The position numbers and the translations under genes are program-made. A model generated the notes under the pieces. It had not been told where the DNA came from. It did no database searches and worked only from the letters and a program-made list of their open reading frames with translations. A DNA stretch of 64,000 nucleotides, taken from NCBI GenBank assembly GCA_965231815.1, contig OZ246890.1, positions 2,833,388 through 2,897,387 on the forward strand, written 5' to 3'. How positions within the stretch are numbered: the stretch's first letter is position 1; each line of letters starts with the position of its first letter. Positions 1 to 64,000 of this stretch are shown here, piece by piece. The stretch is from Acidimicrobiia bacterium (GTDB taxonomy: Bacteria; Actinomycetota; Acidimicrobiia; Spongiisociales; Spongiisociaceae).

Positions 1-44
1 TTGGTTGGCACTGCCGCGACAGTGCCCGATAGGATGGGATACCT

Positions 45-512
45 ATGGATTACAGGGTTGCCAACACCATAGAAGTGCTGAACCGCGCGACGAGCGCCAT
101 CTGGTACGAGATGCCGGAGGAGGTGCGTCGCTTACTTACCCGCCGGGGGACCAAGGGCTACGGCTGGCCGATGATCATCTGCGCCGAGGAGAACACGCGG
201 GCTTTCGCCGACGACATGGCGGTGTTACGTAACGCGGGGCGGGACCAGTCACTCGACCTAGAGACCCTGAAGCAGGTGATCCGGATGTTCTGTGACGCTC
301 AGCTGGGTATCCTTCACAACTGGTACGGACTCGATGACAGCGTCGAGTTGGTCCGGAGTTCGCTCGATGCCCTCGATCACATTGAATCCCGTGAAGAGTA
401 CCTGGCTTTCACGCATGAGTTGAGCGTATATCTGGGCCGCCTCCATTGGTGGGCGGACACCCTGGTGCCGTGGGACGACATCAGCGCCAAGTACGAGGAA
501 ATGACCAACTAG
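45..512 (+). CDS. hypothetical protein, first gene of the putative BMC operon (5' end may lie outside the window)
   Basis: Complete ORF with helical N-terminus, packed 21 nt upstream of the Gfo/Idh/MocA gene on the same strand; no recognisable motif. Confidence 0.4.
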   Translation: MDYRVANTIEVLNRATSAIWYEMPEEVRRLLTRRGTKGYGWPMIICAEENTRAFADDMAVLRNAGRDQSLDLETLKQVIRMFCDAQLGILHNWYGLDDSVELVRSSLDALDHIESREEYLAFTHELSVYLGRLHWWADTLVPWDDISAKYEEMTN

Positions 513-533
513 CAGGGAATCGAGGAGGAGCCA

Positions 534-1595
534 GTGGCCGGACGAGACGGTAACTACAGGGTCGGGTGCGTGGGTGCGGGCTTCGTCGCCGAGGTGTACC
601 ACCTACCCGTCCAACAGCGGGTCGAGGGTGTGGAGACGGTGGCGATAGCCGATCTCAACATGGACTTGGCCCGGCAAAGAGCAGACGAGTTCGGAGTCGC
701 CGAGGTGTACGGCCCGTTCGAGGACATGATCGAGCAAGCCGACCTGGACATTGTCTCCATATGCGTACCACCGTTTCTCCACCTAGCGGTCACGAAAGCG
801 GCCGCCGCAGCCGGGGTGCATGTCATCTGCGAGAAGCCGATGGCGGCATCACCGGAGGAGGTGGCGGAACTGGTCCAGGTTGTTGAGGACAGCGGGATCA
901 AGTTCATGATCGCCGAGAACTTCTGGTGGTATCCCGACCTGGTCGACGCCAAAGCGAGGATCGACGCCGGGCTGATCGGGGACCTGTTTCATGTGCGAGT
1001 CGAAGATTTCATCAACGACATCGATCCCACCTATCGGCGGGACCACGAACGGTTCCTCATTTACGAGCAGGATGTTCACTACATAGACGTGATCCGCCAC
1101 CTGGTTGATGACGACGTGGTGCGAGTGCATGCGATGACCCGCCGGATCCCCACTCAGCAAATCGCAGGAGAGAACTTTGCCATGATCACCATGGAGTTCG
1201 CCAACGGCGTAATCGCCCGGATCGACGAATGCTGGGTTTCAGCCCGCGGCGATCAGTACGTGATGCGGATGCGCATCGATGGCACCCTCGGCTCGATCTT
1301 CATCAACCAGCCCGATCATCCCTACAAGCTGTACACGGATAAGCAGGGTCTTGAGGGATGGCACTATCCACCAACCGACACCAAGCCTCCGGGCGGGCAC
1401 ACGGTGGTGGGGTATTCGGCCCCCTGGCCGGCCGACGAACTCCGAGAGGGTACGGTGGGGTGCTACATGGCCTTTCTCGACTACCTGAACGACGGCATCC
1501 CGCCCGCCACAGTGGCATCCGATAACGCCAAGACGATGGAGGTCGTGTTCGCAGCCTACGAGTCAGCCGAAACCCAGCAGGTGATCCACCTGTGA
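534..1595 (+). CDS. Gfo/Idh/MocA family NAD(P)-dependent oxidoreductase
   Basis: N-terminal Rossmann motif GCVGAGFVAEVYH, EKP motif (ICEKPMA), length 353 aa typical of the family. Confidence 0.8.
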   Translation: MAGRDGNYRVGCVGAGFVAEVYHLPVQQRVEGVETVAIADLNMDLARQRADEFGVAEVYGPFEDMIEQADLDIVSICVPPFLHLAVTKAAAAAGVHVICEKPMAASPEEVAELVQVVEDSGIKFMIAENFWWYPDLVDAKARIDAGLIGDLFHVRVEDFINDIDPTYRRDHERFLIYEQDVHYIDVIRHLVDDDVVRVHAMTRRIPTQQIAGENFAMITMEFANGVIARIDECWVSARGDQYVMRMRIDGTLGSIFINQPDHPYKLYTDKQGLEGWHYPPTDTKPPGGHTVVGYSAPWPADELREGTVGCYMAFLDYLNDGIPPATVASDNAKTMEVVFAAYESAETQQVIHL

Positions 1596-1645
1596 TCCTT
1601 CGATCCCCCCGACCGGATTACCCCGTTTAGGGGGCAGGCCCTCTG

Positions 1646-2467
1646 ATGGCCACGGCGTTGCGGGACGGGCTGCTCGATTACTTCCGTTCGGACGGGTGGG
1701 CTGCAGCCCAAGCCCTGCTGGAGAATCCGGGGGTCAGTTTCTTCGAGGCGAAGGTAACCACCCGGATCCACCCGTTGTCGCTGGAGTTCTTGTTCGTCGA
1801 GTACCTGGATCGGATCGGCCGTCGGGTGCGTAATGTGGGCCACGCCTTCGTCGGCGAATGGGGGTGGATCAAGATCTACCCGGAGGTCCGACCGGTGCTC
1901 AATATCGTGTGGCGGTACGACGACTCCTCGGTCATCGCAGCCCACCCCGAGGACTTCCTGGATGTGTGGACCGACGAGGGAGAGCGTGAATACCTGGAGG
2001 ATGTCGGGCCGAGAAGGATTGCCCGGGAGGACCGGGACGGGATCCTGTCGTACCTGGTGTCGGCGCACTGGAAGCAGGTTCTGGACCGGTACGCTGATTA
2101 CGAGACAGAGCACTTCCACACCTACCTCAACACCGACCTGCACCCCCACGACCTCGCCCCCTACCTGGTGGAGAGCCTGGCCGAGCGGGGATTCACGCTC
2201 CGGGTTCCCCCCTTCTTCCTGGCAAGGCCCGATCTCGGGCTCATGTGGATCGGCCTAGCTCCCGACGGGATGACCTCCCAGGAGGTGGCCTGCATCCATA
2301 CTCCCGGCACCCTCCTCGAGCCGAAGCGGCTCACCGATCAGGACCGGGAGTATGGGGGTGATCCCTGGACGGTGACCGACTTTCGCCGACGGGTAGCCCG
2401 AGACCCGTACGAGGTTCTCACACTGTCCGAGGCGAGGGGAATAGTCGATGAGATGGTGGGGCAGTGA
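1646..2467 (+). CDS. hypothetical protein (273 aa), translationally coupled to downstream aldehyde dehydrogenase
   Basis: ORF ends with GTGA stop/start overlap with the ALDH gene (GTG 2464). N-terminal amphipathic helix (ALRDGLLDYFRS) is a possible encapsulation peptide. Confidence 0.5.
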   Translation: MATALRDGLLDYFRSDGWAAAQALLENPGVSFFEAKVTTRIHPLSLEFLFVEYLDRIGRRVRNVGHAFVGEWGWIKIYPEVRPVLNIVWRYDDSSVIAAHPEDFLDVWTDEGEREYLEDVGPRRIAREDRDGILSYLVSAHWKQVLDRYADYETEHFHTYLNTDLHPHDLAPYLVESLAERGFTLRVPPFFLARPDLGLMWIGLAPDGMTSQEVACIHTPGTLLEPKRLTDQDREYGGDPWTVTDFRRRVARDPYEVLTLSEARGIVDEMVGQ

Positions 2468-4242
2468 GGAGGTTCGTCACCAGCGAGGACATTCGTCAAC
2501 TAGCCGAGATCGGCGAGTTCGAGTTCATGATGCGCGAGGGCACGGTCCTGACCGATGCAGCCCTCGACGAGGCCCACCGCCTAGGCGTTAGCTTGGTGGA
2601 AGGGTCCCGCCTGGCCGTTCCCCGGCCTGCGGCTACGGATGATCGGCCCGCTTCGTTCCCGCAGGTTCCCACGCCCCGCCCCTCCCAGGCGTTGACCGCT
2701 CCACCTCGAAACGATTCCACGACTCCCTCGGACGACCCGCCCCGCTTCGAGGGTCTTCCGGACCACTCCCACCTTCACTCACAACTCCTGATCGACGGTG
2801 AGTTCCGCGACGCCGCCGACGGGTCCACCAACCCTTCCGTGGACCCCGCCACCAACGAGACCATCCTGGATGTGGCTGCAGCAGCTGCGGAGGACATTGA
2901 TCTGGCAGTCCGGTCTGCTAGGCGGGCCTTTCGTAACTGGCGGCTGATGGACCCGGCTGACCGAGCCGATCTGCTACTCAAGGTTGCCGAGCGGATCGAG
3001 AATGAGCACGAGTTTCTTGCCAAGGTAGAGAGCCAAGACGTCGGGCGGCCGATACGGGAGACCACTCTGATCGACCTGCCGGCTTCCTGGGATCCGTTCC
3101 GGTTCTTCCAGGGCCTTGTACGGGCCATAGACGGTAGGGTTCTGGCCCTTCCCCGGGACTCACTCGACTACGTGCGCAAGGAGCCCATGGGAGTGGTGGG
3201 AATGATCATTCCCTGGAACTTCCCGCTGCACATCGCTTGCCGCAAATCCGCCGCGGCACTGGCGGCCGGCAACACCATCGTTCTCAAACCTCCGGAGTTG
3301 GCCCCCCTAACCTGTCTTGAGTTGGGACGTATTTGCACGGAGGCCGGCCTTCCTCCGGGTGTGTTCAACGTGGTCCCCGGCACCGGGGAGGTGGCGGGGA
3401 GGGCTCTGGTCCGCCACCAGGGTGTGGACAAGATCGCCTTCACCGGATCGACAGTGGTAGGTCGCTCTGTGATGCGGGGATCAGCTGGAACCATAAAGCG
3501 GGTGTCGCTTGAGTTGGGCGGCAAATCCCCGTCGATAGTCTTCGCCGATGCCAACCTCGACCGAGCAGTGAGCGGTGCCCTGTTCGGGATCTACCTGGCG
3601 CAAGGGCAGGTGTGCTCGGCCGGCTCCCGGATACTTGTGGAACGGCCCATATACGATGAGTTCTTGGAGCGGTTTGCCGCTAGAGCGGCATCCATACGGA
3701 TCGGTTTGCCGTGGCAATGGCGGACGCAGTTGGGCCCCTTGGTTAATAAACGCCAGATGGAGCGCGTCAACGAATACGTTGACATCGGCAGGGCTGAGGG
3801 AGCGACGGTTATCGGGGGCGGCTCCCCGCATGATGATGCCGAACTCGCCCGGGGAAACTTTATGGCGCCAACTTGCTTCGCCAATGTGGAACCCGGGTTC
3901 AGGATCGCGCAGGAGGAGATATTCGGTCCTGTGGCTGTGTTGATGCCCTTCAGCGGCGAGGAGGAGGCCGTCCGGCTGGCCAACGATGTTCGATACGGAT
4001 TGGCGGCCGGCATCTGGACCACGGATATCGGTAGGGCGCACAGGGTGGCTCGGGACTTGGAGGCCGGCTCCATCTGGGTCAACCACTTCGGCGTGTATCC
4101 CAGCGAAGCGCCTTTCGGTGGTTACAAGGAGAGCGGCACCGGACACGACCTAGGCTTGGAGTCGCTGCATGAGTACATGGAAACCAAGAACGTGCATGTC
4201 AACATAGGACGCGGATTCAATGACTGGTACAAGAAAAACTGA
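2464..4242 (+). CDS. aldehyde dehydrogenase with fused N-terminal EutQ-type domain and Pro-rich linker (BMC-associated)
   Basis: C-terminal ~450 aa show the ALDH active site (GQVCSAGSR), Glu motif (LELGGKSP) and GxxxxG NAD site. N-terminal ~50 aa (FVTSEDIRQLAEIGEFEFMMREGTVLTDAALDEAHRLGVSL) resemble the EutQ N-terminus (LITANDIRAA...IITPEAREVADLLGF). A ~100 aa P/T/S-rich linker follows. Confidence 0.85.
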   Translation: MRRFVTSEDIRQLAEIGEFEFMMREGTVLTDAALDEAHRLGVSLVEGSRLAVPRPAATDDRPASFPQVPTPRPSQALTAPPRNDSTTPSDDPPRFEGLPDHSHLHSQLLIDGEFRDAADGSTNPSVDPATNETILDVAAAAAEDIDLAVRSARRAFRNWRLMDPADRADLLLKVAERIENEHEFLAKVESQDVGRPIRETTLIDLPASWDPFRFFQGLVRAIDGRVLALPRDSLDYVRKEPMGVVGMIIPWNFPLHIACRKSAAALAAGNTIVLKPPELAPLTCLELGRICTEAGLPPGVFNVVPGTGEVAGRALVRHQGVDKIAFTGSTVVGRSVMRGSAGTIKRVSLELGGKSPSIVFADANLDRAVSGALFGIYLAQGQVCSAGSRILVERPIYDEFLERFAARAASIRIGLPWQWRTQLGPLVNKRQMERVNEYVDIGRAEGATVIGGGSPHDDAELARGNFMAPTCFANVEPGFRIAQEEIFGPVAVLMPFSGEEEAVRLANDVRYGLAAGIWTTDIGRAHRVARDLEAGSIWVNHFGVYPSEAPFGGYKESGTGHDLGLESLHEYMETKNVHVNIGRGFNDWYKKN

Positions 4243-4254
4243 GGAGGTCGGATC

Positions 4255-4533
4255 ATGCAAGGTGCTCTAGGGTTGATAGAGACCCGCGGGCTGGTCGGCG
4301 CCATAGAGGCGGCCGACGCGATGGCCAAAGCGGCCCGCGTCGAGATCATCGGTCACGAGGCGATCGGCGGAGGCTACGTCACGGTCATGGTGCAGGGCGA
4401 GGTTGGCGCGGTGAAATCGGCGGTGGACGTCGGTGCTTCCGCGGCCAAGAAGGTCGGGGATCTCGTGGCCGCCCATCTGATCCCCAAACCCCATAAGGAA
4501 TTGGCGAAGGTGAGCGCTCTGCTCGACGACTGA
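4255..4533 (+). CDS. BMC-H shell protein (PduA/EutM-type, Pfam00936)
   Basis: Canonical BMC domain: GLIETRGLVGAIEAADAMAKAARVEIIGHE...GGGYVTVMVQGEVGAVKSAVDVGASAA...DLVAAHLIPKPH. RBS GAGGAGG 8 nt upstream. Confidence 0.9.
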   Translation: MQGALGLIETRGLVGAIEAADAMAKAARVEIIGHEAIGGGYVTVMVQGEVGAVKSAVDVGASAAKKVGDLVAAHLIPKPHKELAKVSALLDD

Positions 4534-4643
4534 TCATGGTCTCCGATGGGGAGGGTGCCAAAAAGACAATCTAGCAGGGTTTTACGTACCCTCCTCGTCC
4601 GTTGGAGGAGGGATGAGCAGCCGAGAGCGAGAGCGAGGAGGCA

Positions 4644-4913
4644 TTGATGTTGTTGTGCCGTGTTACGGGAACCACCGTCGTGACGGCGCGCGCCGCCGGT
4701 CTGGGAGGAGCCAAGCTGTTGGTGGTCCGGCCGGAGGGCGGTGACTCCGTTTCGTCGTTCGTGGCGGTGGACGCTGTGGGAGCCGGGTCCGGGGATCTGG
4801 TACTGGTAGCCGAGGGCAGCGCGGCGAGGATTCCCGAAGCAATCGTGTCGGCTCCGACCGATGCAGCCGTTGTCGGCATTGTTGACGAAACAAGCCACGA
4901 CCCGGGATGCTGA
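4644..4913 (+). CDS. BMC-P vertex protein (EutN/CcmL/PduN-type, Pfam03319)
   Basis: MLLCRVTGTTVVT...GAKLLVVRPEG...VAVDAVGAGSGDLVLVAEGSAARI...TDAAVVGIVDE matches the EutN/CcmL pentamer family. Confidence 0.85.
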   Translation: MMLLCRVTGTTVVTARAAGLGGAKLLVVRPEGGDSVSSFVAVDAVGAGSGDLVLVAEGSAARIPEAIVSAPTDAAVVGIVDETSHDPGC

Positions 4914-5545
4914 CGGTGACGAGTCCAGGACAATCGGGTAGCGGGAGCGGCAACTCTTTGCGCGCCTACGTATATGTGGACAAGATGCAGCCCACTTGGG
5001 CGGCCTACGTGGGAAGGAACGACAAAGAAAGTTCGGGACTGGAAGGGATGGCGCAGCTTTATGTGGAGGTTGCGCCCGCCACGCTGGTGTTCTCGCTCGC
5101 CAACGCCGCGCTGAAGAACACCGAGACGTCCTCATCCATGCTGGTTGCCGAGCGGAGATACGGGACGCTCGAACTACACTCGGCCAACCCCGACGCGGTC
5201 CGCCAGGCCGGAACCATCATCCTGGCGATGATCGGCAGTTCCTCGGCCCCCGGCATCGTGCCCTCGGCGGTGACTACCCGTATCGTCAACAACGTGACCG
5301 GCATCGAAGCCGGGCTGGTGAACCGGATGCGTGTCCGCAGCCGGCTCAGAGAAGGTGACGCCATGCTGGTCGTGGAGACGGAGCCCGCCGCCTACGTGGC
5401 ACTGGCCGCCAACGAAGTGGAGAAGCACACCTCGCTGCGCATGATCCTCGTGCGGCTCCACGGCGCCAGCGGTCGTCTGATCCTCGCCGGGAGCGAAGCC
5501 GAGGTGGAGATCGGGCGCCAGGTGGCTCTCGGGGCCCTCGGGTAG
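4907..5545 (+). CDS. divergent tandem-BMC-domain (BMC-T-like) shell protein
   Basis: 212 aa with two BMC-like halves. The second half (AAYVALAANEVEKHTSLRMILVRLHGASGRLILAGSEAEVEIGRQVALGAL) aligns to the AxDAxxKAAxVELxxxxxxGxG...GDVxAVxxAV pattern. The first half is more degenerate. The start overlaps the BMC-P stop. Confidence 0.5.
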   Translation: MLTVTSPGQSGSGSGNSLRAYVYVDKMQPTWAAYVGRNDKESSGLEGMAQLYVEVAPATLVFSLANAALKNTETSSSMLVAERRYGTLELHSANPDAVRQAGTIILAMIGSSSAPGIVPSAVTTRIVNNVTGIEAGLVNRMRVRSRLREGDAMLVVETEPAAYVALAANEVEKHTSLRMILVRLHGASGRLILAGSEAEVEIGRQVALGALG

Positions 5546-5554
5546 GGGGGAGTC

Positions 5555-6103
5555 GTGCGCCAGATACTGACCACCGAGGATATCCGGACCGCAATCCGCC
5601 GGGGCAAGACGGAGTTGGTTGTCGAGCCCCCGACCATCATCACCGCAGCCGCTCGGGACGAGGCCAACCTGGCCGGGCTCCGGATCATCGAAGGTCCCAA
5701 GGACCGCAACGCCGACATAGTCATCAAGGTGTCCGGCGAAGATATCCGGGCGACGCTACTACTCGACGAGGCGCCTGTCACCGCGTCGGCCATCCGTGAC
5801 CTCCTTCCCCTCTCCGGTACCGTCAACCATGCCCGCCTAGCCGGCGACGAACTGATGTTCCCGATCCGGACCTACCTGGGTCCGGAGAACCAATCCAAGG
5901 CTCAATCGGCGGGAAACATCGCCTATTGGCCTGACCGGATGATCATCGCCATGTTCTACGGGGACACCGGCGGTGTGGGTCTCACCAACGTATTCGCACG
6001 GGTGGTCGCCGACGACATGGAAGCCTTCCGCAAGGCGGGAGACTTCGTCTGGAAAAACCAGGGAGTGGAACTCCGCATCGAGCATGCCAGGCCGCCGGCG
6101 TAG
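5555..6103 (+). CDS. BMC-associated protein with EutQ-type N-terminal domain (EutQ-like)
   Basis: N-terminus MRQILTTEDIRTAIRRGKTELVVEPPTIITAAARDEANLAGLRIIEG is homologous to the ALDH N-terminus in the same operon and to the EutQ N-terminal region. The C-terminal ~110 aa are of uncertain fold (no His cupin motif). GTG start with GGGGGGAG RBS. Confidence 0.55.
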   Translation: MRQILTTEDIRTAIRRGKTELVVEPPTIITAAARDEANLAGLRIIEGPKDRNADIVIKVSGEDIRATLLLDEAPVTASAIRDLLPLSGTVNHARLAGDELMFPIRTYLGPENQSKAQSAGNIAYWPDRMIIAMFYGDTGGVGLTNVFARVVADDMEAFRKAGDFVWKNQGVELRIEHARPPA

Positions 6104-6307
6104 CAGAGTTCGGCTAAGGGAGCTCCGCACCGAGAGGCCGCGTTCGTCCCTGATGCCGGGTCGCTCAAGTGCGTGTCACTTCTGCAAAAGTTTATCCCCC
6201 CAATTCACTCGTGCGGGTTGTTGTGAACCGTACCGGGTATTCCCGATGCGTGTCACACCCCCGCCGTACAGTTACAAGTGTTGATCGGCGGACCAGCAGA
6301 CCGTTGC

Positions 6308-6385
6308 CTAGCCCCGATTATTCATGGATAGGGGTATGGAGGATGAGTGGAGTAGACCAGTTTCACACCCTGACCAGGCAATACG
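6308..6385 (+). mobile_element. truncated 5' copy of a CTAG-terminated MITE-like element (family R1)
   Basis: CTAGCCCCGATTATTCATGGATAGGGGTATGGAGGATGAGTGGAGTAGACCAG... is ~85% identical over ~75 nt to the 5' ends of the full copies at 30719 and 45330 (reverse). No 3' inverted repeat is present. Confidence 0.45.
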
Positions 6386-6677
6386 ACATCATGAGCGACA
6401 TGGTAGACCTGACAGCCATCCTCACGAACAGGCCGCACATGTTGGCCATCGGCGAACAGGGTTGCCCCTTCGATGAACGGAGCACCGCTTCGCCGCTTGG
6501 CCGCGACGTTCGACGATCTCCGTCTCGGAGCCAGACTCGTTACCGACGAAGACAAGGAATGGCTCCGCATCGGCGCGCGGAATGCCGAGACTCAGGGTCG
6601 TCTAACGTTCTGGGAAGCTGAGCTTCAGCGGCTTTCTGGTGCCGGGTCGGAGCTCTTCTTCCTGCAGGGAGGCTATC

Positions 6678-7454
6678 ATGATGAGATTTAAGGATCGGGT
6701 TGCGATCGTAACCGGAGGGGCGTCGGGAATCGGTGCCGCCACCGCCAGGGAGTTCCTGCGGGAAGGTGCCCGCGTAGTCGTAATCGATTTGCGACCGGCG
6801 GATCACGCTTACCTAACCCGTGACCTGGACTGTTCCCGGTCGATGCTTCGATCCATCAAAGGCAACGTGGCGGAGATCGAGGACTGTCACCGTGCCGTCG
6901 CTGAAGCCGTCGACGCCTTCGGTCGTCTGGACTGCCTGGTGAACAACGCGGCCAGCTTTGTTGCGCAAGGGATTGACGTGACGAAAGAAGGCTGGAATGC
7001 CAGTTGGTCCACCAACGTCCTCGGCGCCACCAACATGGTCAAAGCCGCTTGCGAACCTCTAAAGGAGAATGGCGCCGGGGTAATCGTGAACGTCGCCAGC
7101 GTGGTGGCGGTCGTCGCCAAACCGGGTGCCTGGACCTATCACGGCACCAAGGGAGCGTTGCTTTCTCTCACCAAGTGCATGGCGATCGACCTAGGTGTCC
7201 ACGGTATTAGGGCGAACACCGTTAGCCCCGGCTGGACCTGGACGGAAGCGACCGCGGCCCTAATCGACCGCGATGCCTACGAGAAGTACATAGTCCCGCA
7301 TATGATGCTCAACCGCTGCGGCGAGACCATCGACGTGGCCCGCGCCATCCTATTCCTGTGCAGCGACGACGCCTCTTTCGTCACCGGAACGGACCTTAAG
7401 GTGGACGGCGGATACAGCGCCATGGGCCCGGAGGGCAAAGCCAACCCGGTGTGA
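6678..7454 (+). CDS. SDR family short-chain dehydrogenase/reductase
   Basis: TGGASGIGAATAREF glycine-rich NAD(P) motif, NNAA motif, YxxxK region (YHGTKGAL). Start taken at the ATG following the GGGAGG RBS. Confidence 0.85.
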   Translation: MMRFKDRVAIVTGGASGIGAATAREFLREGARVVVIDLRPADHAYLTRDLDCSRSMLRSIKGNVAEIEDCHRAVAEAVDAFGRLDCLVNNAASFVAQGIDVTKEGWNASWSTNVLGATNMVKAACEPLKENGAGVIVNVASVVAVVAKPGAWTYHGTKGALLSLTKCMAIDLGVHGIRANTVSPGWTWTEATAALIDRDAYEKYIVPHMMLNRCGETIDVARAILFLCSDDASFVTGTDLKVDGGYSAMGPEGKANPV

Positions 7455-7467
7455 CACCACTCCCGAT

Positions 7468-8694
7468 TCAACCGCCTTGCCGGGCGATCGCCCGGTAAAG
7501 AGCGGCGGAGAGGGCACGGGGCCGGCGGTCGGTTCCGACTTCCATGTGGGTCTGGTTCATCACGTATCCGAACCCCACTTGCGATACCGGGTCGGCGTAG
7601 CCCACCGCGCCGCCGATACCCTGCATCCCGAAAGCCTTGTCGTCGGGTCCCAACGACAAACCGCCCGGGGTGGAGCGGCCATAGCCGAGAGCTACCCGGG
7701 ATTCCCCGCCGAATACGGCGTCCGTGCCGCGTGCCTGCTCCGCGGCGTGGACGGTGATCGACTCCTCCGACACGATTCGCGTCCCGTCGAGTTTCCCTCC
7801 CCCGGCCAGCATGGCGTACATCCGGGCCACGCTGCGAGCATCACCGATGCCATTCACCGCCGGAACCTCAACCCCCCAGAAGTCGTGATCGTTGGCCAGA
7901 TCGATCGGCGATCCCCGCCCCGGACCGATGAACAGGGCGGCGGCGGCGGGGTTCTCAGGTCCCCCAAGCACCCGGATAAGATCAAACGCCGGATCCGGAT
8001 CGTGCAGGAGCGTCGCCACCCTCCGATGATGCTCGACGGGAAGCCCGATCCAGAAGTCAAGACCGAGCGGACCCGCCACCTCGTCCGCGAAGAACGTCCC
8101 GGGCGTTCGGCCGTCGATCCGCCGTACCAACTCGCTCACCAACCAGCCGAAGGTAATGGAGTGGTATCCGAGCCGCGTGCCCGGCTCCCAGGCAAGGGGT
8201 GCACCCGCCAACCGGGCGGCGATCTCATCGGTACGCCCCCAGCCGGAGGCATCGTCGAAGCTCACCAGGTCCCAGTACTCGGGGAAGGACGGCACCCCCA
8301 CGGTATGGCTCAGAACGTGACGGACCAGCGCCCCGCCCTTGCCCCGAACCCCGAACTCGGGCCAGTAAGCGGCGACCGGTTCGTCAAGATCCATCTCACC
8401 CCGGTCAACCAGGATCTGGGCAACCAGGGCTGCCGGCCCCTTGGTCACCGAGAATACGGGCACCAGCGTGTCCTCCCCCCACGGACGATCGGAAGTGGCC
8501 ATCCCACCCCAGACGTTGACCACGCACTCGCCGCCCAAGTAGGCGCAGAACTCCGCACCCACTTCACCCCTCGTGGCGAAGTTCTCCTCGAACGCGTCGA
8601 CCACCGGCTCGAAGCCGACCACCGCATGCCCTCTGATGTCGGTCACCGCGCTCCTTCCCCCGCCGGCAGGAGCAGTCCCGGCCCGGGGGAACAT
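7468..8694 (-). CDS. serine hydrolase of the beta-lactamase/esterase (EstB/PBP-like) family
   Basis: S-x-x-K motif (FSVTKG) near the N-terminus; length 408 aa; family-typical conserved segments. Confidence 0.75.
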   Translation of the reverse strand: MFPRAGTAPAGGGRSAVTDIRGHAVVGFEPVVDAFEENFATRGEVGAEFCAYLGGECVVNVWGGMATSDRPWGEDTLVPVFSVTKGPAALVAQILVDRGEMDLDEPVAAYWPEFGVRGKGGALVRHVLSHTVGVPSFPEYWDLVSFDDASGWGRTDEIAARLAGAPLAWEPGTRLGYHSITFGWLVSELVRRIDGRTPGTFFADEVAGPLGLDFWIGLPVEHHRRVATLLHDPDPAFDLIRVLGGPENPAAAALFIGPGRGSPIDLANDHDFWGVEVPAVNGIGDARSVARMYAMLAGGGKLDGTRIVSEESITVHAAEQARGTDAVFGGESRVALGYGRSTPGGLSLGPDDKAFGMQGIGGAVGYADPVSQVGFGYVMNQTHMEVGTDRRPRALSAALYRAIARQGG

Positions 8695-8761
8695 CCGGAC
8701 TGCTCGCTACGCGATGCAGGCCCCGGGTTCGGCCCGGGGCCTGCTCTCGTACGCCGAGACC

Positions 8762-10120
8762 TTATAGCGGCTTCATGATCCATGAGACTAGGTCCGGCCG
8801 AGCCTGGAGCTTCTGGAACCATTCCTTCTCAACCTCGAACACCCGCCAATCGGAATCGGCCGGGACGGTTTCCGCTTCGACCGCGTTCCTGTGCGAGTGG
8901 GCGATCGACAGGTCCATGTTGGTGGGAGAACCATCGGCGAAGTAATGATCCCAGGCGTCCTGGAACCGTACGTAGTCCTCGATGTTGAACAACTCCGCGA
9001 TCAGATCCTCGTCGCTCACCAGTACGCCGCCCGCTCGGCGCACCGCTTCGTGCATTGGCGGGAGCACTTCGTCGGTACGGTTGTGCAGGTAGCGGGTGGT
9101 CCGGTACCAGATGGCCAGCAGACGCAACGCTGTCTCCTCGTTCGCGGCCAACCAGTCCTCGGTGGAAGCGAAAGTGCTGTACCAGAGTCCGGTCGCTCCG
9201 AATGCCTGGAACGGGGCGGCCGACACGAACTTGTCTCTCAGGTCAGGAGCGGTCAGCATCCGGTGCATCTGGATGCTGTCGCCCATGTGGTAGTCACCCT
9301 CCCCGGCGATGAACGAGGTGGAGGCAACGTTGATGTCCGCGAAGCCGATGATCTCAACGTCGTCGAGGGTGAGCCCGCCCTGTTCCAGCAGAGCCTTGAG
9401 GGTCGGAACACTGCCTGGGTCCCAGATTGTGAAGCTCCGTCCGGCGAGGGACGCGGAAAACTCCCGGTTGGCCTCGTCCAGATCACCGCCTGCGTCAACG
9501 AAGAAGTCGAGCCACGGCTTGTGTACCGGCCCGCCGACTTCGGGATCCGCGCGGCCTATCACCTGGAAACCCCTCCATTGGTATGACGTAATCCAGTTCC
9601 GGAACTCTGGAATGCTCTCGTACACACCGAACGCGCAAGCCGGGCAGGAGGCGATCACGTCAAACTCGCCTCGCTTCAGAGCAGCCGTGGGGAAGAAACC
9701 CTGGCTCGAGATGTCAAGTTCGATGTTCAACTCATCGGCTATGCCAAGCTGCTTGGAGGCGGCCCACAGGTTGAATGGATAGAACGGCCCGCCGTTGATC
9801 CGCACCGTGACGAGTGGCGCGTCCGGGATCATCGGCGCCATCTCATCCTCTTCCTCCGGCTCCACGAGCACCTCGCGTACGATCTCTCGGATCACCGTTG
9901 TCGGAGGCGCGGTCGTGGTGGGTCCGGCTGTGGTGGTAGGGGCCGCGGTCGTCGTCGGCGCCAGGGTCGTGGTCGGCGCGGCTGTGGTGGTAGGGGCCGC
10001 GGTCGTCGTCGGCGCCAGGGTCGTGGTCGGCGCTGGCTCGTCTGCCCCACAAGCGGTCGCTACTAGGGCCACCACCGCCATTATAGAAAATAATCTCCAC
10101 CGCTTGAGCGAGCTTCTCAC
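8762..10120 (-). CDS. ABC transporter substrate-binding lipoprotein (NMT1/SsuA/TauA-like) with Thr/Pro-rich linker
   Basis: Lipoprotein signal (VALVATACG), (TTTAAPTTT)n linker, then a type-2 periplasmic binding fold; adjacent to two SsuC-like permeases. Confidence 0.7.
   Translation of the reverse strand: MRSSLKRWRLFSIMAVVALVATACGADEPAPTTTLAPTTTAAPTTTAAPTTTLAPTTTAAPTTTAGPTTTAPPTTVIREIVREVLVEPEEEDEMAPMIPDAPLVTVRINGGPFYPFNLWAASKQLGIADELNIELDISSQGFFPTAALKRGEFDVIASCPACAFGVYESIPEFRNWITSYQWRGFQVIGRADPEVGGPVHKPWLDFFVDAGGDLDEANREFSASLAGRSFTIWDPGSVPTLKALLEQGGLTLDDVEIIGFADINVASTSFIAGEGDYHMGDSIQMHRMLTAPDLRDKFVSAAPFQAFGATGLWYSTFASTEDWLAANEETALRLLAIWYRTTRYLHNRTDEVLPPMHEAVRRAGGVLVSDEDLIAELFNIEDYVRFQDAWDHYFADGSPTNMDLSIAHSHRNAVEAETVPADSDWRVFEVEKEWFQKLQARPDLVSWIMKPL
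9928..10035. repeat. perfect 54-bp tandem duplication (x2) inside the SBP linker-coding region
   Basis: GGCTGTGGTGGTAGGGGCCGCGGTCGTCGTCGGCGCCAGGGTCGTGGTCGGCGC occurs twice head-to-tail, encoding repeated TTTAAPTTT linker units on the minus strand. Confidence 0.8.
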
Positions 10121-10202
10121 CTTGTCCTCCTATCTCGTAGGCTCCGTCCATCCTGTGCCAAAAGTTGCTCGGATCGGGCGAATCAAGGCTTTCGCGCACG
10201 GG

Positions 10203-11066
10203 TTAGTTGCCAAGCATGCTACCGACCAGTCCCCGATCCGTGCGTGGACTCCAGCGGGTTACTTTTGCCGATAAGTAACGAACCATCTGATCGAAGATGA
10301 TCGCCATAACGCAAAAGAGTGCCACGATCATCAGCATTCCGGACGGATCAAGGTACTGGTTACGGACCAGCAAGATATATCCGAGCCCTTCCCGTGAGCC
10401 CAGAAATTCGGCCGCAACATCGAGCCCCCACGCCGAAGCCACCGCTAGACGGAGAAACCCCACCAGGTGCGGAATGATCGCCGGGATGACAACCGTCCGG
10501 TAAATGAGGAATCGGCTCGCTCCCGTCGTGAGGGCGGCCTGCACGTAGATGTGGGGAACGTTGCGGATAGCTTCCAACGTGACAAGAGTGAACATGAGGA
10601 ACATACCAAGCGCCACCAGACCCACCTGGGGTAGGAAGCCGATGCCGAACCACAGAATGAACAACGGAATCAGCGCGAACAAGGGAACGGGCCGGACCAG
10701 GTTATCCAACGTGGCCTCGAAGAATCTTCTGACGAAAGGGCTGTATCCGAAGATAATGCCGGTGGTCAGACCTAGCACGCTTCCCAGGACCAACCCCAAC
10801 AAGACCATCTGTAAAGACACCCACGCGGCCGACGGGATGAGGTCGATTATCTCTATCAGAGACCCGAGAACCCTGTCCGGTCCGGGGAGTTTGGCCGGAT
10901 CAATGATGCCCCTCGTTAGCACGTACCAGAACACCAGCCCTATCAACGGAACCACCGACGCTTCAGCGAGCCGCCTTCCCGTCCCGACCGTACCCGGCTG
11001 CATGTGAAACTGCCTTCCCCCACTTCCCCTCACGGATCGGGAGGCGCGCCGCCCCATGGCCGTCAA
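10203..11066 (-). CDS. ABC transporter permease (SsuC/TauC-like, BPD_transp_1)
   Basis: Multiple TM helices and an EAA-like loop (ALTTGASRFLIYRTVVIPAIIP); overlaps the upstream permease by 4 nt. Confidence 0.8.
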   Translation of the reverse strand: MTAMGRRASRSVRGSGGRQFHMQPGTVGTGRRLAEASVVPLIGLVFWYVLTRGIIDPAKLPGPDRVLGSLIEIIDLIPSAAWVSLQMVLLGLVLGSVLGLTTGIIFGYSPFVRRFFEATLDNLVRPVPLFALIPLFILWFGIGFLPQVGLVALGMFLMFTLVTLEAIRNVPHIYVQAALTTGASRFLIYRTVVIPAIIPHLVGFLRLAVASAWGLDVAAEFLGSREGLGYILLVRNQYLDPSGMLMIVALFCVMAIIFDQMVRYLSAKVTRWSPRTDRGLVGSMLGN

Positions 11067-11971
11067 TTCCCCAACATGTGGCCGACCATGCCTTTTCTAG
11101 CCCTAGGGCTCCATCGTGTCAGTCGCGAGGCGGCAAACCGCACCGACTGATCGAAGATCACGGCCAGCGAGCAGAAAATGAAAACGATCAGAACGATCGA
11201 AGCGGTGTCCAGATAATACGAACCCCTGCTGATCATGATGTATCCGAGACCTTGCTGGCTTCCAGAGAGCTCAGCGGCCACGTCGAGTCCCCAGGCGTAG
11301 GCAGCCCCGAGCCGGACCGACGAAATGAGATGCGGTGTTATGGCCGGCATCACGACTGTCCGGTAGATCCGAAACCGCCCGGCCCCTGCGGTCAGGGCGG
11401 CCTTTACGTAGATTTGCGGGACATTCCGAACCGCTTCGAGGGTCGTCAGGCTCAACAACAGGAAGATACCTATCGCCACCAGGGCGACCAAGCGCACCAT
11501 CTCAACCCTGAACCACAGGATCATCAGAAAGATGAATGCGATGAACGGTACCGGGCGGACCAGGTTGTCGAGAGTGGCCTCGAAGTAGCGACGGACCGCC
11601 GGGCTGTAGCCGAGTAGGAGGCCTGCCGAGATCCCGGATAGGCCGCCGATCGTCAGGCCGATCAGTACGATCCGCAGAGAAGTCCAGAGAGCACCGGGCA
11701 GATCGTCCCGGAGCTCTACTCCACTATTGAACACGGCTTCAGGCGAAGGCAGATACACCTGATCGATCCGAGAGAACCCCGGCTCCCCTGTTGTGAAGAA
11801 CACTCGAAGAGCGGAGGGCAGGCTCTCGGGCTCGATCGGCATCTCTCTAGTGAGGAGGAACCACACGACCGCCAGGATTATCGGCACCACCGCGGCATGA
11901 GCGATCAGGAGGGACTGACGCGAGAAGCGCGCCTGGCCGAGCAGCGCTAGCCGACCGACACCTATTCCCAT
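11063..11971 (-). CDS. ABC transporter permease (SsuC/TauC-like)
   Basis: Paralog of the adjacent permease (same EAA loop, ALTAGAGRFRIYRTVVMPAITP); 6 predicted TM segments. Confidence 0.8.
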   Translation of the reverse strand: MGIGVGRLALLGQARFSRQSLLIAHAAVVPIILAVVWFLLTREMPIEPESLPSALRVFFTTGEPGFSRIDQVYLPSPEAVFNSGVELRDDLPGALWTSLRIVLIGLTIGGLSGISAGLLLGYSPAVRRYFEATLDNLVRPVPFIAFIFLMILWFRVEMVRLVALVAIGIFLLLSLTTLEAVRNVPQIYVKAALTAGAGRFRIYRTVVMPAITPHLISSVRLGAAYAWGLDVAAELSGSQQGLGYIMISRGSYYLDTASIVLIVFIFCSLAVIFDQSVRFAASRLTRWSPRARKGMVGHMLGN

Positions 11972-12305
11972 CCGGTTCCTCTCCGACGCGGGGCAGATAG
12001 TACCGACTCAACCCCCGTTCTTCATGTTTCCCACACCCCTATGAAGGGCCACTTCACGCTTGGTTTAGTGACTTTCATCGCATGCACTCGACGGGCAAGG
12101 GTCACAGTCGACTCGACAGGGGTGTCGAATCTGCCGTTATGCCAGGTTAGGGGGTTCGACAACCGGGCATCATCGGCTCGGACAACCCTGTGCAGAAAAA
12201 ATGGGGGATAACCTCCGTTCCGTCACCTGTCGGCCTCCTCAACCTGGTACGGAGAGGTAGGATCAGATACCAACCCATTCGATCCCCGAACGAGGAGGAA
12301 GGCCG

Positions 12306-12740
12306 ATGAGGCGTCGAATTGTTCTGGGGATCGTTCTCCTGCTGCTCGCTGCATGCGGGACCGGCTCGGGCCCGGCCGCCACCACTACCACCTCGACCTC
12401 CACCACACTGCCACCTACCACCACACTGCCTCCGACGACCGTGGTGGCGCCCACGGAAGGGCTTCCGGATGACTACCCGCCTGAACTGGTTCCGCCCGGT
12501 ACGACCTCGGTCTACTGGGAACCGACCGGCGCCGGTACCGACGTTTTCTTCGAGTCCTCCGCTGGTTTCGACGAGGTTCTCGACTTCTTCACCAACGTAC
12601 TCGAACCGCCACTCGATGTCAGGACCGAGGACGGTGTCGAGCGGGCAATCTGGGTCTACAAACCCGGCGTGGAACACATCGCGGTCATCCTCGAATACGA
12701 CTCGGAAGGCCTCCACATAAGAGTGTCAGGGCTGTTCTGA
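12306..12740 (+). CDS. small secreted lipoprotein with Thr/Pro-rich linker, function unknown
   Basis: Signal peptide plus lipobox (LLLLAACG), TTTSTSTTLPPTTTLPPTT linker; GGAGGAAGG RBS. Confidence 0.5.
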   Translation: MRRRIVLGIVLLLLAACGTGSGPAATTTTSTSTTLPPTTTLPPTTVVAPTEGLPDDYPPELVPPGTTSVYWEPTGAGTDVFFESSAGFDEVLDFFTNVLEPPLDVRTEDGVERAIWVYKPGVEHIAVILEYDSEGLHIRVSGLF

Positions 12741-13121
12741 CCGTCACGGTCTGCGTCTCGATCGGACTGAATTGCCAAACAAGGGTGTTGCCTTGACCGG
12801 ATGAACCGGGCGCACGCTGTTGCCGATGCGTGGGCCGACGTAGAGATATAGCAGCGTTCACCGTTGCACACATCAAGAAGTAGCCCGACCCGGAGTTCGA
12901 CCGTGGCCAGTCTCGAACCTGGTCACAGCCCGCTGCCGCGTGCGATCAGTTCGATTCGCTTCCGGGCCGTCCAAGGCCGCACGCACAGCTGGGCGCCGAC
13001 CGTGAAGAACGCCCTACATCGCTCGTCGGACCCCGCCGTTCGGCCCCGCCAGCCACGAAACCAGTTGCGCCTCCCGTCCACCGAGGCAATAATCGGCTCA
13101 GCTACCTTGGGAGGAGGAGCG

Positions 13122-14336
13122 ATGCCTGATGGCCGTGACCCGCTTAGCAGGAGGAACTTCGTAAAGCTAGTTGGTAAGGGGGCGGTGGTGGCAGGCGCTA
13201 TGCCGGCCGCGCTGGCCGCCTGCGGCGAGGACGCTCCACCCGAAACGGTGATCGTCACCGAGACCGTCATCGAGGAAAAGATTGTCACCGAGACCGTCAT
13301 CGAGGAAGCGCCGACTACCACGCTCAGCCCGCGTGATGCGGGCTTGGCGTCCGAGAACGGCGCCGACCTTCTCGTATACGCCCCTCCCGGACGAGAGATC
13401 CCCACCCAGTGGCCGGGTTACCTGGGTAGGTTCCCGGAGCCGCAGTTCGCTGCCACCGCGGGAAGCTTCGCTTCGCTCGGCGAGCTGCAGTTGGGCGCTA
13501 TCGAGCCGGATATCTGGAACCCGTGTTTCGCGGTGTTCGACACCGCGGTAAGCGAGGGGCTCGTCCAGCCGTGGGATACGGACCTGATCCCCAACTTCAA
13601 GGATCTGAACCCCAACCTGACCGCCGCCACCCAGCGTGACGGTCAGCAGTATGCCATTCCGCTGCTCTACGGTCTGGCGATCCCGATTTACCGGGCCGAC
13701 CTCTACACACCCAAGGAGAACTCGTACTCCATCCTCTTCGATGAGGACTTGGCGGGGAAGGTCACGTGGACGGACTCGGCGGAGTGGTTCGTGGTGGCCG
13801 GGAAGCTTCCCGAGAACAACGTTGCCAACCCGCTTGATCCGACCGAGGAGGAACTGGACCGGCTGGTCGAGTTCCTGAAGGCGAAGATCCGGGTGGTGCC
13901 GGCGGCTCTGTACAGCGATCTTGCGACCAACCAAACAGATATGGCCACGGGCAACATCGTGGCGTCCTACGTAGCGCCCACCCAATGGATCGAGTTGACC
14001 AAGCAGGGCGTCGACATCGCTTTCGTCACCCCTGATGAGGGCTTCATCGGGTTCTCGTGCGGGTACTTCCTTCTCGCCGGGGCCGACCAGTACTACCACG
14101 CCCACGAGTGGGTCAACGCGGCGGTCAGCGTCGAGGCGTCCCTGACCATCTCGAATAAGTTCAACTTCGGGAACTCCAACCTGAAGGCGACCGCCGTTGA
14201 CAACCCTTTGCTGGTTGACGTGATGGGTCTGGGTAACCCCTCCGCGCTGGACGGAGTTTCGCTACTAGACAAGATGCAGAACATCGACAGGCTGAACGAC
14301 GCCTGGATTGAGGTCAAGGCCTCGGCGGGAGTCTGA
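13122..14336 (+). CDS. ABC transporter substrate-binding protein (PotD/PotF-like polyamine/opine family), Tat signal
   Basis: Start reassigned to the ATG after a GGAGGAGG RBS. Twin-arginine motif (SRRNFVKL), AACGED lipobox-like region, and a PotD-family fold downstream. The upstream part of the long ORF has no coding signal. Confidence 0.75.
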   Translation: MPDGRDPLSRRNFVKLVGKGAVVAGAMPAALAACGEDAPPETVIVTETVIEEKIVTETVIEEAPTTTLSPRDAGLASENGADLLVYAPPGREIPTQWPGYLGRFPEPQFAATAGSFASLGELQLGAIEPDIWNPCFAVFDTAVSEGLVQPWDTDLIPNFKDLNPNLTAATQRDGQQYAIPLLYGLAIPIYRADLYTPKENSYSILFDEDLAGKVTWTDSAEWFVVAGKLPENNVANPLDPTEEELDRLVEFLKAKIRVVPAALYSDLATNQTDMATGNIVASYVAPTQWIELTKQGVDIAFVTPDEGFIGFSCGYFLLAGADQYYHAHEWVNAAVSVEASLTISNKFNFGNSNLKATAVDNPLLVDVMGLGNPSALDGVSLLDKMQNIDRLNDAWIEVKASAGV

Positions 14337-14393
14337 TCCGCATTCAATTCCGGTGGTCTGTCCGTCCGGTAGGCTGACGAGCCGGGCTGACCC

Positions 14394-15323
14394 TTGCCGT
14401 TAAGCACCGTGACACCCGAGAACGACACCTCCGAGAAGTCAGGTCGCGTGGCCGGCCTGGAGCGCCGACGCCATCGGGTAACGCGCTCCCTGCTGGCCTT
14501 GCCGCTGGGGTGGCTGCTACTTTTTTTTGTTATCCCGGTATCGCTGGTGGTGGCTTACAGCGTCGGGATTCTGGCGACCTTCACCAAGGAGGAGGGGGTC
14601 AGCTTGGAGAGCTGGCGGCTCTTCCTGTCCGGGGAAAACGTCTACATGCTGCTGTTCCTCAAGTCATTCCGGATGGCGTTGATCGTGGCCGTGGTGGTGG
14701 TGATCGCCGCCTACCCCATCTCCTACTTCCTGGCGATGATCGCCGACAAATACAAGTACTCGTTGCTGCTATTGATGATCGCTCCGTTCATGACCAACTT
14801 CTTCATGCGGGTGATGGCCTGGAAGGTGTTGCTCGGCAAGCAGGGGGTGATCAACTCCTTCCTGGTTTGGTCGGGTCTCCGCGAAGTGGGGAATCCCATC
14901 GAGAGCCTTGCCTTCGGCGAAGTCCCGGTGATGATAGTGTTGGGATACGTCTGGATTCCCTTTGTGATGCTCCCTATGTTCGCAGCCATGATCAGTATGG
15001 ACCGCCGGCTGCTGGAGGCGGCCGCCGACCTAGGGGCGAGCCGATGGCGGGCTTTCTGGAAGGTGACCTTCCCGCTCAGCCTCCCCGGAGTGGTGGCGTC
15101 CTTCTTCTTCGTCTTCATCCCGACCATCGGGGAGTTCGTGGTGCCCAAGCTCGTTGGTGGGACTAGGGGTTACATGTTCGGGAGCGCCATCGACGACCTG
15201 TTCGGAATGGGCCTCGACTGGCGCACCGGCTCCGTACTTTCCCTTTGGCTGGTTATGGCCGTGTTCGTACTGGCTCTGGTATTCATGCGGTTGGTACGCT
15301 TCGGCAGGTTGGCAGAGTCATGA
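14394..15323 (+). CDS. ABC transporter permease (PotB-like)
   Basis: 6 TM helices and an EAA motif region (EAAADLGASRWRAFWKVTFP). Confidence 0.8.
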   Translation: MPLSTVTPENDTSEKSGRVAGLERRRHRVTRSLLALPLGWLLLFFVIPVSLVVAYSVGILATFTKEEGVSLESWRLFLSGENVYMLLFLKSFRMALIVAVVVVIAAYPISYFLAMIADKYKYSLLLLMIAPFMTNFFMRVMAWKVLLGKQGVINSFLVWSGLREVGNPIESLAFGEVPVMIVLGYVWIPFVMLPMFAAMISMDRRLLEAAADLGASRWRAFWKVTFPLSLPGVVASFFFVFIPTIGEFVVPKLVGGTRGYMFGSAIDDLFGMGLDWRTGSVLSLWLVMAVFVLALVFMRLVRFGRLAES

Positions 15324-16201
15324 TCGACATCGCCACCTCCCGGTGGGCCAAACGAGCCCTGATAGCGGTATTTATCTTCGAGATAATCTTCCTCTACGCC
15401 CCCATCACCATGCTCTACATTTTCTCATTCAACGAGGGCACGGTGGTGGGGTTCCCGTTCGCCGGTTTCACCTTGGACTGGTACAGGGAGGCCCTTACCA
15501 ACCGAGGTCTCCTGCTTTCTATGAGAACCAGCGCAACGATCGCCCTCATGTCTAGTACTGCATCGATAGTGGTCGGCCTCTTGATGGCCATCCCTCTGGC
15601 CCGGCGCAAGTTCAAGGCAAAGGCGCCGATCATGGCGCTGGTGCTCAGTCCTCTCGTGGTACCCCATCTCGTGTTCGGGGTTGCGTTGCTGATCACCTTC
15701 AGGAGCGTTGAGGTTCTGACCAACGGAGCTTTCGAGTTCCCCTTATCACTTCCTTCCGTAGCGATTGGCCACGTCGTGGTTTTGATGCCGCTTATAGTCT
15801 TGATCCTGATACCCCGTCTACAACGAATCGATGCTCACCTCGAGGAGGCGGCCGAGGACTTGGGCGCCAGCGGGTGGCGAACCTTCCGGAGCGTGATCCT
15901 TCCACTGATCGCGCCGGCTCTGATGGCGGCATACGTGATCTCGTTCATCATCTCGTTCAACGAGTTCGCGGTGGCGGTATTCGTGAGCGGACCTACCACC
16001 ACCTTCCCGATCTACGTGCTGGCCCAACTCCAGTATCCGGTGGACGTGCCCCAGGTCATCGCTATCTCGGTCATCGTCGTAACCATCTCCCTGCTGGTGG
16101 TGGTGGGCGCCGAGGTGCTACGGCGAGTGTTCGAGCGGCGGTACCGGGTACTGAACCAGACCGCCGGACTGCTCGGCGTGGCCGACGCCGATACGGAGTG
16201 A
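15320..16201 (+). CDS. ABC transporter permease (PotC-like)
   Basis: Start set at the ATG overlapping the upstream stop (ATGA). EAA motif (EEAAEDLGASGWRTFRSVILP). Confidence 0.8.
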   Translation: MIDIATSRWAKRALIAVFIFEIIFLYAPITMLYIFSFNEGTVVGFPFAGFTLDWYREALTNRGLLLSMRTSATIALMSSTASIVVGLLMAIPLARRKFKAKAPIMALVLSPLVVPHLVFGVALLITFRSVEVLTNGAFEFPLSLPSVAIGHVVVLMPLIVLILIPRLQRIDAHLEEAAEDLGASGWRTFRSVILPLIAPALMAAYVISFIISFNEFAVAVFVSGPTTTFPIYVLAQLQYPVDVPQVIAISVIVVTISLLVVVGAEVLRRVFERRYRVLNQTAGLLGVADADTE

Positions 16202-16232
16202 GCATGAGCGTCCGCCGGGAACGGAAAGCGTA

Positions 16233-17990
16233 ATGTCGGATCGGGCATCTTTGCTCCAGCCCTACTCCCGGAAGACTCACGCTTGGGCGGGTGTCGATCT
16301 CGAACGCAACGTCGAGATGCAGACCAGGGACGGAGTGACGTTGAGAAGCGACATCTACCGACCGCTCGGTGACGGCCCGTGGCCGGTCCTGCTCCACCGA
16401 ACACCCTACGGTAAGGACTTCGTCCACGACGGTCACTACTTACACCCCGGCTGGTACGTACGGAGTAGCTTCGTTGTGGTGGTACAGGACGTGAGGGGCA
16501 GGTTCGGATCGGATGGCGCTTTCACTCCCTATCTCAACGAGGCGTCCGACGGATACGACACGGTGGAATGGGCGGCCGGTTTGGAGGGTTCCAACGGCCG
16601 GGTGGGAATGTACGGGGCGAGCTATCCAGGGATGGTCCAGTATCTGGCGGCGGTCGAAAGCCCTCCGAGCCTCGGAGCGATCTCTCCCACCGTTGCCGCT
16701 GCCGACCTGTACAGCCATTGGACCTACGAGGGGGGCGCCCTGCGCATGTTCGTCCCCCACTGGACGGCTGCCCTTCTTATGGAAATCGGCATGCGGCGTG
16801 GCCAGCCCGATCTGACCGCCCGCGGTAGGGCTATCAGGTCAGTGCCTTCGCAGGCGGGTGCATGGCTGGGCTCGGCGGCACCGGTGGAGTTGGATCCGCT
16901 CGAGCACGCCGACTTCTACAGGGAGTGGCTGGAGCATCCCACCAATGACGCTTTCTGGAAGGAACGCAGCGCTCTCCACCGCATGGACTCGGTGCAGTGC
17001 GCGGTTCTCCACATCGGGGCCTGGTTCGACACCTTCCTCGAAGGCGCCCTAGCGGCCTACCGGGAGTTGGCTTCCCGACCGGACGGCCCTGAGCAATGGC
17101 TGATCATCGGTCCGTGGGGACACCTCCCGGGCGGTGAGCGTATAGGAGACCTGATTCTCGGACCTCAGGCCAGAGGTACTGTGAATCTCGACCAGGTTCA
17201 GGTCGACTTCTTCCACCGCCATCTCGGTGCGAGCACTTCGGCAAGCGACGAGAGTCGGGTCCGCTACTACGTGTTGTTCGAGAACCGCTGGCGTGACACC
17301 CCGACATGGCCGCCTTCCGGGACAGAAACCACTCTCTATCTCCGTTCGGATGGAACCGCCAACACAGTGGGCGGTGACGGCCGGCTCGATCAGCTACCTC
17401 CGGAGGCGCCGGAACCGGCTGACCTGTATCACTACGTTCCCCGCATCCCGGTGGCGGCAGCCGGTGGACACACCTGCTGTGACGAGAACGCCATGCCGGC
17501 CGGACCGCGCAGCCAGCACTTCCTGGAGAGGCTGCCCGAAATACTTGTCTACTCGACCGAGCCTTTCGCCGAAGAGGTCACTATCGCCGGTCCGGTCACG
17601 GCCCGGTTGTGGACCGCTACCGAAGCGGTCTCGGCCGACTACGTAACCCGCCTCTGCATGGTCCGCAACGGCAGGTCGCTGAACATCAGCGACGGGATAA
17701 GGCGGATGCCCGCCGAGGACCTTGCTCAGGCGCGGGACGGGGATGGTGTAGCTCAGGTTGAGATTCGGATGCAGTCCACCGCCGCGCTGATCCGCCCCGG
17801 CGACCGGTTGCGTCTTCATGTCACCAGCGGCGCCTTCCCGGCTTTCGACATCAACCCGCAGACCGGGGCCCTGCCCGCCACGACCCCGACCTGGGACGGG
17901 ATGGCTGCCATGCACGGTGTCTGCCACGAGCCGGGACGGGAGTCATCGCTAATCTTCACACTGACCAAGGAGAGGGATCATGACGGCTAG
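16233..17990 (+). CDS. CocE/NonD family alpha/beta hydrolase (S15 X-Pro dipeptidyl-peptidase-like)
   Basis: N-terminal LHRTPYGKD signature and GASYPG nucleophile elbow. The large C-terminal beta-sandwich domain is typical of CocE/NonD. Confidence 0.75.
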   Translation: MSDRASLLQPYSRKTHAWAGVDLERNVEMQTRDGVTLRSDIYRPLGDGPWPVLLHRTPYGKDFVHDGHYLHPGWYVRSSFVVVVQDVRGRFGSDGAFTPYLNEASDGYDTVEWAAGLEGSNGRVGMYGASYPGMVQYLAAVESPPSLGAISPTVAAADLYSHWTYEGGALRMFVPHWTAALLMEIGMRRGQPDLTARGRAIRSVPSQAGAWLGSAAPVELDPLEHADFYREWLEHPTNDAFWKERSALHRMDSVQCAVLHIGAWFDTFLEGALAAYRELASRPDGPEQWLIIGPWGHLPGGERIGDLILGPQARGTVNLDQVQVDFFHRHLGASTSASDESRVRYYVLFENRWRDTPTWPPSGTETTLYLRSDGTANTVGGDGRLDQLPPEAPEPADLYHYVPRIPVAAAGGHTCCDENAMPAGPRSQHFLERLPEILVYSTEPFAEEVTIAGPVTARLWTATEAVSADYVTRLCMVRNGRSLNISDGIRRMPAEDLAQARDGDGVAQVEIRMQSTAALIRPGDRLRLHVTSGAFPAFDINPQTGALPATTPTWDGMAAMHGVCHEPGRESSLIFTLTKERDHDG

Positions 17991-19098
17991 CTCCTCGCCG
18001 ATGCCCGATGTCGGGATCCGCCTCGAGGGCGTAACCAAGCGATTCGGGGAGGTAGTGGCGGTCGACAACGTCGACATCGTCATCCGTGAAGGGGAGTTTT
18101 TCTCCTTGCTGGGACCGAGTGGGTGTGGCAAGACGACCAGCCTGCGCATGATCGCAGGGTTCGAAGCTCCAGACGCCGGTCGGGTCCTGCTGCGTGACAA
18201 GGACGTAAGTGGGGAGCTTCCCAGCAAGCGCAACGTGAATATGGTGTTCCAGCACTATGCATTGTTTCCCCACATGAACGTCGAGGAAAACGTCACGTTC
18301 GGGCTGCGCGTCGCCGGGGTCCGAAGGAATGAACGCGTCAAGCGAGTGACTGAAATCTTGGAGATCGTCCGTATGCCCGGTTTCCAGAAGCGCAAGCCAT
18401 GGCAGTTGTCGGGCGGGCAGCAGCAGCGGGTCGCCCTCGCCCGAGCGCTGGTCAATCGACCTTCGGCTCTCCTCCTCGACGAACCCCTAGGCGCCCTTGA
18501 CGTAAAGCTGCGCCGCGAGATGCAATTGGAGCTGAAGGCCATCCAGCATGAGTTGGGTACCACCTTCGTGTATGTCACCCATGATCAGGAGGAGGCGCTC
18601 ACCATGTCGGACCGCATTGCGGTCATGAACCTGGGCAGGGTTGAGCAAACCGGTACTCCACGGGAGATCTACGAGCAGCCACAGTCGTCCTTCGTGGCCG
18701 GCTTCATCGGTTCCCTCAACGCTATGAGTTTAGTGGTCGAGCAATGCCGCGACGGCATGGGTATAACCCCGGTCGGTGGTGGTCGGATTATGGCTCGGGT
18801 GGGGGATTCCTCTAAACCTGGCGCCGCGTTGAGAGTGGCGGTCCGTCCCGAACAGATAGCACTGGGTCCGCCGAACGCGCCCGTCCACCCGGACGGTTCG
18901 GTCGTGGTCGGAACTATCGAGGAGGTGATCTACCTGGGGGCGGTAAGTCTCTTCCATCTCGGAGTCCCTGGCTTGGACCGGCTGGTCAGCCAGCGCATGT
19001 CACATGAAGAGGAGTCCGCCTTCCAGGTCGGCGACCGCGTGTCCGCCTCGTGGGAGTCCGTCCACACCTTGGTGCTCGAGGCGAATCCAGACACCTGA
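17980..19098 (+). CDS. ABC transporter ATP-binding protein (PotA-like, with C-terminal TOBE domain)
   Basis: Walker A GPSGCGKTT, Q-loop, signature LSGGQQQRVALARAL, Walker B LLLDEPLGALD, H-loop. Confidence 0.85.
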   Translation: MTASSSPMPDVGIRLEGVTKRFGEVVAVDNVDIVIREGEFFSLLGPSGCGKTTSLRMIAGFEAPDAGRVLLRDKDVSGELPSKRNVNMVFQHYALFPHMNVEENVTFGLRVAGVRRNERVKRVTEILEIVRMPGFQKRKPWQLSGGQQQRVALARALVNRPSALLLDEPLGALDVKLRREMQLELKAIQHELGTTFVYVTHDQEEALTMSDRIAVMNLGRVEQTGTPREIYEQPQSSFVAGFIGSLNAMSLVVEQCRDGMGITPVGGGRIMARVGDSSKPGAALRVAVRPEQIALGPPNAPVHPDGSVVVGTIEEVIYLGAVSLFHLGVPGLDRLVSQRMSHEEESAFQVGDRVSASWESVHTLVLEANPDT

Positions 19099-19374
19099 TC
19101 GGTCGGAAGTTAACATCAAACGGAGCATCATAGGTACGGTATATAGTTATTGGATATGATTCCAACATTGCTTCTGCGGTATTCCCGGACGCGTGGTCAA
19201 CTACGGAGGACGCAGTTCCGCCTAACCCCCGCCCCCGCCCAAACCTACATGACGGCCCTCGCTAACCCACGCTCTCTGCCGCAGTTCTGCTGACCCCCAC
19301 AGCCCACCAACCGGCCCCGGCAAGGCCCCCCGGTAGATTCAGGGCTAGCCTGATCGCGCGGCAAGGAGGAATAC

Positions 19375-19875
19375 GTGATCGCAAGCGCGGACCCGTTTCA
19401 GGATATGTTCAGGAACATTATGTCGAACTTCGCGTCCAGCGTGACCGTGGTCACCAGTTTCGCCCAGGGTCGGCACCACGGGCTAACCGTATCCGCCTTC
19501 ACGTCCGTGTCGCTCGATCCGCCCCTGATCCTGATCTGTATCGATCATGCATCTCACAGCATCGACGCCTTGCGGATCGCGCCCGGCTTCACCGTGAACA
19601 TGTGCCGCGAAGGCACCGCGGAGGTCGCCAAACTGTTCGCATCCAAGCACCCCGACAAGTTCGCCGGACTGGTGGCGCGGGAACCCGAATACGACGGAGC
19701 GGGGCTGGTCCTCCCGGCCGATTCTTACGCCTCCCTCGAGTGCCGAACCGTCGAATCGCTGGAGGCGGGCGATCACACCGTCTTCATCGGCCACGTCGAA
19801 CACGCCTCATACCACCAGACCGCCCAGCCGCTTCTCTACTGGCAACGGGAGTTCCGTCGGCTCAGAAACGACTGA
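19375..19875 (+). CDS. flavin reductase (NAD(P)H:FMN oxidoreductase-like) domain protein
   Basis: Flavin_Reduct domain pattern: SVTVVTS...GLTVSAFTSVSLDPPLILICI, 166 aa. Confidence 0.75.
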   Translation: MIASADPFQDMFRNIMSNFASSVTVVTSFAQGRHHGLTVSAFTSVSLDPPLILICIDHASHSIDALRIAPGFTVNMCREGTAEVAKLFASKHPDKFAGLVAREPEYDGAGLVLPADSYASLECRTVESLEAGDHTVFIGHVEHASYHQTAQPLLYWQREFRRLRND

Positions 19876-20110
19876 TATATCTCGCCACACGGTCCCTCCG
19901 TCGTCGCCCTTGATCCAACCGAGCCTTCCTCTCCACATCCGGCAGCCGTGAAACGGCGCCTCTCTACAAGGTCGATTATTTGTCACAGCCATCGACTAGG
20001 TATGCGAGTACAGACCGCGGAACAAGGAGAGAATTACATGGATGTGACTACAATACCGCGAAAGGGGATATCCAGGCTGCACGATTCTGAGCGGAAACGA
20101 GGTCTGCATC

Positions 20111-21122
20111 ATGGCGAGCTATGAACTCCATCGTGGAGACGTTTCGGAGGCCTATTCCTGGTGGCCGGCCCCGGCCACCATCATTTCGGACGGCGCCTAT
20201 GGCGTAGGGGGTTTCCCAGGGGATCCGCGCACCCCGGATGGCATCGTGGATTGGTATCGGCCGCACGTCTCAGAATGGGCGAAACATTCTCAACCGGCCA
20301 CGACTCTCTGGTTTTGGAATACGGAACACGGATGGGCGTCGGTACATCCAATTGCTGCTCGAACATGGTTGGAAGTACGAACAGGCAATCGTTTGGGACA
20401 AGGGAATACGCCACGTTGCGGGAAACGCCAACGGCAAGACGTTACGGAGGTTTCCGGTTGTGACCGAAGTCTGTGTCCTCTATTCCCGTGAACTCATGTT
20501 GCCGACAGAGGATGGTGTGCTGCCGGCCCAGCAGTGGCTCCGGCATGAGTGGCGCCGTTCAGGACTACCTCTGTACCGCGCCAACGAAGCATGCGGGGTC
20601 CGAAACGCAGCTACCCGTAAATACCTGACCACCGACTGGCTCTGGTACTTCCCGCCCCCGGAGATGGTGGAGCGAATGGCACGCTACGCGAACGAGTACG
20701 GGCGTCCCACATATCGCCCATACTTCTCGTTAGACGGGACCCACATGATCAAGGGTGATGATTGGGGTGCCTTGCGGTATCGGTGGAACTTCGAGCACGG
20801 CCTTACCAACGTATGGAGCCACCCACCCGTAAACGGCAAGGAACGGTATCGAGCAAATGGCCGCCGATCTGCCCCACGGAACTCGAACCCGGGATCGCAG
20901 GCTGCGGCACACCTCAACCAGAAACCACTCAAATTGATGAAGCGACTTATAGAAGCATGCACGACCGTTGACGATGTCGTTTGGGAACCGTTCGGTGGTC
21001 TCTGTACCGCCTCTGTTGCGGCCGTTGAGTTGGGTCGGCACGCCTTTGCGGCGGAAATCGTCGATTACTTCGCCCAAGTAGCGGCGGATCGTCTAGCCAG
21101 AGCGAGCGGAAGCGGTGACTAG
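20111..21122 (+). pseudogene. frameshifted orphan N4/N6 DNA methyltransferase (PF01555-like) with degenerate DPPY motif
   Basis: The C-terminal frame (20238-21122) carries motif I (QKPLKLMKRLIEACTTVDDVVWEPFGGLCTASVAA). The N-terminal frame (20111-~20340) carries the motif-IV position as IISDGAYGV instead of (D/S)PPY. The two frames abut near 20320-20350. No cognate endonuclease gene is nearby. Confidence 0.6.
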
Positions 21123-21240
21123 CACAGCCGGGCGTGGACGGGACTCCGGCAGTCGATTGGATGTGCTCTGCGCCGGTGTCGAGAAAGCCTTGCATGCGTT
21201 ACCCGCTCGCAGGAAGGAGTCTCCTGCTCTCGCTAGTCTG

Positions 21241-21930
21241 TCACAAGCCGAAGTCGTGGTCGATGAAGGCTTGGAGAGTGGCCGCGTTCAGTTGGCCCTG
21301 TATCTGGCGTACCACGGCGCCGTCGGCGTCGATCAGGTAGGTAACCGGTAGCCCGATGAAGGGATAGCCGTTCTTAACGGTGAGCGCCTCGTCGATTCCG
21401 AGCGGGTAGGAAGCCTTCACCTCGGCTGCGAACGCCTCGGCCGGGCCGCGAGCGTCCTCCACCGCCACTCCGATAAAGGCAACCCACGGGTTGGTCTCGG
21501 CGACGTGGGAGAACTCCGGTATCTCCCTCCGGCATGGAGTGCACCAACTAGCCCATAGGTTCAGGACCACCGGCCTCCCGTCAACCGACAGGTGTCGCGA
21601 AAGCACGAATTCGGCGCCGTCGAACAATTGAACGACTATCTCGGGGGCCGGCTCACCCGCCAGCGCCCCCACCGGGAAACTCTCTACATCGATAACCGGT
21701 GACGCGCCTTCGAGCACCCCGGGTACGCTGCTGCTGACATCAGGGGCAGGGTCGACCGGCCCGCGGTCCGCCCGCAGGAACAGTAACCAGCCCGCCGTCG
21801 CCACCAACACAGCGATCACGGTGGTTAGCGCGACCCGTCGCCGCGCCGGGGGAGCGGCTCTTTCAGGAACGCGGTTCAGCTGCTGATCGGGGCCCGATTC
21901 ATCCATGCCTGAGAGGATACCGGTGAACAA
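21241..21930 (-). CDS. TlpA/ResA-like membrane-anchored thiol-disulfide oxidoreductase (redoxin)
   Basis: N-terminal TM anchor and a thioredoxin fold with the WASWCTPCRRE CxxC motif. Confidence 0.75.
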   Translation of the reverse strand: MFTGILSGMDESGPDQQLNRVPERAAPPARRRVALTTVIAVLVATAGWLLFLRADRGPVDPAPDVSSSVPGVLEGASPVIDVESFPVGALAGEPAPEIVVQLFDGAEFVLSRHLSVDGRPVVLNLWASWCTPCRREIPEFSHVAETNPWVAFIGVAVEDARGPAEAFAAEVKASYPLGIDEALTVKNGYPFIGLPVTYLIDADGAVVRQIQGQLNAATLQAFIDHDFGL

Positions 21931-21964
21931 CCGTAAGTCGGCTCGGCGCCGGAGAGGGGACTAC

Positions 21965-24649
21965 CTAGCCGGTGGAAGCCATTTCCTTCAAGACCGTGTG
22001 GAGAATGCCTCCGTTCCGGTAGTAGTCCACCTCGACCGGGGTATCCATCCGTACCAGGGCCCTGAACGATCTCGCCGGACCGCCGCCGCGCACGTTGATC
22101 GTAACCTCGCTGCGGGGTCGAAGCTCGTCGTCGACATCTATATCGAACTCCTCGGTTCCGTCAAGTTCAAGCGAGTGAGCGCTCTCGCCGGCCAGAAACT
22201 GGAGAGGGAGTATTCCCATGCCGATCAGATTCGAACGATGGATACGCTCGTAGCTTTCTGCTATCGCCGCCTTGACGCCTAGGAGGAACGGGCCTTTGGC
22301 GGCCCAATCCCGGCTGGACCCCATCCCGTAATCGTTCCCGGCGATAACGATGGTGGGGATTCCCGCCGACCGGTAATTCATGGCCGCCTCGTAAATCGTT
22401 TTGACCTGCCCGTCCCCGAAATCGGTCGTCCATCCGCCTTCAGTGCCGGGCGCCAGAAGGTTCCGGACCCGCAGGTTGGCAAAGGTACCTCGCGCCATCA
22501 CCCGGTCGTTGCCCCGCCGGGATCCGTAGCTGTTGAACATCAACTCCGATACCCCGCACTCTTGCAGATATGCGCCGGCCGGGGTGTCCGCAGGAATGGC
22601 CCCCGCCGGGGAGATGTGGTCGGTGGTTACCGAGTCTCCAACCATTACCAGCACGCGGGCGCCGTGGATCGCCTTGATAACACCCCTCTCCGTTGTTAGA
22701 CCATCAAAGAAAGGCGGCGCCTGTATGTAGGTACTGGAGGTATCCCAGTTGTAGAGGTCGGATGGCTCCGTATTGATCTGCCGCCATTCGGGCGGACCCT
22801 CGAACACAGTGGAGTACTGCTCGGTGAACTGTTCGGGAGTGATAGAACGGGAAACGATGGCCGCAACCTCGGAGGGATCGGGCCAGATGTCTCTCAAATA
22901 GACGTCCCGACCGTCCTTATCCTGGCCGAGCGGCTCCGTCATCAGGTCGATGTCGATCCTTCCGGCCAGAGCGTAAGCCACGACCAGGGGAGGCGAAGCC
23001 AGGTAGTTGGCCCTGATGTGAGGGCTGATCCTGCCCTCGAAGTTACGGTTTCCCGAAAGCACCGACGACACCACCAGATCGTGACTCTCGATGGCGTCGG
23101 CGATCGGTTGGGGGAGAGGGCCCGAGTTTCCGATACAGGTCGTGCAGCCGTATCCCACGTTGAAGAAGCCGACCGCTTCCAGATCCTCCATGAGGCCGGC
23201 CCGCTCCAGATACTCGGTCACCACTCTGGAACCCGGAGCGAGAGAGGTCTTCACCCACGGTTTACGGACCAGTCCCATTTGCCTTGCCTTGCGAGCGGCT
23301 AGGCCGGCGCCCACCATCACGTCGGGATTGGAGGTGTTGGTACAGCTGGTTATCGCCGCGATGACAACCGCCCCGTTTGCCAGATCGAAGGTCTCTCCAT
23401 CTGCCGTGACCTCTTCGGCGCCGCCGGAGCGACCGTGACCCGCAAAGGTAGTTTCCCGATCCTTGGCCCATTGCTCGCTCATCCCCGAAAGCGCGATCCG
23501 GTCTTGGGGCCGGCGCGGCCCGGCCAGGGAGGGCTCGATGCTACCCATGTCCAACTCCAACTCGGAGGAGTAGACGATCTGGCGGCTGTCATCCCGCCAC
23601 ATTCCCTGCGACCTGGCGTACTGTTCCACCGTTTCGATCAGTTCGGGCGGTCGTCCTGTCAGCTCCAGGTAGGCAATGGTCTGGGAATCCACCGGAAAGA
23701 ACCCGCAGGTGGCCCCGTATTCCGGCGCCATGTTGGCGAGGGTGGCCCGATTGGCGACCGGCATCGAGTCGAGACCGGGACCGTAGAACTCGACGAACCG
23801 TCCTACCACCCCATGCTCGCGGAGCATCTCTGTCACCCGCAAGACCAGATCGGTAGCGGTCGAGCCTTCCGGAAGCCTACCGGTGAGCCGCATTCCCACC
23901 ACCTCCGGAACCAGCATGAAAATCGGTCTCCCGACCATTGCCGCCTCGGCTTCGATCCCGCCTACTCCCCATCCCAGCACACCCAACCCGTTAATCATCG
24001 TGGTATGCGAGTCGGTACCCACCACCGAATCCGGATACAACTCGGTACCGCCATCCCACACCACCTTGGCAAGGTATTCGAGGTTGACCTGGTGGACGAT
24101 TCCGGTGGCGGGCGGTACCACCCGGAAGTTGTCGAACGCCGACTGACCCCATTTGAGGAAGCCGTACCTTTCCTGGTTCCGTTCGAACTCCCGCCGGGAG
24201 TTGATGGTCAACGCAAGGCTGGAGTTGAACGCATCAACCTGGACGGAATGGTCGATGACCAGATCGCATGGAACCAGCGGGTTAACCTTCCTCGCCTGTG
24301 CGACATCGCCGGTCATCCCGACGATCGCATCGCGCATCGCGGCAAGGTCCACCACGGCCGGCACTCCTGTGAAGTCTTGCAACACCACCCTGCCGGGCGA
24401 GAACGGGATTTCCGTCTCGGCCACCTTGGCGCCGTCGTATGACGCCAACGCGATAACGTCCTCGGGAGCGACGATCCGGCCGTCGCAATTCCTTAGAGCT
24501 GCTTCGAGCAACACTTTGATCGAGTACGGCAGGGTTTCAATATCTCCGTGGTCTCGGAGTGCGTCCAAGCGGTGGATCACCCGGTCACCCAAAGGTGTCG
24601 AAACTTTGGCGGCCGCCTTAAACGGATTCTCGTGGGTTGTACTTGCCAT
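21965..24649 (-). CDS. acnA: aconitate hydratase A (aconitase)
   Basis: 894 aa. Fe-S ligands and the aconitase family signature ([30 protein letters not shown]); swivel domain at the C-terminus. Confidence 0.9.
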
Positions 24650-24967
24650 GGTCCTCGCTCCCCCTCGTCTACGTCACATTAAGTTGCGAATCGCATACCG
24701 ATTGTAAATGCCTAAAACCCCCGAAGCCGGTTTACACCGCTTGATTCTCCCGGCGACACCGTACGCGCCGGAGCCTTCAGCATTGCGGCTCGTACCTGCT
24801 GTCCGGCGTCCGTTGAATTCACGTAGCGTGGCCTCCCCACCCTGCCGGTGCGTTCTAGGCATCCGAACGAGATGTCCGGCGAACGGCTTATGATGGGAGT
24901 AGGCAAGCTAGACAGGGGTCGTGATGGTCGCAATCGAGGCATACGAACACCGCATCCCCTGCCGCCG

Positions 24968-26059
24968 ATGAACAATTCTCGAGACAAGTTGGTGGCCGAC
25001 GCTCTGGCCGGGACCACGGATCCAATCCTCAATCGCCCGTTGCATACCCTCGGCTACATCCGGTCGGTGCGCGTCAAACGCCTCGGGACAGCCGTCATCG
25101 ATCTGGCCCTGCCCGTTCCCGGCGCTCCCGGTCACCGATTGATCGAAGCCGTTACCGTCGCAGCCGGCTCGGTCGCCGGGATCCGCTCGGTCCGGGTCGA
25201 ACATCATCTGATGACCGACGACGACCGGATGGAGCTGATGACGACGGTGCGGGGGGAGAAACGACCGGTCGGAGGACCGGGTTCCTCCACATTCGTGGTG
25301 GCGGTTTCCTCGGGCAAGGGGGGAGTCGGCAAGTCGTCGGTGACCACCAATCTCGCGGTCAGCCTCGCCTCGCAAGGGCACACGGTGGGAGTCATCGACG
25401 CCGACGTGTGGGGCTATTCGATACCCAGAATGCTGGGCGCTGACGGCGCTCCGGTGGTGATAGCGGATTCGATCCTGCCTCTACGAGCGTACGGGGTGTC
25501 GGTGATCTCCATCGATTACTTCGTACCCGAAGACCAAGCGGTAGTCTGGCGAGGTCCGATGCTCCATAAGGCGTTGGAGCAGTTCCTTACCGACGTGTTC
25601 TGGGACGATCCTGACTTCCTTCTGATCGATATGCCCCCAGGCACCGGCGACGTCGCTATCTCCATCTCGCAGTTCGTTCCTAGGGCCAGGGTCCTGCTGG
25701 TTACGACTCCCCAACCCACCGCCCGTCGCGTTGCGTCCCGCGCCGCTCGTATGGCGGATCGTGTGGACCAGAAGCTCATCGGTGTGGTGGAGAACATGAG
25801 TTGGTTCACCGGAGACGACGGTAAACGCTACCCGATCTTCGGTGAGGGAGGTGGAGCGGCCCTGGCTGCCCAGTCGGGGGTGGAACTCTTGGCCCAGATC
25901 CCGATCCTTACCGAAATGAGAGCCGGCGCCGATAGGGGAGAGCCTGTCAGTGTATCCGCCCCCGATAGCGAAGCGACCACCGCTTTCGCCGCCCTGGCCC
26001 GTCACCTGGTCAAGACCCGGCCTCGGATCAGAACCCATCCTGAACTGCGAATCGGCTGA
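24968..26059 (+). CDS. mrp: Mrp/ApbC/NBP35 family Fe-S cluster carrier ATPase with N-terminal DUF59 domain
   Basis: Deviant Walker A (AVSSGKGGVGKSSVTTNLA), the CxxC-containing region replaced by family-typical motifs, and a DUF59-like N-terminal segment. Start moved to an internal ATG after ~40 non-coding-looking codons. Confidence 0.85.
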   Translation: MNNSRDKLVADALAGTTDPILNRPLHTLGYIRSVRVKRLGTAVIDLALPVPGAPGHRLIEAVTVAAGSVAGIRSVRVEHHLMTDDDRMELMTTVRGEKRPVGGPGSSTFVVAVSSGKGGVGKSSVTTNLAVSLASQGHTVGVIDADVWGYSIPRMLGADGAPVVIADSILPLRAYGVSVISIDYFVPEDQAVVWRGPMLHKALEQFLTDVFWDDPDFLLIDMPPGTGDVAISISQFVPRARVLLVTTPQPTARRVASRAARMADRVDQKLIGVVENMSWFTGDDGKRYPIFGEGGGAALAAQSGVELLAQIPILTEMRAGADRGEPVSVSAPDSEATTAFAALARHLVKTRPRIRTHPELRIG

Positions 26060-26096
26060 GGTTCGCAACCGGGACCGGCAGGCCGACCACGCCGAT

Positions 26097-26441
26097 TCAT
26101 AACCGACGGCTTGTCCCGGAATCGAGTCCTACGAGGTGAAGGACACGGTCCCCCTGAACCCGCAGATAGGCCAGGCCGGAGGGGAGTCGACCTAACAGGG
26201 GGCGCAGGATCACCATCGCTTCCCGTGCCCGTGCCTTCGCTCCCAAACGTCGCAAGGTTCCCCCGGGTAGAGATAGAGGAACCTCGGCATAAACAGCCTT
26301 TAATCCATCCAGCATGGCGGCTACCGCTTGTGGCCATCGAGCCGGGTTACCGCACCGGACCACCACCAACCGATCAGGGCGCACACCTGCCTCCCACGCC
26401 GCCAACGGGCAAACCCATCCCCGAACGTCTACCACCGCCAC
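26097..26441 (-). CDS. hypothetical protein (114 aa)
   Basis: Only sizeable ORF in the 440-nt gap between mrp and the ROK kinase; no motif recognised. Confidence 0.2.
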   Translation of the reverse strand: MAVVDVRGWVCPLAAWEAGVRPDRLVVVRCGNPARWPQAVAAMLDGLKAVYAEVPLSLPGGTLRRLGAKARAREAMVILRPLLGRLPSGLAYLRVQGDRVLHLVGLDSGTSRRL

Positions 26442-26499
26442 CCACCCATCTCAGGTTGTCGGTTGTTTCTGGTAGACATTCGAATAACAATGGAGGCTG

Positions 26500-27468
26500 T
26501 TGACGCCACGCGATGCAGGGAGGGTGACGGTCGGTAAACGCAACCTGACGCTGGGTATCGACCTGGGCGGAACCAAAATGGCGCTGGCCCTTATCGACGC
26601 GGCCGGACGTATTGTCGATTTCCGGTCAATGCCCCGACCAGCCACGGCCGAAGCGATGGACGTTCTCCCGGTGGAGGCGGCCGAGGAGATGATGGATTCC
26701 GGAGTCCTGGCAATAGGAATCGGCGCCGCCGGTCTGGTCGATGCAGATGAGGGGGTACTGATCTGGGGACCCAATGTCGAAGGTAGAAAGGTGCGCTTCC
26801 GTGAGATCTTCGAGCGTGAGATGGGGCTCCCCACCGTGGTGGACAACGATGCCAATCTCTCCGGGTTTGCCGAGTCACGCATCGGTGCCGCGCGCGGGTA
26901 CAACCATATCTGCATGATCACGCTCGGTACGGGCATAGGCGGTAGCTGGATAATCAACGGTGATCTGTATCGGGGGCGGGCGTTCGCGGGCGAGATCGGC
27001 CATATGCCGGTGGATGTGGGTGGACCGCTGTGTACGTGCGGTCAGCGAGGGTGCTGGGAGACATTCGCGTCCGGGAGGCGCCTGGATCAGATGTCCAGGG
27101 ATCTGGTCGCCACCCGACCCGACGGTTTGGTTGCAAAGCTGGCCGAAGGAACCACGCCGGTCGGTCTGCACCTCACCCGTGGAGCGATTGAAGGGGATCC
27201 CGACGCCTTGGAATCTCTCAAAGAGATGGCACGGTGGCTGGGCTTGGGCATCGCAGGGCTCGTTGCCGCCTTCGATCCTGAAGTGGTGGTCATCGGGGGT
27301 GGCGTATCGATGGCCGGAAATCTCTTCCTCGACGAGGCTCGGGCAGCGTTCCAGGATGCTCTAGAGGGAGCGGATCATCGAGAGCCGACCCCGATCGTGT
27401 GTGCGGAACTCGGCGAGGACGCGGGCGTTATCGGCGCCGGGCTATACGCGCGGGAGCGTCTGCTGTGA
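26500..27468 (+). CDS. ROK family sugar kinase (glucokinase-like)
   Basis: N-terminal LGIDLGGTKMALALID ATPase motif, ROK zinc motif (CTCGQRGCWE), 322 aa. Confidence 0.8.
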   Translation: MTPRDAGRVTVGKRNLTLGIDLGGTKMALALIDAAGRIVDFRSMPRPATAEAMDVLPVEAAEEMMDSGVLAIGIGAAGLVDADEGVLIWGPNVEGRKVRFREIFEREMGLPTVVDNDANLSGFAESRIGAARGYNHICMITLGTGIGGSWIINGDLYRGRAFAGEIGHMPVDVGGPLCTCGQRGCWETFASGRRLDQMSRDLVATRPDGLVAKLAEGTTPVGLHLTRGAIEGDPDALESLKEMARWLGLGIAGLVAAFDPEVVVIGGGVSMAGNLFLDEARAAFQDALEGADHREPTPIVCAELGEDAGVIGAGLYARERLL

Positions 27469-27872
27469 TCCGCGATTGGCTCAAGCGCGTGTTTTCCGAT
27501 CCGGACATTCGGGATAAGGCGCGCACTGTCCTAATGGTCGGGCCGAATCTGGCCAAGTTGATGATCGGCTTGGCCAGGGATCCGCGAGTTCCACGCCGGG
27601 TCAAGATATTGGCGGCCGCCGCGGCCGCCTACATAGTTTCCCCCGTGGATCTGGTACCGGACTTTATTCCCTTTATCGGACGCTCGGATGACATCGTGAT
27701 CGTGGCTCTGGTGCTTGACTCCCTCATCCAACAGGTCGGTCTACCGGTCATCAAGGAACATTGGGATGGTCCGGACGAGGTGCTGGCCGTGGTCGTGGAT
27801 GTGGTGGACGTGATCGCGGGGCTGGTTCCTCGTCCGGTAAGGATCGCCGTCAACGCTTATATGCGTCGCTGA
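27465..27872 (+). CDS. DUF1232 (YkvA-like) membrane protein
   Basis: SPVDLVPDFIPFIGRSDD matches the DUF1232 signature (PIDLIPDFIPVLGYLDD). GTG start overlapping the ROK stop (GTGA). Confidence 0.55.
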   Translation: MIRDWLKRVFSDPDIRDKARTVLMVGPNLAKLMIGLARDPRVPRRVKILAAAAAAYIVSPVDLVPDFIPFIGRSDDIVIVALVLDSLIQQVGLPVIKEHWDGPDEVLAVVVDVVDVIAGLVPRPVRIAVNAYMRR

Positions 27873-28083
27873 CGACCATCGGGCTGTGCCCGGCCTGTCG
27901 TGTCGGCGCACATGCCGAACGTCGGCGTCCCCGAAACCGGTCCGGGCCCTGGTTAAGCTTCGGAGCGAATCCGAAGGTTCATGACTGAACCGGCGAAGAG
28001 GCGTTCGTGGCCTCAACGGGAGCGAGCCTTTCCGTTAAGAGGATCAGGTTTAGGTACTTTGTTGGTCTGATAAGAGGTATGGA

Positions 28084-29697
28084 ATGAAATACGACCTGGA
28101 TACCTTACGGGGAGACGTATTCGGTGGTCTCACCTCCGCCGTTGTGGGTATCCCGGTTGCTCTCGGCTTCGGAATCGTTTCCGGTTTGGGACCGTTGGCC
28201 GGAATGTACGGCGCCATCGCGGTCGGTTTCTTCGCAGCGGTGTTCGGCGGAACCCGCTCTCAGATATCCGGTCCGACAGGTCCGATGGCGGTAGCTATGG
28301 CAGTGATAGTTACCAGCTATGCGGATAGCCTCGCCGAGGCCTTCACGATCGCCGTCATGGCGGGTCTGTTACAGATCCTGCTCGGCACGATAAGGATCGG
28401 CCGTTTCGTCGCCTATACGCCCTATTCGGTTATCTCGGGCTTCATGTCCGGTATCGGGCTGATCATCCTCATCTTGCAAAGCCTGCCCTTCCTCGGGGCG
28501 TCGGTTGCCGAAGGTGGTCCGTTGGCTGCGATCCGAGCCTGGCCGGAGGCTATAGGAAATCTGAATATCGGTGCAGCGGTCATCGCAACGGCCACGTTGG
28601 TGGTGGGCGTATTCTGGCCCACCCGGCTGCGGAAATACCTTCCCCCGACTCTGGTTGCTCTAGGGGTCGGAACCGTTATCGGTCTGTTATGGGCGGGTGA
28701 GGTGCCTGTCATAGGCGATGTACCTACCGGACTACCGGAGTTCAGATTTCCTGTATTCTCGGTCGATCTAATACTGGGAGCTCTCCAGCCCGCCTTCACT
28801 CTCGCTCTACTCGGCTCGATCGACAGCTTGCTCACCTCGTTGATAGCCGACTCGATGACCCGGACCAGCCACAAGCCCAACCGCGAGCTGATAGGTCAAG
28901 GAATCGGCAACATGGTTGCGGGGTTTCTCGGAGGGCTTCCCGGCGCCGGCGCCACCATGGGCACGGTGGTGAACCTTCGAGCCGGAGGGCGCACCCCCGT
29001 GTCGGGCATGATTCGATCTGCGGTGTTGCTGGCTCTGGTGCTGGGACTCGGGGACCTTGTCGAATCGATCCCGCACGCGGTCCTGGCGGGGATACTGATG
29101 AAGGTGGGGTGGGACATCATCGATTGGCGTTTCCTTACCCGGATCCACCGTATCCAGAAGGACCATCTCCTAGTGATGATCGTGACCCTGGGGTTGACGG
29201 TGTTCCTGGATCTGGTCACCGCGGTGATTCTCGGCCTGCTCGTGGCGGGCATGGTGGCGGCGCGCCAGTTTGAACGCCTCGAACTGGACAGCGTCCTATC
29301 GGTGCCGTTGCTGGACCAATCCTTCCTGGACGGCCATGAAGGGGATGATTTCTCGGCACGGGTGGGTTTGGTGGCCTTCCGAGGCAACTTCACCGTTGCG
29401 TCGTCCGGAAAGATGATCAGCACCGTAAGCGTTGACATACGTGACCATGAAGTGGTAATCCTCGACTTCTCGAAGACATCGTTCATTGATGACAGCGCCG
29501 CTCTGGTAATCGAGCAACTGATCGACTCCGCCATTGCGGAGGACACCGACTGTATCGTTGCCGGGTTAACGGGTACGCCGGCCTCCGTCATGGATGCATT
29601 GGACGTCCTCCGCCATGTCCCTACCGATCGAATCGTTGCGGACATAGAGGAAGGTCGCCGGGTTGCCCATCGTTTGCTCGAGCTACGGGAATCCTGA
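28084..29697 (+). CDS. SulP family inorganic anion transporter with C-terminal STAS domain
   Basis: Sulfate-transporter family signature near the N-terminus (GLTSAVVGIPVALGFG), ~11 TM segments, and a STAS domain at the C-terminus. Confidence 0.85.
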   Translation: MKYDLDTLRGDVFGGLTSAVVGIPVALGFGIVSGLGPLAGMYGAIAVGFFAAVFGGTRSQISGPTGPMAVAMAVIVTSYADSLAEAFTIAVMAGLLQILLGTIRIGRFVAYTPYSVISGFMSGIGLIILILQSLPFLGASVAEGGPLAAIRAWPEAIGNLNIGAAVIATATLVVGVFWPTRLRKYLPPTLVALGVGTVIGLLWAGEVPVIGDVPTGLPEFRFPVFSVDLILGALQPAFTLALLGSIDSLLTSLIADSMTRTSHKPNRELIGQGIGNMVAGFLGGLPGAGATMGTVVNLRAGGRTPVSGMIRSAVLLALVLGLGDLVESIPHAVLAGILMKVGWDIIDWRFLTRIHRIQKDHLLVMIVTLGLTVFLDLVTAVILGLLVAGMVAARQFERLELDSVLSVPLLDQSFLDGHEGDDFSARVGLVAFRGNFTVASSGKMISTVSVDIRDHEVVILDFSKTSFIDDSAALVIEQLIDSAIAEDTDCIVAGLTGTPASVMDALDVLRHVPTDRIVADIEEGRRVAHRLLELRES

Positions 29698-29786
29698 TCG
29701 AAGACCATGATCATCCGCCCTGGTTACAAGAAGACGGAGGACCGGGCCGCATGCCGGTAACCCGAGCGAGGTCGGCGGAGTCGAAG

Positions 29787-30722
29787 ATGAGCGTGAGGTA
29801 CGCAGTTCTCTTTCCAGGCCAGGGAAGCCAGCGGGTCGGGATGGGCGCCGATCTGTTCCGTTCGCGCCCCGATCTTCTGATCGAAGCCGCGGATCGAGTG
29901 CTGGGGTGGTCGCTCCGAGAAGTGTGCCTTGAAGGACCCGAGGACCGTCTGACCGCCACCGAACACGCTCAACCGGCTCTCTACGCCCTCTCTTATGCCC
30001 TATGGAAGGAACTGGCTGAACGGGCAGGGCGCCTTCCCGCTGCGGCTGCGGGGCATTCGCTCGGCGAGTACACGGCTCTGGCAGCTGCCGGTGCGGTGTC
30101 ATTCGAGGACGGATTGGAACTAGTGGCGGCCCGAGCCCGGGCGATGGCGGAGGCCGTTCAGGAGGAGCCATCCGGCATGGCCGCGGTGTTGGGGGCGACC
30201 GCAGAACATGTCGAGCGGATAGCGGCCGACCGCCGGTCGCGGGGCGGACGGTTATGGATTGCCAATCGAAACGCACCGGGACAGATCGTTCTCTCCGGGA
30301 GTTCGGAGGACATTGATTGGGTGGTTGCAAACGGACGCCGGCTGCGTCTCCGGCGGGTGGTGAAGCTCAACGTAGCCGGGGCGTTCCACTGCCCTTTGAT
30401 GGAGTCGGCCCTACCAGGCCTGCAAGACGCATTGGATTCGGTGCGGATAGGAGCTTCTGTCTTTCCTGTGTGGTCCAACGTGACCGCTAGTCCCCACATT
30501 GCGGGTGAGGAAAGCCGGATGCTTGCCCGCCAGCTGATCGCACCCGTTCGTTTCTCTGCCTCGCTACGGTCTATGGCCGCATCGGGAGTGGAAACGTTCG
30601 TTCATATCGGGCCGGGCGATGTCACGGCAGGGATGGCCAGGCGAACGGTCAAAGGATCGAGAACCCTGGCTGTCTCGTCCGTCGCGCAAGCGGAAAAGAC
30701 TGCCGGCGATCTCGTCGTCTAG
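29787..30722 (+). CDS. fabD: ACP S-malonyltransferase
   Basis: LFPGQGSQ...GHSLGEYTALAAAG active-site Ser motif. Start set at the internal ATG (MSVRYAVLFPGQGSQ). Confidence 0.85.
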   Translation: MSVRYAVLFPGQGSQRVGMGADLFRSRPDLLIEAADRVLGWSLREVCLEGPEDRLTATEHAQPALYALSYALWKELAERAGRLPAAAAGHSLGEYTALAAAGAVSFEDGLELVAARARAMAEAVQEEPSGMAAVLGATAEHVERIAADRRSRGGRLWIANRNAPGQIVLSGSSEDIDWVVANGRRLRLRRVVKLNVAGAFHCPLMESALPGLQDALDSVRIGASVFPVWSNVTASPHIAGEESRMLARQLIAPVRFSASLRSMAASGVETFVHIGPGDVTAGMARRTVKGSRTLAVSSVAQAEKTAGDLVV

Positions 30723-30935
30723 CCTCGATTATTCATGGATGGGGCTTTGGAGGATGAGTGGAGCAGATGCCGTAAAAGTGCCCTGAACAGGCAATATATC
30801 TGTCCGGGGCGTTTCCCGTCCCGGTCTGGTGTGGGGAGATTCATCTGCCGGGTGAACAGTGGGATTCTCCTGATTACCGGGGTTGAATCGGCGTTATGTG
30901 CCTCGATGTGTGGGAAACCCGAACGATCAGGCTAA
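30719..30935 (+). mobile_element. full-length CTAG-terminated MITE-like element (family R1) in the fabD-fabH intergenic region
   Basis: 5' CTAGCCTCGATTATTCATGG and a degenerate 3' inverted repeat (CCCGAACGATCAGGCTAA). ~70-85% nt identity to the 45121-45330 copy across ~215 bp. Confidence 0.5.
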
Positions 30936-31121
30936 AAGTGGTGGACTTCCATTGGGAGGGGTTCACCTCCCGGAATACAATAGGAAAGCTTCTTGATACA
31001 ACGAGGGCCGGCTTAACCTAGCCGGTAGGCTGCGAGCCGCCATTTGAAGAGACGGTTTCGGTCCGAACAGGACACAGTCATGAGTTGGGCTAGATTCCCG
31101 TGAAAGAAGGACTGGGACCAT

Positions 31122-32201
31122 ATGCTGCGGTACGCGGAAATTACCGGATGGGGCAAGGCGCTGCCTCCGACTGTGCTCTCCAACTCCGATCTTGAACAGA
31201 TAGTCGATACCAGCGACGATTGGATTACCAGCCGAAGCGGGATCAAGGAGCGGCGTATTTCTCATGTGCCGGCCTCCGATCTAGGCGCTCTGGCTGCTCG
31301 TCGGGCTGCGGCGGCGGCCGGGATCGGCGTTGGGGATATAGATCTGATCCTAAATGCGACCTGTACTCCCGAGTCCATCATTCCTGCTTCGGCCTCCTAC
31401 ATACAAGCGAAGCTCGGGGCGAGTCGTTCCGGCGCTGTGGATGTCAATGCCAACTGCTCGGGGTTTGTTTACGGGTACGTAATGGCCGATTCGATAGTTC
31501 GTTCCGGGGCAGCTCGAACGGTAGTGCTGGTAGGAGTGGAGCGTCTCAGTTGGTTGGTTGACTATACCGACCGAAGTACTTGCATACTGTTCGGTGACGG
31601 CGCGGGAGCAGTGGTGATCCAGGCGACGAGCGAACCTGCCGGAGTGCTCGCCTCGGAGCTAGGGGTTGACGGAACGATGGCCGACATACTGTGCGTCCCG
31701 AACGATGGAACTATCGAACCCGGCTCGGCGAGTCCTCGAACCCGGTTGGTCATGCAAGGTTCAGACGTGTTTCGTCGGGCGGTCACGGCGATGGCCGATG
31801 CGTCCGAAAGCGTGGTGAAGCAGGCCGGGTGGGAACTTGATGACATCGACCTCCTGGTACCACACCAGGCCAACCAGCGAATAATCGACGCTACGGCGAG
31901 ACGACTCAAGCTGGATCAATCGCGGGTGTTTCTCAACATCCATGCATACGGCAACACAAGCGCCGCGACCATCCCGATCGCTCTGACCGAAGCCATCGAA
32001 GCGAGAAGGGTGCCCTCCCGCGGGAACCTGGTGTTCGCGGCATTCGGGGGAGGGCTTACCTGGGCGGCTGCCGCGGTGCGGTTCGGAGAACGCGTCGAAC
32101 CTGTCGAAATGATCGAGGATGAGCTCCCCGGAACCGACCGTACCGTGTGGGAGTTGATCCAGCCGAACTTCGACTATTACGGTCGGCTGGATAGGCGATG
32201 A
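31122..32201 (+). CDS. fabH: beta-ketoacyl-ACP synthase III
   Basis: Catalytic Cys (ANCSGFVYG) and His/Asn region (LVPHQANQRI...GNTSAAT); 359 aa. Confidence 0.85.
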   Translation: MLRYAEITGWGKALPPTVLSNSDLEQIVDTSDDWITSRSGIKERRISHVPASDLGALAARRAAAAAGIGVGDIDLILNATCTPESIIPASASYIQAKLGASRSGAVDVNANCSGFVYGYVMADSIVRSGAARTVVLVGVERLSWLVDYTDRSTCILFGDGAGAVVIQATSEPAGVLASELGVDGTMADILCVPNDGTIEPGSASPRTRLVMQGSDVFRRAVTAMADASESVVKQAGWELDDIDLLVPHQANQRIIDATARRLKLDQSRVFLNIHAYGNTSAATIPIALTEAIEARRVPSRGNLVFAAFGGGLTWAAAAVRFGERVEPVEMIEDELPGTDRTVWELIQPNFDYYGRLDRR

Positions 32202-32932
32202 GCCGGGTAGCTCTTGTTACCGGAGGGTCCCGCGGTATCGGCAGGGCCGTCTCTCTCAGACTTGCCGCCAAGGGTCACGCGGTGGCTGTCAACTACCGGG
32301 CCCGAGACGAGTCGGCAATGCGGTTGGTCAAGACAATCGAGGCGTCGAACGGGGTGGCGGCGCCGTTCAAAGCGGATGTGAGTCGTCCGGACGAGGTCGA
32401 CAGACTGTTCGCCTTGATCGAGGAGAGGCTGGGCCGTCCCGAAATACTGGTCAACAACGCCGGAGTTACCTCCGATAGCCTGCTGGTTAGGCTGGACGAG
32501 GAGCGCTGGGACAGGGTGATGGACATCAACCTGAAGTCGGTCTACCTATGCAGCAAAGCGGTTCTTCGGGGCATGCTGCGAGCGCGGTGGGGGAGGATCG
32601 TATCCTTGGCTTCTGTCGCAGGAATATCAGGGAATCCCGGCCAGACCAATTACGCAGCCTCGAAGGCCGGTGTGATAGCGTTTTCCAAGTCGCTGTCGAA
32701 AGAGGTGGGTTCCAGGGGTATTACGGTTAACGTAGTCGCGCCCGGTTTCATTGACACCGAACTCACCGCCGGGTTACATAAGCGGGTCGTTGACCAGGTA
32801 CTCTCAGGCACCAGCCTCCGACGGTTAGGTAGACCGGACGAGGTTGCTTCGGCTGTCGGGTATCTAGCCTCTGATGAAGCGTCATACATAACGGGCCAAG
32901 TCCTCGTCGTAGACGGCGGACTCGCCCTGTGA
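32198..32932 (+). CDS. fabG: 3-oxoacyl-ACP reductase
   Basis: SDR with TGGSRGIG, NNAG, YAASKAG motifs. Sits between fabH and acpP; overlaps the fabH stop (ATGA). Confidence 0.8.
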   Translation: MSRVALVTGGSRGIGRAVSLRLAAKGHAVAVNYRARDESAMRLVKTIEASNGVAAPFKADVSRPDEVDRLFALIEERLGRPEILVNNAGVTSDSLLVRLDEERWDRVMDINLKSVYLCSKAVLRGMLRARWGRIVSLASVAGISGNPGQTNYAASKAGVIAFSKSLSKEVGSRGITVNVVAPGFIDTELTAGLHKRVVDQVLSGTSLRRLGRPDEVASAVGYLASDEASYITGQVLVVDGGLAL

Positions 32933-32974
32933 CTGATAAACCACTCTAAGCAATCACACTAAGGAGACAGCAAG

Positions 32975-33217
32975 ATGGATCGCTCGCAAGTCCAGTCCAA
33001 GATGCAGGATCTGCTCGTGGACGAGCTCGGTTTGGACGCCTCGAAGATCAACGATTCGGCAACCTTTGAAGAGGATCTCGAAGTGGACTCCTTGGGGGTC
33101 GTTGAACTTCTGATGGCGCTTGAGGACGAATTCGGGGTGCGTATTCCCGATGAGGAAGCCGAAAACATCACCTCGGTGGGCGAGGCGGTCAATCTAGTGA
33201 TCGCCAAGCTGGGCTAG
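32975..33217 (+). CDS. acpP: acyl carrier protein
   Basis: 80 aa with the phosphopantetheine attachment motif LEVDSLGVVELLMALEDEFG. Confidence 0.85.
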   Translation: MDRSQVQSKMQDLLVDELGLDASKINDSATFEEDLEVDSLGVVELLMALEDEFGVRIPDEEAENITSVGEAVNLVIAKLG

Positions 33218-33239
33218 CCGGTAACTCGAGATCGTATTC

Positions 33240-34499
33240 ATGCGTCCCGAGGCCCGGCGGGTGGTGGTGACCGGTATCGGCGCGATAACACCACTCGGCC
33301 ATACGGTTCGTGAAACCTGGGAGGCGTTGCTAGCCGGCCGTTCCGGGATCGGACCCATAACTCAGTTCGACCCCGCCAATGTGGCCACCTCATTTGCCGG
33401 TGAGGTCCGAGGATGGGATCCGGAGTCGGTGATCATAAAGCGGGAGGCTCGCCGCCTTGATCGTTCTGCTCAGTTGTTCATCGGAGCAGCTCAGCAGGCT
33501 TTGGACGATGCCGGGCTGGACTTCGTTGAGGACGAATCCGACTCGGATCGGGCCGGAGTGATCGTCGGATCCGGTTTGGGCGGGATGCTGTCATTCGACA
33601 CTCAGCTCAAGGTAATGATCAGCCGGGGGGCGCGTCGCATCAGCCCTCTGGCCGTCACGATGATCATTCCCAATGAAGCGGCCGGAGTTGCCTCCATTCG
33701 GTTCAACATGAGAGGTCCGGTAACTTGTGTGGTGACCGCCTGCGCAGCTTCAGCCAATGCGATCGGAGACGCCGCGGAGATCATTCGAAGAGGAGCCGCT
33801 GACGTGATGCTGGCCGGGGGCGCCGAAGCGACCATCTGCGAGTTCGGTATCGGCGCCTTCAACAGGAGTCGCGCCCTTAGTACCCGCAATGACGATCCCC
33901 GGCGGGCGAGCCGTCCCTTTGATTTGAACCGGGACGGGTTCGTAATGTCTGAAGGAGGAGCTTGCGTGATTCTCGAGGACCGGAAGCGAGCCTTGGCCAG
34001 GGGAGCGCGGGTGTACGGTGAGGTGGTCGGCTACGGCATGACCTCGGACGCTTATCACGTCACCCTCCCTCGACCCGGAGGAAGCGGCGCGGCGAAGTCG
34101 ATGAAGGCCGCCTTGGAAGATGCCGGCCTCAACCCCGGACAACTGGACTACATAAACGCGCACGGTACCTCTACCAAGGCGAACGACGTTACCGAGACGA
34201 TGGCGATAAAGCATGCCCTAGGCGAAAACGCGGCCCGGTCGGTGCCGGTGTCCTCGACCAAGTCAATGACCGGTCACCTCATGGGAGGCGCCGGGGCTAT
34301 CGAGTCCATCTTTTGCCTGATGGCTATGGTATCGGGCGTCCTGCCTCCGACGATCAACTACGAAACTCCGGATCCGGAATGTGACCTCGATTACGTACCC
34401 AATGAGGCTCGTGAAGCACGGGTGGAGTATTCCATGACCAATTCCTTCGGCTTCGGCGGACATAACGTTTCCTTGATATTCGGTCCGGCCGACGCCTGA
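33240..34499 (+). CDS. fabF: beta-ketoacyl-ACP synthase II
   Basis: Active-site Cys (VVTACAASANAIG), His-His (NAHGTSTKANDVTE...KSMTGHLMGGAGA), 419 aa. Confidence 0.85.
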   Translation: MRPEARRVVVTGIGAITPLGHTVRETWEALLAGRSGIGPITQFDPANVATSFAGEVRGWDPESVIIKREARRLDRSAQLFIGAAQQALDDAGLDFVEDESDSDRAGVIVGSGLGGMLSFDTQLKVMISRGARRISPLAVTMIIPNEAAGVASIRFNMRGPVTCVVTACAASANAIGDAAEIIRRGAADVMLAGGAEATICEFGIGAFNRSRALSTRNDDPRRASRPFDLNRDGFVMSEGGACVILEDRKRALARGARVYGEVVGYGMTSDAYHVTLPRPGGSGAAKSMKAALEDAGLNPGQLDYINAHGTSTKANDVTETMAIKHALGENAARSVPVSSTKSMTGHLMGGAGAIESIFCLMAMVSGVLPPTINYETPDPECDLDYVPNEAREARVEYSMTNSFGFGGHNVSLIFGPADA

Positions 34500-34831
34500 T
34501 CGGGCAAACCCCTCCCGGTGTCGTGAATCGTTGTTTCGCTTGTGTTTGGGAGACCGCGAAATCTTTGTGGCGGGCGCGACCCGACATCCGGGGAAATCTG
34601 TCACACCCGGTCTGCATACTGGTGGGTAACCGCAAGCACCGACGGTTGGGTCAGGTACCGACCGGACCGGGGTTGGGATCATCTTGCTTGTTTCTTCTGC
34701 CTTGCCTCTGTTTGGCCAGGCGAGGGGTTAGCGGGACGCGTTTCGACGCCGAGGAGGCGGCGGCCGGGGGTGGGTCCCACTTGAGAGTGGTCCCATCCGG
34801 GTAGTTCGGTTTTCGCGGTCTTAACCCGGGT

Positions 34832-34950
34832 CTGTGCCGGAAGGCTGAGAAACCCCGTACAAAGGGGTTCAGACACTAGCCTGCAACTCTCTGACCAGGC
34901 GGTTTGCCTACCACCTACCCCGTGAGATTCGTTTTTCAGGACCCTCCTAG
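34832..34950. repeat. ~118-nt structured repeat, copy A (family R2, MITE-like or small-RNA-like)
   Basis: ~85% identical to 37835-37952. Contains a conserved hairpin (AACCCCGTACAAAGGGGTT), a second conserved block (CAACTCTCTGACCAGGCGGTTT), and a closing stem ending ...CCTCCTAG. Confidence 0.5.
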
Positions 34951-35206
34951 CTGTCTTCGTCGGAGGCTGAAGCTGTCCTGCCTTCCGGGTTCCGGGCCGT
35001 GACTACGGTGATAATCAGTCCGGTTACCGAGACGAGCATGCACACCCCCGGCAGGACTACCGCTAATAGTGGGATCCGTCCGAGTAGCGCCCCGAGACCC
35101 AGGGCCATGATGCTTAGCATCAGGGATAAGGCGCCGCCCACCACCAACGTGACCAACCCGAGATCGGCCCAGGCTCGGTTCCCGCCAATCCTGCCGCTCA
35201 AGCCGC

Positions 35207-35548
35207 TCAATCCTGCGCCGCGGTACCGTCCGCCGGCCCGGGTTTGGCGGTGTCTTCTCTATCGGATGCCCGCCATTCGTTCCATTCGCGCAAGGATCGA
35301 TCGGCTAGAACCACCACGATTCCTACTCCTGCCGAGGCAACCAGTGCGGCCAGGAATCCGACGACCACGCTGGTCAACCAACTGCATGTGGCACCGGTAC
35401 AACCCACCTCGGTCACCGTCCAGCCGATGAATCCGCCGATCGCCCCGGCTAGCAGAACCGGCAAGGCGAAGGTGTATCGAATCCGGGCCACGTCAGTCCT
35501 CCCTCCGCACGGGACGCCCCGTCCTGTCGTAGCCCACGGCTTCCACAA
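35207..35548 (-). CDS. small membrane protein (2 TM), function unknown
   Basis: ORF with two hydrophobic helices, located between the R2 repeat copy and a larger membrane-protein gene; true start uncertain. Confidence 0.35.
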   Translation of the reverse strand: MWKPWATTGRGVPCGGRTDVARIRYTFALPVLLAGAIGGFIGWTVTEVGCTGATCSWLTSVVVGFLAALVASAGVGIVVVLADRSLREWNEWRASDREDTAKPGPADGTAAQD

Positions 35549-36254
35549 GCCCTGGCGGTGCCAGCTCCGGGTGGACCGTTATCGTTTCGACCCGCCGGGG
35601 AACCGGGCGCATGACCGCGCGGCGGGCGTCGGTGGTCCAAGCCAGGAAAGTGAGAGCCAAGATCACGGCCAGCATACCCAACACCTGTGGAGCCCGCAGA
35701 CCTACCGTCGAGATGGCGCCCAGGAAAGGCAGCAGGAGGCGGATCATCCAGATGGCGCCGGGCACAGCCCGGGAGTAGGCCCAACCCCCGGCAAGTCCGA
35801 AACCGGCTATCACCCACCCGGTGGAGGGCATATCGGGTATCGCGAAGGCTGCCACGAAACCGGGCAGCCACAACAGCCCGAGAGCGAGAATGGTTGCCCG
35901 GGCCGGAACACGATCGGGCTTGGCCTGGTGAAACCATCCGTCCAGCGGCCTCGCCCATGCTGTTCCTACCCCTCCGGCGTGGGCCAGCATGGCGGCAACC
36001 CAGAAAGGATCGATCGATAGAGCAGCGGCCGCTAATGCCCAGAAAGCAGCCAGGGCGGCGATCGAGTTACGTACCCACCGACCGGGAGAGAGAAGCATCG
36101 CGACCAGGTTTACAGCGTTGGCCAGGAGCAGGGATACCGCTAGGAGCGACGCTACCCGCGGTTCCCACGGGGTCGATCCGAAAACGAGCCGACCTGCCCA
36201 GAGCGAGGCGCCTAGAAGCATGAGGGCTGCCGAGACCGAGGCGATACGGAACAT
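35493..36254 (-). CDS. polytopic integral membrane protein, function unknown
   Basis: ~7 hydrophobic segments. Start set at an internal Met (MFRIASVSAALML) to avoid overlap with the divergent NUDIX gene; the longer ORF extends to 36332. Confidence 0.45.
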   Translation of the reverse strand: MFRIASVSAALMLLGASLWAGRLVFGSTPWEPRVASLLAVSLLLANAVNLVAMLLSPGRWVRNSIAALAAFWALAAAALSIDPFWVAAMLAHAGGVGTAWARPLDGWFHQAKPDRVPARATILALGLLWLPGFVAAFAIPDMPSTGWVIAGFGLAGGWAYSRAVPGAIWMIRLLLPFLGAISTVGLRAPQVLGMLAVILALTFLAWTTDARRAVMRPVPRRVETITVHPELAPPGLVEAVGYDRTGRPVRRED

Positions 36255-36312
36255 CTCTCCATTGTGGCGCGTGTGAGGTGACATGTGAAGCCACCGTCTA
36301 CCCTTTCGGATA

Positions 36313-36849
36313 GTGAAGTCGGCGAGCGACATTTCATGGCCCGGTGAGGCTGTCTTCTGTTCGGCTTGCGGTACCCGTCTTGAGCGTGCGTACCTGCACT
36401 CGCGGGAGCGGGGAGTATGCCCGGAGTGTGGCCGGATCGACTTCCGTTCGCCCTCCGTGGCGGTGGCGGTGGTGCTACGCGACGATGCAGGCCGTGTCCT
36501 GATGGTGAAGCGAGGGCCGGGTTCGTCGCGGCCCGGTCGGTGGTCGATTCCCGCCGGGTATATGGATTATGGCGAGGAAATCAGGGAGGCAGGCGCCCGA
36601 GAAGTCCTTGAGGAGACGGGCTTGGTGGTCGAAGTGGGGGCGCCGATCTTCGTTGCTACCAATTTCCACGACCCGCTCAAAGTGAGCGTGTGTGTCTGGT
36701 TCGCGGGATGTGTGGTGGGTGGCCGGCCCGCCGCCGGGTCGGATGCGGTCGACTTGGGATGGTTCGCTCTCGATTCCTTGCCCGACCTCGCTTTCGAAAC
36801 CGACACCGAACTGTGTCGGCTCTTGCGATCCGATGACCTTTCCGGTTAG
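36313..36849 (+). CDS. NUDIX hydrolase with N-terminal zinc-ribbon
   Basis: CxxC...CxxC (CSACGTRL...CPECG), then the Nudix box GYMDYGEEIREAGAREVLEETGL. Confidence 0.8.
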   Translation: MKSASDISWPGEAVFCSACGTRLERAYLHSRERGVCPECGRIDFRSPSVAVAVVLRDDAGRVLMVKRGPGSSRPGRWSIPAGYMDYGEEIREAGAREVLEETGLVVEVGAPIFVATNFHDPLKVSVCVWFAGCVVGGRPAAGSDAVDLGWFALDSLPDLAFETDTELCRLLRSDDLSG

Positions 36850-37007
36850 AGATTTGCTTCGAAGCCGCTCGAATCGTGTCACCGGCTAGCTAGCCCGGGG
36901 CAAGAAACACAACGCAGCGGTGATAGGGGAGGGGTACGAAGCCTGCACCCTTTGGCGTCCCTTGGTCTGCGCATGAGTGACGGCAACCGCCTGCCGGACA
37001 CCCACCA

Positions 37008-37241
37008 TTGCTGTCTCTGATGGTGTATTGTAGGTGTATGGCTCGTACGAACATCGACATCGACGACGCGGCTTGCGCAGCGGTGATGCGGCGTTACCGG
37101 CTGGACACCAAGCGTGAAGCCGTGAACATGGCGTTGCGAACACTGGCCGCCGAGCCCCTCACATTGGCGGAGGCCCGCGCGATGCGTGGTTCGGGCTGGG
37201 TGGGTGATCTCGACAAGATGCGGGCCTCCCGCCAGTTGTGA
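37008..37241 (+). CDS. vapB: type II antitoxin VapB (ribbon-helix-helix-like)
   Basis: 77-aa protein (MARTNIDIDDAA...) immediately upstream of, and overlapping (ATGA), a PIN-domain gene. Confidence 0.65.
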   Translation: MLSLMVYCRCMARTNIDIDDAACAAVMRRYRLDTKREAVNMALRTLAAEPLTLAEARAMRGSGWVGDLDKMRASRQL

Positions 37242-37627
37242 TCCTCATCGATAACTCCGCCTGGGTGGAATTCTTGCGCGGGACGGGAAGCCCTGTGTGC
37301 AATTGCGTTGAGGATTTGCTGGATACTGAGATAGCCACCTGCGACGCGGTACGCATGGAGGTTCTGGCCGGTGCCCGTGATGAGCAGCACCTCCAGTCAT
37401 TGCGCCGCTTGCTGGCGCGAGCCGTAACCCTTCCGACTAGACCGTCAGACTATGAGGATGCGGCACTCCTGTACCGTTCGTGCCGCCGCGGCGGCGAGAC
37501 GGTTCGCAAACTGATCGACTGCTTGATCGCCGCAGTCGCACTGCGGAATGGCGCCTCGATCCTGCACGCCGATAGCGACTTCGACGTTATCGTCCGTCAC
37601 AGCGCTCTTGATGTGGTCAACGTCTGA
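37238..37627 (+). CDS. vapC: type II toxin VapC (PIN domain ribonuclease)
   Basis: MILIDNSAWVEFL... has the N-terminal Asp of the PIN family and further conserved acidic residues; 129 aa. Confidence 0.8.
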   Translation: MILIDNSAWVEFLRGTGSPVCNCVEDLLDTEIATCDAVRMEVLAGARDEQHLQSLRRLLARAVTLPTRPSDYEDAALLYRSCRRGGETVRKLIDCLIAAVALRNGASILHADSDFDVIVRHSALDVVNV

Positions 37628-37834
37628 AGAGGTAGAATCCCCAACGCCATCGCAGCTTCTTATTCACCCTCGACCTTGGACACGACGTACTCGACTCCGT
37701 AATCGGCGCCCGCCCACTTCGTCCATGTGTGGGACCGCACGATCATTCCGGCCCGGCGCGGATCTCCGCCGGAGTCGTGCAGGGTTCTCCCGACCACCGA
37801 CCTCGGATCATCCCCCAAGGCGACTGCGACCGTT

Positions 37835-37952
37835 CTAGGAGGGTGCTGAGAAACCCCGTACAAAGGGGTTCAGCCACTGATCCGCAACTCTCTGACCAGG
37901 CGGTTTACCGACCATCGAACCCCGTAAGATTCGTTTTTTAGCACTCTCCTAG
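37835..37952. repeat. ~118-nt structured repeat, copy B (family R2) with 13-15-bp terminal inverted repeats CTAGGAG(G/A)GTGCT
   Basis: 5' CTAGGAGGGTGCTGAG ... 3' TTAGCACTCTCCTAG. Internal hairpins are identical to copy A. Confidence 0.5.
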
Positions 37953-38254
37953 TTGGGGTCTTCGCGAACTACCCCTGACCGGGGGGTAATGGTAGTGGTC
38001 CCACGGGCCTGTCTCCTCCTCGACCGGGTTCTGTCTCCTTTTCTCAGTCGCCGCGACAGCGGCCAATGCGCCCGTACCCCAGAGCCACCGGACCGGTTGG
38101 CTTGTCAAAGTCCAGGGTCCGTGTCTTCCCTGACAGGTGAACACACGGATGTTCGCAGATGTTATCCATCGTGCCAGGACGCTTAGTGTCGCCTGGCCCG
38201 GCGTGGGCGAACTCGCCCGCTTCTTCGGCGGCGGCCCGGGCCAGTCCCGGACGC

Positions 38255-38584
38255 TCAGGTAAGGTAGAATACCCCTTCATCGCTCCTACCGAAAGCGAGT
38301 AGCTGCTCGTAAGCCCTACGCAAAGCGGATTCGATCATTTCCGTTGGCGCATTTCTGATTCGGACGCTAATCAGCTTAGGTGGCCACCCGCGCTGTTCGC
38401 TCAGATCGATATAGTCCCTGTCCTTGCTGGTAACGATGTAGTCATAATGCTTGGCGTATTCCCAGACCGACCGATCATCTGTGCTTTTACGCCCAATGTC
38501 AAAGACGTGAGTGGATCCAGGGTATATATCTGCCAGCATGCCAGGCAACTTGTCGGAGAGCATCTCGTCGAACAGCAGTTTCAC
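38255..38584 (-). CDS. DUF5615 family PIN-like putative toxin
   Basis: VKLLFDEMLSDKL matches the DUF5615 N-terminus (MRFLLDENLS). GTG start forms a GTGA overlap with the upstream DUF433 stop; an alternative ATG start lies at 38638. Confidence 0.6.
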   Translation of the reverse strand: MKLLFDEMLSDKLPGMLADIYPGSTHVFDIGRKSTDDRSVWEYAKHYDYIVTSKDRDYIDLSEQRGWPPKLISVRIRNAPTEMIESALRRAYEQLLAFGRSDEGVFYLT

Positions 38585-38832
38585 GGGTTCGGGGGTCTCC
38601 TGGGAACCATTTGCTCGTCTGTTACGTAGTCGTAGCACGCGAGTAGGTCCTCTTCGGTCAAACGGGGGAACTCATCAAGCAATTCCCCGTGTGTCATGCC
38701 GCCAGCCAGGTACTCGAACACATCGAACACTGTGATGCGCGTGTCGCGGATGCAGGGCTTGCCGAACCTGCGATCCGGGTCGATGGTGATGATGTCAGCG
38801 TGCTTCACTACTTTATACATGCCCAGTCCCAT
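38581..38832 (-). CDS. DUF433 family putative antitoxin
   Basis: 83 aa. DPDRRFGKPCIRDTRITVFDVFEY is typical of DUF433, which is usually paired with DUF5615. Confidence 0.6.
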   Translation of the reverse strand: MGLGMYKVVKHADIITIDPDRRFGKPCIRDTRITVFDVFEYLAGGMTHGELLDEFPRLTEEDLLACYDYVTDEQMVPRRPPNP

Positions 38833-39284
38833 CCTAACATCGATCCACGGGGAGTTCCCTGGCCTGGCACCTAACCCGCGAACTCAAAACCCCACAACAC
38901 GCGAATACCCCGTTACCCCGTCCCACGCAATCGCTTCGGCAATAATAAGGGTCATGACGCCGAAGCCCAAGCGGATTGTGAAGCACGGGGCACCAACGAA
39001 CGATCTGGTGTTCAGCGCGAGCGCGGACGGCAACGAACGGGTCTTCCCCCGCATCCTGGACCTTTTGTCGAGCGCACGCTGGATGTCTCTCTCAGACAGA
39101 CCATGGCGGAACGCAGACCGCGAGAACCGGGGCATGAAAACGAAGGCTAGCGGCCCTGGCGGCGGCGCCCCCAAGCCCTAACCTGCGAACTCGACAACCC
39201 CAACACGCGAATACCCTCGGGCGGGGACGAGCGACCCACAGGTCAACCCCAGCTTCCTTACGCCCAGCCGGCTTCTCCGTTAGG

Positions 39285-42200
39285 TCAGCCGGCGGGGTGT
39301 GGGTCGTCTGGGGGCAGGGAGGGGGGCAACCCGTCGACGGTGCGGACGGTGCGGACGGACACGGTGATCAGCCTGCATAGGTGTTCGATCAGGTTGTAGG
39401 GCTGGTTTGCCCAGGTGTGCCACCGGTTCGGGTCGCGGGTGATCCCGCTCGTTTTGTCATGGGTAGCCCGTAGACGGTCGATGGCCCAGCCGAGCGGGGT
39501 TTTCCCGTTGATCACATACTCGTGCGCTTCCGGGGGGATGTTTTCGATTCGGCACCGGTCGTTGACCACGAGCACGCTCAGGTCGTTGGTGAGTTTCTTG
39601 TCTTCGCCGCGGGTTCTGGCCCACCGTATCGGCTTGTGGATACGGTACACGTCGGGGCTGTCACGGTCCGGGTCGGCCGCCTGCCCGTCTACCAGCACTC
39701 GCACATGCGGATACGGTTCGCAGATTTCGTAGCCGACGTGTAGGTCGATCAGCTCCCGGCCCGCCTGGGCGAACGGCCAGAAGTCGTCGGTGTAGGGGAT
39801 ACGGGGTAGACCTTTGCGTAGATCGTTCGCGTATCTGGTTCGCCAGTCGGGGGCGTGCATCACTCCGTATATGTATGCCCAGATGTGGTCTTTGGTGATG
39901 GCAGGGTCCTGGTAGCGGCTGCGGAACTGGTTGAGGCACCAGTCGGTGATGTTGTCCACCCGGCCTTGGTCGTCGGGCCGGTCGCCGGTGGGGTCTAGGT
40001 CCCCCAAGTCCAGCATCGGAGTAGTGCCGGCGTTCATCGGCTGGTCTCCTTCGGATACGTGTACCGGGGGAACGCTTGTCCGTTGCCCATGAATTGGATG
40101 TCCGGAGGGATGTCGCTTATCAACGTCGAGAAGGGGCCTTTCCAGCCTGGTCCGGTCATGCTGATCACCTGATTCATCCGGTCGGGTGGGTGTATCGGGG
40201 GAACGCTTGTCCGCCTGACAGCAGATGCAGGTCCGGGGGACAGTCGCTGACGAGTGTTGAGAACCCGACCGATGCTCCCGGCCCGGTGATGTAGATGACC
40301 TGGTCGGTCGGTCGGTCGGTCGGTCGGTCGGTCGGTCGGTCGGTCGGTCGGTCGGTCGGATTATGATAGGAGGTTCTTGGCATCACCTGACCTTTGGACA
40401 CCAGCTCCAGGTCCGGTGCTGTGTCCGTCACCACCGTCGAGAACTCACGGGTCGATCCCCTCCCCGCTACGACTATCGCCTGGTTAGCGCCGTCGGGACG
40501 GTGAGGGAACATGAGCGGGACACGGTAGACCCGAGTGATGAACAGCGGGTCGTAGTAGAGCCACATCTTGGTGAACGGTCGGTAGTGGACTTCCCGAATG
40601 TTCCGTTCGTCGTAGGTGGCGGGCAGGCCGCGTCGTAGCGGTCGTCGCAGGTCACCCGTCCATTTGATGACATGTGGTCTGACGTTTCGGGTGGCTTGTT
40701 CGACTGTCGCCTCCCCGGTGCTCACACGGTGTCGTTGGTGTTCGTATTCGTCGACCATTGCTTCGGCCCGTTCTTCCAGACCGTCCTTGTCGTAGTCGTA
40801 CATATATGGGTCGCGACCGGTCGCGAGGCCGAGCGAGTAGATGTGGAACACGGTCGGGGAGTCAGCGCCCGATCCGGCCGACCCGCGCAGGGCTGCCTGT
40901 TTGGTGGTCTTGTCCCCGAGTGGCATTAGGTGTTGCCAGGTGGGGTCGGATTGGTTGATCCAGTCGTGGTTGCTGTCGGGTTTGATCCGTTGCCAGCCTT
41001 CCCCGTCGCCGCTCGTCGGCGCATGCCCCATGTCTTGGAGGGCCTGTTTTTCTGCTCTGCGGTCAGGTAGTCGCCAACATCGTGGTACCAGATGCGGGAT
41101 TGGCCGTCGGGATGTGGCTGCTGGGGGTGTTTGATCAGTACGGATACGAGTATGCCCACCCTCGTGCTGCTGCCGAAGACGTTGCCCTTTTCCCGCCTCC
41201 TGGCTTCTCCGGAGAGGCGGGCGTCGCCGCGTAGGTTGAGTAGGTACAGGCTGTGGTATTCGTCGGCTAGGCAGGCGCGCATGCCTGATTCGGCGTTGCC
41301 GTCGAGGTAGCCGTTGGGTGTGACGAAAGCGACGATGCCTTGGTCGCCGATGCGGTCGGTCGCCCACCTGATCGCCAGCTTGTACAGGTCCATCAGTTGC
41401 CTGCGGTTCTGGGTCTTGCTTTTCGCTGCGTAGGTGTCGCGGATGCGTTCCCGCAGTTGTGGGTAGACGATGTTGGGGTTGTCCTCAGCAGCGGATCTCT
41501 GTCCTGCGGACCAGGGCGGGTTCCCGACTATGATGTCGATGCGTTGGCCGGCTTGTTGTTCGGCCCGTCGGCTGTTGCCTGACAGGGTGTCGAACTGTTG
41601 CTGGTCGGGTTGGCTGTAGAACGTATCGCAGAGGACGATGCCTGCGAATGGCTTGTAGTCGCTATGTGGTAGTCGTTGGCGCCGTCCTTCTTCGATTTTG
41701 ACGGCGGCGATCTAGTAGGCCAACAGCAGCATTTCGTTGGCGTATATCTCGGCTGTGTATTTGCGGTCCAGGTCTTCGCCTGTGATAAGCGGCCGGCCGT
41801 TGCTGTCGTTGATGGTGAGTAGCCGGTTGATGAAGGTGCCGGTTCCGGTGAACGGGTCCAACACATGAACGTCGGGGTCTGATAGGGCCTTGCCGAAGTG
41901 GTGCTGGGAGAGCCGGTCGGCTGATCGGAGAACATAGTCCACCACCTTGATGGGGGTGTAGGCGACGCCGAGCCGGTCGGTTTCCCGTTTCATGCCTTTC
42001 GCGAAGAACGATTCGTACAGTTCGAGCAGGATTTTGAGGCGGCCTTCGGGGTCGGTGACCTGGCGGACCCGTTCGGTCACGCTGTCGTATAGGCGGTCGA
42101 GGCGGGCGGTGTCGGCTCGGATGTGGTCCCGGTCCAGCGTGTCCACCATCTGGTTCAACGCAGCAACAACCGGGTTGAGGGAAGCGAACGCGGCGGAGCC

Positions 42201-44588
42201 GAACAGGGCGTTGAACACGGGCAGCGTGACTATGTGGCAGGCCAACATGTCGACGAGGTCGGCTTCTTGTAGGTGTTCGTTGATCGTCTGACGCATCTCT
42301 GTGAGGAACCGTCCGAACGCTTCCGCAGTGTGCGGACGGGATCTGATGAGTCGGCTGATGCGGGCTGCGACGGTTCGGGTGACTTCTCCTACGTCGTCCC
42401 CCCAAGTCGCCCAATACGTGCGGTCCCCGCAGATTTCGACCAGCGCCGACGCGATTTCGGAGTTCATGGGGAGGGTCATCTGCGCAACGGTGGCAGGGTC
42501 CAACTCCCCACCGTTATCCGTGCCGTCGTCGTCGCCGTCGTCGCCGTCGTCGGTGCCGCCTATGACGTTTATGGGTGGTTTGCCGCCTTTGTCGGCGGTG
42601 TTGACCCACGCGTTCATCCGTTCGTCGTGGGATCGTAACGCCCGGATCACGTCCCAGACTGGCTTGAACCTTGGGCTGCGCAGAACGGCGTCGTCGATAC
42701 GGGTTTTCCCTTCGGGCAGGATGACGGGCAGGATGATGTAACCGCGTTCTTTCCCCGCGGCGGTTCGCATGACCCGTCCGACGGCCTGGACGATGTCGAC
42801 GATCGATCTGCGGGGGGCTAGGAACAGCACCGCGTCGAGGGCGGGCACGTCGACGCCTTCGGACAGGCAGCGGGCATTGGACACGACCCGGCACCGGCCG
42901 TCGGGGATGTCGGATTGAAGGTCGGCGATGGCGGTGGCCCGTTCCGACGCCCGTGTGGTTCCGTCCACATGGGTCACGTCCAACCCCAGCCGGCCGTTGT
43001 CGGCGCCGGAGGGTCGCTGTTCCGTGTATCCGTCGATGACGGGTTCCCACAGGCGGGAGAGCTGCCGCGACGCTTTGATGGTGTTCTGGAACGCTATAGC
43101 CCGTTTCACGGCACGGCCGGGGTTCGGGTTGGTCTGGCCGGTGCGCCGACCGTGGCCGGGTCCGCGGGAGAGCGGGTCGGCCATCGCGTCCCAGCAGCCC
43201 AGCATGGCCACCACATCGTCCGCTCGGATTTCTTCTCCGTGGTCCAGCTGGAGGGTGTTGACAACGTTGTCGGCCAGGTCGCCGTAAAGGCCCCGGTCGA
43301 CTGCGACTATCGCTACCTGATAGTCCGACAGCCATCCCCCATCGACTGCGGCCTTGAATGACATCTCATAGAACACGTCCCCGAACACGTTCGGGTCGTC
43401 CATCGAGAACACTGCGATGTCCTTCGAGCGGGCATTCCGTCTGGCCTGTGGGGTGTACAGGCGGGGCGTGGCGGTCATGTACAGACGGCGGTGTGCCCGT
43501 ATCTTCTGGTTGTCATGCACGAGGGTGAACGGGCTGACACCTTTCGTGGCGGTTTCGACTCCGGTGGTGCGGTGCGCTTCGTCACATACGACCAGATCGA
43601 ACACCGCTCCGGACTGCTGCTGCGCCGTGGCGACCCGGTCGAGTGACTGATATGTGGAGAACACCACCGTGGTCGCCCCGCCGCGGGTGGGGTTAGTGAG
43701 GGCTTGGGCTATATCTTCGGGGTCGGTAGTGACCGGAATCGACAGCTCAGTCAAATCCGACGACTCCGCGCCGCCCCGTTTCCCCGCGGTCCGATCCGAG
43801 CAGACACCCACATATGTTTGGACGGTGCGCCGCTGCGCCGCCCATTCCCGCATCGTCTGCCCCAGCAGCGAAATGGACGGGACCACATACAACACCGTCC
43901 CATCTGCGGGGACGGTCTGTTCGGCGATCCAAAGCGTCACCACGGATTTGCCTGTCCCACAAGGAAGGATCATCTGTCCCCTGCCGGCGCCAGCGTCGAA
44001 ACCGGCCACCACCGCGTCTATGGCGTCCTGCTGGTAGGGGTGCGGTTCGTACAGCACCCCCGGGATCGGGGCACGGTCGGGATCAGCAGCAAGTTCGGTC
44101 CAGGGAACCGGCCACTGCGCCAGATCCCCGTGATACAGCACACGGCATCCCGCCCCCTTCAGCTTCTTCGCCCCGGCCCGGGTAACCGGCGGAGAAGCCC
44201 GCGACGTCGAAATGAACATGCGATGCTGGAACCGGGCTGTGTTCGCTTTCGCCAAATACGAGTCCACATCCGCTTCCGGTGCGCGGGCGTCCCGATAGCA
44301 TTTCGTCTGGATCGCCCACCGGTCCCCGTCAGTGTCTGTCGCTATCAGGTCGATGCCCGAATCGGGACCGTCCCGTCCTTCCCACTCCCCCCAGGGAACC
44401 ACCTGGGTGAACCGGCCGCGGAACTCGCCCGGATGCTCTAGCAGCACCCGACACATCAACCGCTCGAACCTTCCGCCCACCCCACGCTGCGACGACGCCG
44501 ACCGCCGTATCGTCTCCAACGCCGCGTCCAGACCCGACAACGGTGGGACCAGCCGTTTCGACAGCCGCACCGCACCCATGTCACTCAT
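39285..44588 (-). pseudogene. disrupted Type ISP-like restriction-modification gene (Mrr-like nuclease - SF2 helicase/translocase - gamma-class N6A methyltransferase - C-terminal TRD)
   Basis: Nuclease motif (GIDLIA...WAIQTKCY) and helicase motifs (GTGKS; VVCDEAHRTTG). MTase motif I (VLDPFTGTGTF) lies before an in-frame TAG at 41709-41711, and motif IV (IIVGNPPWSAG) lies after it. There is a frameshift at a T5/A5 run near 41046-41050. A (GGTC)14 tract lies at 40302-40357. Three degenerate ~114-nt coding repeats follow (FSTxVxDxxPDLxLxSxGQxxPRY), with 1-nt frameshifts near 40180 and 40050. The C-terminal fragment (YIYGVMHAPDWRTRYANDLRKGLPRIPY) is typical of Type IIG/ISP enzymes. Confidence 0.7.
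40302..40357. repeat. (GGTC)14 tetranucleotide simple-sequence repeat inside the R-M coding region
   Basis: 14 uninterrupted GGTC units, read as (PTDR)n on the minus strand. Unit gain or loss changes the downstream reading frame. Confidence 0.85.
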
Positions 44589-44649
44589 CGTCGGTCGCTC
44601 CCCTCTGTTCGGCTAGCTTGGTCGGGTTGTTACCCACAGCGATCTGTAT

Positions 44650-45063
44650 CTGCCCCTGCACACCAGCGACGCCCGGCGATATCAACAGTTACCATCCCCA
44701 GCCAGGACCAGGTACCGTACTCGGCGCCCGGACGCTCGCAGAGCATTCGAGGGACGACCCCGAACGCTACACCAGCGCCAAGTCTCGCAGAAACTACGCC
44801 GGAACGTCGCCCATCACAGTCGCATCAGGCCGCAAACACGCCGTGGTCGCCCGCCACGTCCGCAACCGGAGACTCCACAACGCCCTCGACCAATAGGCGT
44901 TCTGTTCCCTAAACAACAGCCCAGACACCCGAACCTTCCTACGACCAAAACGAGCAGCCGACAACCTCCACCACCAAACACTACGAGCCCTCGCCAACCG
45001 ACTCGTAGGAACCCTCCACGGCTGCCTCAAACACCAAACCCCCTACAACGAACACACCGCCTA
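44650..45063 (+). pseudogene. IS110-family transposase C-terminal remnant with internal stop
   Basis: ...PGPGTVLGARTLAEHSRDDPERYTSAKSRRNYAGTSPITVASGRKHAVVARHVRNRRLHNALDQ*AFCSLNNSPDTRTFLRPKRAADNLHHQTLRALANRLVGTLHGCLK matches the conserved IS110 C-terminal region. The N-terminal DEDD half is absent. Confidence 0.5.
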
Positions 45064-45120
45064 GACACACCGAACCACCATCGACCAAACCGCAGCTTCA
45101 CATTTACACTCCTGGGGTGT

Positions 45121-45330
45121 CTAGCCCTGATTATTCAGGCTTCCCACACACGGGGGCATGTAACGCCAGTTCAACCCGAGTATTGGGGGAAACCCGCCGT
45201 TCACCCTGCAGGTGAATATCTATACCGGGCCGGGATGGGAAACGTCGATAGCTGTATTCCCTGGTCAGGGTACGAGTATGGTCTACTCCGCTCATCCTCC
45301 AAACCCCCGTCCATGAATAATCGGGGCTAG
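45121..45330 (-). mobile_element. full-length CTAG-terminated MITE-like element (family R1) with ~19-bp terminal inverted repeats
   Basis: Read on the minus strand, it runs from CTAGCCCCGATTATTCATGG through ~170 nt to CCTGAATAATCAGGGCTAG. The terminal inverted repeats are 17/19 identical. Confidence 0.5.
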
Positions 45331-45346
45331 AGGCGACTTACGTCTA

Positions 45347-45700
45347 CGACCCGGCAAACTTCACAACTGCTTACGGTACGCACGTAGCGGTGGTGGATGT
45401 GGATGTTGACACCGGCAAGATCGACCGGGTCAAGTACGTGGTGGTGGACAATTGCGGCACCATAATCAATCCGTTGCTGGTGGAGGGCCAGATACACGGA
45501 GCACTCGCGCAGGGCCTCGGATGTGCCGCTCGAGGAGTTCGTCTACGACGACGAAACCGGGCAGCTTCTCTCCTCGGCTCTGATGGATTACTTGCTGCCG
45601 TCTTTCACGGACCTGCCCGACTTCGAGACACATCACCTGGAAACCCCGTCACTCCACACCGAAGGCGGGTTCAAAGGTATGGGTTAAGCAGGGTGTTTAC
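45347..45700 (+). pseudogene. frameshifted C-terminal fragment of a molybdopterin dehydrogenase large subunit (CoxL/XdhA family)
   Basis: VDVDTGKIDRVKYVVVDNCGTIINPLLVEGQIHGALAQGLG, then in another frame EEFVYDDETGQLLSSALMDYLLPSFTDLPDFETHHLETPSLHTEGGFKGMG. Only ~110 codons remain, directly abutting the MITE. Confidence 0.45.
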
Positions 45701-46214
45701 CGTCTCTAGCGGCGCTGACCAACGCGGTTAGCGCCGACCTCTCCCACCTCGGTATCGAAGCGAACTAGACGCCGGTGACTCCTAGCCGGTTGCGGGCGGA
45801 TGAGGTCAAGGGCGCTCTAAGATGGCGGCCAAGCCTTGACCACCCTCGATGGTGGTAGAACCCGGCTCGTAGGAGTCGATCTTGCTGAGCGAGCCTCCGT
45901 ACGTTCTTATGGCAGTCCGAGCCGCCCCGACCACTGCGGCAGGATCCACATCAAGCATTCCGTTCCTTTGTGCGCTCATTTTTCTTTTTCGTTACCGGAC
46001 CCAGGATATTCGGTGGACTTGCACCGCATCGTGTAACCGGCCCTCCCTTGCGACGTTTGATTCATGTGACACGAAAGGCGGAAGGCGGCGGCGCACAGGC
46101 CCGGGTTGTCGTGTGCTGTCCGTTGGCCCTGATGGCCACAACGGTCCTTCCGCTGTCTCCGTTTCATCATGGTCGTTGAGTACAGCCGCCGGGTTGTGTA
46201 ATCTCAAATGCCAC

Positions 46215-48707
46215 ATGACCAAGAAGACACCCACCCGCAGGGCAGCGGGGCGGAGGCGGGTGTCAAAAGTACATGCCGGCAGTCCGGGCAAAAGATCACG
46301 GGCCAAGGTTGCCGCCGGCTCCAAGCGTACGCAACGGAGCGGCAACGGAACGCGCCCGTCCGGGCCCCGACTGGTTAGCCAACCGGCAACTCGGCCCTCG
46401 GAAACGCGATCGAATGCAGCAGGGGGCCTCTTTGATCGTATCCGCTTCAGTTTCGGTCGCCAGACCCACAATATGGTCGGATTGGCCCTCGCTATGGTCG
46501 GTCTGTTGACGGTGATCGCCTTCTTCGGAGGCGCCGGTCCGGTCGGACGGTGGTTACTGGGGGTTCTACGCTTTCTGGTCGGGGTTTGGGTCTACGTTCT
46601 GCCCGCCCTGTTCATCGGTATCGGCGGCGTGTTGCTGCTCGGTCGTCATCGTGATGACTTTCGCCGGGTTCTGGTCGGTTCCGCTCTATCCTTGGGCGGC
46701 GGGGTGGGTCTGTTCCACCTGATCATGGGGGGCGCCGCGCTGGCCGGCAACAGCGAGGTCGTCCGGAGCGCAGGTGGCGCGATCGGATCACTCGTAGCGT
46801 TTCCGCTGCAACGCCTACTCGGGTTCTGGGGGGCGTTCCTGGTGGTCTCGATGCTCACCGCGCTAGGGATCATGATCGTGACGAGGGCATCGATCAGGGA
46901 GGTGATGGTTGCGGCCGGTGGTCTGACACGATACGGCGCCGGATACCTCCGAGCGAGGTGGGTGGCGCGGCGCGCGGCGCGATCCGCAAATAGACCTCCG
47001 GCCAAGAGGCCGCGCGCTCCCGGCGCACGCACTCGCAGAGTGGCGCGCCGTCCTCCGAAGGTTAAGGCGCCCTCCGTTCCGCCTGATCGTCGATCGCCCC
47101 CCGGTGACGAAGTAAAGGAGGAGAAAGCTACCGTCCATGCGGAGGGTCGGATGGCCCAGGTAGTTCGGTTACCCAAACGACCGGCCCCGCCTGCGAGTCC
47201 TGACGGAGATGGCGACCATGATGACACCCCGCCCCCAACCCCCCATCCGGTAGACAACGATGAGGGTTATTCCTTTCCGCCCGTGTCGCTGCTCGAGCGC
47301 GGCGGAAAGGAACGTCAGACCAGGGAAGGGCTTGACGAGACGGCTCGCCAACTTGATAACACACTGCGTCATCACAAGGTGGGTGCCCGCATAACCAACG
47401 TCGTGCCGGGTCCTACCGTGACCCGTTTCGAAATCGAACTGGAACCAGGGGTCAAGGTATCACGGGTTACCAACCTTTCCGGAGATATCGCCTACGCGCT
47501 GGCTACCCCGGATGTCCGGCTGCTGGCCCCGATTCCGGGCCGCTCGGCGATCGGTGTAGAGGTGCCTAATCGGGTTCGGCGCTTGGTTACCTTGGGGGAT
47601 GTTCTATCGTCGCCGGAAGCAGCCAAGCATCGCCATTCCCTGGCTGTAGGGTTGGGTGAGGATATCTCGGGCAAGCCGGTCCTGCTCAACCTGGCGGAGC
47701 TACCACATGTCCTGATTGCGGGCGCTACCGGGGCAGGTAAGTCATCCTGCATCAATTCGATCGTCACCAGCATCTTGATGCGTACGGATCCTGAGGATGT
47801 TCGACTGATAATGGTCGATCCCAAGCGGGTCGAACTCGGCCAGTACAACGGGGTGCCCCACCTCCTTACTCAGGTTATATCGAAACCGAAGAGGGCCTTG
47901 GAGGCTTTGGAATGGGCGGTGTCCGAAATGGACCGTCGCTACGACCTGCTGGCGGAGGCGGGAGTTCGTGATATCGACAGCTATCGCAACCGGCTTGAGG
48001 ATGGCGAGCTAGCCGAGGAGCGGTTCGATCGTTTTCCGTTCCTCGTGGTCCTGATCGATGAGTTGAACGACCTGATGATGGTGGCTGGACGGGCGGTGGA
48101 GAGCGCCATCGTTCGGATCGCCCAGATGGCCCGGGCGGTAGGAATCCATCTGGTGATCGCGACCCAGCGACCCTCGGTCAACGTCATAACCGGAGTTATC
48201 AAGGCGAACGTTCCCAGCCGACTCGCTTTCTCGGTTGCTTCCCAGACAGATTCGCGGGTGATCATCGATACGATCGGCGCCGACAAGCTGGTTGGCATGG
48301 GCGACATGTTGGTGGTGACAGCTCTCGAGCCTCGCGCCAAGCGGGTTCAAGGCGCCTGGGTTAGCGAAGCGGAGGTCTCGGCCGTGGTGGACTGGGTAAA
48401 GGCCCAGAAGGAGGTCGAGTACCGTCGCATCTCGGAAGAGGTATCGGTAGAACGCCGAGCTAACGCCGAGGAACTGGACGGGGAGGATGCTGATCTGGTC
48501 AAGAGGGCTACCGAGTTGGTGGTTCGCTCGCAGCTTGGTTCTACTTCGATGTTGCAGAGGAGGTTACGGATCGGTTTCGCCCGAGCCGGTCGAATAATGG
48601 ACATTCTCGAGCAGAAGGGGATCGTCGGGCCTTCCGAGGGTTCCAAGGCTCGTACGGTATTGGTAACGATCGAGGAGTTCGAGAACCCGGAAGGTAGTCC
48701 GGTCTGA
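46215..48707 (+). CDS. ftsK: DNA translocase FtsK/SpoIIIE
   Basis: N-terminal TM helices, an R/P-rich linker, and a motor domain with Walker A (LIAGATGAGKSSCINS), FtsK alpha/beta motifs and a C-terminal gamma domain. Start set at MTKKTPTRR (the upstream 111 codons lack coding signal). Confidence 0.85.
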   Translation: MTKKTPTRRAAGRRRVSKVHAGSPGKRSRAKVAAGSKRTQRSGNGTRPSGPRLVSQPATRPSETRSNAAGGLFDRIRFSFGRQTHNMVGLALAMVGLLTVIAFFGGAGPVGRWLLGVLRFLVGVWVYVLPALFIGIGGVLLLGRHRDDFRRVLVGSALSLGGGVGLFHLIMGGAALAGNSEVVRSAGGAIGSLVAFPLQRLLGFWGAFLVVSMLTALGIMIVTRASIREVMVAAGGLTRYGAGYLRARWVARRAARSANRPPAKRPRAPGARTRRVARRPPKVKAPSVPPDRRSPPGDEVKEEKATVHAEGRMAQVVRLPKRPAPPASPDGDGDHDDTPPPTPHPVDNDEGYSFPPVSLLERGGKERQTREGLDETARQLDNTLRHHKVGARITNVVPGPTVTRFEIELEPGVKVSRVTNLSGDIAYALATPDVRLLAPIPGRSAIGVEVPNRVRRLVTLGDVLSSPEAAKHRHSLAVGLGEDISGKPVLLNLAELPHVLIAGATGAGKSSCINSIVTSILMRTDPEDVRLIMVDPKRVELGQYNGVPHLLTQVISKPKRALEALEWAVSEMDRRYDLLAEAGVRDIDSYRNRLEDGELAEERFDRFPFLVVLIDELNDLMMVAGRAVESAIVRIAQMARAVGIHLVIATQRPSVNVITGVIKANVPSRLAFSVASQTDSRVIIDTIGADKLVGMGDMLVVTALEPRAKRVQGAWVSEAEVSAVVDWVKAQKEVEYRRISEEVSVERRANAEELDGEDADLVKRATELVVRSQLGSTSMLQRRLRIGFARAGRIMDILEQKGIVGPSEGSKARTVLVTIEEFENPEGSPV

Positions 48708-48747
48708 GGCATCCCCGACCTGACCGGGGACCGCTTATCATGGAGGG

Positions 48748-49911
48748 TTGATGGCTTATGTGTTCCTGCTTCCTGACATAGGGGAGGGCTTGGTAGAGGC
48801 GGATATCGTTCGCTGGCGCGTTCAGGTTGGTAACCGGATCGAAAGCGATGAGGTGCTCGTCGAGGTCGAGACCGCCAAAGCAGTAGTTGCCCTACCCTCT
48901 CCCGCTGCCGGTACCGTGCTTCATCAGGGCGCCGGCGAGGGCGCCACCCTGATGGTCGGATCCGTCCTTGCCGTGATCGGTGACCCGGGGGAGAACTGGC
49001 AGGGTGAGGGTGACGGAGACCCGATCGACGGTGATGAGACCGCCGTTACGGCCGAGAACCGGTCGACGAAACGCCGTCGAGGTCGAGGAAAGGCCCTCCC
49101 TGTAATACGCAAGTTGGCTCGGGAGCAGGGGGTTGATCTGTCCACCGTGGACGGTAGCGGCCCGGGGGGTCGGATCACCAGGGAGGATGTCCTGGCGGCG
49201 GCAGCCATGAAGGCTAAGCCGGTGGCCGAAGGAGATGAACGGATCCGTCTCTCCATGCTGCGCCGTACCATTTCCGATCATATGACCAGGTCGTGGCGGG
49301 AGATCCCGCACGTAACGATCTTCCATGACGCAGATGCGTCCCGCTTGCTGGCCGCCCGGCGCGCCCTTGGAGTCCGGCACGGGAGAGACATTCCGATGGA
49401 GGCCATGGTTGTCAAGGCGTTGGTACCCATCCTGGCTCGGTTTCGGGAGTTCAACGCCACTCTGGACGGCGATGAACTGGTGCTGCACCGAGCACTTGAT
49501 ATCGGGATAGCGGTGGACACCAGCGACGGCTTGCTCGTGCCGGTAATCCAAGATGTTGGGAAGCTCGGGTTGATGTCGCTGGCAGATTCCATATCGGATC
49601 TCGGAGTGAGGGGTAAGGCCCGCACGCTGGAGGCTGGTGAACTGACCGGGTCGGGCTTTACGGTGTCCAACTTCGGGGCTCTCGGAGGGGGCCGGGGAAC
49701 CCCGATCATTCCGCACGGTACGACGGCCATTCTGGCGATAGGCCGAGCGACCGACACCCCCGTGGTCAGGGACGGCAAGGTGGTCATTGCGACGATGATG
49801 CCCCTGTCCTTGGCGCTTGACCATCGGGTGATAGACGGAGGGTCAGGTCAGCGCTTCATGGGAATGCTGGTCGAGAACCTGGAGGAGCCGGCACTTTTCC
49901 TGGCTGACTGA
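48748..49911 (+). CDS. 2-oxo acid dehydrogenase E2 component (dihydrolipoamide acyltransferase)
   Basis: N-terminal lipoyl domain (VEVETAKAVVALPSP), a peripheral subunit-binding domain (LPVIRKLAREQGVDLSTVDGSGPGGRITRED), and a catalytic domain with DHRVIDGG. Confidence 0.8.
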   Translation: MMAYVFLLPDIGEGLVEADIVRWRVQVGNRIESDEVLVEVETAKAVVALPSPAAGTVLHQGAGEGATLMVGSVLAVIGDPGENWQGEGDGDPIDGDETAVTAENRSTKRRRGRGKALPVIRKLAREQGVDLSTVDGSGPGGRITREDVLAAAAMKAKPVAEGDERIRLSMLRRTISDHMTRSWREIPHVTIFHDADASRLLAARRALGVRHGRDIPMEAMVVKALVPILARFREFNATLDGDELVLHRALDIGIAVDTSDGLLVPVIQDVGKLGLMSLADSISDLGVRGKARTLEAGELTGSGFTVSNFGALGGGRGTPIIPHGTTAILAIGRATDTPVVRDGKVVIATMMPLSLALDHRVIDGGSGQRFMGMLVENLEEPALFLAD

Positions 49912-49924
49912 TCGACAAGTTTAC

Positions 49925-49952
49925 AGGCGTCGAGCAGGGCTCTCGACCCTCT
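49925..49952. terminator. possible bidirectional hairpin between convergent E2 and GNAT genes
   Basis: GTCGAG-CAGGGCT-CTCGAC stem-loop followed by CCTCTTT. Confidence 0.3.
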
Positions 49953-49966
49953 TTGGATGCATGGTC

Positions 49967-50572
49967 TCAGCCGGTGAGCACCTTCTCGTAGACTATCGAC
50001 TTCTGTAAGCGATCCTCGGGTACATCGAAGTAGGTTCTGAGGATTGACTCGGAATCATCCGACAGCAGGTATCCCGCTCGTTCCAGTTGGCCACGGGCCT
50101 TGTAGTTGGCCATGTACGTCCCGATTAGAATCCGGACCGGGACCGGTAGGGCGCCCTCCAGATGGGTTAGCAGCTTTGTGCCGATTCCGATCCGCTGGTA
50201 CTGCGGCAGGACATAGGCATGGCGCATGAGCACCGCGTCCCCGGCCGGTTCGCACCCCATCACCCCCACGAGCAATCCATCGAGGAACGCTCCCCACCAG
50301 GTCATGCGTTGTGCTTCGCCATCCCAGCCGGCTTCGTCCATCTCGGCGGGCTGGTGTTCCTCACTGCTCAAGAACTCCCGGTACCACTCGGCTGCCGTGT
50401 TGATGACATGTAACGCAGCGCCTCGTTCGCTACTCGTTACCGGGCGAAAGGTCGGACGCTGCTCGGATGTGTGCGCAAGCGCATCTCGAACCTCTAATCG
50501 ATGAAGGTGCGGAGCCTTCGCGTGTCTCACCGATTCATGTCCGGATTCTCGCATACTCACTTGGTGGTCCAC
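49967..50572 (-). CDS. GNAT family N-acetyltransferase
   Basis: Acetyl-CoA binding motif (QRIGIGTKLL) in the C-terminal half; true start probably internal. Confidence 0.65.
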   Translation of the reverse strand: MDHQVSMRESGHESVRHAKAPHLHRLEVRDALAHTSEQRPTFRPVTSSERGAALHVINTAAEWYREFLSSEEHQPAEMDEAGWDGEAQRMTWWGAFLDGLLVGVMGCEPAGDAVLMRHAYVLPQYQRIGIGTKLLTHLEGALPVPVRILIGTYMANYKARGQLERAGYLLSDDSESILRTYFDVPEDRLQKSIVYEKVLTG

Positions 50573-50908
50573 CCACCGCTCTCCACCAAGCCGTGTCCGG
50601 CCACGTTGGACATGCGCCCTGATGCCGGCAGGGCGGCCACTTCGGCGATATCCCCCGGTTTCGCAGCCCTGCCAACCGGAATGCGAGACTCGATTGCGGT
50701 CCGGAGGTCAGATTGGTCCGACAGCCACTTGGTCATCGGGGTCCACCATACCCGGACCAACCCGGCGAGCGCCCACACGCGCAATCGCGACAAATCGAGG
50801 CGCCGAGTCGATTCACGATGGCAGCATCCGTGTATCCTCCTTGCGGGTGCCGACGAAATCGGCTTGTTGACTGGTCAGTGTGGAGCCGGGTTTTGGCCGG
50901 GGGGGGGG

Positions 50909-51838
50909 TTATGACGCGGTAGCGGTGGTGGTTGTTGTGGTGTAGGGGGTGAGGATTGTGTCGGCGGCTTCGATCATCGGAGCGCACACCGGGTGATTGG
51001 GGTCGCCGAACTCCATAATGTAGAACTTGGTTCTCCACGCGTACCAGCGGACGTTTATGGCTGCTTCACCTATTTCACGGATGTCCTGAACAGATGAAAC
51101 TCCCAGATTCGCCAACGCTTGGAGGTCGGCGCTGTGTACCCTATCGTAGTAGTCATAGGACAGCAAGTCCGGGTTTACTTGGAGCAGGCCCGGCTTGAGT
51201 TTGGTGATCGTGGCGACCATCTTGTCGAAACCGGAGCGACCCGGTTCAACTTCGAAGGTCGGATCACGCAGAGCCGCATCTATCAGGAAGGCCTCTTCGG
51301 AATTGTAGAGGCCTTCGTCTCGACTATCGTAATCCCAAGAAGGATCATCATAAACCATCTCAATTCGGAAAGTCTTGGCGCATTCGGTGGCGGGTAAGCC
51401 CTCCCAGGTGCTGGGTAGGCGGTGGTCCCAGGTGGGGTGGTGAACCCGGCGAGGAACCGATCTGTCCGAAGTAGTGGTCGTGACGGACAGTTGTGGGGCA
51501 GTGGTGATAGTTGTAGTCGTCTGGTCGTTTTGTGCAGGCGAATCGACTTCGGGTTCCGGTTGGGATAGTGGAGTTGTGTGATCGGTCACCGAGATGCCTC
51601 CCGTCCCGCCGTCGCTAGCCACGTCGTAGCCGCCTGAGGGGTCGAGCCATCCCGCTACGGTGGTGTCCGTCACCGCGAAACCGTCCTCACCGGTCGTCGC
51701 GGTTGTCTGCTCAGGAACCGTTGTCGTGGTGTTAGTGCCGTCGCCCTCGGTACCCATTGCGGAGACCACCGACAGCACGACCAACCCGCCGACCAGTACA
51801 CCGGCGACCGCGACAGCCCAGACACCGAAGCTGTTCAC
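50909..51838 (-). CDS. secreted/anchored Thr-rich protein, tandem paralog 1 (unknown C-terminal domain)
   Basis: Signal-anchor (WAVAVAGVLVGGLVVLSVVSA), a T/D-rich region, and a conserved C-terminal domain. ~75-80% nt identity to the adjacent gene, including ~60 nt of 3' flank. Confidence 0.6.
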   Translation of the reverse strand: MNSFGVWAVAVAGVLVGGLVVLSVVSAMGTEGDGTNTTTTVPEQTTATTGEDGFAVTDTTVAGWLDPSGGYDVASDGGTGGISVTDHTTPLSQPEPEVDSPAQNDQTTTTITTAPQLSVTTTTSDRSVPRRVHHPTWDHRLPSTWEGLPATECAKTFRIEMVYDDPSWDYDSRDEGLYNSEEAFLIDAALRDPTFEVEPGRSGFDKMVATITKLKPGLLQVNPDLLSYDYYDRVHSADLQALANLGVSSVQDIREIGEAAINVRWYAWRTKFYIMEFGDPNHPVCAPMIEAADTILTPYTTTTTTATAS

Positions 51839-51931
51839 CGTGTTTGCACCTCTCGCCCTCCTCGCCGGTTCCGATCATATCGGCTTGTTGACTGACTCGG
51901 TGTGGAGCCTGGTTTTGGCCGGGGGGTGGTT

Positions 51932-52852
51932 TTATGACGTGTAGGGGGTGAGGATTGTGTTGGCGGCTTCGATCATCGGAGCGCATGACGGGTGATTGGG
52001 GTCGCCCCATTTGTTGATTAGGCGATTCACCCTCCATGTGTACCAGCGGACATTGGCGGCGGCTTCGCCCATGTTACGGATGTCCTGTACAGACGAAACC
52101 CCAAGGTTCGTCAACGCTTGGTGGTGAATGTCGTATGTCTCGTTGTAGTAGTCGTAGGACAGCAAGTCCGGGTTTACATCTAGTAGGTACGGGTTTAGTT
52201 TGGTGATCGTGGCGACCATCTTGTCGAATCCGGAGCGGCCGGGTTCAACTTCGAAGGTCGGGTCACGCAGGGCCGCGTCTATTAGAAAGCTTTCGGCGGT
52301 TCCGTAGAGGCCTTCCATCCGAAGGAAATCATCCCAGGCATGCCATGCACGACGTATCTTAACTCGGAAGGTATTAGCGCATTCGGTGGCGCGCAACCCA
52401 CCCCAGGTGCTGGGTAGGCGGTGGTCCCAGGTGGGGTGGTGAACCCGCCGAGGAACCGACCTGTCCGAAGTAGTGGTCGTGACGGCCAGCGGCGGGACAG
52501 TGGTGATAGTTGTACTGGTCGGGTCGCTTTGTGCGGCAGGGTCGGTGGTTTGTTCCGATCCGGAAACCGGAACGGTGGTATCGGTTACCGAGATGCCTCC
52601 CGTCCCGGCGTCGCCAGCGGCAGTGTCGTAGTCGCCTGATGGGTCGAGCCATCCAGCCACCGTGGTGTCCGTCACCGCGAAACCGTCCTCACCGGTCGTC
52701 GCAGTTGTCTCATCGGGAAGGACCGTGGTGGTGTTGGCACTGTCGCCCTCGGTACCCATGGCGGAAACCACCGACAGCACAACCAGCCCGACGAGCAGTA
52801 CACCGGCAACCGCGGCAGCCCAGAAGCTGCGACGGTTCGCTCGTGGTTGCAT
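51932..52852 (-). CDS. secreted/anchored Thr-rich protein, tandem paralog 2
   Basis: Same architecture as 50909-51838. The duplicated unit is ~1.0 kb. Confidence 0.6.
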   Translation of the reverse strand: MQPRANRRSFWAAAVAGVLLVGLVVLSVVSAMGTEGDSANTTTVLPDETTATTGEDGFAVTDTTVAGWLDPSGDYDTAAGDAGTGGISVTDTTVPVSGSEQTTDPAAQSDPTSTTITTVPPLAVTTTTSDRSVPRRVHHPTWDHRLPSTWGGLRATECANTFRVKIRRAWHAWDDFLRMEGLYGTAESFLIDAALRDPTFEVEPGRSGFDKMVATITKLNPYLLDVNPDLLSYDYYNETYDIHHQALTNLGVSSVQDIRNMGEAAANVRWYTWRVNRLINKWGDPNHPSCAPMIEAANTILTPYTS

Positions 52853-52961
52853 CCATCCTCCTGATTTCCGTGTTCTGGTTGTTGCCGGTTGCGGTGTTAG
52901 TGTAGCGGTCCGGATTCGATACCGTCCGCGGGTGCGGTTGTCGGTTGAAGGAGGGCAAGGC

Positions 52962-55900
52962 TTGGTTCGTCGGTTTTCGTTGGTCGGTTTGTTGTGGACT
53001 GTCGGGCTGGTGTCGTTATTCGTGGTTTCCAGTGTGAGTACCTCGTGGTCGGGTGCTCAGGCGCCGGGTTCGACTACTTCCACGACGGTGTCTCCCTATG
53101 AGCCTGATCCGAAGGGTTTGGTTGCGCATGTCGACCGGTTGCGGCGTCATTCGTTGGGTACGGATGTGTGGCAGGTGTGGGTGTGTGAACTCGAGGAGGA
53201 GAAGCTGACGCTTGATCCTGAAGAGTTGGTTGAGGAGTGGGAGAGGGAGATCAGACCGTATTTCTGGTGGCTTTCGGATAAGCGTTATAACCCGGTGTTC
53301 GTAGCGGGCGGCGAACCGGTATCGGCCAACGTTGAAAACACGGGTATAGAAATCGTGGAGATGGCTTGCGCTGAGGCGGTGGAACATGCGGTCGAGTCCG
53401 GCGGGTCGCTTGTTTCGGGGGCGGAAGCGACGGAGCCGAACGGGGTGATCATCGTGGTCAACTCCAACAGAATCGGTCCAGCGTCTCGTTCAGCCTTGGG
53501 TATCGGAAGCGGTATGTCGGTTGGTGATCCGTGTTTAGAACCAAGACCTGCTGCGGGGTGTGATTCGTTTCCTGGGAATGGTCGGTATGTGATGGTGGCG
53601 GGCGGGCGTGTTGTTCCCGGTATTGGTCAGCGACGGTTGCTGGTGGCGCATGAGATGGGGCACACGATCGGGTTTCCGCATTCTCATGCCTCCGATGACA
53701 ATAAGTATGACAATCCGATGGATGTGATGAGCAATGCTTTTCGTCATGTGTATGAGGATCGTCGGGGTGTGTGGAGGAGCAAGTTGAGGGTGGGGACTAT
53801 CGGGGTGAACAGGTATCAGGCTGGTTGGGTCGATCCTGGTCGGGTTGTGGATGATCATCCGGGTGGTGTGGCGGTTACTTACGCGTTGGTTCCCCCGGGG
53901 TTTTCTCGGGGGAAGTCTTTGCTTCCGGTGGGGACGTTACCGGAGTTGATGGCGTTCAAACGGCAGGCGGGGGTGTTCGTGTCGTTGGGTGCTCGGGTGG
54001 CTGAGGGTTACGACTCCGAAATCGCCGTGAAGCCTATCGGTCATGACGCGGGGACGGGAAAGGTGGTGGCGGCGGGGCAGGAGGGGGTGGAGGTGTATGT
54101 GGTTGATCAGCGAACGACGCAGTGTGGCGCAAACTACAGTGTTGACGGTGCGTGTATCTCTGTAGTGCGGGCTACCACTCAGTCTCCTGCGAATGGTTTG
54201 TCGACGGATCATGTGTATGGGGTGGATCAGGAATTCGTGACGGGGGCATACCGGTTCGGTGGGTTGCTGATACCGGGGTTCGGGGTTCGGGTCGTGGAAC
54301 GGGTGAACGACGCTTGGTTGCTTCGGGTCACGCCACCGAGCGGCGCCGCCGGGCCTTTCAACGATATCTCCGGGAACAGCGACCGGTTCCGTATCGAGTT
54401 GTTGAAGTGGTTGGATATTACGAGTGGGTGCGGTTCCGGTGTGGGGTATTGCCCTTCCAGGGTCACGAACCGGGCGGAGATGGCGGTGTTTCTGGTGCGG
54501 GCGTTGGGGAAGGATCCGGTTCTTAAGTCTGAGAAGCCGACGTCAACGTTTGGTGATGTGCTTCGGTCGTATTGGGCGTGGGGGTATATAGAACGACTGC
54601 ACGAGTTGGGGATCACTCAGGGCTGCGGGCGTTCTACAGATAGAGTTAAGCGTTACTGCCCGGAGTCGCAGGTGACGAACGGGCATGTAGCCGTGTTCGT
54701 GGTACGGGCCTTGGAAAAAGACAAGTCGCTGCCCACCGCAGGGCAGACATTCGGGGATGTTCCCCCCACCCATTGGGCGCACGGTCACATCGAACGTCTC
54801 GAAGAACTCGACATCGCTATCGACGTCGAAATGCGCGGGAAACGGTACTTCTCTCCCGACGCCAAAACCCGCCGCGGTGCCGCGGCTCGCCGGTTGACCG
54901 AAGCCGCGGTCACCCTGCAAGACGTTTCGCACACGCCGGTTATTGACGGTGACGCACCGTCCATGCCTCTCAACGTAACTGTCGGAGGCGTGTGGGATCT
55001 GAGTTGGGATCCGCCCGCCGCGTCGAGTCCCGGACCCACGGCCGGATACGAAATCTCATACGGACTAGTCGACGGACCCGGTTGGATCGCTTCGGTCGGC
55101 GACACCGAAACCGTGGACCTGTACACCTTCGTAGATGACAATAGGGGTAAGACACTGTACGCGAAGGTTCGGGCGTACAACAACCACGGAGCGTCAAGAT
55201 GGGCAGCCGCCCCAACGATCATAGCCCCACCCGTCGCGCTGGGGGTGCCGCCGGCGCCTACCAACGTCAAAGCAGTGTCGAACACCGCAGGCCGGGTCAC
55301 CCTCACCTGGAACCCACCCCCCACACCGAACATCGCCGCAACCGAAGCTAACAATGGTGATGACGACCTCACCGCGATCGTCGGTTACCGGATCCTCCGC
55401 AAACCGGTCGGCGACGAAAACACATTCGAGGTCATCGCTGCGAACACCGCCGCCACCGCCACCACCTACACCGACACCACCGTCACCCCCGGCGTTCGAT
55501 ACCAGTACCGGATCCACGCCATCAACAAAGGCCGGCTCATCAGCACCCAAGGCTCCACGGTAGAAGTCACCGTCAAATCCCCACCCACCACCACAACAAC
55601 CACCGTCCCGACAACAACCACCACCGAAGCCGCCACCGGGCTGACCCTATCCGTTTCCGACGCTACCGCCACAGAAGGCGAAACCATGGTGTTCAACGTG
55701 TCGTTGAACAAAGAACCACTCGGTGTCCAAGTAGTAGTCAACTACCAATCACAACCCGTCACCGCCACCGCCGGAACCGACTACATCGCACCGAGCGGAA
55801 CATTCATCTTCGGACCCTACGAAACCCGAAAAACCATCAGAGTAGGCATCAGAGACGACAACAGAACGGAAGAAACCGAAACCTTCCGAATCACCCTCTC

Positions 55901-55964
55901 ACAACCCTACGGCGCCACCATCACAAAACCCATCGGCACCGGCACCATCACCGACAACGACTAA
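52962..55964 (+). CDS. large cell-surface protein: metzincin-type Zn metalloprotease + 3 SLH-like domains + 2 FN3-like domains + Thr-rich linker + Calx-beta domain
   Basis: HEMGHTIGFPH matches the HExxHxxGxxH metzincin motif. Three SLH-like repeats (FGDVLRSYWAWGYIERLHELGITQGC...YCP...VTNGHVAVFVVRAL). Calx-beta at the C-terminus (ATEGETMVFNVSLNKEPLGVQVVVNYQSQPVTATAGTDY...DDNRTEETETFRITL). Start set at a TTG 6 nt after the GAAGGAGGG RBS; the upstream part of the ORF is antisense to paralog 2. Confidence 0.7.
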   Translation: MVRRFSLVGLLWTVGLVSLFVVSSVSTSWSGAQAPGSTTSTTVSPYEPDPKGLVAHVDRLRRHSLGTDVWQVWVCELEEEKLTLDPEELVEEWEREIRPYFWWLSDKRYNPVFVAGGEPVSANVENTGIEIVEMACAEAVEHAVESGGSLVSGAEATEPNGVIIVVNSNRIGPASRSALGIGSGMSVGDPCLEPRPAAGCDSFPGNGRYVMVAGGRVVPGIGQRRLLVAHEMGHTIGFPHSHASDDNKYDNPMDVMSNAFRHVYEDRRGVWRSKLRVGTIGVNRYQAGWVDPGRVVDDHPGGVAVTYALVPPGFSRGKSLLPVGTLPELMAFKRQAGVFVSLGARVAEGYDSEIAVKPIGHDAGTGKVVAAGQEGVEVYVVDQRTTQCGANYSVDGACISVVRATTQSPANGLSTDHVYGVDQEFVTGAYRFGGLLIPGFGVRVVERVNDAWLLRVTPPSGAAGPFNDISGNSDRFRIELLKWLDITSGCGSGVGYCPSRVTNRAEMAVFLVRALGKDPVLKSEKPTSTFGDVLRSYWAWGYIERLHELGITQGCGRSTDRVKRYCPESQVTNGHVAVFVVRALEKDKSLPTAGQTFGDVPPTHWAHGHIERLEELDIAIDVEMRGKRYFSPDAKTRRGAAARRLTEAAVTLQDVSHTPVIDGDAPSMPLNVTVGGVWDLSWDPPAASSPGPTAGYEISYGLVDGPGWIASVGDTETVDLYTFVDDNRGKTLYAKVRAYNNHGASRWAAAPTIIAPPVALGVPPAPTNVKAVSNTAGRVTLTWNPPPTPNIAATEANNGDDDLTAIVGYRILRKPVGDENTFEVIAANTAATATTYTDTTVTPGVRYQYRIHAINKGRLISTQGSTVEVTVKSPPTTTTTTVPTTTTTEAATGLTLSVSDATATEGETMVFNVSLNKEPLGVQVVVNYQSQPVTATAGTDYIAPSGTFIFGPYETRKTIRVGIRDDNRTEETETFRITLSQPYGATITKPIGTGTITDND

Positions 55965-56242
55965 ATATCTATAACCTCTAATCGACAAGTACGAGACCGT
56001 CGCGTTTCGTGGTGTGGGCTGTTGTCGCGGGTGGTCTTGGGTATAGCGGCGGGTTGTTTGGTGTCTGTGATGGTTCCGGGTTGAACCTTGTTCGTTGGAT
56101 GGAGAAATCAGACATGGGGGATCTACCCCGAGACTTTCTTGCCGTCCGCCGGGGTCCGCCGAGGTTACCTTCTCTCACGGAGATTGTCGGCTATCGTCAC
56201 GGTGCAAAGTGCCCAACGCTTCTGGGGAAGGTGAATTACAGG

Positions 56243-57301
56243 ATGGCCGGAATCGTACACATCGTCGGGACGGGAACTATCGGAGAGCCCCTCATCGGGC
56301 TCATGGCGGATAACCAAGAAGCCTTCGGGATCGACGAGGTTACCTTCCACAAACGAACCCCCCTCCTGCTAGAGCGGGGAAAGGTCAATGATCTGGTAAG
56401 GCGTGGCGCCCGACTCTCGGTGGACGCAGACCGGTGGTCCGGATTCGAGGAACTGGGCCATGCCCCCAAACTGGAGGCATGGGAGGCTATCGAGCGGGCC
56501 GACGTAGTGGTCGACTGCACGCCGGCAGGCAATGCCAACAAGGAAAAGTACTACCGACACGCAACCGAGGTCGGCGGTTTCCTGGCTCAGGGATCGGAGT
56601 TCGGCTTCGGGAAGATGTACGCCCGCGGGATCAACGATGAGGCTCTGGTCCGAGAGGAGGACCGCTACCTCCACATCGTCTCATGTAATACCCATAACAT
56701 CGCGGTACTTCTCAAAACCCTCGGGTTCGATCAAGACGGCGCCAACCACGTAGTCGAGGGGACTTTCCTGTGTATCAGGCGGGCCAACGATATCAGCCAA
56801 GCCGGGAAGTTTATCCCCGCCCCGGAAGTCGGGACCCATCCCAAAGGTCGTTTCGGGACTCACCACGCGAAAGACGCCCACCACCTATTCCAGACTATCG
56901 GCCACGAACTCGACCTGTTCTCATCCGCTCTCAAAGTGAACAGCCAATATATGCACGCGCTCCACTTCGAGATCGTTCTCGACAAGGAGATAACCGTTTC
57001 AGAGGCCCAGGAGAGGCTGGAGGCCAACCCCAGGGTGGCCATTACCTACAAGCGGTCCGCCAACCAGATATTCTCCTTCGGTCGGGATCATGGCTACTAC
57101 GGGCGGATCCTCAGCCAGACCGTCGTTCCGGTCGAGACCTTGACGGTGCGCGGCGGCAACAGGATCGTCGGTTTCTGCTTTACTCCCCAGGACGGCAACC
57201 CGATGCTCTCCACGGTGGCCGCCACACTCTGGTACCTGCACCCGGGCGGGTTCGAAGAGCGGCTGAACGTGTTGAGGCGCTACATATTCCCCGAGGTTTG
57301 A
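56243..57301 (+). CDS. type II (archaeal-type) glyceraldehyde-3-phosphate dehydrogenase-like oxidoreductase
   Basis: N-terminal VHIVGTGTIGEP Rossmann motif and catalytic-Cys motif VSCNTHNIAVLLK (compare SCNTT in archaeal GAPDH); ~352 aa. Confidence 0.45.
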   Translation: MAGIVHIVGTGTIGEPLIGLMADNQEAFGIDEVTFHKRTPLLLERGKVNDLVRRGARLSVDADRWSGFEELGHAPKLEAWEAIERADVVVDCTPAGNANKEKYYRHATEVGGFLAQGSEFGFGKMYARGINDEALVREEDRYLHIVSCNTHNIAVLLKTLGFDQDGANHVVEGTFLCIRRANDISQAGKFIPAPEVGTHPKGRFGTHHAKDAHHLFQTIGHELDLFSSALKVNSQYMHALHFEIVLDKEITVSEAQERLEANPRVAITYKRSANQIFSFGRDHGYYGRILSQTVVPVETLTVRGGNRIVGFCFTPQDGNPMLSTVAATLWYLHPGGFEERLNVLRRYIFPEV

Positions 57302-57379
57302 TCTTGATGATACGCAGCGACCAAGCCTTCAATACCTGAACCGCTTGTAATGGTTAACTCTCCTTAGGTCGAATAGGCA

Positions 57380-58933
57380 GTGGATACACGCCGCCGTTGG
57401 TGGGCACGGGTCGGGTCTCGGTCGGTGCCTTACTTGGCCGCCTTGACGATCTTTTGTGCCTCTTTGCAGGTTGGCATACCCGCGGGCGCGTCTCAGGGTT
57501 TCTGGGATATCGGAAGAGCCCGCTTCCATACTCCTGCGGTTTCTATTCTCGACCACATAGGCATCATCGACGGTACCGAGTGTGACGAGGGTCGTTTCTG
57601 TCCTGACGGTTTCATGAACCGATGGGTGATGGCGGTATGGATCTACCGGGCTCTCGATCTTGATGAGCCTGAAGAGGAAGAGAGCGGCACCTTTTCCGAT
57701 GTGGGCGGCTCCTGGTGGTCCGGCCATGTGAACCGGCTGACGGAATCGGGAGTAACGGTGGGCTGCGACGAGGGCTCGACCATGTATTGCCCGTACCGGG
57801 TGGTGACACGTGGGCAGATGGCGAGTTTCCTGGTCCGGGCATTCGACATCCCATCGGCTGACAGTTCGATTTTCACCGACACAGATGGGGACGTTCACGC
57901 GGAGAATATCGAAGCTCTTGCAGCCCACGGGATAACCGGAGGCTGCGCCACCGACCCGGACCGCTACTGTCCGAACGCACCGGTTACCCGAGGTCAGATG
58001 GCGACCATGCTGGCCAGGGTACTGGGTTTGGTACCCCCGGCTCGGTTCAGCGACGCGGTGGAGACGTATTCTATCGGTCACCTAGTGTCGCAGTTCACCA
58101 CCTACTATCGATGTTGCCAGAACAGGGTGGTCAACATCCATCGCTTCGCGGACAAACTGACCGGCGCGGTGGTTGCTCCTAAGGAGAGCTTCAGCCTCAA
58201 TCGATACATAGGTAGACGAACCAGTGCGGACGGGTTCCGCGCCGCCGGTACCCTGATAAGAGGCAGGCTGGTCAACACGGTCGGCGGTGGGGTGAGCCAG
58301 GCAGCCACCACCTTTTACAACGCGATGTTCTGGGGAGGGTATCAATCGGTATCCCATAAGCCTCACAGCATCTACTTCCCCCGCTACCCCGAAGGTATCG
58401 AAGCCACCATTAACTGGCCGGATATAGATCTGGTGTTCCGCAATGACACTTCCGATCACATTCTGATCGTGGCTAGCTACACCCCAACGTCGCTAACCAT
58501 CGCGTTCTACGGAAACAACGATGGACGGGTATTGGTGGGGGATTGGGAGGACGGGGAAGGCGCCATGACGGTGGTGTCGGAAGGAGGGGCCGGGGCGCGG
58601 GTCGTGGGCGCAACGGTGTCGGAGCGTTACCGCTGGCGATCTCCACCTGCGCCGCTCGTACTCACGGATGCCAACCTGGGGTTCGATGAGCGGAGGGTGG
58701 TCCAGACGGCTCAGGTAGGTTGGTCGGTCAAGGTCACTCGCACGGTCGAAGTACGGGGGAGCGCGTCGACGCAGGACTGGACCGTTCGGTACGTGCCGAG
58801 GCAGAGGATTGTGGTGGTTCATCCCTGTACCTTGACGGATTCCTGTACGGTTCCCGATGAGGAAGGTACCGTGGAAGAGGAAGACCCGGTACCGGAAGAG
58901 GTAGGGGAGGAGTTACCGGTCTCGCCGATCTGA
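57380..58933 (+). CDS. secreted protein with 3 SLH-like domains and a VanW domain
   Basis: Signal peptide. Three SLH-like repeats with a GC...YCP insert (WSGHVNRLTESGVTVGCDEGSTMYCPYRVVTRGQMASFLVRAF). VanW core (GGGVSQAATTFYNAMFWGGY). Confidence 0.65.
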   Translation: MDTRRRWWARVGSRSVPYLAALTIFCASLQVGIPAGASQGFWDIGRARFHTPAVSILDHIGIIDGTECDEGRFCPDGFMNRWVMAVWIYRALDLDEPEEEESGTFSDVGGSWWSGHVNRLTESGVTVGCDEGSTMYCPYRVVTRGQMASFLVRAFDIPSADSSIFTDTDGDVHAENIEALAAHGITGGCATDPDRYCPNAPVTRGQMATMLARVLGLVPPARFSDAVETYSIGHLVSQFTTYYRCCQNRVVNIHRFADKLTGAVVAPKESFSLNRYIGRRTSADGFRAAGTLIRGRLVNTVGGGVSQAATTFYNAMFWGGYQSVSHKPHSIYFPRYPEGIEATINWPDIDLVFRNDTSDHILIVASYTPTSLTIAFYGNNDGRVLVGDWEDGEGAMTVVSEGGAGARVVGATVSERYRWRSPPAPLVLTDANLGFDERRVVQTAQVGWSVKVTRTVEVRGSASTQDWTVRYVPRQRIVVVHPCTLTDSCTVPDEEGTVEEEDPVPEEVGEELPVSPI

Positions 58934-59019
58934 CCGGCTTGGGGAAAGTCATCGGACGGAGGATTCGCTTCCGGCATTGCCGGTCAACCTCGTTCGATCC
59001 CCCCGGTAGACTGTCGTGC

Positions 59020-60369
59020 ATGACCTCCCGCTCGGCCCCATCGGTTCACATCACCACCTTGGGATGCTCGAAGAACCAGGTCGACTCGGAAAAGATCACA
59101 GCCTTACTCACACAGGCGGGCTACCGGACAGCAGGATCCGGTGACGAGGCGGATGTGGTGATGGTCAACACCTGCGCCTTCGTTGAAGCGGCTCGCCGCG
59201 AATCGGTCGAGACGATCCTCGATGTTGAACAGTCCAAGGCTGACGACAGTCGGCTGGTGGTGATCGGATGCATGGCCCAGCGCTACGGGTCGGAGCTCGA
59301 GGATTCTCTGGACGGAGTAGACGCAGTGGTCGGTCTCGACCGGTACGGCGAGATGGTAACCGTGCTCGACTCGATAACCGACTGGGTTCCGGTTCGTCTC
59401 GGTCCCAGGCCGCCTGCCATGGATCTGCTGCACCTTGTGGACCGTCCGGCGCCTGACCTGCCGTATGCCTACGTCAAAGTTGCGGAGGGTTGTGACAAGA
59501 CATGCGCCTTCTGTGCCATCCCTCTAATCCGGGGAAAGCAGCGGTCCCGCCGTCCGACCGATATCCGCGAGGAGATCGCTCGCCTCAGCGCAGGCGGTGT
59601 GTCGGAGGTGATACTGGTAGCTCAGGACCTGGCTGCATACGGACGGGATATCGGGGTGAGGAGAGACGAGACGATTGTCGACCTGCTGCGTTTCGTCTCA
59701 GACGTGGAAGGGTTGGCCAGGTTACGGTTGCTGTACCTTTACCCCACCGAGATTCGGCCTGCTCTTATCGAGGAAATGGCATCGAATCCCAGACTGGCGC
59801 CCTACTTCGATCTAAGCCTCCAGCATGCCTCCCGGACTCTTTTGCGTTCGATGCGGAGACCCGGCAGCACAACCAGCCATCTACGCCTGATCGATCGGAT
59901 ACGGCAGGCCGAACCTGAGGCAGCCCTCCGATCCTCCTTCGTAGTGGGTTTCCCCGGCGAAACCGATGATGACGTGGACGAACTACTGGATTTCTTGTCG
60001 GCTGCGCAGCTCGATTGGGCCGGGTTCTTCCCGTATTCACCCGAGGATGGCACGAGGGCCTTCGATCTGTCCGGACGAATCGGCCGTGACGAGATCTCCG
60101 AGCGGGTGAGGGAACTGACCAGAGCGCAGGACGAGATAACCGCCCGCCGCAACTCCGAGCAGGTCGGCAAGGTGTTCGATGTCTTGATCGACCAGGTGGA
60201 GGACGGTATCCCCGTCGGGAGGTCCTACCGTGAAGCACCCGATATCGACGGCATGATATGTCTTGACGAGGGTTCGCCCGGCATGTGGATGGAGGTTGAG
60301 ATTACCGGGAGCTACGAGACGGATCTGGTGGCGCGTTCGCTGGCCCGAGTCGGTACCCCGGAACCCTAG
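59020..60369 (+). CDS. rimO: ribosomal protein S12 methylthiotransferase RimO (radical SAM, MTTase family)
   Basis: MTTase N-domain (ITTLGCSKNQVDSE), radical-SAM CxxxCxxC (EGCDKTCAFCAIP), and a TRAM domain at the C-terminus. Confidence 0.75.
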   Translation: MTSRSAPSVHITTLGCSKNQVDSEKITALLTQAGYRTAGSGDEADVVMVNTCAFVEAARRESVETILDVEQSKADDSRLVVIGCMAQRYGSELEDSLDGVDAVVGLDRYGEMVTVLDSITDWVPVRLGPRPPAMDLLHLVDRPAPDLPYAYVKVAEGCDKTCAFCAIPLIRGKQRSRRPTDIREEIARLSAGGVSEVILVAQDLAAYGRDIGVRRDETIVDLLRFVSDVEGLARLRLLYLYPTEIRPALIEEMASNPRLAPYFDLSLQHASRTLLRSMRRPGSTTSHLRLIDRIRQAEPEAALRSSFVVGFPGETDDDVDELLDFLSAAQLDWAGFFPYSPEDGTRAFDLSGRIGRDEISERVRELTRAQDEITARRNSEQVGKVFDVLIDQVEDGIPVGRSYREAPDIDGMICLDEGSPGMWMEVEITGSYETDLVARSLARVGTPEP

Positions 60370-60385
60370 CCGAGGGGAGTGGCGG

Positions 60386-61639
60386 GTGATCGTCGAAGTG
60401 GTAGCGGTCGGTACCGAGTTGTTGCTCGGGCAGATCGTCAACACCAATGCCTCCTACCTGGGCGGACGGTTGGCGGAGTTGGGCCTTGATGCCCACTACC
60501 AGGTGGTGGTAGGGGACAATCACGATCGTATGGTTGACACCATCCGGACGGCCATGCGCAGATCCGACGCGGTGATAATCACCGGTGGCCTCGGACCTAC
60601 CCAGGACGACATAACTCGGGAGGCTCTATGTGCGGCAACGGGACGGGACATGCTGTACAGCGAGACGCACGCCGCAAGGTTAAGGGCCTTCTGGGACAGG
60701 CTGGGTAGGGAGTTCCCGGAGAGCAACCTCTGCCAGGCGCAGTATCCCGAAGGTTCGGAGCAGCTGGACAATCCCCGAGGTACCGCGCCCGGTTTGTTCC
60801 TTGACCACCTGGGCACCCTTGTTTTCTCTCTACCCGGGGTTCCGGCCGAGCTTTACCAGATGATCGAAGACCACGTTGTGCCCCGTCTCCGGCAGGGTAT
60901 CGGGGGTGATCAGGTCCTCGTAAGTAGGGTGCTGCGCACCTGGGGACTGGGAGAGTCGGCGGTGGCCGACCTGCTTGATGATCTATATCACACAGGCGTG
61001 AACCCCTCCATGGCGTTTCTCGCCTCAGCCGGAGAAGTCAAGGTTCGTCTAACCGCCAAGGCCTACACGGCGGCAGAAGCCCGTTCGATGATCGAACCGG
61101 TGGAGCGCGGCGTGCGAGAGCGGCTGGGCGCTGCGGTGTTCGCCACCGATGACCAGACGCTGGAACAGATCATCCTGGACGAACTCCGGGAACGGGGCTG
61201 GACGATCGGAACCGCCGAGTCGGTAACTGCGGGGATGCTGGCTGCCCGCTTGAGCCTCCTGCCCGGATCCTCGCAGGTGTTCCGGGGGAGCTTGGTTACC
61301 TACGCTACCGAACTCAAGCGGAACCTGCTCGGGATAGGGCAGGAGGTGCTCGATACCTACGGGGTGGTGAGCGCCGAGACTGCTACCGCTATGGCTGACC
61401 GAACGGCCGGCATTCTGGAGGTCGATGTGGTGACAGCTCTAACGGGGGTGGCGGGTCCCGATCCCCTCGAGCACCCACCCGGTACGATCTTTATAGCCGT
61501 CCGGACCCCGGACGGGACCCGTTCCCGGTCCCTGCGGATGCCCGGTGACCGCGAACGGGTCCGTGCCTACACCACCACCACCGCCCTCCAGATGACCCGA
61601 CTGGCCATCATCGGTGAGTGGTGGAACGGTGAGCGATAA
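60386..61639 (+). CDS. cinA: competence/damage-inducible protein CinA (MoeA-like N-domain + PncC-like NMN amidohydrolase C-domain)
   Basis: VIVEVVAVGTELLLGQIVNTNASYLG start motif and a C-terminal CinA domain (TAESVTAGMLAA). GTG start chosen. Confidence 0.8.
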   Translation: MIVEVVAVGTELLLGQIVNTNASYLGGRLAELGLDAHYQVVVGDNHDRMVDTIRTAMRRSDAVIITGGLGPTQDDITREALCAATGRDMLYSETHAARLRAFWDRLGREFPESNLCQAQYPEGSEQLDNPRGTAPGLFLDHLGTLVFSLPGVPAELYQMIEDHVVPRLRQGIGGDQVLVSRVLRTWGLGESAVADLLDDLYHTGVNPSMAFLASAGEVKVRLTAKAYTAAEARSMIEPVERGVRERLGAAVFATDDQTLEQIILDELRERGWTIGTAESVTAGMLAARLSLLPGSSQVFRGSLVTYATELKRNLLGIGQEVLDTYGVVSAETATAMADRTAGILEVDVVTALTGVAGPDPLEHPPGTIFIAVRTPDGTRSRSLRMPGDRERVRAYTTTTALQMTRLAIIGEWWNGER

Positions 61640-61683
61640 GAATCCGGGGGAGGTACTTCGTAGCCATTCCGCTACCGGCGGAG

Positions 61684-62193
61684 GTGAGGATGGCGATCGA
61701 CGACTGGCGCCAAGGACTCGACCTGCCGGGCCGGGCCGTTCCGCCGTCGAACCTGCACGTTACGTTGAGATTCGTAGGATCCGCGTCGGTGACCGGCAGG
61801 GACCGCCTGGCGGCCGAGCTTGATACCGCCGAACTGGGCGGCCCGTTCTCCTTTCGGATCGGTGGGCTGGGTGGGTTCCCGAAACTGAGAAAAGCCACCG
61901 TGGCGTGGGCCGCGATCGAGGAGGACGGTGGAAGGGTGACCGATCTGGCAGGGATTGTGGAGGAGGCGGTTGCGTCGGCCGGGTTCGGTTATGAGGATCG
62001 ACCGTTCAAGGCCCACCTCACCCTTGCCAGGATCCGTCCGCCGCGTGACCTACGTCAGCATGCAAACGAGAGGATCGCCCGGATCCGTGTCCGGGTAAAC
62101 GAGGTTGTTCTCTACCGGAGCCGATCTAGGAGTCGCACCGTTGTCTACCACGCCGTGGAACGGTTCCCGCTAGCTCGAGGGGATTCCGGTTAG
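61684..62193 (+). CDS. thpR: RNA 2',3'-cyclic phosphodiesterase (LigT/ThpR, 2H phosphoesterase)
   Basis: Two H-x-T-x motifs (LHVTLRF, AHLTLAR). The conserved family N-terminus (RYFVAIPLPAEVR) is encoded upstream of the first canonical start, in frame. Confidence 0.7.
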   Translation: MRMAIDDWRQGLDLPGRAVPPSNLHVTLRFVGSASVTGRDRLAAELDTAELGGPFSFRIGGLGGFPKLRKATVAWAAIEEDGGRVTDLAGIVEEAVASAGFGYEDRPFKAHLTLARIRPPRDLRQHANERIARIRVRVNEVVLYRSRSRSRTVVYHAVERFPLARGDSG

Positions 62194-62235
62194 GCGTATC
62201 CCCATTAGGTGGGTCGGCGCCCTAAAAGCTGTGAA

Positions 62236-62251
62236 TCGAACGGATGTTCGA
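62236..62251 (+). promoter_or_regulatory. LexA (Cheo/SOS) box TCGAAC-N4-GTTCGA upstream of recA
   Basis: Perfect palindrome TCGAACGGATGTTCGA, 205 nt upstream of the recA start. Confidence 0.7.
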
Positions 62252-62377
62252 CTAACCTCCAAATAGCGATCCAATAGATAACATGGATGTAAGCGGGTGG
62301 TAGTCGGGTGTACACGCCATTCGTTACTTCGATAAAGCGCCCGGAAACAGTACCGAGTGGAAGGAAGTCCACGATTC

Positions 62378-62399
62378 TGTCACAGCCGACTCGTATCTT
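62378..62399 (+). promoter_or_regulatory. RecA-NDp-like (LexA-independent, PafBC-type) promoter motif
   Basis: TGTCACAG-N8-TATCTT matches the actinobacterial tTGTCRgtg-N8-TAnnnT consensus, ~58 nt upstream of the recA ATG. Confidence 0.5.
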
Positions 62400-62456
62400 G
62401 TTCATTAAGGGCACGCAGTTACGAGTTCACCGGCTCGGCGAGATGAAGGAGCAAAC

Positions 62457-63506
62457 ATGAAGCAACGTAAACAGGCGCTTGATACGGCCATGTCGCAAAT
62501 CGAACGGCAATTCGGCAAGGGATCCATCATGAGGTTGGGGGCCAGCCCCCACCAGAAGATCGAACACATACCAACCGGTGCACTGGCGCTTGATCTGGCG
62601 CTTGGTATCGGAGGAGTGCCGAGAGGGCGCATCGTTGAGGTGTACGGACCCGAGTCGAGCGGCAAAACCACCCTGGCCTTGCACGTAGTGGCAGAGGCAC
62701 AACGCAACGGGGGAATAGCCGCATTCGTGGATGCGGAGCATGCCTTGGATCCTGTCTATGCGAAGGCCGTAGGGGTAGACATAGATGAGTTGCTCATCTC
62801 TCAGCCCGATACGGGGGAACAGGCACTGGAGATCACCGATATGCTCATCAGATCGAGCGCTCTCGACGTGGTAGTGATTGATTCGGTGGCCGCGTTGGTA
62901 CCTCGAGCAGAAATCGAAGGAGAAATGGGCGACACCCACGTAGGTCTCCAAGCGAGGTTGATGTCCCAGGCGCTCCGCAAGCTGACCGCCAACATCAACC
63001 GTTCCAAAACCACGGCCATCTTCATCAACCAGCTACGGGAAAAGATCGGCGTGATGTTCGGATCTCCTGAGGTTACGCCGGGCGGGAGAGCGTTGAAGTT
63101 CTACTCCAGCGTCCGTCTGGACATCCGTCGTATCGAGACTATCAAAGACGGGAAAGACCAAGTCGGTAACCGGGTCCGGGTCAAGGTCGCCAAGAACAAA
63201 TTGGCGCCCCCGTTCCGGATGGCCGAGTTCGACATCATGTTCGGACAGGGGATCTCATGGGAAGGCAGCCTGCTTGACGTAGCGGTCAATGCCGGCATCG
63301 TCAGGAAGAGCGGCGCCTGGTATACCTACGAAACCGATCAACTCGGTCAAGGACGCGAAAAAGCGAAACGCTTTCTGAGGGAAAACCCCGGGTTGGCAAT
63401 GCAGCTGCAGGCCAGAGTGTTGAAGGCGGTGGGGATTGCCGACGATGAGGAGCCGGATCAGCAGGGTACCGGCACCAAGCCGGGATCCAGAAAGAAATCT
63501 CGCTGA
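62457..63506 (+). CDS. recA: recombinase RecA
   Basis: Walker [13 protein letters not shown] and the RecA signature ([14 protein letters not shown]); 349 aa; no intein. Confidence 0.95.
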
Positions 63507-63653
63507 ACGAGGCTCGGTCGGTATTCCATTACCATCCAAGCTCCGGTAACGAGCCGGGCCGCTGCAAATGTGCTGCAAGTTGTATTGTCACGGTAGCGGT
63601 CCGGCACCCTAGCCGGGTGAGTATTCCCAGGATCTGGCGAGGGAGTCGGGCTG

Positions 63654-64000
63654 ATGGCGCGAGACCACAAGAACAATTCGGGGCGGAAGCGGCGCGGTCG
63701 CTCGCCAGGTACACCACCTGCCTCCAGGAAGGGTTCGCCCCGGGGTAAACGCGCGTCATCCGGGCGTTCGACCAGGTCGGATCAGTCCGGGAGGACCGCC
63801 CGAACCAACCGTAGACCATCGGGAGGCTCTCCCGGCGGAAAACCCCGCCGGAGGGCATCAGGGACGGGATCTCGAACCGGAGGGTATTCCACCTCGAAAT
63901 CGGCGCGGCGCGGAAAGAAGCCCGGTGGCCGATCCCGCCCGTATTCCCGTTCCGAGCCGACGAGAAAACCGGATCGGAAAGCTCCACACGCGGGAGCGGG
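63654..64000 (+). CDS. partial ORF (runs off window) encoding an Arg/Ser/Gly-rich N-terminal region; possibly RecX-like regulator with basic extension
   Basis: ATG at 63654, open to the window end. The composition is highly basic and low-complexity, so identity cannot be established from this portion. Confidence 0.2.
   Translation, partial: MARDHKNNSGRKRRGRSPGTPPASRKGSPRGKRASSGRSTRSDQSGRTARTNRRPSGGSPGGKPRRRASGTGSRTGGYSTSKSARRGKKPGGRSRPYSRSEPTRKPDRKAPHAGA

What the first reader, a model, noticed from the sequence alone, without database searches (positions are those of the whole stretch)
45..7454. Candidate uncharacterised bacterial microcompartment (metabolosome) locus
One plus-strand operon encodes a BMC-H hexamer protein, a BMC-P pentamer protein and a divergent tandem BMC-T-like protein. 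It also encodes an aldehyde dehydrogenase with an N-terminal targeting-type extension, a second protein with the same N-terminal domain, a Gfo/Idh/MocA oxidoreductase, an SDR and two unknown proteins. No known signature enzyme is present: no EAL, diol dehydratase, glycyl-radical enzyme or RMM-type aminotransferase/kinase. There is also no PduL/Pta and no Fe-ADH. The nearest described categories would be incomplete-core (MIC-like) loci, but the Gfo/Idh/MocA + SDR + EutQ-like combination is not a described type as far as I know. The unknown 273-aa and 155-aa proteins may be the signature enzyme. The window starts inside the locus, so upstream genes are unseen.
Basis: partly seen in the sequence, partly recalled or inferred. 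Interest (0 to 1): 0.85.

Follow-up and report, generated by a model that had tools for sequence, protein, structure and literature searches.

The report
Uncatalogued microcompartment locus in sponge symbiont
A sponge-symbiont actinobacterium carries a conserved operon for a protein-shelled organelle of a type not in the published catalogue, with an unusual CoA-independent aldehyde dehydrogenase, a two-gene relative of bacterial Pictet-Spengler enzymes, and a small shared domain that probably directs both into the shell.

Summary
Window 45-6103 encodes eight co-oriented genes: BMC-H, BMC-P and a CcmP/CsoS1D-like BMC-T, an aldehyde dehydrogenase, a Gfo/Idh/MocA oxidoreductase and three poorly annotated proteins. 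This block, plus a PTER-like phosphotriesterase-family gene just upstream of the window, is syntenic in at least 13 related loci, most from sponge-associated Acidimicrobiia (Ca. Spongiisociaceae). All eight genes are under purifying selection (dN/dS 0.03-0.28). The SDR at 6639-7454 is not a conserved member.

- The 155-aa protein and the 182-aa protein are the helix-bundle and beta-barrel halves of a split McbB/KslB-type enzyme.
- The aldehyde dehydrogenase is the CoA-independent class.
- Both it and the barrel protein carry a homologous 47-residue EutQ-N-like domain, which non-microcompartment homologues lack.
- The same Gfo, 273-aa, barrel and bundle genes occur together without shell genes in other bacteria.
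- A sister microcompartment type in other Actinomycetota has the same dehydrogenase, split pair and shell.
- No type in the 2021 catalogue matches. MIC1/MIC2 are closest in shell and targeting domain, and ARO in dehydrogenase class.

The substrate is unknown; a nitrogen compound is likely but weakly supported. This is a new variant of a known kind.

The parts
45..512 (+). g1, 155 aa: stand-alone helix-bundle protein (Cucumopine_C). Proposed partner subunit of g8.
   Evidence: PF18631 at 50.7 bits. It matches the helix-bundle domain of McbB (3x27) at E 2e-4. Relatives of 290-300 aa are fusions with a cyclophilin-like/DUF3830 domain, in both orders. It lies adjacent to a DUF3830 gene in L022, outside any BMC. 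dN/dS 0.03-0.16.
534..1595 (+). g2, 353 aa: Gfo/Idh/MocA NAD(P)-dependent oxidoreductase with no BMC-specific extension.
   Evidence: PF01408, PF22725 and PF02894. Best solved relative is 5uhw, an uncharacterised oxidoreductase; DgpA and levoglucosan-dehydrogenase-type enzymes come next. The homologue in the shell-less loci L006/L007 has nearly the same length, 351 aa.
1646..2467 (+). g3, 273 aa: protein of a small uncharacterised family, with two beta-alpha-beta-beta-beta modules and an invariant His/Glu-rich motif. Possibly a metalloenzyme.
2464..2604 (+). N-terminal 47-residue module of the ALDH. Proposed shell-targeting domain.
   Evidence: 40% identical to the g8 N-terminus (E 2e-10). Conserved in all orthologues and in the sister-type ALDH.
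2605..2814 (+). Pro/Ser/Thr/Ala-rich linker of the ALDH, residues about 48-117.
   Evidence: Read from the translation. It lies outside the PF00171 match, which covers residues 118-577.
2815..4242 (+). Catalytic body of g4: NAD(P)-dependent, CoA-independent aldehyde dehydrogenase.
   Evidence: PF00171 at 569 bits. Best NCBIfam models are BADH, HpaE, StyD and aminobutyraldehyde DH. Best PDB relatives are 4o6r, 4go4, BADH and human ALDH2, at 429-485 bits. The LELGGKSP general-base Glu and the GQVCSAG catalytic Cys are present in the translation.
4255..4533 (+). g5: BMC-H hexamer shell protein.
   Evidence: PF00936 at 92.6 bits. 82-94% identical in orthologous loci.
4644..4913 (+). g6: BMC-P pentamer (vertex) shell protein.
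   Evidence: PF03319 at 79.8 bits. Present in every shell-bearing locus.
4907..5545 (+). g7: BMC-T, a tandem-domain CcmP/CsoS1D-like shell protein.
   Evidence: NCBIfam CcmP at E 3.5e-42. Homologues carry PF27545. 41% identical to the MIC1 BMC-T.
5555..5695 (+). N-terminal 47-residue module of g8, the same domain as on the ALDH.
   Evidence: Matches EutQ residues 1-50 at E 7e-7. Absent from the 131-135-aa non-BMC homologues that are 56-58% identical in the body. AF2 pLDDT is about 90, as a small alpha/beta unit.
5705..6103 (+). Body of g8: cyclophilin-like/DUF3830 beta-barrel. Proposed catalytic half of the split McbB/KslB-like enzyme.
   Evidence: PF12903 at 47.5 bits. Best structural matches are McbB 3x27 (E 1e-5) and KslB. 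A family profile hits McbB residues 22-162 at E 1e-7 and KslB residues 190-302 at E 5e-6.
6639..7454 (+). g9: SDR. Probably not part of the unit.
   Evidence: Separated from g8 by a 535-nt gap. In relatives its homologue lies elsewhere or is absent.
12864..19098 (+). PotF/PotD/YdcS-like ABC importer (binding protein, two permeases, ATPase) plus a CocE/NonD hydrolase. Likely the uptake system linked to the operon.
   Evidence: This block directly follows g8 in L010, L012-L014, L017, L018 and L020. In the window it is displaced by an insertion of about 6.7 kb (6104-12863).

Best explanation
The locus encodes a catabolic bacterial microcompartment (metabolosome) of a type not yet catalogued.

Shown:
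[quoted passage not shown] That enzyme's halves (g8 beta-barrel, g1 helix bundle) correspond to the two domains of the bacterial Pictet-Spenglerases McbB and KslB.
- The dehydrogenase and the barrel protein share a 47-residue EutQ-N-like domain. Homologues of the barrel protein outside microcompartment loci lack it.

Inferred:
- This domain docks both proteins to the shell, and g1 enters bound to g8.
- Inside the shell, the g8/g1 enzyme uses iminium-type chemistry on a nitrogen compound and releases a reactive aldehyde, possibly an amino-aldehyde.
- The dehydrogenase oxidises that aldehyde with NAD(P)+ to a carboxylate, so no CoA and no phosphotransacylase are needed.
- The PTER-like amidohydrolase, the Gfo/Idh/MocA oxidoreductase and the 273-aa putative metalloprotein carry no extension. 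They probably act in the cytosol on steps before or after.
- The substrate is probably imported by the linked polyamine-type ABC transporter and comes from the sponge host.
For: Shell and ALDH: domain hits are above threshold.

Conservation: PTE plus g1-g8 are syntenic in L001, L008-L015 and L017-L020, mostly Ca. Spongiisociaceae/Acidimicrobiia MAGs. dN/dS is 0.03-0.28 at dS 0.35-1.8.

CoA-independent ALDH: best relatives are BADH, HpaE and ALDH2. The general-base Glu and catalytic Cys motifs are present.

Split enzyme:
- g1 is PF18631 and matches the McbB helix bundle.
- The g8 model best matches McbB and KslB, and the family profile hits both by sequence.
- Fused DUF3830 + Cucumopine_C proteins exist in both domain orders.
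- The two genes overlap in L022.
- In KslB the active site uses both domains (PMC12012969).

Targeting domain:
- The two copies are 40% identical.
- It resembles the EutQ N-terminus and, weakly, the PduM and eut_hyp C-termini.
- It is absent from non-BMC homologues of g8.
- It occurs exactly twice per locus.
- MIC1/MIC2 carry a comparable BMC-specific EutQ-like extension on another enzyme.

No extension on PTE, Gfo or g3: their lengths match the shell-less L006/L007 versions to within three residues.

The pair is intrinsic to this shell lineage: the sister type (L023, L028, L024) has an ALDH 69% identical including the N-domain, then BMC-H, DUF3830, a 159-aa protein that is Cucumopine_C-like (hhalign 98.5%, E 2e-15), BMC-P and BMC-T.

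Nitrogen-compound context:
- PotF/PotD-like binding protein.
- PTE closest to PTER (9efa).
- Neighbours in relatives include creatinase/M24, CN_hydrolase, aminotransferase, aspartate dehydrogenase, hydantoinase A/B and RidA.
- The sister type sits among N-methylglutamate-synthase-like and gamma-glutamyl-amine pathway genes.
Against: - No experiment shows a shell, encapsulation, or any activity.
- The catalytic Glu of McbB, taken to be the Glu in the loop after the YG motif, aligns with a Gly in g8. No invariant acid is seen in that loop. The family's near-invariant Glu (E99) lies elsewhere, so Pictet-Spengler-type chemistry is not established.
- The g8 model is only moderately confident in the barrel (pLDDT 73, with segments below 50).
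- The shell-less versions of the Gfo-g3-barrel-bundle module (L022, L026) have no adjacent ALDH. An aldehyde intermediate is therefore not proven for this pathway.
- No lumen-targeted enzyme that would regenerate NAD+ is evident.
- In the sister type the barrel protein has no N-domain.
- L021 keeps the N-domain on g8 although the ALDH and shell are largely deleted.
- The substrate assignment rests on family names of neighbours, which vary between loci.
Confidence: 0.55

Rival explanations
1. The microcompartment is real, but the aldehyde is made by another enzyme of the operon. Candidates are the Gfo/Idh/MocA oxidoreductase oxidising an alcohol, or the 273-aa putative metalloenzyme acting as a lyase, entering the shell by binding cargo. 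In this reading the g8/g1 pair is an accessory: an imine or aldehyde-adduct handling enzyme, or a shell-cargo adaptor comparable to EutQ or PduM.
For: - The McbB catalytic Glu is not conserved at the aligned position in g8.
- The g8 N-domain resembles segments of EutQ and PduM, which are assembly-linked proteins.
- Gfo and g3 are as tightly conserved as the rest and always accompany the pair.
- Piggy-back encapsulation is known for other microcompartments (background knowledge).
Against: - Gfo, g3 and PTE have no BMC-specific extension and occur unchanged in shell-less loci.
- The sister BMC type lacks Gfo, g3 and PTE but keeps the barrel/bundle pair between its shell genes.
- The pair has strongly invariant motifs (NHARLAGDE, WPDR) and exists outside BMC loci without the N-domain. 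That fits an enzyme better than a shell adaptor.
Confidence: 0.28
2. The locus is a member of an already named type (MIC1, MIC2, RMM or ARO), and its signature enzyme is simply encoded outside the window.
For: - The shell set H + P + Tdp and an EutQ-like extension are described for MIC2 and MIC1.
- The shell proteins are 41-68% identical to a MIC1 locus.
- ARO has a CoA-independent AldDh.
Against: - Upstream genes were recovered from more than 12 relatives, and none is a known signature enzyme.
- There is no pfam02866, pfam00120 or pfam02900 gene.
- The ALDH is only 24% identical to the MIC1 ALDH over a partial alignment.
- ARO has no BMC-T, and its AldDh has no targeting extension.
- The catalogue's HMM table holds none of PF01408, PF12903, PF04126, PF18631 or PF02126.
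Confidence: 0.05
3. The compartment is biosynthetic. The McbB/KslB-like enzyme condenses an amino acid with an aldehyde or keto acid inside the shell to make a Pictet-Spengler-type alkaloid or opine for the symbiosis.
For: All characterised members of the fold are biosynthetic condensing enzymes: McbB, KslB and cucumopine synthase. Sponge holobionts are rich in such alkaloids (background knowledge).
Against: - An irreversible aldehyde-oxidising dehydrogenase carrying the same targeting domain would destroy an aldehyde co-substrate.
- The operon is linked to an importer and to hydrolases, not to tailoring or export genes.
- Shell-less relatives sit with hydantoinase, RidA and a GntR regulator, which is a catabolic context.
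- The catalytic Glu is not conserved.
Confidence: 0.07
4. The shell genes are an inactive relic, and the enzymes work free in the cytosol.
For: One relative (L021) has lost the ALDH and shell, leaving fragments, while keeping the other genes. Shell-less versions of the pathway exist.
Against: In the window and in at least 13 related loci all three shell genes are intact. Their dN/dS is 0.05-0.28 across dS up to 1.8.
Confidence: 0.03

Closest known systems
MIC1 / MIC2 metabolosomes with incomplete core (Sutter et al. 2021, PMC8217296)
   Same: [quoted passage not shown]
- Actinobacterial distribution (MIC1).
- A BMC-specific N-terminal extension with EutQ-like similarity on a cargo enzyme.
- No phosphotransacylase.
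- Shell proteins are 41-68% identical to the MIC1 locus of Rhodococcus pRB98.
   Different: - In MIC1/2 the extension sits on a pfam02866 malate/lactate dehydrogenase, and the AldDh has none. Here it sits on the AldDh and on a DUF3830 protein.
- The AldDh is a different class, 24% identical over a partial alignment.
- There is no MDH, 6-PGDH-like protein, glutamine synthetase, EutJ or Zn-ADH.
- This locus has PTE, Gfo, g3 and the barrel/bundle pair, none of which is in the catalogue's HMM table.
ARO microcompartment of Micromonosporales/Pseudonocardiales (PMC10470539)
   Same: An actinobacterial BMC whose AldDh is CoA-independent and related to (amino/hydroxy)muconic-semialdehyde dehydrogenases. 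HpaE-type models are among the best hits here.
   Different: - The ARO AldDh has no targeting extension.
- The ARO shell lacks BMC-T.
- Its signature enzyme is a LigB-type ring-cleaving dioxygenase. None is present here.
Bacterial Pictet-Spenglerases McbB and KslB / cucumopine synthase family (PDB 3x27, 9ns6; PMC12012969)
   Same: Same two structural units, a cyclophilin-like beta-barrel and a helix bundle. The family already tolerates either domain order.
   Different: - Here the units are two separate genes about 5 kb apart, and the barrel carries a targeting domain.
- The catalytic Glu is not conserved at the aligned position.
- The context is catabolic and shell-associated rather than a natural-product cluster.
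EutQ (ethanolamine-utilisation microcompartment protein)
   Same: The N-terminal ~50 residues are homologous to the module on g8 and g4 (E 7e-7).
   Different: No EutQ cupin (PF06249) is present. The body of g8 is a cyclophilin-like barrel.
Sister locus type found here in other Actinomycetota (L023, L028, L024; one homologue named Gaiellales)
   Same: ALDH 69% identical including the N-domain and linker, BMC-H 76%, BMC-P 63%, BMC-T 50%, a DUF3830 protein and a Cucumopine_C-like protein between the shell genes.
   Different: - Its feeder genes are GATase / GXGXG / glutamate-synthase-like (N-methylglutamate-synthase-like), ornithine-cyclodeaminase-like and gamma-glutamyl-amine pathway genes, instead of PTE, Gfo and g3.
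- Its DUF3830 protein has no N-domain.
- It was not found in the catalogue text either.

Membership tests
Bacterial microcompartment locus (metabolosome) | BMC-H protein with PF00936 domain | tested here: met
   92.6 bits against a cut-off of 24.5
Bacterial microcompartment locus (metabolosome) | BMC-P protein with PF03319 domain | tested here: met
   79.8 bits against a cut-off of 25
Bacterial microcompartment locus (metabolosome) | pfam00171 aldehyde dehydrogenase encoded with the shell genes | tested here: met
   569.6 bits, directly upstream of BMC-H
Bacterial microcompartment locus (metabolosome) | The aldehyde dehydrogenase is CoA-acylating and paired with a phosphotransacylase (canonical core) | tested here: not met
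   Best relatives are hydrolytic class 1/2, BADH and HpaE enzymes, and the ELGGK Glu is present. No PF06130 was found in the window ORFs checked or in related loci.
Bacterial microcompartment locus (metabolosome) | Aldehyde-generating signature enzyme | tested here: inconclusive
   No known signature enzyme is present. The g1/g8 pair is proposed from its targeting domain and from conservation in two BMC types.
Bacterial microcompartment locus (metabolosome) | Cargo carries a BMC-specific targeting extension | tested here: met
   A shared 47-residue module is on the ALDH and g8 and is absent from non-BMC homologues. It is a small folded domain, not the usual amphipathic helix.
Bacterial microcompartment locus (metabolosome) | Assembly of a closed shell that encloses the enzymes | not testable with these tools
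   Needs expression and imaging or purification.
MIC1 / MIC2 | [quoted passage not shown] | tested here: met
   One of each. No further shell genes in the window.
MIC1 / MIC2 | pfam02866 malate/lactate dehydrogenase bearing the EutQ-like extension, plus 6-PGDH-like protein and glutamine synthetase in MIC2 | tested here: not met
   None is present in the operon or in relatives.
MIC1 / MIC2 | AldDh of the MIC1/MIC2 clade, without a targeting extension | tested here: not met
   24% identity over a partial alignment to the MIC1 AldDh of L025. The AldDh here has an extension of about 105 residues.
ARO | Two pfam02900 ring-opening dioxygenase subunits and a shell without BMC-T | tested here: not met
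   No PF02900 hit, and a BMC-T is present.
McbB/KslB Pictet-Spenglerases | Cyclophilin-like beta-barrel domain plus helix-bundle domain | tested here: met
   Both are present, but on two polypeptides. Fused relatives exist.
McbB/KslB Pictet-Spenglerases | Catalytic glutamate (McbB Glu97 / KslB Glu274) in the barrel | tested here: inconclusive
   In the profile alignment the McbB loop Glu falls on a Gly of g8, and that loop has no invariant acid. The alignment is at about 20% identity, and the numbering offset of the PDB chain was inferred.
McbB/KslB Pictet-Spenglerases | Condensation of an arylethylamine amino acid with an aldehyde or keto acid | not testable with these tools
   Needs an enzyme assay.
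EutQ | EutQ cupin domain PF06249 | tested here: not met
   No hit. Only the N-terminal 50 residues match the full-length EutQ model.
VOC (glyoxalase/bleomycin-resistance/dioxygenase) superfamily, for g3 | Paired beta-alpha-beta-beta-beta modules forming a metal site | tested here: inconclusive
   [not shown]

The most novel reading that the evidence does not exclude
There may be a previously unrecognised lineage of actinobacterial metabolosomes, comprising this sponge-symbiont type and a sister type seen in other Actinomycetota metagenomes. Its signature enzyme would be a split Pictet-Spenglerase-fold protein acting catabolically, for example as an iminium lyase or retro-Pictet-Spengler-type enzyme that releases an aldehyde from a nitrogen compound. 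Its aldehyde dehydrogenase works without CoA. Its cargo would be recruited by a small folded EutQ-N-type domain rather than an amphipathic helix.
Probability: 0.33. Interest if true: 0.85.

Novelty: new variant of a known kind. Interest (0 to 1): 0.72.

Why it matters
Almost all described metabolosomes share one core logic: a signature enzyme, a CoA-acylating aldehyde dehydrogenase and a phosphotransacylase, with helical encapsulation peptides. This locus keeps the shell but changes the other three elements, and a natural shell-less version of part of the pathway exists for comparison.

If confirmed, it would matter in four ways:
- It would add a new compartmentalised chemistry.
- It would give the first catabolic role for the McbB/KslB fold and a function for DUF3830.
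- It would provide a compact three-protein shell plus a 47-residue folded tag for engineering.
- It would point to a host-derived nitrogen compound that sponge-associated Acidimicrobiia process through a toxic aldehyde.

The sister type suggests the lineage extends beyond sponges.

Tried and rejected
- **Exact-sequence look-up of the 273-aa protein:** found nothing. Homologues had to be used instead.
- **Catalogue search by Pfam number:** gave only locus-tag coincidences for '01408' and '12903'. I read parts 1-3 of the type descriptions (ACI, ARO, BUF2/3, EUT3, FRAG1-8, GRM6, HO, MIC2-4, MIC6, MIC7, MUF2/3 and part of SPU) and took passages for MIC1, SPU6 and RMM. None matched. The locus diagrams are images and were not available.
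- **A profile of the 47-residue domain:** found nothing credible in the PDB or Pfam.
- **Mapping the McbB catalytic Glu onto g8:** attempted through a profile alignment. It did not land on a conserved acid.
- **Promoter and terminator scans after g8:** uninformative.
- **Ectoine, taurine, creatinine and opine catabolism:** considered as substrates because of the neighbouring families (M24/creatinase, Aminotran_3, PTER-like, hydantoinase, MocA-type). These neighbours vary between loci and none is diagnostic, so no substrate is claimed.
- **Literature searches:** searches linking microcompartments with sponge Acidimicrobiia, DUF3830, cyclophilin-like proteins, Pictet-Spenglerases or N-methylglutamate returned nothing relevant. 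One search was wasted on too general a term.
- **A script bug:** one search took the upstream genes from the wrong locus. It was corrected.

Full report
**1. What is in the sequence**

Window 45-7454 holds nine + strand ORFs at exactly the coordinates given. Pfam and NCBIfam scans give the following.

| Gene | Coordinates | Length | Assignment |
|---|---|---|---|
| g1 | 45-512 | 155 aa | PF18631 Cucumopine_C, 50.7 bits |
| g2 | 534-1595 | 353 aa | Gfo/Idh/MocA |
| g3 | 1646-2467 | 273 aa | no family |
| g4 | 2464-4242 | 592 aa | PF00171 over residues 118-577 |
| g5 | 4255-4533 | 92 aa | BMC-H, PF00936, 92.6 bits |
| g6 | 4644-4913 | 89 aa | BMC-P, PF03319, 79.8 bits |
| g7 | 4907-5545 | 212 aa | CcmP-like, E 3.5e-42; homologues carry PF27545 CsoS1D_N |
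| g8 | 5555-6103 | 182 aa | DUF3830/cyclophilin-like over residues 56-168 |
| g9 | 6639-7454 | 271 aa | SDR |

The residue 1-59 stretch of g8 matches the EutQ N-terminus. The shell assignments therefore pass. The window has no second shell gene. None of its other ORFs that I scanned is a phosphotransacylase or an Fe-ADH. The rest of the window is ordinary chromosome: aconitase, FabF, recA, miaB and an E2 acyltransferase.

**2. Whose locus it is, and what lies upstream**

The 273-aa protein has only 26 clusters of relatives among 5.8 billion proteins, all from metagenomes or MAGs. A scan of species-representative genomes found 12 loci. They are named Ca. Spongiisociaceae, Ca. Spongiisocius or Acidimicrobiia, or come from MAGs labelled only 'bacterium'.

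In these loci, and in metagenome contigs, the block g1-g8 is syntenic at 75-95% amino-acid identity. It is preceded by a 348-aa PF02126 phosphotriesterase-family gene. So the window does begin inside the operon, and the unseen upstream gene is not a known signature enzyme. Its best solved relatives are PTER (9efa), 3k2g and Pmi1525.

In a more distant lineage (L020, about 70% identity) an aminotransferase, a threonine-synthase-like PLP enzyme and a 269-aa unknown precede the PTE. An aspartate dehydrogenase follows g8.

The SDR g9 is not syntenic. Its homologues lie kilobases away or are missing.

A PotF/PotD/YdcS-like ABC importer with a CocE/NonD hydrolase follows g8 directly in many relatives. 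In the window it sits at 12864-19098, behind an insertion of about 6.7 kb.

All eight genes show dN/dS of 0.03-0.28 at dS 0.35-1.8. The shell genes are therefore maintained, not relics.

**3. The aldehyde dehydrogenase**

Its best family models are betaine-aldehyde, HpaE, StyD and aminobutyraldehyde dehydrogenases. Its best solved relatives are 4o6r, 4go4, BADH and human ALDH2, at 429-485 bits. The translation contains LELGGKSP (general-base Glu) and GQVCSAG (catalytic Cys). It therefore belongs to the hydrolytic, CoA-independent class.

According to the ARO paper, the ARO AldDh was the only microcompartment-associated AldDh outside the CoA-dependent family, and it lacks a targeting peptide (PMC10470539). 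Here the enzyme has a 47-residue N-terminal module followed by a Pro/Ser/Thr-rich linker of about 55-70 residues.

**4. The shared N-terminal module**

- Residues 1-47 of g4 and of g8 are 40% identical (E 2e-10).
- The g8 copy matches EutQ residues 1-50 (E 7e-7). It also matches, weakly, the C-termini of PduM and of the TIGR02536 eut protein.
- In every shell-bearing locus the module occurs exactly twice, on the ALDH and on g8.
- Homologues of g8 that are 56-58% identical in the body but come from non-BMC contexts are 131-135 aa and lack it.
- AlphaFold models it as a small alpha/beta unit with pLDDT about 90.
- A profile of the module finds nothing in the PDB or Pfam.
- PTE, Gfo and g3 have no such extension. 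Their lengths match the shell-less L006/L007 versions to within three residues.

The inference that the module is the encapsulation signal rests on this pattern. It also rests on the catalogue's note of a BMC-specific EutQ-like extension on the MDH of MIC1 and MIC2, which I saw as a separate 128-aa ORF in a Rhodococcus MIC1 locus.

**5. g1 and g8 are two halves of one enzyme**

- g1 aligns to the helix-bundle domain of McbB, PDB 3x27.
- The g8 model's best structural matches are McbB (E 1e-5, probability 1.0) and KslB, ahead of the DUF3830 structure 3kop.
- A profile of the barrel family hits McbB residues 22-162 (E 1e-7) and KslB residues 190-302 (E 5e-6) by sequence.
- KslB and McbB consist of a beta-barrel and a helix bundle in swapped order. 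Residues of both domains line the active site (PMC12012969).
- Among 128 representatives related to g1, most are stand-alone proteins of about 155 aa. The 290-300-aa ones are fusions of a cyclophilin-like/DUF3830 domain with Cucumopine_C, in either order.
- In L022 the two genes overlap (1552-1959 and 1956-2459) and follow Gfo and a g3 homologue, with no shell genes.
- In L026 the set is Cucumopine_C, hydantoinase A/B, Gfo, a 287-aa protein (not compared; possibly g3-like), RidA, DUF3830 and a GntR regulator.

A four-gene module (Gfo, g3, barrel, bundle) thus exists free. In the sponge symbionts it has been joined to an ALDH and a shell.

One caveat applies. The McbB catalytic Glu does not align with a conserved acid in g8. 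The family's near-invariant Glu is E99, in the motif NHARLAGDE. Fold membership is supported; Pictet-Spengler chemistry is not.

**6. A sister microcompartment type**

The nearest BMC-T outside the clade (45-51% identity) comes from loci L023, L028 and L024. One homologue is named Gaiellales, and there are many JGI metagenome clusters.

These loci read: GATase, GXGXG, glutamate-synthase-like, ALDH (601-624 aa), BMC-H, DUF3830 (126 aa), a 158-159-aa protein, BMC-P, BMC-T.

- The L023 ALDH is 69% identical to g4, including the N-module and linker.
- The 159-aa protein is Cucumopine_C-like (hhalign 98.5%, E 2e-15).
- L028 also has an ornithine-cyclodeaminase-like gene, two glutamine-synthetase-like genes, a PuuD-like hydrolase and an Fe-ADH nearby. 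This is a context of amine catabolism through glutamate conjugates (interpretation from the known Puu and N-methylglutamate pathways).

The elements common to both types are the tagged ALDH, the barrel/bundle pair and the H/P/T shell. This is the main reason to regard the pair as the candidate signature enzyme rather than Gfo, g3 or PTE.

**7. The 273-aa protein**

Invariant residues include H66, E155, H156, H158 and E213, and C216 is nearly invariant. These suggest a metal site. Its function is open. It travels with Gfo in every context, and with PTE in L006/L007.

**8. Comparison with what is known**

I read parts 1-3 of the catalogue's type descriptions (ACI, ARO, BUF2/3, EUT3, FRAG1-8, GRM6, HO, MIC2-4, MIC6, MIC7, MUF2/3 and part of SPU). 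I also took passages for MIC1, SPU6 and RMM. In addition I searched its HMM table for every enzyme family of this locus. Nothing matches.

- MIC1/MIC2 share the minimal shell and the EutQ-like extension, but differ in the ALDH (24% identity over a partial alignment) and in all other enzymes.
- ARO shares a CoA-independent AldDh, but has no BMC-T, no tag on the AldDh, and a LigB dioxygenase as signature enzyme.

Full-text searches found no paper linking microcompartments to sponge Acidimicrobiia, DUF3830, cyclophilin-like proteins or Pictet-Spenglerases. The limits are that the locus diagrams are images, BMC Caller could not be run, and the paper library is incomplete.

**9. Most likely mechanism**

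Shown: a conserved operon, a shell set, a CoA-independent ALDH, a split McbB/KslB-fold pair, and a shared BMC-specific module on two proteins.

Inferred:
- The module docks the ALDH and g8 (with g1 bound) to the shell.
- The pair generates an aldehyde from a nitrogen compound by iminium-type chemistry.
- The ALDH oxidises it to an acid, without CoA or a phosphotransacylase.
- PTE, Gfo and g3 act outside the shell.
- The substrate enters through the polyamine-type importer.

Still open: how NAD+ is regenerated in the lumen, why the sister type's barrel lacks the module, and whether an aldehyde is an intermediate in the shell-less versions.

Confidence by claim:

| Claim | Confidence |
|---|---|
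| Genuine microcompartment locus of an uncatalogued type | about 0.85 |
| ALDH and g8 are the cargo | about 0.6 |
| The g1/g8 pair is the aldehyde-generating signature enzyme | about 0.35 |

**10. Verdict**

It is a new functional variant of a known kind of organelle, with three unusual features and a natural unencapsulated comparator. It is worth experimental follow-up. The substrate remains unknown.

Noticed in passing
L021:9509-10001: A relative of the operon has lost the ALDH and shell genes. Only ALDH residues 1-33 (9525-9623) and BMC-P residues 10-46 (9836-9946) remain between g3 and g8, with ISL3 transposase fragments nearby. g8 still carries its N-terminal module.
   Followed up: partly
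L023:3819-10603; L028:2767-10597; L024:150-1496: A sister microcompartment type in other Actinomycetota (one homologue named Gaiellales). It has N-methylglutamate-synthase-like genes, the same tagged ALDH, a DUF3830 protein and a Cucumopine_C-like protein between the shell genes. Its BMC-T clusters have up to 357 members in JGI metagenomes. It was not found in the 2021 catalogue text.
   Followed up: partly
L022:63-3553 and L026:2229-9803: Shell-less versions of the module from unrelated organisms. L022 (apparently low G+C, not measured) has Gfo, a g3 homologue, DUF3830 and Cucumopine_C with a D-glutamate-cyclase-like gene. L026 has Cucumopine_C, hydantoinase A/B, Gfo, a 287-aa protein (not compared with g3), RidA, DUF3830 and a GntR regulator. 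This hints at cyclic-amide or imine catabolism.
   Followed up: partly
window 6104-12863: An insertion of about 6.7 kb, relative to other loci, lies between g8 and the PotF-like transporter. It holds the SDR, a beta-lactamase-family protein (7468-8694, minus strand) and an NMT1-type ABC system (8762-11971, minus strand). The binding protein of that system has a TTTAAP/TTTLAP low-complexity linker.
   Followed up: partly
window 39285-44588, minus strand: A Type ISP restriction-modification enzyme appears to be split. A 958-aa ORF holds the nuclease, helicase and coupler domains (41712-44588), and a separate 250-aa ORF holds the Type_ISP_C specificity domain (39285-40037). No methyltransferase-bearing ORF was picked up between them.
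   Followed up: no
L025:9615-10957 (Rhodococcus oxybenzonivorans plasmid pRB98, MIC1 locus): A 128-aa 'hypothetical protein' consists of an EutQ-N-like module and a proline-rich tail. It lies directly upstream of the malate dehydrogenase, whose annotated start lacks that extension. This may be a split or mis-started gene.
   Followed up: partly
[not shown]
   Followed up: partly
window 51932-52852, 54785-55372, 56009-57301, 35493-36332: Several sizeable ORFs have high third-position G+C but no Pfam hit at E 1e-5.
   Followed up: no

What the first reader, a model, noticed from the sequence alone, without database searches (positions are those of the whole stretch)
2464..2950. EutQ-type N-terminal domain fused to the aldehyde dehydrogenase and duplicated on a second cargo-like protein
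Residues 1-50 of the ALDH (FVTSEDIRQLAEIGEFEFMMREGTVLTDAALDEAHRLGVSL) and residues 1-50 of the 182-aa protein at 5555 (ILTTEDIRTAIRRGKTELVVEPPTIITAAARDEANLAGLRII) are homologous. Both resemble the EutQ N-terminus (LITANDIRAA..G....V....IITPEAREVADLLGF), a region implicated in shell binding. In the ALDH this domain is separated from the catalytic core by a ~100-aa P/S/T-rich linker. Canonical BMC ALDHs instead use an ~18-aa amphipathic encapsulation peptide. A folded EutQ-type domain used as a shared targeting module for two different proteins would be an unusual encapsulation strategy.
Basis: partly seen in the sequence, partly recalled or inferred. Interest (0 to 1): 0.7.

Follow-up and report, generated by a model that had tools for sequence, protein, structure and literature searches.

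The report
EutQ-type docking domain on microcompartment enzymes
Two different enzymes in a previously uncatalogued bacterial microcompartment gene cluster each start with the same small folded domain, which matches the part of the protein EutQ shown to bind the compartment shell, so it probably loads them into the compartment in place of the usual short targeting helix.

Summary
Residues 1-47 of the 592-aa aldehyde dehydrogenase (ALDH, 2464-4242) and residues 1-47 of the 182-aa protein (5555-6103) are homologous: 39% identity, E 5e-12. They are the only two copies in the 64-kb window.

Profile comparisons tie both to the N-terminus of genuine cupin-bearing EutQ proteins (hhalign 99.6%, E 9e-24; NCBIfam EutQ model positions 1-48). 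AlphaFold2 predicts a compact beta-alpha-beta-beta-alpha-beta mini-domain, not a single helix.

About 90 ALDH orthologues (62-89% identity, Actinomycetota MAGs) keep the domain. ALDHs at 54% identity or less lack it, so the start is not mis-called. The linker is about 45 aa, not about 100.

Published experiments show that EutQ residues 9-41 bind the shell and that EutQ 1-99 targets GFP into Eut compartments. Direct shell docking of both enzymes is therefore the best explanation, but it is inferred, not shown.

The strategy is not unique. The same domain heads aldolases, amidohydrolases, RpiB and small adaptor-like proteins in other microcompartment loci. The 2021 BMC catalogue noted a EutQ-like extension in its supplement without reading it as a targeting signal.

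The locus also encodes a split Pictet-Spenglerase-like enzyme and a non-acylating ALDH, and it matches none of the catalogue type descriptions I read or searched. Verdict: new variant of a known kind.

The parts
2464..2604 (+). EutQ-N-type domain of the ALDH (aa 1-47), predicted beta-alpha-beta-beta-alpha-beta fold
   Evidence: HMM hit E 5e-26. AF2 model of this domain alone: pLDDT 81, E3-5 H7-16 E20-23 E27-29 H31-40 E43-46. hhalign to EutQ N-termini 99.6%. Column identity 0.77 across 29 orthologues.
2605..2739 (+). Flexible linker of the ALDH (aa 48-92), 60% P/S/T/A
   Evidence: Composition and length. Length varies from 45 to 111 aa (median 54) in 86 orthologues. Column identity is only 0.44, with 109 inserted alignment columns.
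2740..2778 (+). Conserved lead-in segment PRFEGLPDHSHLH (aa 93-105) before the ALDH core
   Evidence: Conserved '(R)xEGLPD...L(H)' in the orthologues. Column identity 0.68. Function unknown.
2779..4242 (+). Catalytic core of a hydrolytic (non-acylating) NAD(P)-dependent ALDH
   Evidence: PF00171 aa 118-577, E 5e-171. Best NCBIfam matches are betaine-aldehyde, HpaE and StyD type dehydrogenases, all below their equivalog cut-offs. ELGGKSP at 350 and the catalytic Cys at 384.
4255..4533 (+). BMC-H shell hexamer protein
   Evidence: PF00936, E 1.5e-26
4644..4913 (+). BMC-P shell pentamer protein
   Evidence: PF03319 EutN_CcmL, E 2.2e-22
4907..5545 (+). BMC-T (tandem-domain, CcmP/CsoS1D-like) shell protein
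   Evidence: NCBIfam CcmP model, E 3.5e-42. Orthologues carry PF27545 CsoS1D_N.
5555..5695 (+). Second copy of the EutQ-N-type domain (aa 1-47 of the 182-aa protein)
   Evidence: BLASTP against the ALDH copy E 5e-12. NCBIfam EutQ positions 1-60, E 3.5e-6. AF2 pLDDT about 95 with the same secondary-structure order.
5696..6103 (+). Short connector plus DUF3830 / cyclophilin-like core
   Evidence: PF12903, PF04126 and PF18050. Foldseek: 3kop E 4e-10; N-domain of the Pictet-Spenglerases McbB (3x27, E 8e-9) and KslB. Homologues of 131-135 aa lack the N-domain.
45..512 (+). Cucumopine-synthase-C-like helical-bundle protein, probable partner subunit of the DUF3830 protein
   Evidence: PF18631, E 2.9e-13. 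Aligns to McbB residues 185-325, E 2.2e-4. The homologous gene lies immediately next to DUF3830 in type B loci.
534..2467 (+). GFO/IDH/MocA oxidoreductase (534-1595) and a 273-aa protein of unknown family (1646-2467), conserved upstream neighbours in type A loci; no targeting module found on either
   Evidence: Synteny in L082 and L084. The C-terminal helix of the 273-aa protein is also present in a non-adjacent paralogue, so it is not a BMC-specific extension.

Best explanation
The first ~47 residues of the ALDH and of the DUF3830 protein are copies of a small, independently folding domain homologous to the extreme N-terminus of EutQ. I propose that it docks onto the shell proteins encoded between the two genes (BMC-H, and possibly BMC-T), and so recruits both enzymes into the compartment as it assembles. 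On the ALDH it sits on a ~45-aa flexible tether; on the DUF3830 protein it is joined by ~8 residues. In Eut compartments EutQ is an adaptor: its N-domain binds the shell and later helices bind the encapsulation peptides of cargo. Here the adaptor step would be bypassed because the shell-binding domain is fused directly to the cargo. Proteins without the domain (the Cucumopine_C-like subunit, and perhaps the oxidoreductase) would enter by binding tagged partners, or would stay outside. Shown: the homology, the predicted fold, the conservation and the restriction to BMC loci. Inferred: shell binding, the luminal location and the identity of the shell partner.
For: Homology to EutQ residues 1-48 comes from four results. 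NCBIfam EutQ hits for 22 of 26 domains. Ten of 104 profile hits carry the PF06249 EutQ cupin, and 46 of 104 hit the EutQ model. hhalign gives 99.6%, E 9e-24. Published experiments map shell binding to this region. Deleting EutQ 9-41 leaves EutQ with the cargo aggregate and not with the shell. EutQ 1-99 suffices to target sfGFP into Eut BMCs. EutQ interacts with EutM and EutL (PMC12487888). Removing EutQ 1-100 abolishes EutM pull-down (PMC4827028). The domain is predicted to be folded and is more conserved than the linker (0.77 against 0.44 column identity). It is present in about 90 ALDH orthologues and absent from ALDHs at 54% identity or less; likewise, DUF3830 homologues of 131-135 aa lack it. 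All nine long ALDH loci examined, including the window, encode BMC-H, and BMC-P and BMC-T wherever the contig reaches that far. In other BMC loci the domain is fused to unrelated enzymes lying next to shell genes: L094, L096, and L099, where two enzymes in one operon carry it. There are no hits in 1.44 Mb of non-BMC ALDH loci. No canonical encapsulation peptide was found on either protein.
Against: No binding or localisation data exist for this system, and no complex prediction could be run. Yang et al. describe the EutQ region as two helices (H1/H2), whereas the AF2 models here add short strands, so the structural equivalence rests on prediction only. The two papers on EutQ do not agree on which face of the shell is bound: Held et al. 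assumed the cytosolic face of EutM. Domains that bind the outer face would tether enzymes outside the shell. The catalogue authors suggested a ligand-binding role for the EutQ-like extension. In type B loci the DUF3830 protein has no N-domain, so the domain is not strictly required for that protein.
Confidence: 0.7

Rival explanations
1. The domain is a cargo-cargo association module. Copies bind each other, or bind the linker of a partner, and condense ALDH and the DUF3830 enzyme into a core that the shell then encloses. There would be no direct shell contact.
For: Canonical encapsulation peptides also drive cargo aggregation (PMC12339742 abstract). The domain occurs in tandem arrays of 2-3 copies in scaffold-like proteins (P0162-P0170, P0179, P0183, P0199). 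It also occurs in small proteins together with a C-terminal amphipathic helix (27 of 147 hits), which suggests multivalent networks. ALDHs are oligomers, which would make the tag multivalent (established knowledge).
Against: In EutQ the deletion data separate the two roles: 9-41 is for the shell and 62-99 is for cargo (PMC12487888). A self-association role does not explain why the domain is never seen outside BMC loci any better than shell binding does. The two roles are also not mutually exclusive.
Confidence: 0.15
2. The domain is a ligand-binding or regulatory module that senses a metabolite of the pathway. This is the suggestion made for the EutQ-like extension in MIC1/MIC2 loci.
For: Supplementary Data 2 of Sutter et al. 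2021 says the ~70-aa EutQ-like extension is 'possibly interacting with a ligand'.
Against: The homology is to the non-cupin N-terminus of EutQ, not to the ligand-binding cupin: NCBIfam model positions 1-48, and no PF06249 hit on either window protein. A 47-residue domain with no conserved polar pocket residues (invariant: G17, T30, A33; near-invariant: D9, G41) is an unlikely metabolite sensor. It is fused to at least seven unrelated catalytic or other domains with different substrates.
Confidence: 0.05
3. The domain docks the enzymes on the outer, cytosolic face of the shell, so that they act on metabolites entering or leaving the compartment rather than inside it.
For: Held et al. 2016 assumed that EutQ binds a cytosol-facing helix of EutM, and mutations K53D, D57A/K and Q64K on that face abolished binding. 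[quoted passage not shown]
Against: Yang et al. 2025 conclude that EutQ is encapsulated and links shell to cargo, and that EutQ 1-99 targets GFP to the BMC. An ALDH is the archetypal luminal enzyme, because its job is to consume the sequestered aldehyde (established BMC model; PMC8217296).
Confidence: 0.08
4. The N-terminal extension is an annotation artefact: a mis-called start, or an untranslated upstream sequence.
For: One database member of the cluster is annotated at 489 aa without the extension (P0292).
Against: The reading frame is open only from 2452, and GTG 2464 overlaps the upstream stop codon. The domain is conserved at protein level in about 90 orthologues with a variable linker behind it. 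The same domain heads a second gene. The short annotation is the kind of error described for BMC enzymes in PMC11585597.
Confidence: 0.01

Closest known systems
EutQ N-terminal region (H1/H2, residues ~9-41) of the Salmonella/E. coli ethanolamine-utilisation microcompartment
   Same: Homologous sequence over ~48 residues. Located at the extreme N-terminus, followed by a flexible linker, and encoded in a BMC locus. In EutQ this region binds the shell, and EutQ 1-99 targets GFP to the compartment (PMC12487888; PMC4827028).
   Different: EutQ is an adaptor and acetate kinase: the N-domain is followed by cargo-EP-binding helices H3/H4 and a cupin domain. Here there are no H3/H4 helices and no cupin. 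The domain is fused directly to two catalytic proteins, so no separate adaptor is needed, and no EutQ-like protein is encoded in the window.
Canonical encapsulation peptides (PduP, PduD, EutC, EutE type)
   Same: A terminal extension found only on BMC-associated homologues, separated from the enzyme by a poorly conserved linker. The presumed job is the same, namely recruitment of cargo.
   Different: Encapsulation peptides are ~18-aa single amphipathic helices. This is a ~47-aa domain with two helices and four short strands, and a conserved sequence signature (T-x-x-D-[IV]-R ... G ... T-x-A-A-x-D-x-A ... G) that is recognisable across phyla by HMM.
EutQ-like N-terminal extension on the pfam02866 dehydrogenase of MIC1/MIC2 loci, and the ~130-aa EutQ-like protein of SPU6 loci (Sutter et al. 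2021, Supplementary Data 2)
   Same: A BMC-specific N-terminal extension with detectable EutQ homology on a cargo-type enzyme. The shell set is the same minimal one (one BMC-H, one BMC-P, one BMC-T-dp), and the ALDH has no encapsulation peptide.
   Different: Different enzymes carry it, and the catalogue read it as possible ligand binding, not targeting. I did not retrieve MIC1/MIC2 sequences, so identity of the domain is presumed, not tested.
ARO microcompartment of Actinobacteria (Doron et al. 2023, PMC10470539)
   Same: An actinobacterial BMC with a non-CoA-acylating ALDH that lacks a canonical encapsulation peptide.
   Different: The ARO ALDH has no detectable targeting extension at all, and how it is encapsulated is stated to be unknown. 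ARO loci are defined by a 2-aminophenol dioxygenase, which is absent from the nine cluster genes scanned here.
McbB / KslB / cucumopine synthase Pictet-Spenglerases
   Same: The DUF3830 core matches their N-terminal cyclophilin-like domain. The 155-aa protein matches their C-terminal helical bundle.
   Different: Here the two halves are separate genes, and one half carries the EutQ-type domain. Catalytic residues and activity were not examined.

Membership tests
EutQ N-terminal shell-binding region (domain level) | Sequence/profile homology to the first ~48 residues of EutQ | tested here: met
   NCBIfam PRK15457 positions 1-48 hit by 22 of 26 N-domains, best E 7.7e-7. hhalign to cupin-bearing EutQ N-termini 99.6%, E 9e-24. 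The profile search recovers proteins with the PF06249 cupin (E down to 4.9e-41).
EutQ N-terminal shell-binding region (domain level) | Encoded within a microcompartment locus, next to shell genes | tested here: met
   [quoted passage not shown] The same holds in 8 further loci.
EutQ N-terminal shell-binding region (domain level) | Physically binds BMC-H/BMC-T shell proteins and suffices to target a reporter | not testable with these tools
   Needs pull-down, ITC or imaging, or at least multimer structure prediction.
EutQ protein (whole-protein level: acetate kinase / adaptor) | C-terminal EutQ cupin domain (PF06249) and the H3/H4 cargo-binding helices | tested here: not met
   Pfam finds only PF00171 on the ALDH, and only PF12903, PF04126 and PF18050 on the 182-aa protein. 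The whole-protein score of 26.9 bits is far below the NCBIfam cut-off of 193.
Canonical BMC encapsulation peptide | Single ~18-residue amphipathic alpha-helix joined by a linker | tested here: not met
   AF2 predicts a 47-residue beta-alpha-beta-beta-alpha-beta unit. The linker criterion is met for the ALDH.
BMC-type CoA-acylating aldehyde dehydrogenase (PduP/EutE class) | Membership of the acylating clade of PF00171 | tested here: not met
   The best NCBIfam matches are hydrolytic ALDHs (BADH 530 bits, HpaE, StyD, PuuC). The general-base motif ELGGKSP is present. No phosphotransacylase is present among the nine cluster genes.
ARO microcompartment | pfam02900 ring-cleaving dioxygenase subunits next to the shell genes | tested here: not met
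   None among the nine genes at 45-7454 or in the syntenic loci L082, L001 and L083.
MIC2/MIC1 microcompartment (Sutter 2021) | AldDh plus pfam02866 lactate/malate dehydrogenase with EutQ-like extension, plus a 6PGDH-like protein, plus glutamine synthetase | tested here: not met
   No PF02866 or 6PGDH-like gene in the cluster. Glutamine-synthetase-like genes occur only near type B loci. The shell composition (one H, one P, one T-dp) does match.
McbB/KslB-type Pictet-Spenglerase | Cyclophilin-like N-domain and helical-bundle C-domain in one polypeptide | tested here: inconclusive
   Both halves are present but as separate genes. Active-site residues and activity were not examined.

The most novel reading that the evidence does not exclude
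The ~47-residue EutQ-N-type domain is a second, general class of microcompartment targeting signal: a portable folded shell-docking domain. It is used across many uncharacterised BMC types, either fused directly to cargo (ALDH, DUF3830, HpcH aldolase, amidohydrolase, FSA/transaldolase, RpiB) or built into adaptors and scaffolds (EutQ, small N-dom-plus-helix proteins, tandem arrays). The window's locus would then be a new BMC type that encloses a split Pictet-Spenglerase-like enzyme with a non-acylating ALDH. The N-domain HMM could be used to predict cargo in orphan BMC loci and as an engineering tag.
Probability: 0.45. Interest if true: 0.75.

Novelty: new variant of a known kind. Interest (0 to 1): 0.6.

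Why it matters
How enzymes without a canonical encapsulation peptide get into microcompartments is an open question. It is stated explicitly for the ARO ALDH (PMC10470539).

This locus offers a concrete and testable answer for one such case: the shell-binding module of the adaptor EutQ is fused directly to the cargo. The domain has a recognisable sequence signature, with 454 representative clusters in 1.84 billion proteins. An HMM for it would therefore flag candidate cargo and scaffold proteins in functionally orphan BMC loci. It would also correct start-site errors in annotation and give engineers a folded alternative to aggregation-prone peptide tags.

The locus itself widens the range of enzymes found in microcompartment loci. 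It has a non-acylating ALDH, no phosphotransacylase among the cluster genes, and a split McbB-like enzyme.

Tried and rejected
1. Mis-called start. Rejected, because the frame opens at 2452, GTG 2464 overlaps the upstream stop, and the domain is conserved in about 90 orthologues.

2. Further copies of the domain in the window. None found in six frames.

3. A Pfam family for the domain. None; only scattered single-member chance hits such as IF3_N.

5. A canonical encapsulation peptide on the 273-aa protein. Its C-terminal helix 'LTLSEARGIVDEMV' looked EP-like, but a non-adjacent paralogue has the same helix, so it is not a BMC-specific extension.

6. A genome-contig scan with the full-length ALDH alignment. 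That scan was wasted.

Repeated with ALDH N-domains only, it gave 10 loci.

8. Matching the locus to a type in the 2021 BMC catalogue. Terms for PF12903, PF04126 and PF18631 are absent from its supplements, and none of the type descriptions I read (two of the six parts of Supplementary Data 2) fits.

9. ARO membership. Rejected, because there is no dioxygenase.

10. A PduM relationship. Only 3 of 26 domains give weak hits (E 0.014), so I do not rely on it.
Full report
**What is there**

The first 7.5 kb of the window carry a co-directional cluster on the + strand:
- 45-512: a 155-aa Cucumopine_C-like helical-bundle protein.
- 534-1595: a GFO/IDH/MocA oxidoreductase.
- 1646-2467: a 273-aa protein with no family.
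- 2464-4242: a 592-aa aldehyde dehydrogenase (ALDH).
- 4255-4533: BMC-H.
- 4644-4913: BMC-P.
- 4907-5545: a CcmP/CsoS1D-like BMC-T.
- 5555-6103: a 182-aa protein whose residues 56-168 are a DUF3830/cyclophilin-like domain.
- 6639-7454: an SDR (short-chain dehydrogenase).

This is a bacterial microcompartment (BMC) locus with a minimal shell set.

**Checking the observation**

ALDH residues 1-49 and residues 1-49 of the 182-aa protein align without gaps at 39% identity (E 5e-12). An HMM built from 89 unique N-domains finds only these two copies in all six frames of the window (E 5e-26 and 5e-25; next best 0.48). A broader HMM finds nothing in 1.44 Mb of 80 unrelated ALDH loci, which serves as a negative control.

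The ALDH start is GTG 2464. It overlaps the upstream stop codon (GTGA), and the frame is open only from 2452. The 182-aa gene starts at GTG 5555, after a GGGGGAG Shine-Dalgarno sequence.

The domain is residues 1-47. The P/S/T/A-rich linker is residues 48-92, which is 45 aa and 60% P/S/T/A. A conserved segment, PRFEGLPDHSHLH (93-105), leads into the core.

**Is the extension real in orthologues?**

Yes. About 90 of the best hits to the ALDH are 567-655 aa long, 62-89% identical and cover 99-100% of the query. Their N-termini carry the domain. Below about 54% identity the ALDHs are about 490 aa and lack it.

Across 29 orthologues the column identity is 0.77 in the domain, 0.44 in the linker and 0.86 in the core. 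The linker length ranges from 45 to 111 aa. That is the signature of a conserved domain on a flexible tether.

Source names place these sequences in Actinomycetota MAGs: Gaiellales and Thermoleophilia, and Acidimicrobiia for the window's own clade. One database entry of that clade is annotated at 489 aa. This is the start-site error that Sutter and colleagues describe for BMC enzymes (PMC11585597).

**Is it EutQ-type?**

Yes, on four lines of evidence.
- NCBIfam's EutQ model (PRK15457) is hit at model positions 1-48 by 22 of 26 N-domains, best E 7.7e-7. TIGR02536, another Eut-locus family, is hit by 19.
- An exhaustive profile search of 1.84 billion representative proteins gave 454 hits at E 1e-3 or better.
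- Of 104 non-ALDH hits that I scanned, 10 carry the PF06249 EutQ cupin (E down to 4.9e-41) and 46 hit the EutQ model.
- hhalign of the N-domain profile against the N-termini of nine cupin-bearing EutQ proteins gives 99.6% probability, E 9e-24, over 50 columns.

Pfam has no model for the domain.

**Fold**

**What the homologous region does in EutQ**

Two papers bear on this.
- Yang et al. 2025 (PMC12487888): deleting EutQ 9-99 separates shell from cargo. EutQ 1-99 is enough to send sfGFP into Eut BMCs. EutQ lacking 9-41 stays with the cargo, while EutQ lacking 62-99 stays with the shells. H1/H2 (residues 9-41) therefore binds the shell, and H3/H4 binds cargo encapsulation peptides.
- Held et al. 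2016 (PMC4827028): removing EutQ 1-100 abolishes pull-down of EutM.

The window's domain corresponds to the H1/H2 part only.

**Proposed mechanism**

The two enzymes carry the shell-binding module of an adaptor directly. The ALDH has it on a ~45-aa tether and the DUF3830 protein has it on an ~8-residue connector. They would dock on the BMC-H/BMC-T layer during assembly.

The homology, predicted fold, conservation and restriction to BMC loci are shown. The binding, its partner and the face of the shell involved are inferred. I put this at 0.7. The rivals, not all mutually exclusive, are:
- cargo-cargo condensation (0.15);
- docking on the outer face of the shell (0.08);
- ligand sensing, as suggested in the 2021 catalogue supplement (0.05);
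- annotation artefact (0.01).

**Survey of related loci**

Two locus types exist.
- Type A (window, L082, L084): Cucumopine_C-like, GFO/IDH/MocA, 270-aa protein, N-dom-ALDH, BMC-H, BMC-P, BMC-T, N-dom-DUF3830.
- Type B (L001, L083, L085, L086, L088, L090): in most of these (L001, L083, L085 and partly L086) a glutamate-synthase-like trio (GATase, GXGXG, FMN subunit) lies upstream, followed by N-dom-ALDH, BMC-H, a bare 126-aa DUF3830, a Cucumopine_C-like protein, BMC-P, BMC-T. L086 and L090 end before one or both of the last two shell genes.

The second copy of the domain is therefore specific to type A (3 of 3 loci, against 0 of 6 in type B). Conversely, type B ALDH linkers carry one or two copies of a proline-containing motif, GLPxPALxGL(T/S)R. 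All 18 type A ALDHs lack it. This complementarity suggests that the motif may recruit the untagged partner in type B. That idea is untested.

**The strategy is not unique to this locus**

The same domain heads other enzymes in other BMC loci:
- a dihydropyrimidinase-like amidohydrolase lying between BMC-P and BMC-H (L094);
- an FSA/transaldolase just after BMC-H and BMC-T (L096);
- in L099, both an HpcH/HpaI aldolase and an amidohydrolase in one operon, behind BMC-P and three BMC-H genes.

It also heads RpiB fragments. It ends flavoprotein-like proteins. It occurs in tandem arrays of 2-3 copies. In 27 of 147 listed hits it forms small proteins made of the domain, a linker, a KPKGCQHGP motif and a C-terminal amphipathic helix.

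Prior art is thin. Supplementary Data 2 of Sutter et al. 2021 notes a ~70-aa extension 'with detectable homology with EutQ' on the MIC1/MIC2 pfam02866 dehydrogenase, read as possible ligand binding, and a ~130-aa EutQ-like protein in SPU6. The SPU paper calls the RPI N-terminus 'a typical EP'. I found no paper that treats this domain as a general targeting module. None of the catalogue type descriptions I read (two of the six parts of Supplementary Data 2) fits this locus, and searching all its supplements for the key Pfam numbers found nothing.

**The enzymes**

The ALDH is of the hydrolytic type: ELGGKSP at 350, Cys 384, and best matches to betaine-aldehyde, HpaE and StyD dehydrogenases. It is not the CoA-acylating PduP/EutE type, and the cluster has no phosphotransacylase. 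In this it resembles only the ARO BMC ALDH, for which the route of encapsulation is stated to be unknown (PMC10470539).

The DUF3830 core matches the cyclophilin-like N-domain of the Pictet-Spenglerases McbB and KslB (Foldseek E 8e-9). The 155-aa protein matches the McbB C-terminal bundle (E 2.2e-4; PF18631). The two genes are adjacent in type B loci. Together they look like a split McbB-like enzyme, which would explain why the DUF3830 protein is tagged as cargo. I did not determine the substrate of the compartment.

**Verdict**

I rate it a new variant of a known kind. The known element is the EutQ shell-binding region. The new elements are its direct fusion to cargo enzymes in an uncatalogued actinobacterial BMC, and the recognition that it is a widespread module that Pfam does not model. 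Interest 0.6.

Noticed in passing
window 45-512 and 5696-6103: The 155-aa Cucumopine_C-like protein and the DUF3830/cyclophilin-like core together resemble the two domains of the Pictet-Spenglerases McbB/KslB/cucumopine synthase, but split into two genes. A Pictet-Spenglerase-like enzyme in a microcompartment locus does not appear in the papers searched.
   Followed up: partly
L001 10001-11875, L083 10001-11806, L085 4033-5970; proteins P0019-P0094: ALDH linkers of type B loci carry 1-2 copies of a conserved motif GLPxPALxGL(T/S)R. All 18 type A ALDHs, including the window's, lack it. The motif is anticorrelated with the presence of the N-domain on the DUF3830 protein (0 of 3 type A loci against 5 of 6 type B loci by regex, with a variant in the sixth). 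It may be a short linear recruitment motif.
   Followed up: partly
L099 2569-5210; L094 1389-3611: In an unrelated BMC locus two consecutive enzymes, an HpcH/HpaI aldolase and a dihydropyrimidinase-like amidohydrolase, both begin with the same EutQ-type domain. In L094 the amidohydrolase and the next, truncated gene both carry it.
   Followed up: partly
proteins P0169, P0171, P0172, P0177, P0181 and 22 others: A family of 105-140-aa proteins consists of the N-domain, a low-complexity linker, a conserved KPKGCQHGP motif and a C-terminal amphipathic helix (VVDELVxxVKxL). They look like stand-alone versions of EutQ 1-99, that is, shell-to-cargo adaptors. The contigs retrieved were too short to show their context.
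   Followed up: partly
proteins P0164-P0170, P0179, P0183, P0199: Proteins of 200-255 aa have an N-terminal 'ITEAELRELWQNGRG' segment, two or three tandem copies of the domain and a C-terminal helix. They may be multivalent scaffolds.
   Followed up: no
L001 7109-10004 and 2804-4129; L083 7067-10004: In four of the six type B loci (L001, L083, L085, and partly L086) the ALDH follows a trio resembling N-methylglutamate-synthase/glutamate-synthase subunits (GATase_6/7, GXGXG, Glu_synthase/FMN), and L001 also has glutamine-synthetase-like genes, Fe-ADH and Peptidase_C26 nearby. This hints at a gamma-glutamyl/amine catabolic pathway feeding the compartment.
   Followed up: no
protein P0292 (cluster of P0003); protein P0096: One public annotation of a type A ALDH starts 100 residues late (489 aa), missing the domain. 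Another entry (P0096, 572 aa) carries both PF00171 and PF00936, so it is an ALDH/BMC-H fusion or a frameshift artefact.
   Followed up: no
L082 5553-6362 and L084 5342-6298, compared with window 1646-2467: The 273-aa protein of unknown family has a paralogue (42-45% identity) a few kb upstream in type A loci, among PTE, aminotransferase and PALP genes. It has no Pfam or NCBIfam match.
   Followed up: partly
window 6104-6638: A 535-bp stretch between the 182-aa gene and the SDR gene has no convincing gene, only a 150-aa ORF of doubtful coding character at 6169-6621. It could hold a promoter or terminator that separates the BMC operon from downstream genes.
   Followed up: no

What the first reader, a model, noticed from the sequence alone, without database searches (positions are those of the whole stretch)
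30719..30935. Previously undescribed CTAG-terminated MITE-like family (R1), 3 copies in 64 kb, one sitting between fabD and fabH
Elements at 30719-30935 (+) and 45121-45330 (-) share ~215 bp at 70-85% identity. They have ~19-bp terminal inverted repeats (CTAGCCC[C/T]GATTATTCA[T]GG) and both ends are CTAG. A truncated 5' copy sits at 6308-6385 inside the BMC operon. CTAG termini recall IS630/Tc1-type insertion into CTAG with TA duplication. Each copy carries an internal GGAGG-ATG 'gene start', but the downstream reading frame is not conserved between copies. This argues for nucleotide-level conservation (MITE or small RNA), not a protein. The fabD-fabH intergenic copy and the in-operon copy could affect transcription by attenuation or by providing a promoter or RBS.
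Basis: seen in the sequence. Interest (0 to 1): 0.6.

Follow-up and report, generated by a model that had tools for sequence, protein, structure and literature searches.

The report
New MITE family in Acidimicrobiia genomes
The repeat is real: it is a ~204-bp non-coding "hitch-hiker" transposon (MITE) present in about a hundred or more copies in a small group of uncultured Acidimicrobiia genomes. It has moved recently, but it is an ordinary kind of element and its transposase has not been found.

Summary
The window holds two full copies (30719-30935 +, 45121-45330 -) and one 5' fragment (6308-6384 +).

- **Copy number.** It returned 98 full-length copies, on average 91% identical to a 204-bp consensus.
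- **Anatomy.** Each copy has about 16-bp terminal inverted repeats and TA-centred YTAR flanks (CTAG, TTAG, TTAA).
- **Not coding, not RNA.** The 54-aa ORF is broken in about half of the copies. It has no real protein relatives among 1.84 billion representatives. There is no Rfam match, no covariation and no unusual folding.
- **Mobility.** Sister genomes about 96% identical to the window give four filled/empty site pairs. The fabD-fabH copy is absent from them. OY760694.1 carries a different copy in the same spacer, 5 nt upstream of the fabH ribosome-binding site.
- **Placement.** Insertions avoid open reading frames. About a third sit exactly on a TAG/TAA stop codon, which the flank duplication preserves. 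This is the case for fabD.
- **Partner.** The IS630 link is plausible but unproven. The IS630 elements of this lineage also use CTAG, but their ends are unrelated to the MITE ends. The flanks behave partly like a 4-bp duplication, with an unexplained left/right asymmetry.

Verdict: a new member of a known kind, of modest interest.

The parts
30719..30722 (+). Left flank CTAG of copy 1. TAG at 30720-30722 is the fabD stop codon.
   Evidence: Relatives lacking the element have GTT TAG at the same place.
30723..30931 (+). Copy 1 core (209 bp), the most divergent copy seen. The left inverted repeat CCTCGATTATTCATGG is intact. The right one (CCCGAACGATCAGG) is degenerate.
   Evidence: It forms a singleton cluster. 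It is absent from sister genomes with 96% identical flanks.
30932..30935 (+). Right flank CTAA of copy 1.
30936..30955 (+). 20 bp (AAGTGGTGGACTTCCATTGG) present only in the window, between the element and the conserved spacer. Origin unexplained.
   Evidence: the window has 236 extra bp at 30723-30958 against 2 bp in L080.
45121..45330 (-). Copy 2: 202-bp core at 45125-45326 with CTAG on both sides. The internal 54-codon ORF at 45131-45295 is intact.
   Evidence: It abuts a molybdopterin-enzyme gene fragment (45333-45731) and lies next to an IS110 fragment (44543-44893).
6308..6384 (+). Truncated copy 3: flank CTAG (6308-6311) plus the first ~73 nt of the core. Homology then stops.
27953..27956 (.). 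Empty site (single TTAA). Sister genome OY760694.1 has TTAA-core-TTAA here (L003:615-830).
31100..31106 (.). Position orthologous to the independent insertion in OY760694.1, 5 nt upstream of the fabH ribosome-binding site. It is empty in the window.
   Evidence: L090 1925-2131 filled; L089, L091 and the window empty.
30952..30981 (+). Promoter-like site TTGGGA-18-TACAAT upstream of fabH. The -10 hexamer lies in sequence conserved in relatives without the element.
   Evidence: alignment. This is a consensus match only and function is not shown.
29751..30722 (+). fabD (malonyl-CoA:ACP transacylase), upstream neighbour of copy 1.
   Evidence: PF00698.
31122..32201 (+). fabH (ketoacyl-ACP synthase III), downstream neighbour of copy 1.
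   Evidence: PF08545, PF08541.

Best explanation
The repeat is a family of miniature inverted-repeat transposable elements (MITEs): non-autonomous DNA transposons of about 204 bp. Each has a 202-bp core, CCCCGATTATTCATGG...CCTGAATAATCAGGG. None encodes a transposase, so an enzyme made elsewhere must move them.

Shown:
- About 16-bp terminal inverted repeats, plus highly conserved subterminal regions (roughly the first 45 and last 50 bp). These are the expected transposase-binding parts.
- Insertion at TA inside YTAR tetranucleotides, with duplication of flank bases.
- About a hundred or more dispersed copies per ~4-Mb genome.
- Insertion polymorphism between ~96% identical genomes, so the family was active recently.
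- Strong avoidance of coding sequence.
- Frequent landing on TAG/TAA stop codons, where the duplication regenerates the stop. This is why fabD is intact.

Inferred:
- The mobilising enzyme is a DDE transposase. An IS630/Tc1-mariner-type enzyme is the leading candidate (about 45%). A 4-bp-YTAR type is the alternative: IS5-like about 30%, IS1380/piggyBac-like about 10%.
- The copy between fabD and fabH is most likely a tolerated passenger. It sits between the fabD stop and a putative fabH promoter. It is not likely to be a regulatory device.
For: - They hold 98 full-length copies, mean 91.4% identity to the consensus (range 80-96%), plus about 20 partial copies. A further copy (L090) lies in a bin the scan did not return, so the true number is higher.
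- **Flanks.** TA is present on the left in 76/81 copies and on the right in 75/81. The flanking 4-mers are YTAR.
- **Duplication is made at insertion.** Copies with identical or nearly identical cores carry different matched flanks, for example L067 CTAG/CTAG versus L045 TTAA/TTAA at core distance 0.000. ATAT/ATAT and CTAT/CTAT also occur.
- **Filled/empty pairs.** Four pairs were found: the window fabD stop versus L080, L081, L089, L090 and L091; window 27953 TTAA versus L003; fabH upstream, filled in L090 versus L089, L091 and the window; L099 CTAA/CTAA versus L007. One insertion is shared by L099 and L007, which shows vertical inheritance.
- **Not coding.** The ORF is intact in about half of the copies, +/-1 indels occur in 28/81, and substitutions by codon position are 382/361/474. 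phmmer against 1.84e9 representatives gave 24 hits. All are short MITE ORFs, apart from three longer spurious ORFs (two translated CRISPR arrays and one repetitive sequence). There are no Pfam or NCBIfam families.
- **Not a structured RNA.** No Rfam match. The RNAalifold covariation term is -0.53, with only the inverted-repeat stem predicted. Folding z-scores are -1.1 and -0.5.
- **Placement.** Only 6/73 restored sites lie in long open frames, against 46% of random positions. 30/84 copies sit on the stop codon of an ORF of at least 100 codons.
Against: - No autonomous element with matching inverted repeats was found. It was absent from 632 kb of OY760694.1, the window, one JGI metagenome scan, one viral scan and a plasmid BLAST.
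- The duplication size is not cleanly defined. 29 copies have TTAG on the left and CTAG on the right. In the fabH-upstream pair the right-hand C is absent from the empty site.
- The fabD copy is only 76% identical to the other window copy, although its flanks are 96% identical to genomes that lack it. It must therefore descend from a divergent source copy, or have been lost from the sister genomes.
- All genomes compared are metagenome assemblies, so systematic consensus errors at the flanks cannot be excluded.
Confidence: 0.9

Rival explanations
1. The element is a MITE, but it is moved by a transposase that makes a 4-bp YTAR duplication rather than a TA duplication. Candidates are an IS5-family enzyme, or an IS1380/piggyBac-like enzyme (CCC...GGG ends, TTAA-type 4-bp duplication), not an IS630/Tc1-type enzyme.
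For: - Matched 4-mers flank near-identical cores: TTAA/TTAA, ATAT/ATAT, CTAT/CTAT and CTAG/CTAG.
- In the non-palindromic pair, L099 has CTAA-core-CTAA where the empty site in L007 has a single CTCA.
- The core begins CCCC and ends GGG. piggyBac ends read GGG-TTAA-CCC in the substrate printed in PMC7351741.
- IS1380 transposases are described as distant prokaryotic relatives of piggyBac (PMC10140906).
- The IS630 ends of this lineage are unrelated to the MITE ends.
Against: - 29 copies have TTAG/CTAG, against only 3 with TTAG/TTAG.
- In the fabH-upstream pair the empty sites have T where the filled site has C on the right. This fits a TA duplication with fixed G...C termini.
- No IS5 or IS1380 transposase was looked for systematically, and none was seen.
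Confidence: 0.35
2. The copies are genes for a small protein of about 54 aa, starting at the conserved GGAGG-ATG.
For: - The consensus has an RBS-ATG and a 54-codon ORF, and 27 of 81 copies keep exactly 54 codons.
- There is a slight excess of third-position substitutions (474 versus 382 and 361).
Against: - About half of the copies are frameshifted or stopped, and +/-1 indels are common.
- The fabD copy stops after 10 codons.
- Only 24 weak-to-moderate hits were found in 1.84e9 representative proteins, all from the same few genomes or spurious.
- No protein family matches.
- The best-conserved parts are the termini, not the ORF.
Confidence: 0.02
3. The element is primarily a functional structured RNA (small RNA, attenuator or riboswitch-like leader) that happens to be repeated.
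For: - Several copies lie in leaders or between co-oriented genes, for example fabD-fabH in two genomes.
- If transcribed, the inverted repeats would form a terminal stem.
Against: - There is no Rfam family at gathering or relaxed thresholds.
- The covariation term is -0.53, and only 2 of 23 predicted pairs show any compensatory change.
- Sub-alignments give no consensus helix.
- Folding energies are within about 1 sd of shuffles.
- Copies occur in both orientations and next to unrelated genes.
Confidence: 0.04

Closest known systems
RUP (repeat unit of pneumococcus), proposed to be mobilised by IS630-Spn1
   Same: Both are small non-coding elements with terminal inverted repeats, about 100 intergenic copies, insertion at TA, and insertions next to or into IS elements (PMC2229807). 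Here one copy abuts an IS630 remnant (L027) and another abuts an IS110 fragment.
   Different: RUP is 107 bp with 9-bp inverted repeats that resemble those of a known IS630 member. Here the element is 204 bp with ~16-bp repeats. No IS with matching ends was found, and the IS630 group of the lineage has unrelated ends. There is no sequence homology, and the host phylum differs.
Correia / NEMIS elements of Neisseria
   Same: Both have TA at the termini, ~24-bp inverted repeats and 100-150 bp length. Both have high copy numbers, are located in intergenic and leader regions, and were defined by filled/empty site comparisons. Neither has a known transposase (PMC2229807).
   Different: Correia elements are A+T-rich and carry IHF sites and promoter elements, and their transcripts are RNase III substrates. 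None of this was tested or seen here. The present family is G+C-rich, and its sequence bears no evident resemblance.
IS630-family insertion sequences of Acidimicrobiia (P0122/P0163 group, named 'IS630 family transposase' by NCBI)
   Same: They occur in the same lineage. They insert at TA within CTAG, and G...C bases adjoin the TA. Their stop codon is made of the flanking TA plus G. The MITE right end likewise reads ...CAG GGC TAG.
   Different: Their ends are GTGTCCTGAATCC, against GCCCYGATTATTCA for the MITE. Local alignment of 100-bp ends scores no better than shuffles. They are therefore not the source of this MITE.
piggyBac (eukaryotic) and IS1380 (bacterial) transposons
   Same: A 4-nt TA-centred palindromic target (TTAA in piggyBac) is duplicated on both sides. 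Element ends begin CCC and end GGG. piggyBac carries 4-nt donor-flank overhangs to the new site (PMC7351741), which could in principle yield flank bases not present in the target, as seen in 29 copies.
   Different: No such transposase was found. The target here is relaxed (CTAG, TTAG, TTAA and others). A symmetric carry-over model does not reproduce the observed left/right asymmetry. The IS1380 end and duplication features are recalled from memory, not tested.

Membership tests
MITE (non-autonomous DNA transposon with terminal inverted repeats) | Small size and no transposase gene | tested here: met
   The consensus is 204 bp. Its only ORF is 54 codons, decaying, and without family matches.
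MITE (non-autonomous DNA transposon with terminal inverted repeats) | Terminal inverted repeats | tested here: met
   GCCCCGATTATTCATG and GCCCTGATTATTCAGG match at 14 of 16 positions. They are nearly invariant over 99 copies.
MITE (non-autonomous DNA transposon with terminal inverted repeats) | Many dispersed copies with unrelated flanks | tested here: met
MITE (non-autonomous DNA transposon with terminal inverted repeats) | Target-site duplication, and filled versus empty sites | tested here: met
   TA flanks both sides in about 93% of copies. Four filled/empty pairs were found. The exact length of the duplication (2 to 4 bp) is not settled.
MITE (non-autonomous DNA transposon with terminal inverted repeats) | An autonomous partner with the same inverted repeats | tested here: inconclusive
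   None was found in 632 kb of OY760694.1, the window, JGI metagenomes, IMG/VR or plasmids. About 85% of each sister genome could not be read.
IS630/Tc1-mariner-mobilised MITE | Insertion at TA with duplication of exactly TA | tested here: inconclusive
   For: TA is nearly invariant, the TTAG/CTAG class has 29 copies, and the fabH-upstream pair fits. Against: TTAA/TTAA, ATAT/ATAT, CTAT/CTAT and CTAA/CTAA occur around near-identical cores, and the L099/L007 pair disagrees.
IS630/Tc1-mariner-mobilised MITE | Inverted repeats similar to those of an IS630-family element | tested here: not met
   This holds for the only IS630 group retrieved from the lineage (L027 remnant, L083-L087): alignment scores are at shuffle level. 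Other IS630 groups were not testable.
IS5 / IS1380 / piggyBac-like (4-bp YTAR or TTAA duplication) | Perfect 4-bp duplication of the target | tested here: inconclusive
   About 30 of 81 copies have identical 4-mers on both sides. 29 differ at the outer left base.
IS5 / IS1380 / piggyBac-like (4-bp YTAR or TTAA duplication) | A matching transposase in the genome | not tested
   No systematic transposase survey of the loci was made. There is no seed sequence from this lineage.
Any Rfam RNA family | Covariance-model match | tested here: not met
   No match covers any copy at gathering threshold. The relaxed scan around the fabD copy gave only E>2 noise.
Conserved small-protein family | Frame conserved across copies, with homologues elsewhere | tested here: not met

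The most novel reading that the evidence does not exclude
The element is moved by a bacterial piggyBac/IS1380-like (or otherwise unusual) transposase. This enzyme would make a 4-nt TA-centred staggered cut and carry donor-flank nucleotides on the excised element to the new site. That would explain why the right flank is CTAG even where the empty site reads TTAG, and why the two ends behave differently. If so, this would be a natural bacterial record of flank carry-over and of asymmetric end processing.
Probability: 0.1. Interest if true: 0.6.

Novelty: new member of a known kind. Interest (0 to 1): 0.35.

Why it matters
- **Annotation.** The family adds about a hundred or more spurious small ORFs per genome. 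The protein collections already hold such ORFs on contigs of 4.14, 4.08, 4.02 and 0.39 Mb.
- **Markers.** The insertions are sensitive presence/absence markers for telling apart ~96% identical uncultured Acidimicrobiia strains. In about 10 kb around the fab genes, three insertions differ between strains and none is shared.
- **Genome biology.** A recently active MITE in a high-G+C genome repeatedly lands on stop codons and in the leader of an essential gene (fabH) without destroying either.
- **Open point.** The left/right asymmetry of the flanks is the one feature that could teach something new about transposition chemistry.

Tried and rejected
1. **IS630 remnant in L027 as the parent.** Its 3' end (..AATCAGGACAC|TAG) looked similar to the MITE right end. 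Intact relatives (L083-L087) showed ends GTGTCCTGAATCC, with no significant similarity to either MITE end. Rejected.
2. **A covarying internal stem.** I saw one by eye (GGAGATTCACC...GGTGGGTTTCTCC versus AGGAGTCA...TGACTCCT). RNAalifold on the full and partial alignments found no consensus helix. Dropped.
3. **Terminal bases G..C and A..T as inherited subfamily markers (pure TA model).** Clustering showed the types scattered within young clusters. Rejected as the sole explanation.
4. **Cytosine deamination, symmetric flap carry-over and error-prone gap filling as causes of the TTAG/CTAG class.** Each predicts the mirror class CTAG/CTAA at equal frequency. Only about 3 such copies are seen against 29. 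None accepted.
5. **Wider searches.** The JGI metagenome scan (1 chance hit), the IMG/VR scan (6 chance hits) and the plasmid BLAST (none) gave neither copies nor a partner.
6. **Provenance of the window.** Exact look-ups of its FabD and FabH found nothing on record. The window is not OY760694.1 but a ~96% identical relative.
7. **The 'BMC operon' context of the 6308 copy.** Not verified. The adjacent ORFs gave no BMC domain: 4907-5542 had no Pfam hit, and 5555-6100 is DUF3830/cyclophilin-like.

Full report
**1. Observation**

Copy 30719-30940 (+) aligns to 45330-45126 (-) at 76% over 213 bp (E 7e-37). The stretch at 6308-6383 aligns to the first 77-78 nt of both at 81-87%. Nothing else in the 64-kb window matches beyond chance.

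The 45-kb copy has CTAG on both sides of a 202-bp core. The fabD copy has CTAG on the left, a degenerate right inverted repeat and CTAA on the right. It is followed by 20 bp that relatives do not have. fabD (29751-30722, PF00698) ends with the TAG of the left CTAG. fabH (PF08545/PF08541) starts at 31122.

**2. The family is large**

I scanned one genome per species for GATTATTCATGG-N10-GGAGGATG. Of the 79 stretches it returned, 77 came from a single chromosome: OY760694.1, an Acidimicrobiia MAG of 4,140,741 bp. The other two were chance matches.

These 77 stretches are 8-kb bins scattered along the whole chromosome. They hold 98 full-length copies, on average 91.4% identical to a 204-bp consensus (range 80-96%), and about 20 partial copies. 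A further copy lies in a bin that was not returned (L090), so the true number is higher. The window's density (two and a half copies in 64 kb) would also give between one and two hundred copies per genome.

**3. Anatomy**

- The core reads CCCCGATTATTCATGG...CCTGAATAATCAGGG. With the adjoining base on each side, the inverted repeat is 16 bp with two mismatches.
- Roughly the first 45 and last 50 positions are almost invariant. The middle varies.
- TA precedes the element in 76/81 copies and follows it in 75/81.
- Including one more base on each side, the flanks are YTAR tetranucleotides.

**4. It is not a gene**

- The consensus has GGAGG-ATG and a 54-codon frame. The frame keeps about its full length in roughly half of 81 copies, and single-base indels occur in 28. 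Substitutions fall 382/361/474 on the three codon positions.
- Pfam and NCBIfam find nothing.
- I searched the intact window ORF with phmmer against 1.84 billion representative proteins. It found 24 proteins with E <= 0.001. Twenty-one are short ORFs read from other copies of the element. The three longer ones are spurious: two are translated CRISPR arrays and one is a repetitive ORF.
- The ten short ORFs whose sources were looked up lie on contigs of 4,140,741, 4,082,865, 4,016,103 and 386,161 bp. The family is therefore confined to a few sister genomes.

**5. It is not a recognisable structured RNA**

- No Rfam family matches any copy.
- On 99 aligned copies, RNAalifold predicts only the inverted-repeat stem and a few 3-5-bp helices, with a covariation term of -0.53 kcal/mol.
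- Sub-alignments give no helix.
- The consensus and the fabD copy fold no better than shuffled sequences (z = -1.1 and -0.5).

**6. It is mobile, and was so recently**

The window is not OY760694.1 (genome A). It is about 96% identical in nucleotides to A and to a 4.02-Mb chromosome from sample ERZ25069711 (genome B). Four filled/empty pairs were found:

(a) The window copy after the fabD stop is absent from A, from B, from a short-read contig and from a more distant relative. All of these read GTT TAG G at that place. The fabD-fabH spacer is 166 bp in B and 399 bp in the window.

(b) A has its own copy in the same spacer, inserted 5 nt upstream of the fabH ribosome-binding site (L090 1925-2131). 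The window, B and the short-read contig are empty there.

(c) A has TTAA-core-TTAA (L003:615-830) where the window has a single TTAA at 27953-27956.

(d) A 386-kb contig of a further strain (L099) has CTAA-core-CTAA directly after a TGA stop codon, where A (L007) has a single CTCA. A second copy 1.5 kb away is shared by both at the orthologous TTAA site.

So some copies are inherited and many are strain-specific. In the ~10 kb around the fab genes, three insertions differ between strains and none is shared.

**7. Where it lands**

After removing the element in silico, only 6 of 73 sites lie inside a frame that is open for at least 100 codons on both sides. The figure for random positions is 46%. 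In 30 of 84 copies, the TAG/TAA of the flank is the stop codon of an ORF of at least 100 codons. Among all YTAR sites the figure is about 11% per strand. Because the flank is duplicated, the stop codon is kept and the upstream protein is unchanged. FabD is 323 aa both in the window and in B.

**8. The fabD-fabH copy**

No terminator-like site is predicted in or near it. One promoter-like site (TTGGGA-18-TACAAT, 30952-30981) lies just downstream of the insertion. Its -10 hexamer sits in sequence conserved in A, B and the 73%-identical relative.

My reading is inferred, not shown. fabH has its own promoter in the spacer. The window copy sits between the fabD stop and that promoter. The copy in A sits in the fabH leader. 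Both are tolerated. Nothing indicates a regulatory role.

**9. Which transposase?**

IS630-family elements exist in the lineage. L027 carries a 5'-truncated, frameshifted IS630 transposase whose stop codon lies in a CTAG directly abutting a partial MITE. L057 carries an internally deleted derivative. The closest intact relatives are 76-82% identical and carry DDE_3, and others in the same hit list are named 'IS630 family transposase' by NCBI. They are flanked by TA within CTAG. Their ends, however, are GTGTCCTGAATCC...GGACAC. Aligning 100 bp of either end to either MITE end scores no better than shuffles. This group is therefore not the partner. No element with the MITE's ends was found anywhere I could look.

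**10. The flanks do not fit one simple rule**

- **Evidence for a 4-bp duplication.** Copies whose cores are identical or nearly so carry different but matched 4-mers: L067 CTAG/CTAG versus L045 TTAA/TTAA at distance 0.000, and ATAT/ATAT and CTAT/CTAT within one young cluster. Pair (d) shows CTAA duplicated from a single non-palindromic site.
- **Evidence for a TA duplication.** 29 copies have TTAG on the left and CTAG on the right, while TTAG/TTAG occurs 3 times. In pair (b) the empty sites have T where the filled site has the right-hand C. That fits a TA duplication with fixed G...C termini.
- **The asymmetry.** The mirror class CTAG/CTAA occurs only about 3 times. Whatever the mechanism, it treats the two ends differently.

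I tested several symmetric explanations on paper: deamination, gap-filling errors, and carry-over of donor-flank overhangs as in piggyBac (PMC7351741). None reproduces the asymmetry. CCC...GGG ends with a TTAA-type 4-mer are the piggyBac signature. IS1380 transposases are its distant bacterial relatives (PMC10140906). I therefore keep a 4-bp-type enzyme as a serious rival.

One caveat applies: all the genomes are metagenome assemblies, and consensus errors at the flanks cannot be excluded with these tools.

**11. Comparison and novelty**

In behaviour, the element is closest to RUP of pneumococcus and to the Correia elements of Neisseria. These are small, non-coding, TA-flanked elements with inverted repeats, about a hundred mostly intergenic copies, and definition by filled/empty sites. 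Only RUP has a proposed transposase, IS630-Spn1 (PMC2229807). The present family shares no sequence with them.

No paper in the searchable library mentions MITEs together with Acidimicrobi*. It is a new member of a known kind.

Its interest is modest. It is useful for annotation and strain typing, and it is a clear example of stop-codon-preserving insertion. The one open point, the asymmetric flanks and the missing transposase, could become more interesting.

Noticed in passing
L090 1925-2131 (OY760694.1, 2,023,388-2,031,630 reversed): The sister genome carries an independent copy of the same MITE in the same fabD-fabH spacer, 5 nt upstream of the fabH ribosome-binding site. Its fabH leader would therefore contain the whole element.
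   Followed up: yes
window 44543-44896 (+), Rfam hit 44698-44782 (-): This is a fragment of an IS110-family transposase (PF02371), about 91% identical in DNA to a full IS110 in OY760694.1 (L063, ORF 1381-2604). The window's only Rfam hit (Ms_AS-4, 61.5 bits) lies inside it on the opposite strand, so it is probably antisense to the transposase and not an independent sRNA gene.
   Followed up: partly
window 45333-45731 (+): A fragment of a molybdopterin-cofactor-binding (xanthine dehydrogenase family) gene (PF20256, profile positions 194-253 of 283) starts exactly at the MITE boundary and then frameshifts. The N-terminal part is not on the other side of the element, which suggests a deletion or rearrangement at the MITE.
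   Followed up: partly
window 41712-44588 (-): A large Type ISP restriction-modification-like ORF (Mrr_cat_2, ResIII, Helicase_C and ISP coupler domains) lies next to the IS110/MITE junkyard.
   Followed up: no
window 34520-34945, with repeats 34844-34962 and 37845-37964: A ~427-bp segment directly after fabF is present only in the window and is absent from all four relatives. Its last ~100 nt belong to a ~120-nt repeat whose second copy lies 3 kb downstream (80-87% identity, with an AACCCC..GGGGTT hairpin). No Rfam match. It may be a second repeat family or a small insertion.
   Followed up: partly
L027 3798-4830 (-) and L057 4283-4370 (-): L027 carries an IS630-family transposase pseudogene (5' truncated, frameshifts, 19-nt duplication), with a partial MITE inserted at its terminal CTAG. 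L057 carries an internally deleted IS630 derivative that keeps the left end TA|GT(A)GTGTCCTGATTCC, that is, a second, unrelated MITE in the making.
   Followed up: yes
L075 ~2212 and L041 ~1886; L055 7125-7497: MITE copies occur in tandem, sharing one flank 4-mer (..CAGGG TTAG CCCC..). One copy is nested inside another at an internal CTAA. The element therefore targets the TA sites created by its own flanks and interior.
   Followed up: partly
window 40294-40361: A perfect (GGTC)n microsatellite of about 15 units.
   Followed up: no
window 50836-52913: Two adjacent ~1-kb segments are 80-94% identical (spacing 999-1022 bp), indicating a tandem gene duplication.
   Followed up: no
window 9896-10039: An 18-nt periodic G-rich repeat (6 or more units), probably a coding repeat.
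   Followed up: no
P0258, P0261: The weak protein hits to the MITE ORF include translated CRISPR arrays (..ISIHAPLCGER....FNPRSPMRGAT..). This is a reminder that the protein collections hold many spurious ORFs from repeats.
   Followed up: yes
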